A DNA stretch of 32,000 bases, from assembly GCA_000166095.1 (NCBI GenBank), contig CP002278.1, forward strand, positions 630,001 to 662,000. Direction: 5' to 3'. Of this stretch, positions 1 to 32,000 are shown in pieces; position 1 is the stretch's first letter; every line of letters starts with the position of its first letter. The position numbers and the translations under genes are program-made. Under the pieces are notes generated by a model. It had not been told where the DNA came from. It made no database searches and saw only the letters and a list, made by a program, of their open reading frames with translations. Origin of the DNA: Methanothermus fervidus DSM 2088 (GTDB taxonomy: Archaea > Methanobacteriota > Methanobacteria > DSM-2088 > Methanothermaceae).

Positions 1-6
1 TCTTAA

Positions 7-432
7 TTACCTCACTGGTTTTTCTTTTCTACCTCTAACTAATTCTTGCAATGAAACTCCATTGACTTTAACGACTTTCCATCTTACTCCAGGTATATCA
101 CCCATCGCTCTTCCTTCTGGTCCTCCTATTCCTTCCACTATCACCTCATCATGTTCATCTATGTAATTGATAGCACCGTCACCTGGAGCAAAAGCTGTTA
201 TTTGTTTTCCATTTTTGATTAGCTGCACTCTTACACATTTCCTAATAGCTGAGTTTGGCTGTTTTGCTTCAATTCCTACTTTTTCGATGACAATGCCTCT
301 TGCTTGAGGTGCCCCCTCTAAAGGATCTGCTTTAACATCTAAACGTAACATCCTTCTCTTATAATGTTTATCTTTCCATCTAAATTTTTTTCTGTTTGCT
401 TTGAGTTTTCTGGCTGCAAATAGCCCTGGCAT
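7..432 (-). CDS. rps12: 30S ribosomal protein S12 (uS12)
   Basis: 141-aa ORF with the archaeal S12 core (...[20 protein letters not shown]...). SD AGGAGG lies just upstream of the ATG and overlaps the nusA stop. Sits in the conserved position after nusA. Confidence 0.95.
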
Positions 433-443
433 TTTTACTCCTC

Positions 444-875
444 CTATTTCACTATTATGTTACTTATGTTGTGATGTCTCTTTGCCAGTATTTTAGCTCT
501 TTTAATATTTTGGCCACCTTTACCTATTATAATTCTTTTGTTTCTTGCATCGGCCTTAACTGTAGCTATTTTTTCACCATTTTCTTTTTGTAAAATTCTT
601 ATACTTTTTAATTTAGCGGGAGATAAGATGTTTGAAATAAATTCCACTGGATCGTCAGAATGTTCTAAAACTTCGACACCTTTATCTAAGGTTTTCCTAA
701 CTTTAGCTATAGTACTACCTCTTCTACCTATTGCTAATCCCATATCTCCTTTTTTTACTAAAAACGTTACTTTTCCACGTTTTTCATCTATAATACAATC
801 TTTTACTGCAGCACCAGTTAGGCTTTCAAACAAGGCTATATATCTTATTTCATCTGTTGTGAATTTTATTGTCAC
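444..875 (-). CDS. nusA: Archaeal NusA-like transcription factor (two KH domains)
   Basis: 143-aa ORF with GxxG-type KH motifs ([16 protein letters not shown]). Canonical location between L30e and S12. Confidence 0.85.
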
Positions 876-879
876 GTGT

Positions 880-1176
880 TTACCCCACCATTTCTAGTAT
901 TGGTGAATCACCAGGATCTTTAATAAGTAAAGCTGCAACAGTAAATGGTTTACCACATACAGCACCTAACTTTACACTACTTCCATTATATATGTATACA
1001 GGTATATTTGAAAGTTTTGCATAATATTTTACATCTTCCATGATTTCATCTGGTGCATTTTTAGCAACTATAACTAATTTACCTTTACCTAATTTTAAGT
1101 TTCTTATTGTTTCCTTAGATCCTAATATCACTTTTCCTGTATCTACCGCCATTCTTATGGATTTTTCGACGTCCAT
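880..1176 (-). CDS. rpl30e: 50S ribosomal protein L30e (eL30)
   Basis: 98-aa ORF of the L30e/L7Ae fold type ([11 protein letters not shown]..., [13 protein letters not shown]). Its start abuts the rpoA2 stop, the typical position in the rpo operon. Confidence 0.9.
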
Positions 1177-2334
1177 TTATTTCCTCCTTCCATAATTCTT
1201 TTTCATTACTACTTTAATAGATCCTGTACCTAATGGTATAGGTTGCCCAACAATTACATTTTCAGTTATACCTGCAAGACGGTCCTTTTCTCCCCGCATA
1301 CTTGCTTGAAGTAGATGTTTACTAGTTTCCTCAAATGCAGCTCTTGCAAGTACACTTGCTTTTTCACCACTCACACCATGTCTACCAATTGGTTTAATAG
1401 TGCCGTCTGATGTCATTAAATCTGCCACTAACATTATATGTCTAATATCCACAGTTAAACCTTGTTCCTCTAGTGTGTTCTTTGCTTCCCTTATTATTGC
1501 ATTTCTTGCAGCTTCAATTCCCAATACTTTCTCAATTTCATGTATGTCATTTGTGGTTGTTCTAGTTTTGTCCACGCCATCCATTTTCAAAATTTTAGAA
1601 AGATTAGATCCCTCAGTAACTACTACAAATTCATCTTCTTCTTTTCTTATAACTGCCTTAGTAATATCTTTTATACCGCTTACATGTAATTTTCTAACTT
1701 TATCTGCAAGTAATCTTAAACTTCTTATTGTAGCTTGTCTGGGCTTAAATTTCAATTTATTTCCATTTATTTCTACATCTTTAAATGTCTTTTTTATTTT
1801 TTCCATTATTTTTTTATAATCTAATCCTCTATCTTTTATTTTTTCTTCATCTATTTCTGCATTTACACACATTTCAATATAATCAACACTAAAGTTCTTT
1901 AATACATCCTCAAGGTTTGTTCTGATAATATTGTTACTGAAATTCTTTACAAATTCTTCATCATTTTTCTTATCATCTTCAAAATAAATTGTCATTATAG
2001 GTGTTGATATTTTTTTTCTGGCATCAACAATTTCTATCAATCTAGGGAGACCAAGGGTCACATTAACTTCAGCTACTCCTGCATAATGAAACGTACGCAT
2101 TGTCATTTGTGTTCCAGGTTCTCCAATAGATTGTGCAGCAACCGTACCTACTGCTTCACCTTCCTCAACTTGTGCATTTTTGTATCGTTCTTTGGTTTTT
2201 TCTATAAATTCATCGATTTCTTCTCCTTCCAGTTCATATTTCTTTATTGTTTCTATCATATCATTTATGAGCTTTTCTGGAAGTTCATCGCTGCACTTTT
2301 CCTTAACAATTTCCTCGATGTCCAAAATAATCAC
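1177..2334 (-). CDS. rpoA2: DNA-directed RNA polymerase subunit A'' (Rpo1C)
   Basis: 385-aa ORF with the trigger-loop region ([29 protein letters not shown]). Directly follows rpoA1 with zero spacer. Confidence 0.95.
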
Positions 2335-4947
2335 CTATTTCCCTGCTTTTAATCTAATTTCTTCTGCTAATCTGTCTAGGTCAACGGCCTTTTCATAATC
2401 ACTTTTGGCAGGGTCAACACCATCCTCACCATATTTTCTTTGTATCAATGTTCCACTGCTATCAACGACTTTTCCATTCCTTTCAACGTGTAAATCCTGT
2501 AAGGCATTTATGAGTCTTCTTTGCATGTATCCGCTCTGTGCAGTACGAATTGCAGTGTCTACTAATCCTTCCCTACCTCCCATTGCATGGAAGAAGAATT
2601 CAAGTGGATCAAGACCTTTCCTATAACTGTTATAAACAAAACCTCTTGCCCTGGCACCCATGTCCCCTTTCTTAAAGTGAGGCAATGTTCTTCCATAATA
2701 TCCTCTTTGTACTCGTTCTCCACGGATTGATTGTTGTCCAACACATGCACTCATTTGAGTTAAATTAAGCATTGACCCTCTTGCACCTGTTAATGCCATT
2801 ATCATTGCATGATTTTCATCCATGTCAAGATAACTTTCAGCTATTTCACCTGTTTTATCTCTTGCTTCTCCGAGCACTTGCATTATCCTTGTTTCAAGTG
2901 TTTCTCTCAATGTTCTACCTGGTAATGCTTCTAGTTCTCCATTTTCGTAAGCTTTAATGAGCTGATTAACTTTTTCTTCACTTTTCTTAAGATGTTCCTT
3001 AATTTTTTCTTTGGCTTCTTTAGGTATATCTTCATCTCTTAAACTTGTTGTAAATCCTTTTTTCATTATAACTGCTATGGCTAACTTTGTCACTGCATTT
3101 AAAAACTCACAAGCTTTGTCAGGTCCATATTCTTTCACAATTCTATCTAATATTTTACCTGAAAATGCTCCTATTCCTTTCTCGTCTATAACTCCTGATT
3201 TTAATTCACCATTCTCAATAAGTACATAGGCATCATTTTCACAATTTTTCATTTTACAATCAGGACAATTTTTACATATCTCTGCCCTATATACTAAGTT
3301 TAAGTCATCAGGTAATAAAACACTAAATATTTCTTTTCCTGTCCAATCCCTACCTTTTTTCTTAGGTAATGGAACACCTGCCCTCATTAACATTTGGAAT
3401 ACTTCATCTTCACTAAATTTTGTTCCTTTCTTTGTTAAAAGATAGGCACCGGAAATATGATCGTGAATTGCTCCAATAATTGGTCCGCCAAATCTTGGAG
3501 ATAGTATATGTTCTTGAACCTTCATGAGTGTTTTGGCTTCTGCTTGAGCTTCTTCTGTTTGTAAAACATGTAAATTCATCTCATCTCCATCAAAATCAGC
3601 ATTATATGGTGGACATACACATAAATTCAACCTGAAAGTTTTATATGGCAGCACCTTAACTTCGTGGGCCATCATTGACATTCTGTGAAGTGATGGTTGC
3701 CGGTTAAATAAAACTATATCTCCATCTTTTAGATGTCTCTCTACAATATACCCTGGCTTTAGTTGTTCAAGTATTGCTTCTTTATTTTCTTCGTATATTT
3801 TTATTTTTCGGCCATCTGGTCTTATGACATAATTAGCTCCAGGATGTTTATCAGGACCATTTTTTATGTATTTTTTGACTTCCTCTATATTCCATTCATT
3901 TACCCGGACAGGAACCGTTAATTCTTTTGCAATTATTTCTGGAACTCCAACTTCATTTATACTTAGGTTTGGATCTGGAGATATAACAGTTCTAGCTGAA
4001 AAATTAACTCTTTTTCCTGATAAATTACCTCTAAATCTTCCCTCTTTACCTTTTAGTCTTTGCATCAACGTACGCAATGGCCTACCTGATCTATGTCTAG
4101 CAGGTGGTACGCCTGAAGCTTCATTATTGAAATATGTTACAACATGATATTGAAGTAATTCCCACAAATCTTCAATAATAAGTTCTGGAGCTCCAGCTTC
4201 CATATTTTCCCTTAATCTTTCATTAATTCTCAATATATCAACTAACTTATGTGTGAGGTCATCTTCAGATCTTTCACCAGTTTCTAATGTTATAGATGGT
4301 CTCATCGTAACAGGAGGGACTGGTATAACTGTTAAAACCATATATTCTGGTCGTGCTGCACTTGGGTTTATACCTAATAAATAACAATCCTCGTCTGGAA
4401 TTTTTTCAAGTCTTTCTCTTACTTCAGTAGGAGTAAGTTTATATCCATCTTCTGTTATTGTCACTGGTTTATCTAATTTTATTTCTTTCTGTTTTTCATT
4501 ACAATGAGGACATTCTTCACGTCTAGCAGTTTCATATATTTCCTTAAGTATAGGGTCTATATTCATATCTTTTTTTTCTGCTTGTTTGAGTAAATCATGG
4601 TAATGTTCTATCTCACTTTTTGTGAGTAATATCCTACCACATTTACGACAAGTTGATCTTAATATTTTATGAATTACATCTGCAAATCCCACATGTATAA
4701 CAGGTCTAGCTAATTCAATTCTACCAAAATGGCCAGGACATTGGCCTCCTCGTAATCCACATGTTTTACATCGTAAACTAGGATCTATAACACCTAGACG
4801 TGGATCCATAAGTCCTCCTTCAATCGGATAACCATCTTCATCGTAAGTATCAGGAGTATCTATTTTAACTACTGATAAATTTCTTATTTCTTCTGGAGAC
4901 ATTAATGTAAATTCTATTTCTTTAATTTTTTTCAATGTTCCAATCAC
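2335..4947 (-). CDS. rpoA1: DNA-directed RNA polymerase subunit A' (Rpo1N)
   Basis: 870-aa ORF with the catalytic motif NADFDGDEMN and N-terminal zinc-binding Cys clusters. Confidence 0.97.
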   Translation of the reverse strand: MIGTLKKIKEIEFTLMSPEEIRNLSVVKIDTPDTYDEDGYPIEGGLMDPRLGVIDPSLRCKTCGLRGGQCPGHFGRIELARPVIHVGFADVIHKILRSTCRKCGRILLTKSEIEHYHDLLKQAEKKDMNIDPILKEIYETARREECPHCNEKQKEIKLDKPVTITEDGYKLTPTEVRERLEKIPDEDCYLLGINPSAARPEYMVLTVIPVPPVTMRPSITLETGERSEDDLTHKLVDILRINERLRENMEAGAPELIIEDLWELLQYHVVTYFNNEASGVPPARHRSGRPLRTLMQRLKGKEGRFRGNLSGKRVNFSARTVISPDPNLSINEVGVPEIIAKELTVPVRVNEWNIEEVKKYIKNGPDKHPGANYVIRPDGRKIKIYEENKEAILEQLKPGYIVERHLKDGDIVLFNRQPSLHRMSMMAHEVKVLPYKTFRLNLCVCPPYNADFDGDEMNLHVLQTEEAQAEAKTLMKVQEHILSPRFGGPIIGAIHDHISGAYLLTKKGTKFSEDEVFQMLMRAGVPLPKKKGRDWTGKEIFSVLLPDDLNLVYRAEICKNCPDCKMKNCENDAYVLIENGELKSGVIDEKGIGAFSGKILDRIVKEYGPDKACEFLNAVTKLAIAVIMKKGFTTSLRDEDIPKEAKEKIKEHLKKSEEKVNQLIKAYENGELEALPGRTLRETLETRIMQVLGEARDKTGEIAESYLDMDENHAMIMALTGARGSMLNLTQMSACVGQQSIRGERVQRGYYGRTLPHFKKGDMGARARGFVYNSYRKGLDPLEFFFHAMGGREGLVDTAIRTAQSGYMQRRLINALQDLHVERNGKVVDSSGTLIQRKYGEDGVDPAKSDYEKAVDLDRLAEEIRLKAGK

Positions 4948-4963
4948 GTATTTCTCTCCCCTA

Positions 4964-6778
4964 TTAACTTTTGTCTTCTAATCTAAGTCTGGGGAAAATG
5001 CATAAACTTCTTAATTCATCTAAAAGTAATTTAAATGCATATGACATTTCAACAGGGTAAATATCAGATTTATCACCACAAAGTGGACAATAAGTTTTAT
5101 CATGTATTTTATCGTAAACTGCAAGCATTCCACATTTGTCACATACCAATGCCTCATATTTATCAGATTCGTCAAGCAATCTCTCTTTCAATGTCAATGC
5201 TGCGCCATGAGCTATTAAGCAGTCTCTTTCCATTTCACCAAATCTTAAACCACCTTCTCTTGCTCTACCTTCGGTAGGTTGTCTAGTGAGTATTTGAACA
5301 GGTCCTCTTGATCTAGCATAAACCTTATCTGCGGTCATGTGATGTAACTTCTGATAATATACTACTCCCACAAAAATCTCTGCTTCTATTTTTTCACCAG
5401 TCATTCCATTGTACATGGCTTCTAAACCTTCGCTTTCAAAACCATATTTCTTTAATACGTGTTTAATTTCTTCTTCTTTTTCACCAGTGAATGGCGTGCC
5501 ATCAATTCTTCTTCCTTCAAAACATGCTCCTTTACCTAGCAACATCTCCAACATTTGTCCTACTGACATTCGTGAAGGAATAGCATGTGGATTAATTATT
5601 AAATCAGGGACAAGCCCATCTTCAGTGAATGGCATGTCTTCCTCTGGAACTATTAATCCTATTACTCCCTTCTGCCCATGTCTTGAAGCAAATTTGTCTC
5701 CTAACTCTGGAACCCTCCCATCCCTGACTTTAACTTTCACTAATTTATTTCCTTCACTGCTTTCAGTTAATATTACTGTATCTACTACTCCCTTTTCTCC
5801 TGGACGGACAGTGACTGAGCTTTCTCTTCTTCTATCACTAACAGTGCCAAATTCATCTATTTCTCCCAAAAAGCGTGGTGGGGATGTTTTACCTATTAAG
5901 ACATCACCTTGTGAAACTTCGGTACCAGGATTTATAATACCATCTTCGTCTAAATGTCTATAACTATCCTCTGATCTATAACCTCTTATGCCTTTTTTTG
6001 GAATTTCAAACTTGTCTTCTTGTCCACCAGGATATCTTCTCTCTGATGACTCATAAGTTCTAAAGAAGAATGAACGTGCCAATCCTCTTTCAACAGCAGA
6101 TTTATTTATGATTAATGCATCTTCCATATTATAACCTTCATAGGATAAGACTGCGACAACAAAATTTTGGCCAGCTGGCATTTTGTCATATTCATTTATA
6201 TCCATAATTCTAGTTCTCACCAATGGTATTTGTGGATAAAACAATAGATGAGATCTTGTATCAGTTCTATATTTATAGTTAGATGCATAAATACCTAAAG
6301 CTTGTTTAGCCATGGCTGCTTCCATAGTATTCCTTGGTGAAGAATTGTGATTTGCATATGGAATTAATCCCGCTGATACTCCAAACATTACTGCTGGATC
6401 TATTTCTAAATGTGTATGTTCCTCTGTAAGCTCATCTTCAGATATAGCTATGTAAGCATTTTCTTCTTCCTCAGCATCCAGATATTCTATAACCCCTTCT
6501 TTTATTAAATCATTCCACGTAATTTCTCCATTTCTTAATTTTTCAATATGTTCTTTTGTTAATTTAGGTTTTCCATTCTCGACAACAATAAGTGGCCTTC
6601 TAACTCTACCAGGATCTGTAAAAATCAAAACTTCATTATTTTCTGGATGATATGCAATATTTACTTCATGGGAGATCTTTCCTTCTCTTCTTTTCTTTCT
6701 TATCTCTTCTACAAACTTTTCAGGGTCTTTACAGGTACCTACAAGTTCTCCATTTAAATATATTTTTGTCTTTTTCAT
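4964..6778 (-). CDS. rpoB1: DNA-directed RNA polymerase subunit B' (Rpo2C)
   Basis: 604-aa ORF with conserved C-terminal RpoB motifs ([23 protein letters not shown]) and a C-terminal Cys4 ribbon. Confidence 0.97.
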
Positions 6779-6791
6779 GTGATAGCCCTAC

Positions 6792-8333
6792 CTATATTTC
6801 TTCAACTAATTTTGAACTTTTTATGATTTTTTCGACTTCTTTTGCATCAGTTCCTTCTGAAATTCTGGCCATTAATGCTAAATTTTTAACTAACCCACAA
6901 TTTGGGCCTTCTGGTGTTTCAATTGGACAAATTCTTCCAAATTGTGTGGCATGTAAATCTCTGGCTTCAAAGTGTGGTTGACTTCTACTTAATGGTGACA
7001 CTACTCTTCTAAGATGAGATAAACTTGCTATATGATTTGTCCTGTCCAAAAGTTGGCTTACACCTACTCTGCCACCTACCCAATTTCCTGTTGCGATTGC
7101 ATGTTTTATGTTTTCTGTTAATACATCAGGTCTAACTGCTTGTCTTATAGAAGGTTTCTTACGCCTTGTTAAATTTCGTTCTATTTGATATGCCATGTCT
7201 CTGATTAGACCTGTAAATGCAACCCTGAACAAGTCCTCCATTAAATCTCCAGATGTTTTTAAGCGTTTGTTAGCATAATGGTCCTTATCATGAGGTTCTC
7301 TTTCACCAAAAACAACCTGTAATGTCATTTCAGCCATTTCACATAAATATATGGCTTTTTTGATTCTATCTTCAGGTTTAACTCCAATATGAGGTAATAA
7401 ATAATTATCTATTACATCTTCAGCTCTGCTTATTCTATATTCTTCAGCCATTCCTCCGGCAACGCGATTTCCAATATATCTTAATGCACTTTCTATTAGA
7501 TATTTTCTGTTTTCTTCTTCTGACGCTTTGTTTAATTTTTCTTTGTCTAATCTCAAGGAATCTTCCACAATTTGTAAATCATCTGCAACTATTATTTGAT
7601 AATTGAAATCTTCTGAAATATTTGTGATTATTTCTTCATCAGTTGCTAATCCTAATGCTCTCAACAACACTACAAGTGGTATTTCACCAGGAACATATGG
7701 GAAAGATACTCTAAGATAAACACCGGTTTTTCTAGGTTTTTTGTATTCTAAGGTTAATCTTGACCTAAAACCTTTTCTAACAGAAGTCACAACTGATTTT
7801 ACTCTTTCTTTTTCTTCATCTTTTTCAATTATAACTTTATTTGGAGCTATCTCTTCTATACTTACCAAAACTCTTTCAGATCCGTTTATGATGAAATATC
7901 CACCAGGATCGTTTGGATCTTCACCGACTTCTATTAATTCCTTCTTACTTAAACCATTTAAATGGCAAATATCAGATTTTAACATTACAGGTAATTCACC
8001 GATATATACTTCTTCAAACGAAGGTCTTTTCCCAGATTTACTAAGTCCCATCTCTAAAAATAGATGTGCTGCATATGTGAGATTTCTCAAACGTGCTTCC
8101 ATTGGATATATTTTACTTTTAGATCCATCAGCTTCAGTTATATATGGCTTCTCAATTTTTAATTCTCCAATCTCTATTTCGTACTCGCCCTCACCAAGTT
8201 CTGGTATTTCTACTTCATCAATTATTTTCTGTAGTCTTCGATTAACAAAATCATTGTAAGAGTCTATATGATGGTCAACCAATGAATGTTCGTCAAAAAA
8301 CGCTTCTACTAACTCCCATTTATCATTTTTCAT
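6792..8333 (-). CDS. rpoB2: DNA-directed RNA polymerase subunit B'' (Rpo2N)
   Basis: 513-aa ORF matching the N-terminal half of RpoB (...FIINGSERV..., ...RDLHATQFGRICPIETPEGPNCGLVKNLA). The split B''/B' arrangement is normal for methanogens. Confidence 0.95.
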   Translation of the reverse strand: MKNDKWELVEAFFDEHSLVDHHIDSYNDFVNRRLQKIIDEVEIPELGEGEYEIEIGELKIEKPYITEADGSKSKIYPMEARLRNLTYAAHLFLEMGLSKSGKRPSFEEVYIGELPVMLKSDICHLNGLSKKELIEVGEDPNDPGGYFIINGSERVLVSIEEIAPNKVIIEKDEEKERVKSVVTSVRKGFRSRLTLEYKKPRKTGVYLRVSFPYVPGEIPLVVLLRALGLATDEEIITNISEDFNYQIIVADDLQIVEDSLRLDKEKLNKASEEENRKYLIESALRYIGNRVAGGMAEEYRISRAEDVIDNYLLPHIGVKPEDRIKKAIYLCEMAEMTLQVVFGEREPHDKDHYANKRLKTSGDLMEDLFRVAFTGLIRDMAYQIERNLTRRKKPSIRQAVRPDVLTENIKHAIATGNWVGGRVGVSQLLDRTNHIASLSHLRRVVSPLSRSQPHFEARDLHATQFGRICPIETPEGPNCGLVKNLALMARISEGTDAKEVEKIIKSSKLVEEI

Positions 8334-8353
8334 AAATTTCCCCCTAGAAGAAA

Positions 8354-8593
8354 CTATCCTTCAACCACAAGCCTATATGTTACAAATTTTCCAGCAGTTG
8401 GACTTTTCCGAATTATTTTTATTATATCTCCTGCTTTTGCACCTATAACTTTTACAACAGGATCACTAGTTCTTATTTTAGGCAGTTTTTCAGCGTCAAT
8501 GTTTAAGTCTTTGAGCACTTTCTTTGCTTCAGACTTCGACAAAACAACGTGTTTGGGCACAAGTTCATGTTTTAATATATCTTTATTTACCAC
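8354..8593 (-). CDS. rpoH: DNA-directed RNA polymerase subunit H (Rpo5)
   Basis: 79-aa ORF (HELVPKH...LPKI...DPV...[14 protein letters not shown]...YRLVV). GTG start with GGAGG 7 nt upstream. First gene of the rpo string. Confidence 0.9.
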
Positions 8594-8614
8594 ATCATAT
8601 CCTCCAAAAATTTC

Positions 8615-8623
8615 AAATAAAAA
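8615..8623 (-). terminator. Oligo-T tract (TTTTTATTT on the minus strand) just 3' of tRNA-Lys
   Basis: Minus strand reads ...CTCTCTCTTTTTATTTGAAA... right after the tRNA-Lys discriminator. Archaeal termination typically occurs at oligo-T. It lies only about 25 nt upstream of the rpoH start, so its role is ambiguous. Confidence 0.3.
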
Positions 8624-8630
8624 GAGAGAG

Positions 8631-8704
8631 CGGGCCCGACGGGATTTGAACCCGCGACTACTTGGTTAAAAGCCAAGCGCTCTACCAGACTGAGCTACGG
8701 GCCC
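8631..8704 (-). tRNA. tRNA-Lys (anticodon UUU)
   Basis: Hand-folded cloverleaf: GGGCCCG/CGGGCCC acceptor, GCTC/GAGC D stem, CTTGG-CTTTTAA-CCAAG anticodon arm, GCGGG-TTCAAAT-CCCGT T arm. No encoded CCA and no intron. Confidence 0.93.
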
Positions 8705-8709
8705 AAGTG

Positions 8710-8782
<73 letters not shown>

Positions 8783-8840
8783 AGGTGAGTAGATAAAAAC
8801 TCATGTTAGTGTCCAAATAGTTTGGTATGGTAGCCATCAA

Positions 8841-8855
8841 TATATAAATATTTCG
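8841..8855 (-). promoter_or_regulatory. BRE/TATA promoter for the tRNA-Asp/tRNA-Lys unit
   Basis: Minus strand reads CGAAA-TA-TTTATATA, a close match to the methanogen box A/BRE consensus. The TATA lies about 60 nt upstream of the mature tRNA-Asp 5' end. Confidence 0.6.
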
Positions 8856-8885
8856 GTTTTATGAATGTGTTAAAGAGATTTTTTA

Positions 8886-8960
8886 TGGGGCCACCCGGAT
8901 TTGAACCGGGGTCTCAGGCTCCCAAAGCCCAAAGGATAGACCAGGCTACCCTATGGCCCC
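8886..8960 (-). tRNA. tRNA-Pro (anticodon UGG)
   Basis: Hand-folded: GGGGCCA/TGGCCCC acceptor, TGGGC-TTTGGGA-GCCTG anticodon arm (G37), CCCGG-TTCAAAT-CCGGG T arm, 4-nt variable loop. Confidence 0.9.
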
Positions 8961-8990
8961 TTTAACTCAATTATGAAATTTAAAGTTCAA

Positions 8991-9063
<73 letters not shown>

Positions 9064-9213
9064 ACATGAAAGCTAATGGATAGATTAGATAAAACCATAT
9101 TTATATTTTTCGATTTTATAAATAATAAATAAAATTTAATTCTTAATACAATTTTTAACAACTGGAAAATTCGATGCAAAAAAATTAAGAAAACATTTTT
9201 TTAACATTATTAT

Positions 9214-10314
9214 ATGAAATTCTATGTAACATTTCCTCCAGGATTAGAAGAAGTTGTTAAACAAGAACTTCAAAATTGTTATAAAGTTAAAATAGAAAAA
9301 GCGGAAAGAGGTAGAGTTTATTTTAGAGGCAGTGAAAAATTAATACCTGATTTAAATTATTGGGGAAGATACTGGGAAAGGGTTGTATGGTTGTTACATA
9401 AAGACGAAGTTAAAGATTTAGAAGAAATATATAAAAAAGTTAGAAGTATTGATTTTTCATTCATTAAACCTAATCAATCTTTTGCAATTAGAAGTAAAAG
9501 GTTCGGAGAACATGATTTCACATCTATGGACATAGCTAGGGTTGCAGGACAGGCTGTAATTGACAGTTATTTATCATCAAAAAACAAACGTTTAGAAGTG
9601 AATTTAGATGAGCCAGACGTAATAGTAAGGGTGGAATTAATAGATAATTTATTGCTTGTTGGAATTGACACAACAGGAGATGATGGGTTACATAAAAGAG
9701 GATATAGAATATATCAACATCCAGCACCATTAAATCCAGTTATAGCAGCTTCAATGGTGAAAATTTCTTCTTGGAAAATAAATGAGACTCTTGTTGACCC
9801 TATGTGTGGAAGTGGCACAATACTTGTTGAAGCAGCATTTATAGGTAAAAATATTCCACCAGGACATCTCAGAGATTTTGCATACAAAAAATTATTTGAT
9901 ATGGAACCCACACAAAAGAAAATACGTGAAGTAGATTTAAATTTGATTGGCATAGAAAAATTTAAAAAGCATGTAGAGGGTTGTAAAAAAATTGTAAAAA
10001 ATCTAGGGTTAGATATAAAAATTTTTCAAGGTGAAGCTGAAAGAATGCATGAATATGTTGAAAATGTAGATGTGATAGTTACAAACCCACCATACGGGCT
10101 AAGAATTGGAAGAAAATATATTACAAAGAAATTATATAAAGATTTTTTAAAAGAGGCTTATAATATTCTTCCATCTCATGGTAGAATTGTTTTTATAACA
10201 CCTATGAAAAGATTTATGAGAAAAATAGCAAATAAAATTGGATATGATATTAATAAAGAAATAAAAATTGAATATGGTAAGTTACCTGCAAGTATATTTT
10301 TGCTGAAATGCTAG
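9214..10314 (+). CDS. THUMP-domain SAM-dependent RNA (tRNA guanine-N2, Trm14/RlmL-like) methyltransferase
   Basis: 366-aa ORF. N-terminal ferredoxin-like/THUMP-type region, SAM-binding DPMCGSGT motif and catalytic VTNPPYG motif (NPPY class). Confidence 0.8.
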   Translation: MKFYVTFPPGLEEVVKQELQNCYKVKIEKAERGRVYFRGSEKLIPDLNYWGRYWERVVWLLHKDEVKDLEEIYKKVRSIDFSFIKPNQSFAIRSKRFGEHDFTSMDIARVAGQAVIDSYLSSKNKRLEVNLDEPDVIVRVELIDNLLLVGIDTTGDDGLHKRGYRIYQHPAPLNPVIAASMVKISSWKINETLVDPMCGSGTILVEAAFIGKNIPPGHLRDFAYKKLFDMEPTQKKIREVDLNLIGIEKFKKHVEGCKKIVKNLGLDIKIFQGEAERMHEYVENVDVIVTNPPYGLRIGRKYITKKLYKDFLKEAYNILPSHGRIVFITPMKRFMRKIANKIGYDINKEIKIEYGKLPASIFLLKC

Positions 10315-11094
10315 GTGTTAAAATTGATACCAAAGACACATCCAAGGTACAAATCTTTGATGTTAAGAGAAAAAATAATAGATGGGTGGAAGAAAGGTAT
10401 AGTGGCAACTGCAGGATTAATAGCTCATGGAAGAGGAGAAGCTTTTGATTACATGTTAGGTGAAAAAACTACTCTTCCTGCTAAAAAAGCTATCAAAGCT
10501 GCTGCAGCATCATTGCTACTTTCAAAGAATCCAGTGATATCTGTAAATGGAAACACTGCAGCTTTATCTGCTAAAGATGTTGTAAAATTAGCAGAAGTAA
10601 TAGGTGGAAAAATAGAAGTTAATTTATTCCATAGAACGGTAAAAAGAGCTAGAAAAATAAAAAAAATATTAATGAAGGCAGGAGCTAAGGAAGTACTTGG
10701 AATAGATGAAAAACTAAAACACATTGACGTTGATAGTAATAGATCTACTGCAAGTCCTCATGGTATATATAATGCAGATACAGTTTTAGTGCCTTTAGAA
10801 GATGGAGATAGAACTGAAGCATTGGTTAAAAGTGGAAAAACTGTAATAGCTATAGATTTAAATCCTCTTTCCAGAACTTCACAAACAGCAACGATAAGCA
10901 TAGTTGATAATATAGTTCGTGCACTACCAAAATTATATGAAGAAGTTGTAAAATTAAAAAATAAAAATAAAGAAGAATTAAAAGAAATCATTGAAAAGTT
11001 CGATAACAAAAAAAATCTAGAGGAGGTGCTTAAGTTAATTGAAATTGAGAGATATAAAAGTCATAGGAGTAGTAGGACTTCCAGGAGCAGGTAA
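10315..11094 (+). CDS. 4-phosphopantoate--beta-alanine ligase (archaeal phosphopantothenate synthetase, COG1701 family)
   Basis: 259-aa ORF. The N-terminal IPKTHPRY...[19 protein letters not shown] signature matches what I recall for archaeal PPS. GTG start immediately after the upstream stop. The last 56 nt overlap the next gene. Confidence 0.75.
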
Positions 11095-11602
11095 GGGTGT
11101 TGTATCGCACATAGCTGAAGACTATGGAATCAAGGTTGTAAGAATGGGGGATGTTATTAGAGAAGAAGCAAAAAAGATGAATGAGAGTTTGGGAACAGCA
11201 TCTATAAAATTAAGAGAAAAATATGGGAAAAACGTTGTAGCTGAAATTTGTATTGAAAAAATAAAGGAACATTATTCTAGACATGGTAATGGTGTTTATC
11301 TTGTGGAAGGTGTGAGAAGTCCTGCAGAAGTTAAAACCTTTAAAAAACATTTTCCAAAATTTAGACTTTTATCTATTTTTGCAACGCCTAAAACAAGGTT
11401 TAAACGTTTAAAGAAAAGAAATAGAGCCGATGATGCTGATAAATTCTCAAAATTTGAAAAAAGGGATAAAAGAGAGTTAGAATTTGGAATAGGCAGTGTA
11501 ATTGCAACATCTGACTATATGATAGTTAATGAAGGACCATTATGGAAATTTAGAGAACATGTGAAAAAAATTTTAGAGAAGTGGTTAGACGATGAATGGT
11601 GA
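11039..11602 (+). CDS. UPF0200-family P-loop nucleotide kinase-like protein (adenylate/dephospho-CoA kinase fold)
   Basis: 187-aa ORF with Walker A GLPGAGKG directly after the N-terminal beta strand KVIGVVG. TTG start preceded by AGGAGGTG about 10 nt upstream. Confidence 0.7.
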
Positions 11603-11960
11603 AATATTTGTTAGTGCGAAAATAAATCCTACTGAAGATAAAGAAAAGGTTAAGAAAGCTATTAATAACATATTTCCTTTAAAACTTGAAATTAACGATG
11701 AAATTAAGGGTAAGGGAGATTTAAGTTGTTTATTAAAACTTAAAGAAATGTTAGCTGAAAGAAAAATTAGAGATAGTGTTAGGCAATTATTGTTAAATAA
11801 TAAAATAGGTAATAAAACTTATTTTTATGTGAATAAACAGGCAGCTTTTGTGAACATTGTCAATATAAGTGATGAGGAGTTATCTCCCTTAGGTGATATA
11901 AAAGTTGAAATAAGAAGTGATGATATCGATAAAATTATTGATTGGCTTACAGAGCATTAA
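11592..11960 (+). CDS. UPF0201-family small protein (predicted RNA-binding, COG1931-like)
   Basis: 122-aa ORF (…KINPTEDKEKVKKAINNIFP…). Overlaps the UPF0200 gene by 11 nt. I recall UPF0200/UPF0201 pairing as a conserved archaeal arrangement. Confidence 0.6.
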   Translation: MNGEIFVSAKINPTEDKEKVKKAINNIFPLKLEINDEIKGKGDLSCLLKLKEMLAERKIRDSVRQLLLNNKIGNKTYFYVNKQAAFVNIVNISDEELSPLGDIKVEIRSDDIDKIIDWLTEH

Positions 11961-12638
11961 TTACGATTTCTTTACTAGTTTAGCTTCTTCTATTCTTAGA
12001 ATTCCATGATAATTAAACCATTCTTTTTTTGCTTTAACAATTTTTATTTTCTTTTTAAATATAGGACAATCTAAAACTAAAGTCTCAGCTTCTCCTCCTT
12101 CAAAAGCTATATGTATTCCATATTTTTTATTAAGTTCTAAAATATCTTCTAATGTTTTATAATTTAATTCTTTTCCTAGCCACGATTTATCAAAACCTTC
12201 TGCAGAAACAGAAGTTATAATAACTTTAAAATTTCTTTTTATTATTTTTTCCATGTAATCTAAAGGATCTACCTGCCAGAAAGGTGCTTTAGCTTTGATA
12301 CCTAAGCGTTTACATACTTTATATACCCTTGACCTTTGGTAATTTGATTCTAGCCCTCCAAAATATAATACGTCAATGTCTAATTTTTTTAAAGCTTTCT
12401 CTAAATCTTTTACTTCTTTTTCTTTTTCTCCTTTTGTTTTTACTTGTATTAGAGGAATTCCAACAGCTTTTGACGATAATTTAGTTAATTCAATGTTTGG
12501 AACATGAAACATGTATGATTCTGGATTTTCTGGGAATACAGAAATAAGATATTTTACTTCTTCAGTTTTAGATTTTAAAGCTTCATATAGAGCCATGGTA
12601 CTATCCTTACCACCTGAATACAATACTCCTGCTTTCAT
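11961..12638 (-). CDS. dph6: Diphthine--ammonia ligase (PP-loop ATPase, MJ0570/Dph6 family)
   Basis: 225-aa ORF with the N-terminal PP-loop motif VLYSGGKDS. Size and layout are typical of archaeal Dph6. Confidence 0.8.
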   Translation of the reverse strand: MKAGVLYSGGKDSTMALYEALKSKTEEVKYLISVFPENPESYMFHVPNIELTKLSSKAVGIPLIQVKTKGEKEKEVKDLEKALKKLDIDVLYFGGLESNYQRSRVYKVCKRLGIKAKAPFWQVDPLDYMEKIIKRNFKVIITSVSAEGFDKSWLGKELNYKTLEDILELNKKYGIHIAFEGGEAETLVLDCPIFKKKIKIVKAKKEWFNYHGILRIEEAKLVKKS

Positions 12639-13414
12639 TTTACTTTAATTCTCCTAACAGTTCTTATTATTGCATCTGAAAAAATTCCAGCAATTGCAAC
12701 TAAAATACCTAAAATTCCTGAAAATAAAACAATCTGTGATTTTGGTGGCATCATAGATTTCACATTTTTAACCTTTTCTTCAACCGGTCCATGGATTCCT
12801 GTAACTATAACATTTTCAGCTGATAACATGTCCAAAACATTGTCAACTTTTGATGCATCAACAGTAATGCATGCATTCACTCTACTAGATTTTGTATATA
12901 TGCCTCCTGTATAAATTAGCCAGTCAGATATTTTTTTTGTTATATTGTTTGGATCTCCACCTTCAGTTTTAATGATGATTTTGCCATTTGAATATACTTG
13001 CCAATCTTTTATATGAGGATCTAAATATTTTAATTTGCTTTCTATAAATTGTTTTCTTTGTTGTGAGAATGGGTCGGTATGCATTATAATCCCTGTTGTA
13101 GAAATATTATGTACTCCTGGTGTGGATTTGATTTTTGAAACAATTGAACCTATATCTACACCAGTAGGTATTTCTACCGTTATAGTTTCAGTTGCATGTA
13201 TTGTGTATTGATAATAGCCCCGTACTAATGATGGAATGTCTGTATAAATAGGTAGTAGTAGGAAAGCACCTCCAACACAACCTAAAATAAAGCTTGTAAT
13301 AAATGCAAATATGATGTTTTTCTTTGAATATGGTATTAGAGAAGCTACTGAAAAAATGAAAAGCATCAACAGAATGTAAATTATAATTATCAATGTTGTA
13401 ATCAATATGTTCAT
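12635..13414 (-). CDS. Membrane protein, 2 N-terminal TM + ~160-aa extracytoplasmic domain + C-terminal TM; function unknown
   Basis: 259-aa ORF. Hydrophobic segments at approximately residues 3-28, 33-57 and 228-250. SD GGAGG upstream. 4-nt ATGA overlap with dph6. Confidence 0.6.
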   Translation of the reverse strand: MNILITTLIIIIYILLMLFIFSVASLIPYSKKNIIFAFITSFILGCVGGAFLLLPIYTDIPSLVRGYYQYTIHATETITVEIPTGVDIGSIVSKIKSTPGVHNISTTGIIMHTDPFSQQRKQFIESKLKYLDPHIKDWQVYSNGKIIIKTEGGDPNNITKKISDWLIYTGGIYTKSSRVNACITVDASKVDNVLDMLSAENVIVTGIHGPVEEKVKNVKSMMPPKSQIVLFSGILGILVAIAGIFSDAIIRTVRRIKVK

Positions 13415-13425
13415 TGTTTACCTCC

Positions 13426-13824
13426 TTAACTAATCTTTGTGAAAATTATTTTATCGCTATTTTGATCATATATTATTTCCCATGTCTCACCTGGATTCAT
13501 GCTAGTAGGTGAAATTAAGTTTGAGTTTTCAGGTATAATATCTATTTTTGTAATGTTGTTGACATAAACACCAGTATCATTTACAGTTATTGTGTAGTTT
13601 CCATCCGGTAATGTGATATTAACCATGTAGCCAGGTCCATTAGTGTACACTAAATTTATGGTTTCAGCTACTTTTTCTCCTGCCATCCTGGCTATACCTG
13701 TTTTACTTACTTCAGTACTATTTAATTCTGAATTTATGAAATATCCTATTCCAGAAATAATTATAGTTGCAATAAGTATGGTTAGAATTATATCTCCACT
13801 TAACACTTCACCTTTTTCATCCAT
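13426..13824 (-). CDS. Small type IV pilin-like protein (class III signal peptide)
   Basis: 132-aa ORF. Start MDEKG|EVLSGDIILTILIATIIISGIGYFI (K-G then hydrophobic helix, Asp at +6). Shares the VYxNGPG motif with the 150-aa ORF at 18966-19418. 5 N-x-S/T sequons. Confidence 0.7.
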   Translation of the reverse strand: MDEKGEVLSGDIILTILIATIIISGIGYFINSELNSTEVSKTGIARMAGEKVAETINLVYTNGPGYMVNITLPDGNYTITVNDTGVYVNNITKIDIIPENSNLISPTSMNPGETWEIIYDQNSDKIIFTKIS

Positions 13825-13836
13825 AGCTAATTCTCC

Positions 13837-15003
13837 TTAAGGTAATCCTAGGTGTTTAAAGTAATTTTTATAATTTGAGGATAAACAAAAAACATAACCA
13901 TAGGGATCATATACATAACGGTATCCTGGTGGAAGCAAACCTGAAGGTAAAAGGAAAAATCTAACATTTGCATCGTTGTCATATGCTACTCCAAAACCTA
14001 ACACTCCATTAAAGTATTCATGATCTATTTTTGAAATAGCGGGGGATGAATCAATTTGTATAACTCCTGGTTTACTTTTATAATCGAGAGGATCACCTAA
14101 AATAAATGTACTTATTCTACCTTTACCATTAGGGCATGTTTTATTTTCTAATCTATCAAAAAATGATAAACCCTGAGGATCATAGAAATAATAAGGTCTT
14201 GATCTATTCAATAAGTTACTTGGGTTATTTGTTCCATTTAAATAATCCCAAAGATGCTGTAATTTGCCTGCACTATCCACATAATCATCAAAATGATAGT
14301 CACTTATGATCATTCCTCCAGGGCCAAAATAGCTAGAATAGTAAGGACTACGCCAGATGACATTACTTTGCCTACATTTAGTGTTTATCCAAATATAAGG
14401 ATCATCTAATCCTTCAATAGAGACATACACATCTATAGGTTCTGTATATCCTTCAAATGCTTGATTTTGTTGCACAACTTTAATTTTTGCAGAAGGGATG
14501 TGTACATAAAAACCAAAAGGTTCAGAGTCTGTTTGATAAATATAAACATCGTTAATATCAAAAACAGCTTGTGTATAATTATCTACAAGTATATCGTTAA
14601 TATATATTTGCCTTCCAGTTTCATTTTCTAATTTTCTACATAAATCTATAGTTCCGTTGTTTAGTGCATTAACAATCAATTTCCTAACATATAAAACACT
14701 ATTATCGGTACTTGTATCATTATAATAACTACGTGGCTGGAAAAATCGTCGTTCGTCTATAACTTTACGAGTAGCATTATAAGCCGCATTACGACCTGCA
14801 TCTTTCACAGCTTTTTGTAAATAAGATTGTATATTATCAGCTACTTTTATAGTTACGTCTCCGCCAATTGCTATAGCTATAATTCTATTAGCTTCATCAA
14901 CTATATGACCATACGCAACAGCTAATAATATGATTGGTATAAGTATTAGAACTGCAAGTGGTGTAAAGGCATATCCTCTATTATCCAAAATTAATCCCTC
15001 CAA
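13837..15003 (-). CDS. Pilin-like protein with class III-type signal peptide, large globular domain of unknown family
   Basis: 388-aa ORF. Start MEGLILDNRG|YAFTPLAVLILIPIILLAVAYG. About 8 N-x-S/T sequons. Overlaps the upstream gene by 13 nt. Confidence 0.6.
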   Translation of the reverse strand: MEGLILDNRGYAFTPLAVLILIPIILLAVAYGHIVDEANRIIAIAIGGDVTIKVADNIQSYLQKAVKDAGRNAAYNATRKVIDERRFFQPRSYYNDTSTDNSVLYVRKLIVNALNNGTIDLCRKLENETGRQIYINDILVDNYTQAVFDINDVYIYQTDSEPFGFYVHIPSAKIKVVQQNQAFEGYTEPIDVYVSIEGLDDPYIWINTKCRQSNVIWRSPYYSSYFGPGGMIISDYHFDDYVDSAGKLQHLWDYLNGTNNPSNLLNRSRPYYFYDPQGLSFFDRLENKTCPNGKGRISTFILGDPLDYKSKPGVIQIDSSPAISKIDHEYFNGVLGFGVAYDNDANVRFFLLPSGLLPPGYRYVYDPYGYVFCLSSNYKNYFKHLGLP

Positions 15004-17027
15004 AGATCTAATCTTACAGGGATAGCATTAGGTAAATTTCCAGTGTATAAAGCTTCTGCCTGTATAGCGTTTGGATCCACATTATACCCTGCACTTTGAA
15101 GTTTTTGTATTAAATTTTGTTTTGCATTTTCTATGGCTCCACTTGCAGTTTCATTAAATGATGTTGCCCATACGTGAGTAAATGTCGTATATATCACAGC
15201 AACCCTAGTACCTGAAAATATCTCAGCATAATTATCTCCAGATTCCCATCCCCGACTTGGACCATAAACTGTAACCCTAACATAGTAATCTCCTGGATTA
15301 CAGGTGTAATTGTCAGGGGTTCCACCACTTGTCAATATATTGTAGTTATTTTGCCTATCTATTGAACCAAGATCTATTGCAAACTGTGGCATGCCATCAT
15401 AGTATAGTTTGTATTGACCAGTTTTTGGATCTTTAACTTCAACAGTTACTCTCTTTGTATCTAAACCAACTCCCATGAATAGGTATATTCTCTTTGCATC
15501 CTGACCAACAGATATCAACCTTTCTTGTGTATTTATATTAGTATCGCTTTGATAGCTATTAAATGGGAAATTCAGCCATTTAACTCCAAGTGAACTATAA
15601 GATACTGAGACATATGAATTCACAAGTCCTACAAAATCATAATCTCCGCCTGGAGCATAATCCCATATAGTTACACGTACCCTATTGTTAACTCCTGCCT
15701 TGAGCTTATCTCCAATATAAATAATCCCTGGTAAATTACCATATCCATCTCCTACTGCACTATAACTTGTTCCATTGTAATTAAAAGAACAGAATACTAC
15801 CTGCCACCCTTCACCATTATTAACTTCAACAACTGCACCATCAACAGATCCATATGGATTTAAGACAACATAGGCATCATGAACTGTTACATTACTAGGT
15901 ATTGGGACATCTGTAACACTGCAGACAGCAGATCCTTCAGTTGTGGAAGAAGGAATATCTCTAAGTCTAAAGACTTGATTTTCTGCATTTGGATTATCCT
16001 TACCTATCAAATCATTCCAGGATATTGTTAATGCTGGAGCAGAAGTTAATTTCCCAGTATTTAAGTCAAAGAAATATCTACTTGTTGGAGCTCCAATACC
16101 AGCTAAATCTTGCAATGGAAATGTTTGAAATGTTACAGTCTTTGGGACTTTTATTGTTGTTGTGTAATTTGCAATCAATGAGAACCATGGCATGTCATAC
16201 GAATATGAACTCATATTTAAAAAAGCAACATAAAATGAATTGTTACCAGGTATTAAGCGAGTTGCATTTCCATAATACATGTAGAAATACCATATATTGG
16301 AATAGTAAAGATATTTAAACGCTGATTTATATGCATAATTATTTTGACCATTTAAAACTAAATTTGCAGAAAATCTGTCATTATTATTACAAGCACTACC
16401 AATAATCCATTTAACAGAGTTTATGGTTGTATTTTGTGGGAGTGAACAATTTATTGGAACTGGTCTTTTCCACCTATCACAACCCCAATAAGGATAGTTA
16501 TAAAGCCCTCCATATCTCCAAGGATTAAAATTAGTAAGCCAGTTATGGAAATTCCAAACTGTTGTTGTAGTATTAATCTGTTTATCTTCAAAAGGAACTT
16601 CTGGAATATAATACCATGCTCTTCCTAACCAACCTTCCTGTGGAGCAGAAACAACCTTAACTCTTGATGCAACATCCTTATGTACTAAACCAGGGATATC
16701 CTTACGAGCAACTTCATGACCATCTATCAAAAATCTATATCCAATATCAGGATATAAAGTCTCATTAAGCTTAGTTCCTATAATATACCCTGCTCCTGTG
16801 ACATTGCCATTACTATACTTAACAGCTGCAGTTATTAAGCTTCCATCTTGTTCTAGAATATTTAATGTGTCTGCTGCTATATCACTCAAACGTTGCTGAT
16901 CACTGCCTATGTATTCAGGTAAAACATAATAATTGAGGATTGAAGTTAGAAATATAAAGACAATTGTAAGAGCAATAATTGAATCAGTTGTAAATATTAA
17001 GCCTTTTTCATCCAACATTGACACCAT
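14991..17027 (-). CDS. Large pilin-like / putative surface-exposed protein with class III-type signal peptide
   Basis: 678-aa ORF. Start MVSMLDEKG|LIFTTDSIIALTIVFIFLTSIL. 13 N-x-S/T sequons counted by hand. Y/W/N/G-rich and poor in K/E compared with neighbouring cytoplasmic proteins. Confidence 0.65.
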   Translation of the reverse strand: MVSMLDEKGLIFTTDSIIALTIVFIFLTSILNYYVLPEYIGSDQQRLSDIAADTLNILEQDGSLITAAVKYSNGNVTGAGYIIGTKLNETLYPDIGYRFLIDGHEVARKDIPGLVHKDVASRVKVVSAPQEGWLGRAWYYIPEVPFEDKQINTTTTVWNFHNWLTNFNPWRYGGLYNYPYWGCDRWKRPVPINCSLPQNTTINSVKWIIGSACNNNDRFSANLVLNGQNNYAYKSAFKYLYYSNIWYFYMYYGNATRLIPGNNSFYVAFLNMSSYSYDMPWFSLIANYTTTIKVPKTVTFQTFPLQDLAGIGAPTSRYFFDLNTGKLTSAPALTISWNDLIGKDNPNAENQVFRLRDIPSSTTEGSAVCSVTDVPIPSNVTVHDAYVVLNPYGSVDGAVVEVNNGEGWQVVFCSFNYNGTSYSAVGDGYGNLPGIIYIGDKLKAGVNNRVRVTIWDYAPGGDYDFVGLVNSYVSVSYSSLGVKWLNFPFNSYQSDTNINTQERLISVGQDAKRIYLFMGVGLDTKRVTVEVKDPKTGQYKLYYDGMPQFAIDLGSIDRQNNYNILTSGGTPDNYTCNPGDYYVRVTVYGPSRGWESGDNYAEIFSGTRVAVIYTTFTHVWATSFNETASGAIENAKQNLIQKLQSAGYNVDPNAIQAEALYTGNLPNAIPVRLDLWRD

Positions 17028-17035
17028 ATTTATTT

Positions 17036-17884
17036 TTAATGTTTAGGCCATACAAACAATTCTAGTCTTGCATTTACTTCTTCAATATACTCTAACTTAA
17101 TCATATTTTTTTCAGTGCCCTTTGGAACTTTTACAATGTAAAAATCCATGGTAGCATTTTTCGTTGCATCTAAAGTGTTTATAATAACTGAATTGGAACC
17201 GCTTTTTAAATAAGTGCTATTTATCTGCACTGGCGTATCGTTGAGATTTGTCTTATCTACAACTATATGACCATTAATATGGACCATAACATTAGTATAT
17301 CCATTATTCTTAATTAATATCCAATAATCATAATTATTTAATTCTGTATCAGAAATTGTGAAATATGTTATATATGGTTCTGGGGCTCCTTTCCATCTAA
17401 TAACATTAACTAGTGAGACTACAACATCTATTGGATATCTATTTACTCGTACTTCTCTTTCAACACGGTAAATATTAGGTACATTACTTGGAGGTGATCC
17501 TAAATCTCTAATAACTGTATTGTTATGATCTACAACCCTCAAATAAAAATCATATTGTGATCCCAGCATATTTTGCACTTGTTCTTTTCTTAGTGCAAAT
17601 AATTTAAAACTTGATAAATGATTTTTTTCAACCACATTATTTCTTACAATTGCTAAACCAGGGATTCCTTGTCCAGTTAAATACCAATCTGGTGGTCTTC
17701 CAGGAGTTTCGACTAATGCATCTGCAACATTGGTTGCTGCTCTATCAATGGATGCATGAAACACTGTTAATTGAGAAAGATAAAATAAATTATCCATAGC
17801 TACAGTTGCCATGCCAAAAATTATTGTCAGTGGTATTAAAGCCAATAATAAATCACTACTTAATACAATGCCTCTTTCTTCCAT
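17036..17884 (-). CDS. Pilin-like protein with class III-type signal peptide
   Basis: 282-aa ORF. Start MEERG|IVLSSDLLLALIPLTIIFGMATVAM. First gene of the cluster. No SD upstream, and the TATA lies about 30 nt upstream of the ATG. Confidence 0.65.
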   Translation of the reverse strand: MEERGIVLSSDLLLALIPLTIIFGMATVAMDNLFYLSQLTVFHASIDRAATNVADALVETPGRPPDWYLTGQGIPGLAIVRNNVVEKNHLSSFKLFALRKEQVQNMLGSQYDFYLRVVDHNNTVIRDLGSPPSNVPNIYRVEREVRVNRYPIDVVVSLVNVIRWKGAPEPYITYFTISDTELNNYDYWILIKNNGYTNVMVHINGHIVVDKTNLNDTPVQINSTYLKSGSNSVIINTLDATKNATMDFYIVKVPKGTEKNMIKLEYIEEVNARLELFVWPKH

Positions 17885-17909
17885 ACATGTACAATTTTTT
17901 TGAATTTTA

Positions 17910-17924
17910 ATATATAATCTTTTT
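17910..17924 (-). promoter_or_regulatory. TATA box/BRE-like element for the pilin-like operon; spacing predicts a (near-)leaderless transcript
   Basis: Minus strand reads AAAAAGA-TTATATAT (17924..17910). Its 3' edge is 25 nt from the ATG at 17884. No SD lies in between. Confidence 0.5.
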
Positions 17925-18149
17925 TATTTAACTCCATCAGCTGGAAGTCTCCATATGAATGTATAGATATGGAATTAAAAAGCATTTACATCAAAAGGGC
18001 TAAGCTATGGAAATAAGTTAAGAATTTATATAATCATGAGAATAAAAATAAGGAAAAAGTCTGTTTGAGAGAAGACATTTACTTAAAGAATAATTTTATA
18101 TAGAGAAATGGTCTCTAGCAAGTTTTCTTGATGAAGCAAAAGTGAGGAG

Positions 18150-18938
18150 TTATATTTTACCAATTATTTTAGTAGGTTTGTTTCCTTTCACAGATAATCT
18201 TCCACCTTCTACTTTCAATTTAACAATTTCACCTTCTTTAACATCAAAATTTCCCTTCTCAACAATATATATATCAGGTAACACATTAGCTCTAATATCA
18301 TAATCTACCTTAACATGCACTGTGTTTTTCCCAACTTCCACAACTTCACCATAAGTATAGTTCCTATAATATTTAATCCTAAAAACATAATACATGAGTA
18401 AAACAAGGAATATTGAAAATAGGATTAAAGTAATTGATGGAAAATATTGAAATGGTGCATATAACACAAAGAGAGGATTATCAGCAATCATAACAAGAAA
18501 AATACCTATTCCTACATAACTCAAGAAAAAATTACGGTATACTTCATAATCCTGAGGATACATAACTCTAATTTGATATTTTAAAATATAATAAATGAGA
18601 CAAATAGTTGCAATGCCAAGGAATAAATATAAGGGTAATGAAAGGTAATTAAAAATGTATAAGATTGATAACAAAACAAAAGTTATTGAAAGAATTTGTA
18701 ACTTAAAAACAGTCTTTTCCTTCTCTTTAATATCCATGATCTTAATGTCTTTAACTATTATTTCTCCTTCATCCTTGTTTTTATTCATTTCCCATTTATT
18801 TTGGAATTTCTTAAACTCTCTTCCTAACTCTCTAATATTTATTCTTTTTATTTTATTTGGTAAATTTACAATTTCAATGACTATAGTTCCCACCAATGAA
18901 CATAATTTCAGAAAATATTCACCTATTTTTGATAACAT
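18150..18938 (-). CDS. Polytopic membrane protein with C-terminal small beta-rich soluble domain; function unknown
   Basis: 262-aa ORF. Charged N-terminal region, about 4 hydrophobic segments (residues ~80-190), and a C-terminal ~70 aa alternating beta-type pattern (GEVVEVGKNTVHVKVDYD...GEIVKLKVEGG). SD AAGGTGG lies 5 nt before the ATG, 27 nt after the upstream pilin-like gene. Confidence 0.55.
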   Translation of the reverse strand: MLSKIGEYFLKLCSLVGTIVIEIVNLPNKIKRINIRELGREFKKFQNKWEMNKNKDEGEIIVKDIKIMDIKEKEKTVFKLQILSITFVLLSILYIFNYLSLPLYLFLGIATICLIYYILKYQIRVMYPQDYEVYRNFFLSYVGIGIFLVMIADNPLFVLYAPFQYFPSITLILFSIFLVLLMYYVFRIKYYRNYTYGEVVEVGKNTVHVKVDYDIRANVLPDIYIVEKGNFDVKEGEIVKLKVEGGRLSVKGNKPTKIIGKI

Positions 18939-18965
18939 TGGACCACCTTTATCTTTGCATAACCT

Positions 18966-19418
18966 TTATACCTTACTAATAGTAATGGATCCTCCTATTG
19001 GCCACTCAACAACAACTGTATTCCAACCTTTATTAAGTTGGATGGGAGGAACATTTGTGAGAGGAATATTTGTGAAATTATACTGAGTAAATGTTGTTAC
19101 ATTGTGAGGCCCGTCACTACATGTTACCTGTAATGTAACATTGTTTCCACTAACAGTTAAGTTTGTGGTATCAGGTACATAAACAGTGACAGTCCTTTTG
19201 GCTCCTGGACCATTTGAATAGACAACATCAAGTGCATGGGCAATCTCTTGAGCAGCTACCTTAGCATCCGATACTTTTGAAATGTCCATACTTGCATCTA
19301 TAGATTTTCCAATCATGGGGATCATCACATATACCAAAATAAAAAATAAAAGTGCTATAATAAGAATATATTCAACTGAGACTATTTGACCTTTTGAATT
19401 CATAAAATCGCCAACCAA
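18966..19418 (-). CDS. Type IV pilin-like protein (class III signal peptide, KGQ-type)
   Basis: 150-aa ORF. Start MVGDFMNSKG|QIVSVEYILIIALLFFILVYVMIP resembles the archaeal QxSxExxxL class III motif. Paralogous to the 132-aa ORF (VYSNGPG vs VYTNGPG). 4 sequons. Confidence 0.75.
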   Translation of the reverse strand: MVGDFMNSKGQIVSVEYILIIALLFFILVYVMIPMIGKSIDASMDISKVSDAKVAAQEIAHALDVVYSNGPGAKRTVTVYVPDTTNLTVSGNNVTLQVTCSDGPHNVTTFTQYNFTNIPLTNVPPIQLNKGWNTVVVEWPIGGSITISKV

Positions 19419-19419
19419 A

Positions 19420-20343
19420 TCATGTATATTCTTTTCTTTCCCTTACAAGTTTTAAAAGTTCAGCAGGAGTATCTATATCCTCAATTTCATATTGCCTAAT
19501 AACAGGGACTCCCTTAAGAGATTCCTTCACATTTTCACTTTTCATAATAAAAGCTGCAAGAGACCCTGCTACTAATGAAATATCTTTAAGTGAGGATGCC
19601 AATTTTAACAATCTACTTTCACTTCTATTCTTCTCTAAACCTGTGATCAATGTTTCGTTTCTTTTTTTACCAAAGTTTGCTAATGCATCAAAAGGTGTCC
19701 TTCCTGTTTTAATGAAACTAAATCTGGAAAATTTTATCTTGTTCTTATTTTCATACTTTAAATTTTCAGGGACTTGGAAAACATCTATTGAAAATGTTAT
19801 TTTACAACCTAAATATTTTTCTAGAGCTAAGGCAACATCAAGAGACATTCTCCCCAATCCTCTTTCATATTTATATATAGATTCTCTAGACACGTTTATA
19901 TGATCTGCAAGATCTTTTAAAGATAAACCAAGTTTTTCTCTAACCCTACGTAATTTTCTTCCATCAATGTTTACGTAATACCCGCCCCTATCTGCAAATA
20001 TCTCTGGATACTCTCCTTCAGCTATTATCCTTTTTAATGTATTAACACTTGATGCAGGAATTCCATATCTGGTATAAATCACGCCATCTTCTAAAGGTTT
20101 ATCTTTTGATCTTATACCAACCAAAAATGGTGAGGCTAGAAGGTTTGAAGCAACCTTTTTCATTTCATTAGCTTGTATTTCATTGAATGAATTTATATTT
20201 ACAAGTACTTTCAATAACAATAATAATAGTTCTTTCCGTGCTAAAAAATCGAAACAACTTCTTTCATATATTCTTGATACTTCAAAACCCTGGTCAATGA
20301 AAAAATTATACATGTCTTCGATAAGCTTTACTCTAGATTCCAT
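19420..20343 (-). CDS. Putative HTH-type (XRE-like) transcriptional regulator, archaeal COG1395-like
   Basis: 307-aa ORF with a central helix-turn-helix LSLKDLADHINVSRESIYKYERG. Its stop is 1 nt from the start of the pilin-like gene. Confidence 0.7.
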   Translation of the reverse strand: MESRVKLIEDMYNFFIDQGFEVSRIYERSCFDFLARKELLLLLLKVLVNINSFNEIQANEMKKVASNLLASPFLVGIRSKDKPLEDGVIYTRYGIPASSVNTLKRIIAEGEYPEIFADRGGYYVNIDGRKLRRVREKLGLSLKDLADHINVSRESIYKYERGLGRMSLDVALALEKYLGCKITFSIDVFQVPENLKYENKNKIKFSRFSFIKTGRTPFDALANFGKKRNETLITGLEKNRSESRLLKLASSLKDISLVAGSLAAFIMKSENVKESLKGVPVIRQYEIEDIDTPAELLKLVRERKEYT

Positions 20344-20348
20344 AATTT

Positions 20349-20360
20349 ATCACCGGTGAT
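20349..20360. promoter_or_regulatory. Perfect 12-bp palindrome ATCACCGGTGAT in the 20-bp divergent spacer; supplies GGTGA SD-like motifs in both directions and/or an operator
   Basis: Read directly: 20349-20360 equals its own reverse complement. GGTGA lies 4 nt before the tiaS ATG (20364) and 6 nt before the regulator ATG (20343, minus strand). Confidence 0.45.
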
Positions 20361-20363
20361 CAT

Positions 20364-21614
20364 ATGCTTCATATAGGTATAGATGATACAGACTCCAGCA
20401 AAGGTATGTGCACTACCTATATAGCTTGTATACTTTATCATGAATTTAAAAGTTGCGGATTTGAAGTGATAGGTTATCCTAGATTGATAAGATTAAATCC
20501 TTTTGCACCACATAAAACCCGTGGAAATGGTGCCGTATCACTCAGAGTAAAAACAAAAAATGAAGAAAAAATTAAAAATAAAGTATTAAACACTGTTTCA
20601 AATTTAGCAGAACTTGAAGATGAAAACACAGATCCTGGAATTGTATTTTATAAAGGAAAAATAACTCCTGAAATGGAAAAATTTGCATTAAAAGCCATAA
20701 GAAAGATTGTTAGTTTAAATGAAGCTAAAAAATTAGCAAAAAAAGTTAATGCTGAAATTTATAAGTTTAAAAAAGGAAGAGGTATCATAGGAGCTCTTGC
20801 AGCAATCTCTTGTCCCCTAAAAGATAAAACTTATGAATTACTTGCATATCGAACACCAGAAAATTATGGTAAAGAAAGAAAAATAGATAGCAATTCTGTT
20901 TTTAAAATGGATAAATTATTTTATCCAAAAACATTTGACAATGTTGACAATGATAACATACTTATAACTCCAAATACACCATGTCCTGTTCTTTATGGTA
21001 TACGAGGTGAAACTCCTGAAGATGTTAGAGAGGCAAATAAAGTTGTTAAGTCAAGGGAACCTATTGAAAGGACATGTATTTTTGAAACAAACCAACACAC
21101 TGACCAACATATCCAAAAAGCAAAAAGAATAGCGGACATGAAGCAGTTTGAATCTTATGTTGTTATAGGGGAAGTAAAAGACGAACCAAAGGTTATTGAA
21201 GGAGGACATGTTTTTTTCACATTGAAAGATAGTTCTGGTGAAATTACTTGTGCAGCTTATGAACCTACAAAAGAATTTAGGAAAATTGTAATGAAATTAA
21301 AACCAGGAGACAAATTGAAAATATATGGAGGTATAGGTGTTCACAATACATTGAACATTGAAAAAATGAAAATATTAGAATTAGCACCTTTATATAAAAA
21401 ATTAAATCCACTATGTCCAAAATGTGGAAAAAGAATGAAGTCCGCTGGGAAAAATAAAGGTCTCAAATGTTTAAATTGTGGTAATAAAATCCCTTATGAA
21501 TATAAAATAATTAAGAAAATTCCTAGGAATATAAAGAAAAAATGGTATGAAGTTCCCCCTGCAGCAAGGCGTCATCTTTCTAAGCCGCTTATAAGGTGTA
21601 AAAATGATATCTAA
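20364..21614 (+). CDS. tiaS: tRNA(Ile2) 2-agmatinylcytidine synthetase
   Basis: 416-aa ORF. N-terminus HIGIDDTDSSKGMCTTY...YPRLIRLNPFAPHKTRGNGAVS matches the TiaS signature I recall. C-terminal CPKC...CLNC zinc ribbon. Confidence 0.88.
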   Translation: MLHIGIDDTDSSKGMCTTYIACILYHEFKSCGFEVIGYPRLIRLNPFAPHKTRGNGAVSLRVKTKNEEKIKNKVLNTVSNLAELEDENTDPGIVFYKGKITPEMEKFALKAIRKIVSLNEAKKLAKKVNAEIYKFKKGRGIIGALAAISCPLKDKTYELLAYRTPENYGKERKIDSNSVFKMDKLFYPKTFDNVDNDNILITPNTPCPVLYGIRGETPEDVREANKVVKSREPIERTCIFETNQHTDQHIQKAKRIADMKQFESYVVIGEVKDEPKVIEGGHVFFTLKDSSGEITCAAYEPTKEFRKIVMKLKPGDKLKIYGGIGVHNTLNIEKMKILELAPLYKKLNPLCPKCGKRMKSAGKNKGLKCLNCGNKIPYEYKIIKKIPRNIKKKWYEVPPAARRHLSKPLIRCKNDI

Positions 21615-22932
21615 AGATTTGGCTAATTTTATTAAAAAAATAAAATATTCAAAATTAAATAAAAATGTTGTTGATAAAGTTAAATGTTCTTTTTTGGATT
21701 TCTTTGGAGTTGCATTAAGAGGATCAAGAGAAAAAAGTGGAATCATAGCATTTAAAAGTTTATACAAGAAGGGAAAGAATTCAACTGTAATTGGTTATGG
21801 AAAAAGCGATGAAATGACTGCAAGCTTAATAAATGGCATATTTGCACATAATACAGATTTAGATGATGGTCACAGAAATGCATTGATGCATCCTGCATGT
21901 ACTGTAATACCAGCTGCACTGTCTCTTGCAGAAAAATACAATGTAATAGGTAAGAGATTTATAGAAGGCATTGTTTGTGGTTATGAAGTTGGCATTGCAA
22001 TTGGAATTTCTATAAATCCAGAACATAGGGAAAGAGGATTTCATACAACAGGCACATGTGGTGTATTTGCAGCCGCTGCAGCTGCATCAAAGGTTTTAAA
22101 CCTTAAAAAGAATGAAATAGTCAATGCCATCGGGTTGGCAGGTACTCAGGCATCTGGATTGTTAGAATCTGATCATGCTGGTACAATGGCAAAACATCTG
22201 CATGCAGGAAAAGCGGCTCAAAGTGGAGTAATATCAGCTATTTTAGCTAAAAATGGTTTTACTGGTGCAAAAACTATATTAGATGGAAAAGAAGGATTTT
22301 TCAATGCATATTCTACTTTAGATAAAATTTCAATAATAAAAAGAGAATTAGGTAAATTTCACATTAGAAACACTTATATGAAAAAATATCCTGTTTGTAG
22401 ACATCTTCATTCCACTTTAGATTCTGGAGAATCAATACTCAAAGAATTAGGAATTAAAAAATTAGATCCAAATAAAGTTAAAAAGATAATTGTAGAGACA
22501 TATGAGGTTGCAGCACAACATAATAATTACAGACCTAAAACTGTGGAAGCTGTTAGACAAAGCCTACCTGTTTCTTTAGCAATTCTTTTGTATAAAGGTG
22601 ATTTATCTTTAGAAAATTTAAAAGAATATGAAAGATTAGAGTCTGGAGTGAAAAAAATTATAGATAAAATTATAATAAAGGTAGATAAAAGTTTAGATGC
22701 AAACAAAAGACCATCAAAAGTTTGTATTGAATTTAAAAATAGAAAAATTGAAAAATTTACACCTATACCTAGAGGAGAACCAGAAAATCCCTTTTCAAAG
22801 GAAGATATATTGAAAAAATTCAAAAAATTGAATCCTGAATATCCAATAAAAAAATTAAAAATTATAGATGAGTTGGAAGATATTGAAGTTGGAGCCTTGA
22901 TGGAGGAATTGTCATGGAAGCAAGAGCAATAA
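21604..22932 (+). CDS. MmgE/PrpD-family protein (2-methylcitrate dehydratase/cis-aconitate decarboxylase superfamily); substrate unknown
   Basis: 442-aa ORF. Family-typical pattern ...FLDFFGVALRGS..., ...NGIFAHNTDLDDGHRNALMHPACTVIPAALSLAE..., ...GTQASGL...MAKHLHAGKAAQSG. Overlaps tiaS by 11 nt. SD AAGGTG upstream. Confidence 0.8.
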   Translation: MISKDLANFIKKIKYSKLNKNVVDKVKCSFLDFFGVALRGSREKSGIIAFKSLYKKGKNSTVIGYGKSDEMTASLINGIFAHNTDLDDGHRNALMHPACTVIPAALSLAEKYNVIGKRFIEGIVCGYEVGIAIGISINPEHRERGFHTTGTCGVFAAAAAASKVLNLKKNEIVNAIGLAGTQASGLLESDHAGTMAKHLHAGKAAQSGVISAILAKNGFTGAKTILDGKEGFFNAYSTLDKISIIKRELGKFHIRNTYMKKYPVCRHLHSTLDSGESILKELGIKKLDPNKVKKIIVETYEVAAQHNNYRPKTVEAVRQSLPVSLAILLYKGDLSLENLKEYERLESGVKKIIDKIIIKVDKSLDANKRPSKVCIEFKNRKIEKFTPIPRGEPENPFSKEDILKKFKKLNPEYPIKKLKIIDELEDIEVGALMEELSWKQEQ

Positions 22933-23810
22933 ATTTTCTTAAAAAAATAGGTATTAAATATGAATTTAAAAAATCTAACAAAAGATTTGAAGACGGATCT
23001 GAATATAGGTTTGAGGTTCCTGGAATACAAGGAGTGGAAGCTCTTGAAGCATTGATAGACGCTATAGATGAATATGATGTAACTGTTCATAGAGTCACTC
23101 AGACCAAGGGAATTATGATGCTCACTGATTCTGAGATAGAAAAAATGGCTGAATTGGCGTTGGAAGCTAAACTTGAATTGTTTTTAAGTGTGGGTCCACG
23201 AGCAACATATGATACAAGTGCAACAGTGCATACAAAAGAAGGAGCAAGAATTGGATATAGGTTAAGAGGTTATGAAAATTTAGTATATGCAATTGAAGAT
23301 GTAATGAGGGCCATTGATTTAGGTGTTAGAGGAATAGTTGTTTATGATGAAGGACTTCTCTGGGCATTGAATAAAATGAGAGAAAATGGTGACATACCAA
23401 AAGATGTACATTTTAAAGTATCAGCTCATTGTGGTCACGGTAATCCCGCATCTGCAATTTTACTTGAAAAAATAGGTGCAGACTCCTTTAACCCTGTGCG
23501 TGATTTGCAGATACATATGCTTGCTTCATTAAGGCAGGTAATAGATATACCTATAGATGTGCACACTGAAAATCCAAAATCTTCTGGTGGTTTTATAAGA
23601 CATTATGAAGTGCCTGATATGATTAAATTTTCAGCACCAGTATATCTTAAAACAGGAGGATCTGTAGCATTAACACATGCTTGGGAAACAACTAAAGATG
23701 AAGCAAAAAAAAGGGTAAAGCAAGTTTTACTTGTACAATCCATGATAGAGAGATACTATCCTGAAGCAAAGATTTCTAGTAAAAAACATTTGGCAATACC
23801 TTCACCTTAG
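22914..23810 (+). CDS. Conserved-looking hypothetical protein, possibly alpha/beta-barrel enzyme; no family recognised
   Basis: 298-aa ORF with normal cytoplasmic composition. SD GGAGGA lies 6-7 nt before the ATG. 19-nt overlap with the upstream gene and zero spacer to the downstream gene. Confidence 0.5.
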   Translation: MEARAINFLKKIGIKYEFKKSNKRFEDGSEYRFEVPGIQGVEALEALIDAIDEYDVTVHRVTQTKGIMMLTDSEIEKMAELALEAKLELFLSVGPRATYDTSATVHTKEGARIGYRLRGYENLVYAIEDVMRAIDLGVRGIVVYDEGLLWALNKMRENGDIPKDVHFKVSAHCGHGNPASAILLEKIGADSFNPVRDLQIHMLASLRQVIDIPIDVHTENPKSSGGFIRHYEVPDMIKFSAPVYLKTGGSVALTHAWETTKDEAKKRVKQVLLVQSMIERYYPEAKISSKKHLAIPSP

Positions 23811-24665
23811 GTGGTAATTTTGGACTTAGTTAAAAAAGTTAAAAAAGCTGTTATAAAATGTAGCACAGAATATAGTGAAGATCAAATAAAAGCTTATAAA
23901 AATGCCATAAAAAATGAAAACAATGAAAATGCTGTTTGGGTTCTTAAGTTACTCTTAAAAAATGCTAAAATTGCAAAAAAGAAAAGAAGACCACTTTGCG
24001 ATGATACAGGTATTCCCCATGTATATATAGAAATTGGCAAAAAATCAGAAATTTCTAGTACGTTTTTTCAAAAAATCAGGCGAGGCATAGCTGAAGGATT
24101 ACGTGAGCTTCCAGGACGCCCTATGGCCCTAAAAGGAAATGATATAGAAAGAATAGAACAAAGTAAAGGGATATATGAAGATCCTGGGAAAGTGGTTCCT
24201 CCTTCATTCTTCATAGATAACAATAAAGAAGAAAATGGAACAAAAATTCATATAATGATGTTAGGAGGTGGTCCAGAAATTAGAGCTAGAACTAAAAAAG
24301 TTTTCCATGAACATGATTACAGAAAAGTATTTAAAGAAGTAATTAGATGGATAATAGTAGAGGCTAAATCTCTAGGTTGTACACCTTGTGTACCCGCCAT
24401 AGGTATTGGAAGGACACATTATGAGGCAACATCGTTAATGCTCAAGGCAATTGCTCATGGTAAATTAGATCAGCAATCAGAACTAGAAGAATATATAACT
24501 AATTCTGTAAATTCTTCAGGAATAGGTCCTTTAGGTTTAGGAGGGTCCACCACTGCATTAGGAACTTTAATTAAAATAGGTCCACAAAGAGCCAGCGGTG
24601 TCAGAATCGTATCTACAAGATTATGTTGTTGTGTAGAACCAAGAAAATACACGATAACCATCTGA
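23811..24665 (+). CDS. Fe-S type hydro-lyase, alpha (catalytic N-terminal) subunit, class I fumarate hydratase/L-tartrate dehydratase family
   Basis: 284-aa ORF with family motifs PLCDDTGIPHV, MMLGGGPE, GCTPCVPAIGIGRTH, GIGPLGLGGSTTAL. The start is ambiguous: GTG 23811, or in-frame TTG 23820 preceded by AGGTGG. Confidence 0.8.
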   Translation: MVILDLVKKVKKAVIKCSTEYSEDQIKAYKNAIKNENNENAVWVLKLLLKNAKIAKKKRRPLCDDTGIPHVYIEIGKKSEISSTFFQKIRRGIAEGLRELPGRPMALKGNDIERIEQSKGIYEDPGKVVPPSFFIDNNKEENGTKIHIMMLGGGPEIRARTKKVFHEHDYRKVFKEVIRWIIVEAKSLGCTPCVPAIGIGRTHYEATSLMLKAIAHGKLDQQSELEEYITNSVNSSGIGPLGLGGSTTALGTLIKIGPQRASGVRIVSTRLCCCVEPRKYTITI

Positions 24666-24675
24666 GGTGAGTTTT

Positions 24676-25473
24676 ATGACAAAAATGCGGACAAAATGGA
24701 GAACATCAATTACTAAAATTGAACCAAACAAAATAATAATTAGAGGAATTCCAATAGAAAGACTCATTGGGAGTATAAGTTTCCCGGAAGTTGTATATTT
24801 ATTAATAAAGGGAAAATTACCTAGTGAAAAAGAGGCAAGAATGTTAGAAGCTGTATTAGTTTCATTTGCTGACCATGGAGTGACTCCACCTAGTACTCAA
24901 GTTTCAAGGATAATAGCATCAACAGGATCACCTGTCAATGCCTGTATTGCTGGTGGGCTATTAGCATTTGGTAAACATCATGCAGGAGCAATAGAACATG
25001 CCATGAAATTATTCCAAAATTCTGTTGAGTTATGTGATTCTGAAGATGATATACCTGAAGTTGCAAGGGATGTTGTAAATAAATATATTTCAAAAGGAAA
25101 GAAAATTCCTGGTTATGGTCATAGATTCCATAATGAGGATCCACGACCCGTAAGACTTTTTGAATTAGCAGAAGAACTTAATTTCAAAGGACCACATATG
25201 GTTTTTGCCCTTGAAGTTGAAAAAATCTTAAATGAATTAAAAAACATAAAAATGAATGTTGATGGAGCTTGTGCATCAATACTATCAGATCTTGGATTTG
25301 ATTGGAGAATTGGAGTAGGAATGTTTATGTTAGGTAGGTTACCAGGAATTATAGCCCATATTTATGAAGAACGTACAAAAGAACCTCCATTTAGGAAATT
25401 CTTTGATGTTGATGAAATTGAATATGAAGAAGAACAAATATTCAGACCTCCTAAGTTAAAAACACCTGAGTAA
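24676..25473 (+). CDS. Citrate synthase-superfamily short protein (citryl-CoA lyase-like)
   Basis: The ORF track starts at GTG 24667, but the ATG at 24676 is preceded by GAGGTGA at 5 nt, so I call that start (265 aa). Motifs WRTSIT, GKHHAGA (cf. HGGA), PGYGHRFHNEDPR, VDGACAS. The size fits CCL rather than a full citrate synthase. Confidence 0.75.
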   Translation: MTKMRTKWRTSITKIEPNKIIIRGIPIERLIGSISFPEVVYLLIKGKLPSEKEARMLEAVLVSFADHGVTPPSTQVSRIIASTGSPVNACIAGGLLAFGKHHAGAIEHAMKLFQNSVELCDSEDDIPEVARDVVNKYISKGKKIPGYGHRFHNEDPRPVRLFELAEELNFKGPHMVFALEVEKILNELKNIKMNVDGACASILSDLGFDWRIGVGMFMLGRLPGIIAHIYEERTKEPPFRKFFDVDEIEYEEEQIFRPPKLKTPE

Positions 25474-25983
25474 CTATTTATTTATTTTTTCCCAAAGAGT
25501 GCCATTATTGGTTTCATATCTTCTAGCATATCCTTCTCTTTCAAGAGCTTTTAATATATTTAACATGCTTTCAAATTTAAGTTCTTTAAATCCGACTTTT
25601 TTGACAAAATCATGCAATTCCTTAGCTGAGGCTTTTTTAGATGGTAATAAATGATATATTTGAGATTGAAAAGACGTAAGCCCGGGTTTAGGTTTAGATG
25701 TCAATGCTTCAATATATTTCTCAAGTTTTTTTAATTTTTTATCTTTTTTTGATAATTCTTCCTTCAAAACTTTAATTTTTTTATCTTTTTCTTGGATTAT
25801 ATTTTTTAAATTGATTATTTCTAAATTTTTATTTCTAATCTCTGCCTCATATCCTTCATTTTTTAATTTCTTTAGCTTATTCCGACATTTATTTAATTCT
25901 AATCTTAATTTAGAAATTTCTAATAAACATGACTTAACAAGTTTTTTTAATTCTTCTTTTTCTGAATCTTTAAATAGTCGCAT
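25474..25983 (-). CDS. Coiled-coil protein with C-terminal winged-helix-like domain; function unknown
   Basis: 169-aa ORF. Residues ~5-95 are K/E/L heptad-like (LKKLKNEGYEAEIRNKNLEIINLKNIIQEKDKKIKVLKEELSKKDKKLKKLEKYIEAL). The C-terminus ...SAKELHDFVKKVG...MLNILKALEREGYARR... looks like a wHTH. Confidence 0.55.
   Translation of the reverse strand: MRLFKDSEKEELKKLVKSCLLEISKLRLELNKCRNKLKKLKNEGYEAEIRNKNLEIINLKNIIQEKDKKIKVLKEELSKKDKKLKKLEKYIEALTSKPKPGLTSFQSQIYHLLPSKKASAKELHDFVKKVGFKELKFESMLNILKALEREGYARRYETNNGTLWEKINK
25477..25490 (+). terminator. Oligo-T tract TTTATTTATTTTTT immediately after the CCL-like stop
   Basis: Read directly. It lies inside the 3' end of the convergent minus-strand gene. 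Confidence 0.4.
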
Positions 25984-25992
25984 AGATATCCC

Positions 25993-26004
25993 AAAAAATA
26001 AAAA
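25993..26004 (-). terminator. Oligo-T tract (TTTTTATTTTTT on the minus strand) directly after the asd stop
   Basis: Read directly. It occupies most of the 21-nt gap before the coiled-coil gene. Confidence 0.35.
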
Positions 26005-27051
26005 TCAAAGAATTGTTTCTTTAATGAGTTCTGCGTTTAGCACTGACGCTCCTGCCGCACCTCTAATTGTATTATGTCCAACTAACACATATTTAAGACT
26101 ATTTTCAATTGTGTTATCTTTTCGCAATCTTCCAACTGTTACAGCCATTCCATTCTCGTTATCTCTATCTATTCTTGGCTGAGGTCTATCTTCATCGTCT
26201 AAAACTATTATTGGTTTTTTTGGTGCAGAAGGAAGATTTAGTTTTTGTGGTAAACCCTTAAACTTTGCCATTGCATCTTTTATATCTTCTATATCAAAAT
26301 TTTCTTCTAATTCAATGAATACGGCTTCAGTATGTCCATCTAACACAGGTACTCTATGGCAAGAAGCAGTTATTTTAAATTTTGCTGGTTCAATACTATC
26401 ATCCTTTAAAGTTCCAAGAATTTTTAAAGTTTCTGTCTCTATCTTTTCTTCTTCGCCACTTATAAATGGTATTATATTATCTAAAATTGCCATGGATGGA
26501 ACACCAGCATATCCAGCACCAGACACTGCTTGCATAGTTGCAACATATACTCTTTTTATATCAAATAAATCATAAATTGGTTTTAATGTCAATGTAAGTG
26601 CTATTGTCGAACAATTAGGGTTAGTAACTATAAAACCTTCCCAACCTCTTTTTTCTTGTTGTATTTCAATTAAATCCAATGATTCTGGATTTACTTCGGG
26701 AATTAAAAGTGGAACATCTGGTTCCATCCGCATAGCACTTGCATTAGATGCAACGATATATTTTTCTGCAAATTTAGGCTCTACCTTGGCAGCAATGTTT
26801 GATGGTAAAGCTGAGAATAATATATCTACATCCTCAACTTCTTTTGGATCTGTGTTAACAACTGTTATATCCTTAACAGATTCTGGCATTTCTATATCTA
26901 AATACCATTTAGCTGCGTCTTCATACTTTTTACCTGCTGACCTTGGGGAAGCTGTTAAAACTTCAATTTCAAAGTCAGGATGATCTGCCAACAAACTGAC
27001 AAATCTTTGTCCAACCATGCCGGTGGCGCCGAGTATGCCTACTTTCAACAT
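26005..27051 (-). CDS. asd: Aspartate-semialdehyde dehydrogenase
   Basis: 348-aa ORF. N-terminal [12 protein letters not shown] Rossmann motif, active-site region NPNCSTI, and C-terminal ...[10 protein letters not shown]. Confidence 0.92.
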
Positions 27052-27055
27052 CTTA

Positions 27056-27871
27056 TCACCTGAGGCCTAAAACATCTTTCATGTCACTTATTTTTCCTGG
27101 TTTTGCATGTTTTATATATCTTATAGCACGTAAAACTCCATTAACGAATGCTTGTCTACTATGTGCACGATGAATGATTTCCAATCTTTCACCATTGCCT
27201 AAAAACATAACTGTATGGTCCCCAACAACATCTCCGCCTCTTATTGCATGTACGCCTATCTCTTCGTCACTTCTTTCGCCAACAATTCCTTTTCTACCAT
27301 AAACAGCCACATCTTTACTTTTTCCTCTTTTATCACATATTATTTCTAAAGCTTTCATGGCAGTGCCAGATGGAGCATCTACTTTGTGTCTGTGATGAGC
27401 TTCAATGATTTCTACATCATAGTCTTCAAGTAATGACGCAAGATCTTCAATAATTTTGAAAAAAACATTTACTCCGACTGCCATATTTGGAGAAATAACT
27501 GCTTTAATGTTATTTTTTTCTACACAATCCTCAATTATTTTCATCTGTTCCTCATTAAAACCAGTTGTACCAACGACTAAATTTACTCCCATTTTACTAG
27601 CTGTTTTTATATTTTCAACTGCAGCATTTGGAGTTGTGAAATCAACTAAAACGTCAGGGTCTTTGTCTTTTAGAACTTCTTTTAAAAAATTTGCACCTCT
27701 TATCTTTACACCAACATGTCCTATACCAATTGTTTCACCAATGTCTTTACCTTCTAATTCCGTATTTGGAGCTTCTATCGCACCAACAAGTTCCATGTCT
27801 TTCTCTTTAACTACATTCTTTATAATTAATGACCCCATTCTTCCACAAGCGCCACAAACAACTATTTTCAT
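27056..27871 (-). CDS. dapB: 4-hydroxy-tetrahydrodipicolinate reductase
   Basis: 271-aa [17 protein letters not shown]-terminus and the [15 protein letters not shown] signature. Confidence 0.92.
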
Positions 27872-27887
27872 GATTGATACCTCAATG

Positions 27888-28775
27888 CTAAATAAGTGAT
27901 AACCTTTCCAATATTTCTCTTAAAGTTTTTTTATTTTCTTCTTTTAACGATGCTAAAGGCATTCTTACATGTCCTGCTGGTCTTCCCATCATATTCAATG
28001 CCTCTTTTACAGGGGCAGGGTTAGTTTCAATAAACAATGCCTCCATGAGTTCATAAAGTTCATAATGTTTTTTCTTAGCTGTTTCAAAATCACCTTTTAA
28101 AGCACTTTTTACTAGTTCACACATTCTGGTTGGATCTACGTTGGCAACAACGGAAACAACGCCTTTAGCACCCATAGAAATCATTGGCAAAGTTAAATTG
28201 TCATTTCCTGAAAGAACTATAAAATCTAAATTTGTATCCATGGTTTCTTTAATAATCATGGAAACTTTATTTAAATCCGTGCTAGCCTCTTTTATTCCTA
28301 CAATATTGTCAACTTTTGCCAGTTCGCACAAAACATCTACACCTATATCTATTCCAGTTCTTGATGGTACATTATAGATGATAATAGGAATATCTGATTT
28401 CTCAGCCAATGTTTTGTAATGTTTTATTAGTCCATGTGGTTGTGGTTTATTGTAGTATGGTGTTATAACAAGTGCTGCATCTGCCCCAGCGTCTTCAGCA
28501 TATTTTACTAATCCAAGTGCCTCTCTAGAAGAATTACTTCCTGCACCTGCTACTGCAGTTACTCTACCATTTACTTCATCTACGAGTATGTCTATAAGCC
28601 TTCTATGTTCTTCATGAGTTATTGTCGCTGATTCTCCTGTTGTACCTGCAGCTAAAAGTCCATCAACGCCTTTTTCAATCAAATAATTTATATTTTCACG
28701 CATTCCTTCTTCATCTATCTCATCATCTTTTGTAAAAGGAGTTACCATAGCAACTATCGTTCCTTCGATCTTCAT
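27888..28775 (-). CDS. dapA: 4-hydroxy-tetrahydrodipicolinate synthase
   Basis: 295-aa ORF. VAMVTPF..., [10 protein letters not shown]..., YNVPSRTG and GIKEAS (Schiff-base Lys) motifs. Confidence 0.92.
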
Positions 28776-28828
28776 TTTTCACACCCAAAATATACTATGA
28801 AAAAAGTTAAATATTGATTTTACGAAAA

Positions 28829-30055
28829 TCATGAGGATCCTAAAACATCGCGAACAAGATTATAGACTTTTTCGCAATCTTTCCATTCTACAAAAATAAC
28901 TATTGATGTCTGGGAAGATGAAATTTCCACAATGTTTATGTTATGTTTTTTCAATGGTTCTGTAATTTTTGAAATAATTCCAGGAGTTGTTACAAAATCA
29001 GGGCTTGAAACACTTATCATTCCTACATCTTTACCTATGGATACAGAACTAAGATCCTTGTCTTTAATAACTAATTCATGTAAAATTTTATGGGCTTTCC
29101 TAGCATCTTTTTTGTTAACAAATAAAGTTACAGAATTTTGGCCTGTAGAAATTCCTAAAATATTTATATTATCTTTTGCAAGTCTGGAAGTTATTTTAGC
29201 AAGTATGCCTGGCTTATAAAGTATCTCTTCACCAACTACTGCTATAACAGATAATGGTTCTGGATAGGACATTGTTGTTTTTAAAGTTTTCTCTTTTGAT
29301 GGTCCTATAATTTCAGTTCCAGGTGCAGATAAATCTCCATGCTTAAAACTTATTATTTTTGCTCTTAAATTAGGTTCTTTATATTTTAATGCATCTGGAT
29401 GTAAAACCTTTGCACCATGTGTGGCCAAATCCCTCATTTCTTCTACTGATATTTTTTCCAATCTTTTTGCACTTTTTATTAAATTAGGGTCTGTCGTCAT
29501 TACTCCACTTACATCAGTAACAATGATAACCTCATCTGCATTTAAACACTTTGCTAGAACAAAAGCAGTTACGTCACTTCCACCTCTTCCCAATGTTGTA
29601 ATATGTCCTTCCTTGTCTTTACCAAGAAATCCACATATAACTGGAATTATTCCTTCATCCAGAAGATTTAATATATTTTTTGACAATTTTTTGGTTGTTT
29701 CTAAATCTACTTCAGCGTTTAATAGATTACTATCAGTTATTATTGGCCATTTATCGCTAAATGGATCTATATATTCAGATTTTACTCCAAAAGATTCTAT
29801 AGCAGATGCAAATATTCTAGCACTGGTCATTTCACCCATAGAAATTACTTCAGCCAACTGTTTTTCTGTTACAATATTTTTTGTTGCATCTTCTACAATT
29901 TTAATTAGCTCATCTGTTGTTTTGTTTATGGCAGAAACTACGACTACTACTTTCTTTCCAGACATGTATTCTTTAACTACCGCATTGGCAGCCTTTCTAA
30001 TTCTTTTTCCATTCCCTATTGATGTCCCACCAAATTTAACAACTATTAGTGCCAT
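28829..30055 (-). CDS. lysC: Aspartate kinase (with C-terminal ACT domains)
   Basis: 408-aa [12 protein letters not shown]-terminus, GRGGSD and [11 protein letters not shown] motifs, and two C-terminal ACT-like repeats. Confidence 0.9.
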
Positions 30056-30065
30056 TTATACACCA

Positions 30066-30257
30066 TTAAGATGATCTTTGTTTCATAAGTTTTGTTATGT
30101 AACCTGCTATTTTATTTCTCAAATGTTTTGTTTCTACGGTTGAAATTTCTTCTAAAACTGCCTTGTTTTCATCAAAATTGTCTGAAAACTTGTCTGGAAA
30201 AGTTTCTATTAATTCTTTTGCAACTCTTTTTATCAACGCAGTTCTAATGTTTCCCAT
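30066..30257 (-). CDS. rps17e: 30S ribosomal protein S17e (eS17)
   Basis: 63-aa [35 protein letters not shown]..., typical of archaeal S17e. Confidence 0.88.
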
Positions 30258-30260
30258 ACA

Positions 30261-30554
30261 CTACCTCCCCATCACTTTTTTTTGTTCTTCTCTATTCATC
30301 TCAGTTAATATCTTTACTATTTTTGTAATTTTCTTTTCATTAATTTTATTTTTTCTAGCAATCTTCCTTGCCTTATTTTCAATTTCTTTCTCCCTTATAG
30401 GGTCTTCAATATCCATACCTAGTATCATTTTTGCTTTTGCTATTTTTTTGCCAAGGAGTGTTCTTTCACAGATAAGCTTCAAAATTTTTTTATCTAATAT
30501 ATCTATTTGTTCTCTTGTTTCATTTAGAATTTTCTTTGCTTCCGATTTATCCAT
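30261..30554 (-). CDS. Chorismate mutase, monofunctional AroQ type
   Basis: 97-aa all-helical ORF. REQIDILDKKILKLICERTLLGKKIAKAK matches the AroQ pattern (R..ID.iD..i..Ll..R......i...K). Confidence 0.8.
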   Translation of the reverse strand: MDKSEAKKILNETREQIDILDKKILKLICERTLLGKKIAKAKMILGMDIEDPIREKEIENKARKIARKNKINEKKITKIVKILTEMNREEQKKVMGR

Positions 30555-31429
30555 TAAATCACCTTTGTTCCTTCATTGTCAACTTCAGTTAATATTACTT
30601 CGCCAGGATATGAATTCCATGCATCCACAACATTGTCAACTTTGTCATTGTCAACAATTGCAATGAAAGAAGGCCCTGTTCCTGAAAGCCCCGAAGCTAG
30701 TGCACCAGCATCCAGTGCATCAAAAATTATATCTGTGTTGAATCCAAGTGCAGAGGAATAAAGTATACCATTCAATGTTAAAGCCTTATAAATATTTTTA
30801 TTTAAAAGTTCTTTGAATGCAATATCTACCCATGGTGATATTAACTTCATTCTTTTTACATCTGCTTCAGCAGTGAAAGATTTTTTCTTAGGATTATATA
30901 TTACTACTTTTTTTTCATCCATTTTACCTTTATATATTATTTCCCTTCTTAAATTATCTGTTATTGTTAATCCTCCAAAAAATGATGCTGTGGCATCGTC
31001 AAAAGCCCCTGTTATTGTCACTCCTGCTTCTAATGATGAATCGATTGCTAATTCTATAATATCCATATCATCTAATTTTTCTGTGTCAAATTCTTCTGAA
31101 ATTAATTCATATACTGCCAAAGTAACTGCATTTGATGCCGCACTACTACTTGATAAACCTGAAGCCACTGGAAGATTTGATTCAGTTTTTATTTTTAATC
31201 CTGTTTTTACCCCTAAACGTTCTAAAACTTTTTTTGCACAAATTTCCATTAGTTTTGTGTCAACTTTAGGTTTTGTACTACATTTAATACCAGAATTAAT
31301 TATTTTAGCTTCAGCAGTAACATAAAGTTTTATTCCAAATGCTGATCCTTTTCCTGTGGCGATAGCATTAATAACTGTTGCTGAACCAGGAGATTTCACC
31401 TTTTTCTTAATAGATATCCCTCCAAACAA
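30554..31429 (-). CDS. aroK: Shikimate kinase, archaeal GHMP-kinase type
   Basis: GHMP motif [15 protein letters not shown] and N-terminal [13 protein letters not shown], as I recall for the MJ1440 family. 1-nt overlap with the chorismate mutase gene. The start is uncertain: TTG 31429 (ORF track) or in-frame GTG 31399, which gives an N-terminus of more typical length. Confidence 0.8.
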
Positions 31430-31486
31430 AAATTTTTTCTAGCTTATTATATCATAATTTAGGAATAAAGATTTAGAGGTGATAAT

Positions 31487-31750
31487 GTGGTAGTAAAAAT
31501 AGAGATATTTACATCTCCCACATGCCCTCATTGTCCATCAGCCATTGCATTAGCCGAAGAAATTAAAGAAGAATATGGTAACAAAGTTGAAATTGAAGAA
31601 ATAGATGTGATGGAAAATAGAGAAAAGGCAATAGAATATGGTTTGTTAGCAGTTCCTACAATAGCAATAAATGGAGAAGTTAAATTTGTTGGAACTCCTT
31701 CTAAAGAAGAATTTAAAAGAGCTATTGAAGAAGAATTAAAAAATGAATAA
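31487..31750 (+). CDS. Small thioredoxin/glutaredoxin-like protein (CPHC active site)
   Basis: 87-aa ORF. FTSPTCPHCP active site and cis-Pro region AVPTI. GTG start with AGAGGTGA upstream. Confidence 0.85.
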   Translation: MVVKIEIFTSPTCPHCPSAIALAEEIKEEYGNKVEIEEIDVMENREKAIEYGLLAVPTIAINGEVKFVGTPSKEEFKRAIEEELKNE

Positions 31751-32000
31751 AAGTAAGATAGGAATAACAACGGGTAGTGCAGCCACTGCAGCTGCAACTG
31801 CTTGTATTTTATTTTTAAAAAAATCTAAAAAACCTAAAATTGTAAATATTGATGCACCTGTAGGTAAATTAAAAATTGAAATAAAAAGTATAAAAAAAAT
31901 ATCTAAAAATGAAGCTGAAGCTTTAGTTGTCAAGAAAAAATATCCAGATCCTGATGTAACGATTGGACTTGAAATAGGAGCTAGAGTGAAACTTATAAAT
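31743..32000 (+). CDS. cbiD: Cobalt-precorrin-5B (C1)-methyltransferase, 5' partial (runs off the window)
   Basis: Own translation from ATG 31743: MNKSKIGITTGSAATAAATACILFL...KKKYPDPDVTIGLEIGARV. The TTGSxAxAAA and DPDVT motifs are CbiD hallmarks. Not in the ORF track because there is no stop in the window. ATGAATAA overlap with the thioredoxin stop. Confidence 0.75.
   Translation, partial: MNKSKIGITTGSAATAAATACILFLKKSKKPKIVNIDAPVGKLKIEIKSIKKISKNEAEALVVKKKYPDPDVTIGLEIGARVKLIN

Follow-up and report, generated by a model that had tools for sequence, protein, structure and literature searches.

A probable accessory gene set of an Epd-like type IV pilus in Methanothermus fervidus

The window analysed here, a 32-kb stretch of the Methanothermus fervidus DSM 2088 genome, encodes a row of pilin-like proteins among genes for RNA polymerase, tRNAs, lysine biosynthesis, TiaS, and similar functions. 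The 32 kb contain no gene for an ATPase, a platform protein, or a prepilin peptidase, which confirmed the first-pass annotation. The region 19403-11961 was assigned to the accessory (minor-pilin and tip-adhesin) genes of an Epd-like 'clade 1' or 'system 1' type IV pilus, with a probability of about 0.75. This assignment was made because of the EppA/DUF361/DUF2101 synteny in most of 80 genomes and the signal motif conserved in five protein families.

Gene order, start codons, and promoter

The ORFs of 282, 678, 388, and 132 aa and the 150-aa ORF upstream of them were all found on the minus strand where they had been located, and their quoted N-termini, with a [K/R]-G leader followed by a hydrophobic stretch, were correct. 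Three of the starts had been called too early and were corrected on the basis of the Shine–Dalgarno (SD) positions and the family consensus. The true start of the 388-aa gene was TTG 14988 (383 aa), with GGAGGG 7 nt upstream, and the earlier call at 15003 was a TTG embedded in the SD. The 678-aa gene starts at 17015 or 17018 (674 or 675 aa), and the 150-aa gene at ATG 19403 (145 aa). The corrected lengths were 282, 674/675, 383, 132, and 145 aa; the designations 678 and 388 are kept below for the two families. Because of these corrections, the overlap of 13 nt in the gene spacing first given as -13 to +12 nt was found to be an artefact and became a 2-nt gap. The features are listed below, with a slash at the predicted cleavage site.

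19420..20343, minus strand: transcriptional regulator with PDDEXK_19 and HTH domains (PRK04140-type), from family matches
18966..19403, minus strand: small pilin-like protein of 145 aa, MNSKG/QIVSVEY, DUF361-type (EppA-substrate-type); ORF extends to 19418
18150..18938, minus strand: DUF2101 (COG4025) polytopic membrane protein of 262 aa (PF09874, E 3e-40)
17910..17917, minus strand: TATA-like octamer TTATATAT, preceded by an A-rich stretch; putative, from the sequence only
17036..17884, minus strand: pilin-like protein of 282 aa, first cistron, MEERG/IVLSSDLLLALIPL, from motif and TM scan
14991..17018, minus strand: predicted large modular pilin of 674/675 aa, M(L)DEKG/LIFTTDS; ORF extends to 17027
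13837..14988, minus strand: pilin-like protein of 383 aa, M-DNRG/YAFTPL, from start correction and motif
13426..13824, minus strand: small pilin-like protein of 132 aa, MDEKG/EVLSGD, from motif and from BLASTP and hhalign to the 145-aa protein
12635..13414, minus strand: 3-TM membrane protein of 259 aa, from TM scan and family alignment
11961..12638, minus strand: diphthine-ammonia ligase (archaeal Dph6) of 225 aa, last cistron (TIGR03679 equivalog)

The genes are co-oriented, but the extent given earlier for the operon, 12635-17924, was too short. The unit runs past 12635 to 11961, the first 4 nt of the Dph6 gene (ATGA) being also the last 4 nt of the 3-TM gene, and its other end lies at 19403.

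A spacing of 25 nt separates the octamer TTATATAT (17917-17910) from the ATG of the 282-aa gene, which has no SD. The leaderless first cistron predicted earlier is plausible for these two reasons, and the octamer is a putative operon promoter that would give a (near-)leaderless mRNA. The 282-aa orthologues elsewhere also have upstream TATA-like boxes but combine them with an SD and a longer leader; therefore, the leaderless start is not a conserved feature.

Signal motif and properties of the encoded proteins

With the corrected starts, all five pilin-like proteins have a leader of approximately five residues, M-x-x-[K/R]-G (for example, MEERG/IVLSSD in the 282-aa protein). In a Kyte–Doolittle scan, each contained one N-terminal hydrophobic segment, starting at most 12 residues from the Gly, as its only TM segment, and none of the 25 other window proteins combined the motif with such a segment. 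Conservation was evaluated in 57-73 orthologues per family (approximately 60) from other Methanobacteriaceae. D(-4), K/R(-2), and G(-1) were near-invariant in all five families, K/R(-2) being predominant and G(-1) invariant in most orthologues, and the family-specific residues from +1 to +12 were likewise near-invariant. Under the class III rule (PMC3387779), position -2 of the short leader is basic and position -1 is Gly or Ala. An acidic residue was present at +6 in three of the families. The downstream helix segment that had been described as shared (NVADAL, DIAADTL, KVADNI, and KVAETI) was conserved, and hhalign aligned the 282 and 678 families there.

At E ≤0.01, Class_IIIsignal (PF04021/DUF361) matched 36 of the 37 orthologues of the 145-aa protein; for the 132-aa protein, the figure was 7 of 37. 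With 13.4 bits, the 145-aa protein of the window stayed below the cut-off of 23.7, and the same search gave no match for the other four window pilins or for the 282, 678, and 388 families at large; none of the pilin-like proteins of the window exceeded the Pfam or NCBIfam thresholds. N-glycosylation sequons occurred in the pilin-like proteins at 1.4-3.8 per 100 aa, and at ≤1.0 per 100 aa in 22 of the 23 window proteins lacking a predicted membrane segment. The motif kept in five families, the PF04021 matches of orthologues, and the EppA synteny described below support the earlier reading of the five proteins as substrates with class III signal peptides (type IV pilin-like), for which cleavage is predicted from sequence.

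The 145-aa and 132-aa families were aligned by hhalign (probability 98.9%, E 1e-17) and BLASTP (E 6e-11) and have the VYTNGPGY motif in common; on these alignments, the two small pilins are judged to be paralogues. Homology was also detected between the N-terminal ~100 residues of the 282 and 678 families (hhalign probability 89%, E 2e-6, 100 columns). Searches of Pfam and of the PDB sequences gave no match for the 282-aa protein.

The AF2 model of the 678-aa protein (pLDDT 87.7) consisted of an N-terminal helix at residues 14-61 (48 residues) followed by several beta-sandwich domains. Foldseek against the PDB returned only generic beta-sandwich matches (TM ≤0.2) and no solved pilin. The full-length family comprised only ~20 representative clusters, with every named full-length relative being Methanobacteriales-type, and the N-terminal ~140 residues were common to proteins of Altiarchaeota and MSBL1, some of which carry VWA domains. 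Sequence and model thus portray the protein as a modular pilin. Between near-identical strains, it was 87.7% identical with a dN/dS of 0.95, and the divergence was rapid and local, with a hypervariable segment at approximately residues 66-135, as expected for an exposed adhesin. The DUF2341 (PilY-like) domain was found in 0 of 68 members of the family, and weak matches were obtained to DUF7262 (35/68) and DUF7288 (25/68). By analogy with known systems, we propose that this protein may act as a tip adhesin.

The 383-aa protein was 100% identical to a hypothetical protein of M. fervidus DSM 2088. Among 57 members of its family, position +5 is Pro in 52 and position +6 is Leu, Met, Ile, or Val in 50; this family is the only one lacking an acidic residue at +5/+6, and Asp and Glu were not among its common +6 residues. 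In the AF2 model (pLDDT 84, pTM 0.80), the N-terminal helix was broken and of low confidence rather than one continuous long helix, and the protein had neither a structural match nor a PDB sequence match. Of the two models, a long N-terminal helix followed by beta domains was seen in that of the 678-aa protein, and neither matched a solved pilin. We propose, by analogy, that the 383-aa protein may be a capping subunit.

In the 3-TM protein, a loop domain of ~170 residues lies between a pair of TM helices at the N-terminus and a single one at the C-terminus, and the TM helices were the most conserved parts in the alignment. Pfam gave weak, scattered ferredoxin-like domain hints only, and the PDB gave no match; a role as a membrane accessory of the assembly platform is proposed. 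All genomes in which the 282, 678, 388, and 3-TM families were found are Methanobacteriales-type; none of the four families has a Pfam model, and the globular parts of the pilin-like proteins match no solved pilin. Dph6, an enzyme of an essential pathway, was assigned by the NCBIfam equivalog TIGR03679 (282 bits against a cut-off of 197). The regulator gene (19420..20343) ends 16 nt before the 145-aa pilin gene, in the place that EppA occupies in other genera. None of the 80 EppA loci from other genera contained this gene, and a second Methanothermus strain had it; any part in the pilus system would be hypothetical.

Synteny with EppA and comparison with known systems

In Methanothermobacter and Methanobacterium, the genes were arranged as EppA - pilin - DUF2101 - [282-678-388-132-3TM-Dph6]. 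This order was kept in most of the best 80 Methanobacteriaceae genomes of the scan (M. fervidus was not among them), within 10 kb of EppA, co-directional or inverted, with the internal order fixed. The conservation of gene order had been raised as a check by the first-pass annotation. The linkage to EppA was near-universal where contigs were long enough. The 145-aa-type pilin gene directly followed the EppA gene in 73 of 84 loci and the DUF2101 protein was encoded beside EppA in 79; the 3-TM gene was present in 63, always between the small pilins and dph6, and Dph6 was at the operon end in 66. Minor pilin-like genes numbered five in M. fervidus and seven in relatives. None of the 80 EppA loci contained an ORF with a Walker A motif of the T2SSE type; therefore, encoding of the ATPase in trans is the rule, and its absence from the window is normal for the system and no peculiarity.

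The clade 1 locus was catalogued by Makarova et al. in 2016, including a co-transcribed diphthamide-synthase-family gene and COG4025/DUF2101 (PMC4858521), and the system had thus been recognised before, although the first-pass annotation presented it as a candidate uncharacterised filament. In that census, at least five minor pilins were reported per locus, DUF2101 was listed as arCOG05786 (Table S1), the PP-loop ATPase arCOG00035 (diphthamide-synthase-family) was co-transcribed with clade 1 pilus components, and one clade 1 ATPase (arCOG01819, CpaF-like) was listed for M. fervidus DSM 2088 (Tables S2 and S3; PMC4858521). The hallmarks found here were the DUF2101 protein, the co-oriented Dph6 gene with its 4-nt overlap, and the five minor pilin-like genes. 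A minor-pilin/tip model has been published for the system (PMC4858521), and a DUF2341/PilY-like domain has been proposed in the literature for the large locus proteins; the minor-pilin or tip-complex idea of the first-pass annotation matches the published model and fits the modular 678-aa pilin.

The closest comparison is with Epd of M. maripaludis (eppA, epdA-I; 'system 1' of the 2026 MacSyFinder census). Both systems use a dedicated 9-TM EppA-type peptidase (Peptidase_A24 and Arc_PepC), which on the Methanobacteriales side was found in the relatives of M. fervidus. Both have several minor pilin-like genes with DUF361-type signals, at least one very large class III protein, extra membrane proteins, and a diphthamide-synthase-family gene, and neither locus includes the ATPase or the two TadC-like platform genes; the likeness is one of locus content. 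The eppA-epd genes and epdJKL of M. maripaludis, needed for transformation, are ~200 kb apart (PMC10133366), and machinery encoded elsewhere can therefore be considered normal. Deletion of any of 11 locus genes abolished piliation in that species (bioRxiv 10.64898/2026.04.22.720090). In contrast to Epd, the M. fervidus locus does not include eppA, its 282, 678, 388, and 3-TM families were seen only in Methanobacteriales-type genomes, and its large protein has no DUF2341.

The locus also resembles the bacterial GspH-I-J-K and FimU-PilV-W-X sets with PilY1 in that four or five low-abundance pilin-like proteins, one of them large, are encoded together. By analogy, the archaeal set would have the role proposed for the bacterial ones, namely, priming of assembly and a location at the tip, and the 383-aa family may correspond to GspK/PilX as the subunit without the conserved acidic residue. 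However, the archaeal leader has K/R at -2, three archaeal families have the acidic residue at +6, and the putative adhesin here is a pilin itself, whereas PilY1 is a separate protein of the beta-propeller type. No sequence or fold similarity to bacterial GspH/I/J/K or PilV/W/X was detectable from the 383-aa structure and PDB sequence comparison. The modular pilins PilB and PilC of Streptococcus sanguinis (PMC8179133) likewise consist of an N-terminal pilin module with grafted functional domains, and the vWA module of PilB parallels the VWA fusions of the ~140-residue N-terminal module of the 678 type in other archaea. They differ in that the C-terminal domains of the 678-aa protein are beta-sandwiches without a VWA or lectin signature and in that the organism is an archaeon with a peptidase of a different type.

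A filament of the clade 1 system has never been observed in the Methanobacteriales literature, in which the Mth60 fimbria of Methanothermobacter thermautotrophicus is the only experimentally described appendage of the order (PMC10370314). The 2016 census placed Mth60 under the same system (PMC4858521). However, Mth60 has its own locus (mth58-61), self-assembles in vitro, and is currently considered not to depend on the type IV route (PMC10370314); therefore, it is not the filament expected from the operon.

Alternative readings and proposed assembly

Ordinary uncleaved signal-anchor proteins may resemble class III substrates and cluster because of an unrelated envelope function, in agreement with the failure of the window proteins at all Pfam and NCBIfam thresholds and with the lack of a structural match to pilins. 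This is very improbable: five families that are otherwise unrelated keep D(-4), K/R(-2), and G(-1) near-invariant, although an uncleaved anchor has no reason to conserve them, the linkage to EppA is tight and order-wide, and orthologues match Class_IIIsignal. A genuine class III route could also be used for membrane release and surface display only, yielding a cell-surface or pseudomurein-associated complex with the 678-aa protein as a surface binding protein or enzyme. In the Sulfolobus bindosome, sugar-binding proteins have pilin-type signals. Non-filament class III substrates thus have a precedent (PMC3047682), and the restriction of the 678 family to ~20 clusters with Methanobacteriales-type named relatives, its generic beta-sandwich domains, and the lack of an observed type IV filament in the order point in the same direction. 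We nevertheless consider it decidedly unlikely, as a set with two bona fide small pilins of the DUF361 type and one subunit without the acidic residue is typical of filament priming, the orthologous locus type is required for piliation in M. maripaludis, and the 48-residue helix of the 678-aa model is pilin-like.

A short pseudopilus for DNA uptake (competence) or for secretion through the pseudomurein sacculus, without a long adhesive pilus, would explain why no pilus has been observed and would agree with the requirement for Epd genes in natural transformation of M. maripaludis (PMC10133366). With Dph6 as the last cistron, the operon also appears housekeeping-linked and is probably constitutive. 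A glycosylation-rich modular pilin of 674 aa that is hypervariable between strains fits an exposed adhesin or receptor better, and no DNA-binding or nuclease domains are encoded in the locus; thus, the pseudopilus is regarded as rather unlikely.

For the Epd-like pilus, which we prefer, assembly can be proposed as follows. The preproteins would insert into the membrane, where an EppA homologue encoded elsewhere would remove the leader of ~5 residues after the Gly. Two TadC-like proteins would form the platform on which the mature N-terminal helices then bundle, giving a priming or tip complex, and a CpaF-like ATPase also encoded elsewhere would power assembly. By analogy with GspK/PilX, the 383-aa subunit would cap the complex and, as no further subunit is placed on top of it, could do without the acidic residue. 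The 674-aa modular pilin would display adhesive, strain-variable domains at the tip, and the small pilins would make the connection to the major pilin, a short protein whose gene is elsewhere in the genome. Adhesion and/or DNA uptake would be the likely outputs, as for the Epd pili of M. maripaludis.

The system has been known since 2016 from comparative genomics, and in Methanobacteriales from genes alone; the modular 678-aa pilin with its hypervariable segment and the 388 family without the acidic residue are new here. As a tentative extension with the odds against it, the 282, 678, 388, and 3-TM families might form a Methanobacteriales-specific tip or priming module for a pseudomurein-walled cell and may not be Epd orthologues, with the exposed 678-aa pilin under diversifying selection or recombination between strains that are otherwise identical, and with translational coupling to Dph6 keeping the system constitutive. 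If this is true, candidate functions of the 678-aa pilin would be strain-specific recognition between cells, recognition of DNA donors, or a role as a virus receptor.

Gene layout, start codons and leaders

The minus-strand run spans 20343 down to 11961 of the window and is made up as follows. Families keep the sizes first called, so that 678, 388 and 150 aa correspond to 674/675, 383 and 145 aa after correction of the start codons.

Features of the minus-strand run, in order of the run
19420-20343 (-): regulator with PDDEXK_19 and HTH domains (NCBIfam PRK04140 equivalog, 308 bits), stopping 16 nt before the small pilin gene
18966-19403 (-): 145 aa pilin-like protein, second in the run after the regulator
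Between the 145 aa gene and the 265 bp gap (-): DUF2101 membrane protein
17885-18149: 265 bp gap containing a TATA-like box
After the gap (-): genes for the 282 aa, 674/675 aa (14991-17018), 383 aa and 132 aa (13426-13824) proteins, in this order
After the 132 aa gene (-): 259 aa protein with three transmembrane (TM) helices (3-TM protein)
11961-12638 (-): 225 aa diphthine-ammonia ligase (Dph6), a housekeeping enzyme that modifies a translation factor, the last cistron, with an ATGA overlap with the 3-TM gene

A score of 282 bits identified the last cistron as archaeal Dph6 at equivalog level. Hypothetical proteins of M. fervidus DSM 2088 were 100% identical to the 678 aa and 383 aa products, and the Pfam and NCBIfam models gave no significant match for four of the pilin-like proteins and the 3-TM protein of the window.

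The N-termini quoted in the first-pass annotation are real; the start codons of three of the ORFs had been called too early, as judged from Shine-Dalgarno (SD) positions and family consensus. TTG 15003 of the 388 aa ORF is part of the GGAGGG motif belonging to the true start, TTG 14988, and the corrected starts are 17015 or 17018 for the 678 aa protein and 19403 for the 150 aa protein. With these starts, all five leaders read M-x-x-[K/R]-G (one residue more if the 678 aa protein begins at 17018), and a gene overlap given as 13 nt becomes a gap of 2 nt. Each pilin-like protein has a single hydrophobic segment, directly after Gly, and no other protein of the window combines this motif with such a segment. 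N-glycosylation sequons were enriched in the pilin-like proteins (1.4-3.8 per 100 residues) compared with all but one of the 23 proteins having no predicted membrane segment (≤1.0 per 100 residues), in agreement with an extracellular location.

The 282 aa gene has no SD and a TTATATAT box ends 25 nt upstream, and thus the leaderless first cistron predicted earlier is plausible in M. fervidus. The orthologues in other genera do have an SD, which does not support a leaderless start as a conserved trait of this gene. A scan for sigma-70 promoters and terminators returned counts at the level of shuffled sequence and is not informative for an archaeon.

The housekeeping surroundings were as described, the flanks encoding RNA polymerase subunits, S12, NusA, four tRNAs, lysine biosynthesis, TiaS and TCA-type enzymes, and GC content was even across the window. 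The tRNA cluster (Lys-UUU, Asp-GUC, Pro-UGG, Thr-UGU; 8630-9063, minus strand) is upstream of the RNA polymerase operon, between that operon and a divergent THUMP methyltransferase gene. Assembly machinery is indeed missing in cis: neither an ATPase, a platform protein nor an A24 peptidase was found in the 32-kb window.

Signal-peptide conservation and linkage to EppA

Motif conservation was scored over 57-73 orthologues per family. G(-1) was invariant, and D(-4) and K/R(-2) predominated; this sequence conservation indicates that the signal peptides of the five families are under selection.

Residues following the predicted cleavage site (arrow) in the five families
145 aa and 132 aa: G↓QxSxE, DUF361 type, acidic residue at +5
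678 aa: G↓FIFTTDA, D at +6 in 55/57
282 aa: G↓xxFSLDLLLALIPL, D at +6
388 aa: G↓YAFTPL, no acidic residue, Pro at +5

The two small families are paralogous to each other (hhalign probability 98.9%; BLASTP E 6e-11), with Class_IIIsignal matches in 36/37 and 7/37 of their members. About 100 N-terminal residues are common to the 282 and 678 families (probability 89%), and the signal peptide is the sole part that the 388 family has in common with the others. Compared with more than 60 orthologues, one extra residue is inserted after +1 in both small pilins of M. fervidus (13426-13824 and 18966-19403), turning G↓QxSxE into G↓QIVSVE and G↓EVLSGD. Their acidic residue thereby stands at +6 instead of +5, as it does throughout the 282 and 678 families, a shift suggesting that helix packing or the peptidase has co-adapted.

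Methanothermobacter, Methanobacterium and many uncultured members of the Methanobacteriales encode orthologues of the 678 aa protein with 40-50% identity, each annotated as hypothetical. Gene order was read in Methanothermobacter sp. K4 and Methanobacterium sp. MBAC-LM. An EppA-type peptidase (Peptidase_A24, Arc_PepC and Arc_PepC_II) was followed by a Class_IIIsignal protein (not at this position in MBAC-LM), DUF2101, a small divergent protein (weak Class_IIIsignal match in MBAC-LM), the orthologues of the 282, 678, 388 and 132 aa proteins, an extra small protein of ~133-139 aa, the 3-TM protein and a Diphthami_syn_2 protein. The two extra small genes of Methanothermobacter and Methanobacterium are absent from M. 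fervidus; in the related loci L002 and L004, a divergent one lies between the DUF2101 and 282 aa genes (L002:8612-8995 and L004:8445-8834, both minus strand) and the other after the 132 aa gene (L002:13556-13957 and L004:13646-14065, both plus strand). In the window, the 265 bp gap (17885-18149) is free of ORFs of ≥60 aa.

With Methanothermobacter EppA as the query, the best 120 homologues came only from relatives in Methanobacterium and Methanothermobacter. An EppA-anchored genome scan covered the best 80 of 137 relatives, all Methanobacteriaceae, and the window proteins were compared by tblastn with 84 loci (these 80 and four fetched earlier). Matches were obtained for DUF2101 in 79/84 loci, the 145 aa small pilin in 73, Dph6 in 66, the 3-TM protein in 63, the 678 and 132 aa proteins in 62 each, the 388 aa protein in 61 and the 282 aa protein in 59, corresponding to essentially all loci of sufficient length. 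Across these loci the internal order 282-678-388-132-3TM-Dph6 was always kept, and the block lay within 10 kb of EppA, either co-directional with it or inverted. A T2SSE-type Walker A motif was found in no ORF of the EppA loci.

In M. fervidus and a second, nearly identical Methanothermus strain, the position of EppA is taken by the regulator (19420-20343), which was found in none of the 80 EppA loci and may control the pilin-DUF2101 pair in a lineage-specific manner. A variant operon in Methanobacterium sp. UBA44 and ACI-7 (loci L019 and L022) has no 678 and 388 orthologues and reads DUF2101, 132-like, 282-like (leader MDNKG↓F), 3-TM and Dph6, so that some lineages can do without, or have replaced, the large adhesin and the acid-less subunit. 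In Methanobacterium oryzae (locus L062, 11280-13700), the 3-TM-Dph6 pair still adjoins EppA-DUF2101, and the pilin genes are missing there. A MAG labelled 'Methanomicrobiales archaeon' (locus L057, JBNGDB010000001.1) has the complete EppA-pilin operon of the Methanobacteriaceae type, 44-57% identical to the proteins of the window; a wrong taxonomic label is the probable cause, rather than a transfer.

Structure and variability of the large pilin

The AF2 model of the 678 aa protein (pLDDT 87.7) begins with an N-terminal helix of 48 residues, which is followed by two short helices and a series of beta-sandwich domains; that of the 383 aa protein (pLDDT 84, pTM 0.80) combines a TM helix with a helical hairpin and a mixed beta domain. 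Foldseek against the PDB returned only generic tandem beta-sandwich matches for the 678 aa model (TM-scores ≤0.2) and none for the 383 aa model, and sequence-profile searches of the PDB retrieved no solved relative for any of six families.

An exhaustive profile search with the 678 family found only ~20 full-length representative clusters. Below E ~1e-12, nearly all of the matches listed did not extend past the first 100-150 profile positions, and the matching proteins are ~130-1194 aa long; those sampled were from Altiarchaeota, MSBL1 and other archaea, and 3/10 had VWA domains. From this reach, the 678 aa protein is a modular pilin, in which a common N-terminal pilin module carries lineage-specific cargo. 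Pfam gave weak DUF7262 and DUF7288 matches for the family. A DUF2341 or PilY-like identity was ruled out, as 0/68 members matched.

The gene (14991-17018) was compared with its orthologue in the second Methanothermus strain (L085:10001-12064). Flanking genes of the two strains were 99-100% identical with a dS of 0.004-0.05, and the 678 aa orthologue was 87.7% identical with a dN of 0.074, a dS of 0.078 and a dN/dS of 0.95. Residues ~66-135, directly after the N-terminal helix, were only ~33% identical, with indels, consistent with a variable loop at the surface that is shaped by diversifying selection or recombination. The dN/dS was also raised (~0.5) in the 383 aa and 282 aa genes.

Probable relation to the clade 1 type IV pilus

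A survey published in 2016 (Makarova, Koonin and Albers; PMC4858521) defined a type IV pilus system, 'clade 1', for Methanococci, Methanobacteria, M. kandleri and Thermococci. It comprises a CpaF-like ATPase, two TadC proteins, the 9-TM EppA and a minimum of five minor pilins, together with large proteins that are putative tip adhesins and additional membrane proteins, COG4025 (DUF2101) among these. The survey also reports that the loci of Methanobacteriales and Methanococci include a diphthamide-synthase-family PP-loop ATPase, probably co-transcribed, and the accompanying data set records one clade 1 ATPase for M. fervidus DSM 2088. The region most probably represents this system's accessory operon in Methanothermus. 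In M. maripaludis, the eppA-epd locus is ~200 kb from epdJKL and natural transformation needs both (PMC10133366), and deleting any gene of an 11-gene locus abolishes piliation (bioRxiv 10.64898/2026.04.22.720090). A link of the operon to the Mth60 fimbriae is ruled out by the literature, as these map to a different locus and are now considered independent of type IV assembly (PMC10370314); the filament expected from the clade 1 system in Methanobacteriales is thus still unobserved. The proposal of an uncharacterized surface system holds in that the system is experimentally untouched in Methanobacteriales, but its type was predicted in 2016 (PMC4858521).

The pilin-like proteins would be cleaved by an EppA encoded elsewhere and would assemble into a priming or tip complex. 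By analogy with GspK/PilX of bacteria, the 383 aa subunit, which has no acidic residue, might act as a cap, with the 674 aa adhesin displayed at the tip; the output may be adhesion and/or DNA uptake.

The operon opens no new category and refines the system predicted in 2016. The EppA-linked gene set is carried by the sequenced Methanobacteriales genomes that were examined, gut Methanobrevibacter and biotechnological Methanothermobacter among them, and the Methanobacteriales literature ties no type IV filament, adhesion or DNA-uptake function to it. With Methanothermobacter now genetically tractable, its parts are concrete targets: the predicted cap subunit, the predicted strain-variable modular adhesin and the two conserved membrane accessories.

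Follow-up and report, generated by a model that had tools for sequence, protein, structure and literature searches.

A conserved four-gene operon in Methanothermus fervidus and other Methanobacteriales for a dedicated carboxylic-acid/CoA-ester pathway, with a core also found in gut bacteria

Introduction

The presence of an orphan citryl-CoA lyase (CCL), namely, one not accompanied by citryl-CoA synthetase, has been noted in Methanobacteria (preprint 10.1101/2022.10.25.513756). In the case of methanofuran, MfnA-F cover only the APMF-Glu core, with side chains varying between lineages (PMC11365854), while an older genome survey listed about seven methanofuran biosynthesis proteins as then still missing (PMC3087415).

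Considered here is a gene cluster of Methanothermus fervidus that includes such a CCL, found in the window (i.e., the whole 32,000-nucleotide stretch of DNA analyzed). A preliminary description had presented four genes of this region as a dedicated unit not explained by central metabolism and had raised the question of whether their orthologues were already biochemically assigned. A literature search revealed no publication assigning the cluster to a pathway.

Results

Examination of the region revealed five similarly oriented genes and two Shine-Dalgarno-like motifs, as follows:

20364..21614, plus strand: tiaS, tRNA-Ile2 agmatidine synthetase (Pfam TiaS domains match; NCBIfam NF040849, 525 bits against a cut-off of 600)
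21604..22932, plus strand: prpD, MmgE/PrpD-family protein, 442 aa (Pfam PF03972 and PF19305)
22902..22906, plus strand: GGAGG, Shine-Dalgarno-like, within the prpD 3' end, 7 nt ahead of the X start (read directly)
22914..23810, plus strand: protein X, 298 aa, predicted (beta/alpha)8 barrel, U32-related
23811..24665, plus strand: fumA, Fe-S hydro-lyase alpha with a Fumerase domain, 284 aa (Pfam PF05681)
24664..24669, plus strand: GAGGTG, Shine-Dalgarno-like, overlapping the fumA stop, 6 nt ahead of the ccl ATG at 24676 (read directly)
24667..25473, plus strand: ccl, citryl-CoA lyase-like protein (Citrate_synt; NCBIfam NF004866)

The placement of these ORFs was exactly as first described. All four cluster junctions are tight, with each containing a Shine-Dalgarno-like motif. 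Direct reading of the sequence confirmed the 11-nt overlap of tiaS and prpD, where AGGTG (21594-21598) precedes the ATG at 21604, as well as the 19-nt overlap of prpD and X, where GGAGG lies upstream of the X start, the ATG at 22914. The X stop codon (TAG, 23808-23810) directly abuts a GTG at 23811; however, an in-frame TTG at 23820, with AGGTGG (23809-23814) upstream, is an equally good fumA start, such that this junction, previously given as 0 nt, measures either 0 or 9 nt. Likewise, the 10-nt Shine-Dalgarno-containing spacer reported between fumA and ccl, where the fumA stop (TGA, 24663-24665) falls within GAGGTG (24664-24669), holds if ccl starts at the ATG at 24676, which is likely, and shrinks to 1 nt if the GTG at 24667 is used. 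The four plus-strand genes spanning 21604-25473 were in this manner shown to form a co-translated operon.

Eighty related loci of other species were next compared for conservation of gene order. The complete order tiaS-prpD-X-fumA-ccl was observed in 51 loci and in two more with prpD split into two ORFs, while another 10 contained prpD-X-fumA-ccl on a single strand. The four-gene order was thus seen in approximately 63 of the 80 loci, nearly all from Methanobacteriales. Twelve of the other 17 presented a contiguous portion of the five-gene order, as loci cut off at the end of a contig would. Because the order recurs across these related loci, the linkage of the four genes is not a matter of chance, and the dedicated unit proposed earlier was indeed found to be conserved across Methanobacteriales, the only archaeal group among the loci retrieved with the cluster. 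tiaS lies upstream of the cluster in 60 of the 80 loci, with a median gap of 112 nt, and in Methanobrevibacter other genes are inserted between the two; tiaS is probably a syntenic neighbor and not a functional member of the cluster.

The family assignments made in the preliminary description were then addressed. For the PrpD-family protein, Pfam matches to the MmgE_PrpD_N/C domains confirmed the family, although PrpD equivalogs of NCBIfam scored far under their cut-off (34.8 vs. 575 bits). A search of the PDB refined the branch, returning Bacillus subtilis IRG1 (7bra; E 2e-44), iminodisuccinate (IDS) epimerase and cis-aconitate decarboxylases (CAD) as the closest relatives, as compared to 2-methylcitrate dehydratase at E 1.7e-6 at best. 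Judging from such matches, the protein belongs to an IRG1/IDS epimerase-like branch, rather than being a 2-methylcitrate dehydratase.

The citryl-CoA lyase-like assignment was upheld by a score of 400 bits against the NCBIfam citryl-CoA lyase subfamily NF004866 (cut-off 245) and by a PDB match to the Hydrogenobacter citryl-CoA lyase (6hxp; E 1.9e-67), of which the M. fervidus protein is a close relative. It presents a citrate-synthase fold lacking the N-terminal part and is an orphan, with no citryl-CoA synthetase partner. All 66 orthologues compared share D69, H70, H152, R153, R160, D199, R224 and H231, these including the catalytic His/His/Asp and the Arg residues. As the three cluster-ligand cysteines of the hydro-lyase alpha (C63, C190 and C273) are also invariant, in this case in 75 orthologues, these residues count for the predicted catalytic competence of both proteins.

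The hydro-lyase alpha matched the Fumerase family of Pfam, as had been proposed, and scored 131.7 bits against fumarate hydratase NF004885 (cut-off 276), sharing approximately 30% identity with Methanocaldococcus jannaschii fumarase alpha (7xky). Methanobacteriales possess a separate, canonical fumarase alpha that shares 57-61% identity with its M. jannaschii counterpart. In the case of Methanobacterium sp. ACI-7, the chromosome carrying the cluster also encodes this canonical protein, elsewhere and beside por genes; identity is 61% to M. jannaschii fumarase alpha, as compared to 29% to the cluster paralogue. By these comparisons, the cluster protein is a paralogue and not the housekeeping fumarase, in agreement with the claim that central metabolism does not explain the cluster. 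None of the archaeal loci yielded a hydro-lyase beta subunit; in Archaea, this subunit must be encoded away from the cluster.

Protein X, originally deemed unassignable, indeed reached the threshold of no family in Pfam or NCBIfam. Still, it could be placed, since relatives of X gave weak U32 matches (12 of 12 and 25 of 30) and the AlphaFold model is a confident TIM barrel (pLDDT 93.5) with the U32 protein Mk0906 as top Foldseek match (E 5.5e-8). Class II aldolases and 2-methylisocitrate lyases (PrpB) came next, at a TM of 0.44-0.52, a level generic to TIM barrels, such that describing X as a C-C lyase is a guess. X contains no conserved cysteine, while Glu, Asp, Lys, Arg and His are conserved at strand ends. 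X is thus a distant, cysteine-less (beta/alpha)8-barrel relative of peptidase family U32, representing a new enzyme family. With identities of 66-76% across Methanobacteriales and 62-64% to bacterial copies, X is also the most conserved cluster member. The genes adjoining a 55% identical X encode a PrpD-family protein, a DHDPS-family aldolase and the tricarboxylate transporter TctABC; those adjoining more distant relatives encode aminotransferases or sugar-acid dehydratases. As enzymes of the latter two types produce 2-oxo acids, such neighbors support a link of X to these compounds.

As reflected in the bacterial copies of X, the core of the cluster is not specific to methanogens. X and the hydro-lyase alpha (48-51% identity) recur in polysaccharide/capsule loci of gut bacteria, namely, gut Firmicutes and one contig (L084) with Bacteroidales-like flanking genes. 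There, within loci encoding Wzz, Wzy, flippase and glycosyltransferases, the order is ATP-grasp (one or two genes), PrpD, aldo-keto reductase (AKR), ThDP decarboxylase, X, PF15617 CitE-like lyase, Fumerase_C and Fumerase. Whereas the archaeal cluster encodes a CCL of the citrate-synthase fold, the bacterial modules rely on a non-homologous CitE-like TIM-barrel lyase, which shows weak similarity to both CitE and RipC, the latter a lyase of itaconate degradation; they also include the hydro-lyase beta subunit absent from the archaeal cluster. The ThDP decarboxylase scored 408.8 bits against the phosphonopyruvate decarboxylase equivalog (cut-off 312.5). In one locus (L073), a D-2-hydroxyacid dehydrogenase replaces the decarboxylase and AKR pair, and the locus gains two CoA-transferase subunits along with an SSF symporter. 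In either variant, tailoring starts from a 2-oxo acid. Among the bacterial modules, the PrpD-family protein is only 25-37% identical, as compared to 83-87% for X, and so diverges far faster than its partners, a pattern more readily expected of a partner that sets specificity, or of one that is not orthologous, than of an unchanging dehydratase step.

Discussion

The cluster is shown to be an operon for a dedicated carboxylic-acid/CoA-ester pathway. As to which pathway, we tentatively favor, at a probability of roughly 0.35, a methylcitrate-cycle-like module yielding a 2-oxo acid. Here, the components would correspond one-to-one to those of the methylcitrate cycle, with CCL corresponding to PrpC, the PrpD-family protein to PrpD, the [4Fe-4S] hydro-lyase to aconitase and the X barrel to a PrpB/isocitrate-lyase-type C-C lyase. 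CCL, serving as a non-hydrolyzing Claisen-type lyase/synthase, would join acetyl-CoA or a substituted acyl-CoA to oxaloacetate, yielding a citryl-CoA-like adduct that would be dehydrated and then rehydrated with the hydroxyl moved, before being cleaved or rearranged by X to give a 2-oxo carboxylic acid. Members of the PrpD/IRG1 family abstract an alpha-proton next to a carboxylate in polycarboxylates, and in this way dehydrate, decarboxylate or epimerize them. The net effect would be alpha-carbon oxidation of R-CH2-CO-SCoA to R-CO-COOH, where what R is, in which order the steps proceed and what X catalyzes are all inferred. Because CCL does not hydrolyze the thioester, such a route needs an additional thioesterase or CoA-transferase, or else enzymes that accept CoA esters; that none of these is encoded within the archaeal cluster counts against it. 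The same is true of the greater proximity of the PrpD-family protein to decarboxylases and epimerases than to dehydratases, of its fast divergence, of the failure to find a hydro-lyase beta subunit in the archaeal loci and of the placement of X in the U32 superfamily, whose characterized members, UbiU/UbiV, RlhA and TrhP, are anaerobic hydroxylases and not lyases.

The closeness of the PrpD-family protein to IRG1-type proteins and cis-aconitate decarboxylases, the existence of mesaconases among class I Fe-S hydro-lyases and the weak similarity of the bacterial lyase to CitE and RipC could also be accommodated by an itaconate/mesaconate/citramalate-type route through C5-branched acids, as had been suggested speculatively in the preliminary description. 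Here, CCL would provide a citrate-type adduct and the hydro-lyase an aconitate-type ene-acid, which the IRG1-like protein would decarboxylate in the manner of cis-aconitate decarboxylase, with X converting the product. We consider this doubtful, given that the published CAD active-site set is only partly kept in our reading of the alignment, that B. subtilis IRG1 is itself without established CAD function, that the PrpD partner varies strongly from one module to another and that a decarboxylated C5 ene-acid offers no simple path to the 2-oxo acid implied by bacterial tailoring. Rather unlikely is the other earlier suggestion, assembly of the methanofuran tail, 1,3,4,6-hexanetetracarboxylate (HTCA). 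In this scheme, a dicarboxylyl-CoA would undergo Claisen condensation with a 2-oxo-dicarboxylate, after which the PrpD-like protein would dehydrate the product and the Fe-S hydro-lyase would rehydrate it to the hydroxy-HTCA of methanofuran-c, with HTCA itself being formed upon further reduction. HTCA-type methanofurans were reportedly described in Methanobacteriales by White in 1988, the order to which the cluster is restricted among the archaeal loci retrieved, the chemistry is suitable and the amide linkage of the tail finds a parallel in the ATP-grasp ligases that the bacterial modules encode. Moreover, MfnA-F explain only the APMF-Glu core (PMC11365854), with about seven biosynthesis proteins missing in the older survey (PMC3087415). 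However, the relatedness of CCL to a genuine citryl-CoA lyase, together with its invariant oxaloacetate-type catalytic and Arg residues, suggests acetyl-CoA and oxaloacetate, not glutaryl-CoA and 2-oxoglutarate, as substrates, and the archaeal cluster contains neither a reductase nor a ligase. A methanofuran-specific role is further weakened by the occurrence of the X and hydro-lyase core in gut Firmicutes and contig L084; we know of no methanofuran in such bacteria.

Ordinary central metabolism, with a fumarase alpha and a citrate-synthase-like enzyme serving incomplete TCA branches in chance synteny, would agree with the Pfam and NCBIfam names (fumarate hydratase; citrate synthase/citryl-CoA lyase) and with the need of Methanobacteriales for a fumarase. 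It is very improbable, having been largely refuted by the canonical alpha encoded elsewhere (29% identical to the paralogue in ACI-7), the sub-cut-off fumarase score, the X and alpha pairs in capsule loci and the lack of a citryl-CoA synthetase partner. Least probable of all is a route to phosphonates (or sulfonates) that does without PEP mutase, in which a phosphonopyruvate-like 2-oxo acid would come from X and be trapped in bacteria by the adjacent phosphonopyruvate decarboxylase and in methanogens by condensation with acetyl-CoA and subsequent isomerization, as in phosphonomethylmalate pathways. There is precedent for TCA-like enzymes using phosphonates as substrates, e.g., in the HiVir/pantaphos cluster, the above-threshold ThDP enzyme is encoded directly beside X, and the dehydrogenase swap in L073 is one that we take to mirror the phosphonolactate branch of valinophos-type pathways. 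No PEP mutase domain was found within +/-10 kb, although pepM may sit elsewhere in the bacterial genomes. Against this route, X resembles PEP mutase only in having a TIM fold, ATP-grasp ligases require a carboxylate that hydroxyethylphosphonate does not offer, two phosphonopyruvate sinks per module are not parsimonious and, to our knowledge, no phosphonate has been reported from Methanobacteriales.

Returning to the methylcitrate-cycle-like module, the 2-oxo acid would, in gut bacteria, be either decarboxylated by the phosphonopyruvate-decarboxylase-type ThDP enzyme and then reduced by the aldo-keto reductase, or reduced by the D-2-hydroxyacid dehydrogenase, after which ATP-grasp ligases would couple the product to a capsule sugar. 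In Methanobacteriales, of which prpD-X-fumA-ccl is shown to be a fixed feature with a core found in bacteria as well, the product would go into a lineage-specific constituent.

Gene layout and neighborhood

In the ORF table, tiaS is followed on the same strand by the four genes of the cluster:

20364-21614, plus strand, tiaS
21604-22932, plus strand, PrpD-family gene (prpD)
22914-23810, plus strand, ORF encoding a protein of 298 residues, here termed X
23811-24665, plus strand, Fumerase-alpha gene (fumA)
24667-25473, plus strand, citryl-CoA-lyase-like gene (ccl)

X matches a protein of the Methanothermus fervidus DSM 2088 genome at 100% identity, which identifies that genome as the origin of the window.

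Direct reading of the sequence revealed tiaS and prpD to overlap by 11 nt, with AGGTG lying 5 nt ahead of the prpD ATG, and prpD and X to overlap by 19 nt, with GGAGG lying 7 nt ahead of the X ATG. The GTG at 23811 directly follows the stop codon of X; fumA might instead begin at TTG 23820, which is in frame and has AGGTGG ahead of it. At the last junction, GAGGTG overlaps the fumA stop and is found 6 nt ahead of a ccl ATG at 24676. The junctions having been read directly, the tightly joined layout given in the preliminary description is therefore accurate, with fumA and ccl each having alternative start codons. Its family calls were likewise borne out, Pfam and NCBIfam returning MmgE/PrpD N and C, Fumerase and Citrate_synt, and the 298-aa protein that it had deemed unassignable indeed belongs to no Pfam or NCBIfam family. 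A scan for bacterial-type promoters and terminators is uninformative for an archaeon.

On the minus strand, a lysine-rich ORF of 169 aa at 25474-25983 terminates exactly one base past the ccl stop codon. Its Pfam and NCBIfam matches are weak and involve coiled-coil families of the SMC, Fez1 and fibrinogen types, such that the product is probably a coiled-coil protein. The two genes are convergent with zero spacing, so that a terminator would not fit in between. At the other end, a gene of 307 aa on the minus strand (19420-20343) is divergent from tiaS (start at 20364), with 20 nt separating the start codons. In 52 other loci of Methanobacteriales, a member of the same family precedes tiaS, and the homolog in locus L002 has an HTH (XRE-type) domain. 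The minus strand between 12635 and 19418 holds seven consecutive ORFs, of 259, 132, 388, 678, 282, 262 and 150 aa; a Pfam scan, which covered only the initial five, returned no match. The N-terminus of the 150-aa product (18966-19418) resembles an archaeal class III (pilin-like) signal peptide, and the run may correspond to a surface-structure gene cluster.

Conservation in Methanobacteriales

Scanning one genome per species yielded at least 583 loci containing relatives of the cluster, the best 80 of which were analyzed, with gene order being assigned by tblastn and ORF clustering. The order tiaS-prpD-X-fumA-ccl on one strand was seen in 51 of these best 80 loci, while two more present the same order, including tiaS, with prpD split into two ORFs, and another 10 contain prpD-X-fumA-ccl without tiaS. 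The linkage first noted in M. fervidus is hence widely retained, with the four genes being found together in order in 63 of the best 80 of at least 583 loci. A contiguous part of the order is present in 12 of the 17 other loci, as would be expected if contig ends had cut the cluster short. The genera carrying the cluster include Methanobacterium, Methanothermobacter and Methanobrevibacter. Even the 1.24-Mb M. fervidus genome has kept the operon, as have the loci retrieved from Methanobacteriales in general, among them numerous Methanobrevibacter MAGs of gut and rumen origin. One contig labelled as a Methanomicrobiales archaeon (JBNGDB010000015.1, L005) contains a Methanobacteriales-type tiaS-prpD-X-fumA-ccl array encoding an X that is 70% identical, which probably reflects an error in taxonomic labelling or in binning.

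Gaps within the cluster are generally short (medians of 52, 60 and 10 nt), and the gap to tiaS has a median of 112 nt. In Methanobrevibacter, DUF3100 genes are inserted between tiaS and prpD, and in most genomes an A1A0 ATPase operon lies downstream of ccl. Given the distance and insertions on the tiaS side and the ATPase operon on the other, the functional unit is taken to be the four genes. The conserved downstream genes, being those of the A1A0 ATPase operon, were accordingly dismissed as pathway members and reflect synteny only.

In two Methanobrevibacter loci (L062, 4088-5398; L063, 2584-5488), the insert comprises one or two genes for DUF3100 membrane proteins, each paired in L063 with a 163-aa protein belonging to no Pfam family; the insert may encode a transporter tied to the pathway. 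A nitroreductase-family gene follows ccl. In a few contigs of termite-gut Methanobrevibacter and of Methanovirga, X appears without an adjacent prpD; the QRPTase and Fpg-like genes that flank X in the termite-gut Methanobrevibacter were considered as pathway members and judged unrelated.

The citryl-CoA-lyase-like protein

The product of ccl belongs by sequence to the curated NCBIfam citryl-CoA lyase (CCL) subfamily NF004866 (400 bits; cut-off, 245) and matches Hydrogenobacter citryl-CoA lyase (6hxp_A) with an E-value of 1.9e-67 over residues 9-254. Among 66 orthologs, no variation occurs at D69/H70, H152/R153, R160, D199, R224 or H231, nor in the DHG, GxGHR, DPR and NxD motifs and the Arg and His beyond them. 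Judging by motif, we take these residues to serve in catalysis and oxaloacetate binding. The protein is a close relative of the lyase of the Hydrogenobacter thermophilus citryl-CoA synthetase (CCS)/CCL pair, with catalytic residues kept, yet its neighbors are a PrpD-like protein, X and a Fumerase, with no CCS in the cluster or its flanks. Indeed, no succinyl-CoA-synthetase-like gene was detected within 7 kb on either side in the best 80 of at least 583 loci, leaving the cluster CCL without the CCS partner of citrate cleavage. To our knowledge, Methanobacteria do not run the reductive TCA cycle. Methanobacteria have been reported to contain CCL but neither CCS nor ACL (preprint 10.1101/2022.10.25.513756).

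The Fe-S hydro-lyase alpha subunit

The fumA product contains a Fumerase domain (PF05681, E 1.9e-57) in which C63, C190 and C273, the expected cluster-ligand cysteines, are retained without exception across 75 sequences. It thus shares the alpha domain and three conserved Cys of the class I fumarase/L-tartrate dehydratase/mesaconase family, but shares about 30% identity with the alpha subunit of the M. jannaschii fumarase, lies below the fumarate hydratase equivalog NF004885 (131.7 bits vs. 276) and also below the NCBIfam tartrate-dehydratase equivalog cut-off, coexists with a canonical alpha subunit, and has no adjacent beta subunit. Canonical alpha subunits were sought with a 242-aa fragment of the M. 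jannaschii protein rebuilt from a PDB alignment, and those of Methanobacteriales proved to be 57-61% identical to that fragment. In Methanobacterium sp. ACI-7, the canonical alpha gene is found on the same chromosome as the cluster (L041), the two alpha subunits being 29% identical, from which it follows that the cluster protein is a dedicated paralog. A role as the housekeeping fumarase was rejected on the same grounds, together with the NF004885 score. Plain central metabolism as the purpose of the cluster is essentially refuted by the presence of this separate canonical alpha subunit in Methanobacteriales, in keeping with the original claim that textbook central metabolism does not explain the cluster.

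In that genome, the canonical gene lies beside pyruvate:ferredoxin oxidoreductase genes; in Methanobacterium locus L100 (1249-6840) it is about 1 kb downstream of porCDAB-porEF, with one minus-strand ORF between, and there likewise no beta subunit adjoins it. Beyond the cluster, scanning of the window covered positions 9214-17884, and neither there nor in any archaeal locus retrieved was a beta subunit (Fumerase_C) detected; one would presumably be encoded elsewhere or shared. In the bacterial modules described below, Fumerase_C adjoins the alpha subunit.

The PrpD-family protein

Both MmgE/PrpD domains are present in the prpD product (N-terminal, PF03972, E 9e-68; C-terminal, PF19305, E 6e-23), placing it in the superfamily. 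It falls far below the 2-methylcitrate dehydratase equivalogs (NF006943, 34.8 bits vs. 575; TIGR02330, 32.8 vs. 458), scores that led to its rejection as PrpD proper, and 2-methylcitrate dehydratase appeared in a PDB search with an E-value of 1.7e-6 at best. The nearest solved relatives are Bacillus subtilis IRG1 (E 2e-44), iminodisuccinate (IDS) epimerase and cis-aconitate decarboxylases (CAD). These all act on polycarboxylates, but identity is about 30%, the genomic context differs, and the function of B. subtilis IRG1 is itself uncertain. The active-site set of human CAD comprises Asp93, Thr97, His103, His159, Lys207, Lys272, His277 and Tyr318. When motifs were compared by eye, the His, Lys and Asp equivalents appeared to be kept, and those of Thr97, His277 and Tyr318 to be changed.

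Protein X

Identity among X proteins is 66-76% across Methanobacteriales genera and 62-64% between bacterial copies and that of M. fervidus. Relatives of X match Pfam Peptidase_U32 weakly in 12 of 12 close and 25 of 30 distant cases, the best with an E-value of 7.7e-8 (PF01136) and none at the gathering score; X of M. fervidus itself scored 12.9 bits against PF01136, below the gathering cut-off of 22.4 that defines membership. An AlphaFold model based on an alignment of 40 sequences presents a (beta/alpha)8 barrel (pLDDT 93.5; pTM 0.91) and was used in place of an earlier model from 12 close sequences (pLDDT 70), which gave generic fold matches. Of the PDB entries compared by Foldseek, the U32 protein Mk0906 ranked first (5d88; E 5.5e-8; TM 0.42/0.50; 213 columns). 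As such, X resembles a solved U32 fold, its best structural match agreeing with Pfam matches that are weak but consistent. The next matches, to class II aldolases and 2-methylisocitrate lyases, are at the level of generic barrels (TM about 0.45-0.5).

Residues conserved throughout the wide family are E34, R139, D145, K168, S170, N177, R207, D215, R229 and K246, the majority of which are located in, or directly following, predicted beta-strands of the model. The single Cys of X, C173, is Thr in several orthologs and no invariant column contains Cys. Since this sole Cys is not conserved, the Fe-S site of U32 hydroxylases is absent from X. The U32-family proteins UbiU/UbiV, RlhA and TrhP are anaerobic hydroxylases. 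Whereas such hydroxylases serve RNA or quinone pathways, X lies below the Pfam threshold, has no conserved Cys and has carboxylic-acid enzymes as its genomic partners. The reading of X as a peptidase or U32 Fe-S hydroxylase was hence set aside as unsupported, given its sub-threshold Pfam scores, the lack of a conserved Cys and contexts that all concern small-molecule metabolism. Membership in the ICL/PEP-mutase superfamily was rejected for want of sequence or specific structural support, as a profile search of the PDB with X returned no match to PrpB, ICL or PepM and Foldseek aligned PrpB with TM values of 0.44-0.48, on a par with unrelated barrels. An SAHCGHG stretch of X resembles the KKCGH loop of ICL, but its Cys is not conserved and the likeness is taken to be coincidental.

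An exhaustive search assigned 795 representative clusters at 50% identity to the X family, which is accordingly a sizeable, undescribed one. An X relative of 55% identity is encoded in the order GntR, X, TctCBA (tricarboxylate transporter), PrpD-family protein and DHDPS-family aldolase. Relatives of 38-43% identity (loci L086/L087 and L089) repeatedly adjoin hydantoinase/oxoprolinase A and B, with a class IV aminotransferase nearby, which points to a second, different conserved pathway using the family. Other distant relatives lie beside amidohydrolases and creatininase or beside HpcH, TauD and asparagine synthase; that of Thermomicrobium roseum is accompanied by a sugar ABC transporter, an enolase-superfamily dehydratase and a lactonase; and some occur in natural-product-like clusters. 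None of these contexts suggests a peptidase, and several adjoin makers or users of 2-oxo acids.

Bacterial modules

Three of the best 80 of at least 583 loci are bacterial, their X proteins being 64-65% identical to that of M. fervidus, and use of a bacterial X as query revealed a family that is very abundant in gut metagenomes, with members 82-94% identical. There, X is part of a stereotyped module comprising one or two ATP-grasp ligases, a PrpD-family protein, an aldo-keto reductase, a ThDP enzyme, X, a PF15617 CitE-like C-C lyase, Fumerase_C and Fumerase. The module sits within loci encoding Wzz, Wzy, a flippase, an initiating transferase, a DegT aminotransferase and glycosyltransferases. 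Within these glycan loci, the bacterial version is linked with ligases that form amides and with tailoring enzymes whose specificity is for 2-oxo acids. The ThDP enzyme (e.g., L083, 8857-9984, among L081-L085; L077, 5815-6981) exceeds the phosphonopyruvate decarboxylase (Ppd) equivalog TIGR03297 (408.8 bits vs. 312.5). In another bacterial locus (L073), a D-2-hydroxyacid dehydrogenase replaces the decarboxylase and reductase, with two CoA-transferase subunits and a sodium:solute symporter added.

Identity of module proteins among bacterial modules and to M. fervidus
X: 83-87% among bacterial modules; 62-64% to M. fervidus (L083, L084, L073 and the window compared)
Fumerase alpha: 65-73% among bacterial modules; 48-51% to M. 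fervidus
PrpD-family protein: 25-37% among bacterial modules; 29% to M. fervidus

The Claisen enzymes of the two domains are not homologous, with a citrate-synthase fold in Archaea and a CitE-like barrel in Bacteria. The uneven conservation, together with these non-homologous Claisen enzymes, identifies X and the Fe-S hydro-lyase as the module's invariant heart. The PrpD-family partner may have been recruited independently, or its step may be the one that sets specificity.

A methylcitrate-cycle-like route and its alternatives

The cluster is a dedicated, conserved, cross-domain set of enzymes for carboxylic acids and CoA esters, distinct from the enzymes of the TCA branch, and its citryl-CoA-lyase-type enzyme and Fe-S hydro-lyase are predicted from sequence to be competent. 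By analogy, it would parallel the methylcitrate cycle (prpC, prpD, acn, prpB), all four kinds of catalyst being matched: the Claisen enzyme would correspond to PrpC, the PrpD-family protein to PrpD, the Fe-S hydro-lyase to aconitase and X, likewise a TIM barrel of roughly 300 aa, to PrpB. In such a route, an acyl-CoA and oxaloacetate would be joined into a citryl-CoA-like adduct, the adduct would be dehydrated to an ene-acid, the ene-acid would be rehydrated to an iso-hydroxy acid, and X, in the putative PrpB-like step, would cleave or rearrange the latter to yield a 2-oxo acid. Because the product of the methylcitrate cycle is a 2-oxo acid, which is also what the tailoring enzymes of the related bacterial modules act on, this route is favored, with a probability of roughly 0.35. 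It differs from the methylcitrate cycle in each catalyst, however. The Claisen enzyme is a non-hydrolyzing CCL, and that the thioester is left unhydrolyzed is a weak point of the model. A second is the PrpD-like protein, which fails the PrpD equivalogs, belongs to the IRG1/IDS-epimerase branch with its decarboxylase/epimerase affinities, and diverges fast. Moreover, the hydro-lyase is of the fumarase rather than the aconitase type, and the X barrel is U32-like and outside the ICL/PEP-mutase superfamily.

That same IRG1 affinity would suit an itaconate/mesaconate-type route, which is nonetheless considered unlikely given its mismatch with the 2-oxo-acid tailoring. Synthesis of the 1,3,4,6-hexanetetracarboxylate (HTCA) tail of methanofuran is compatible with the chemistry and with the distribution seen among archaea, and the methanofuran core is all that MfnA-F account for (PMC11365854), but high-identity copies in bacteria and the oxaloacetate type of the CCL render it distinctly improbable. 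A phosphonate route independent of PEP mutase would draw on the decarboxylase that passes the phosphonopyruvate decarboxylase equivalog, and the bacterial modules do resemble early phosphonate biosynthesis (PepM and Ppd) in that a ThDP enzyme at Ppd threshold is followed by a reductase. Yet no PEP mutase domain was found among the genes called within 10 kb on either side in L081-L085, and a decarboxylase is missing altogether from the archaeal cluster, such that this route is very improbable. For the gut capsule loci with such a ThDP enzyme, either pepM lies elsewhere in the genome or the Ppd annotation is wrong.

Beside the acyl-CoA plus oxaloacetate route, a broader and quite tentative reading is that X represents a new enzyme class in the U32 superfamily and, with the dedicated Fe-S hydro-lyase, the invariant heart of a cross-domain pathway to an undescribed acidic building block, from which Methanobacteriales (the methanogens dominant in the human gut among them) would build a constituent specific to their lineage, for instance the polycarboxylate tail of methanofuran, and with which abundant gut bacteria would decorate their capsules. 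In its extreme version, the product, if this were true, would be a phosphonate made without PEP mutase.

Significance

A literature search returned nothing pertinent on the cluster or its combinations, on PF15617, on HTCA biosynthesis or on the MTH locus tags. The families of the cluster are known except for X, which is an enzyme family without assigned function. X is very abundant in gut metagenomes, yet has no assigned function, Pfam family or solved structure. The public annotation of phosphonopyruvate decarboxylase in gut capsule loci may mislead, and the bacterial version predicts that common gut bacteria decorate their capsules with an acyl or hydroxy-acid group not yet described. In methanogens, the pathway could fill a remaining gap in cofactor or cell-envelope biosynthesis and, if essential and lineage-specific in Methanobacteriales, would offer a candidate target for efforts to mitigate methane.
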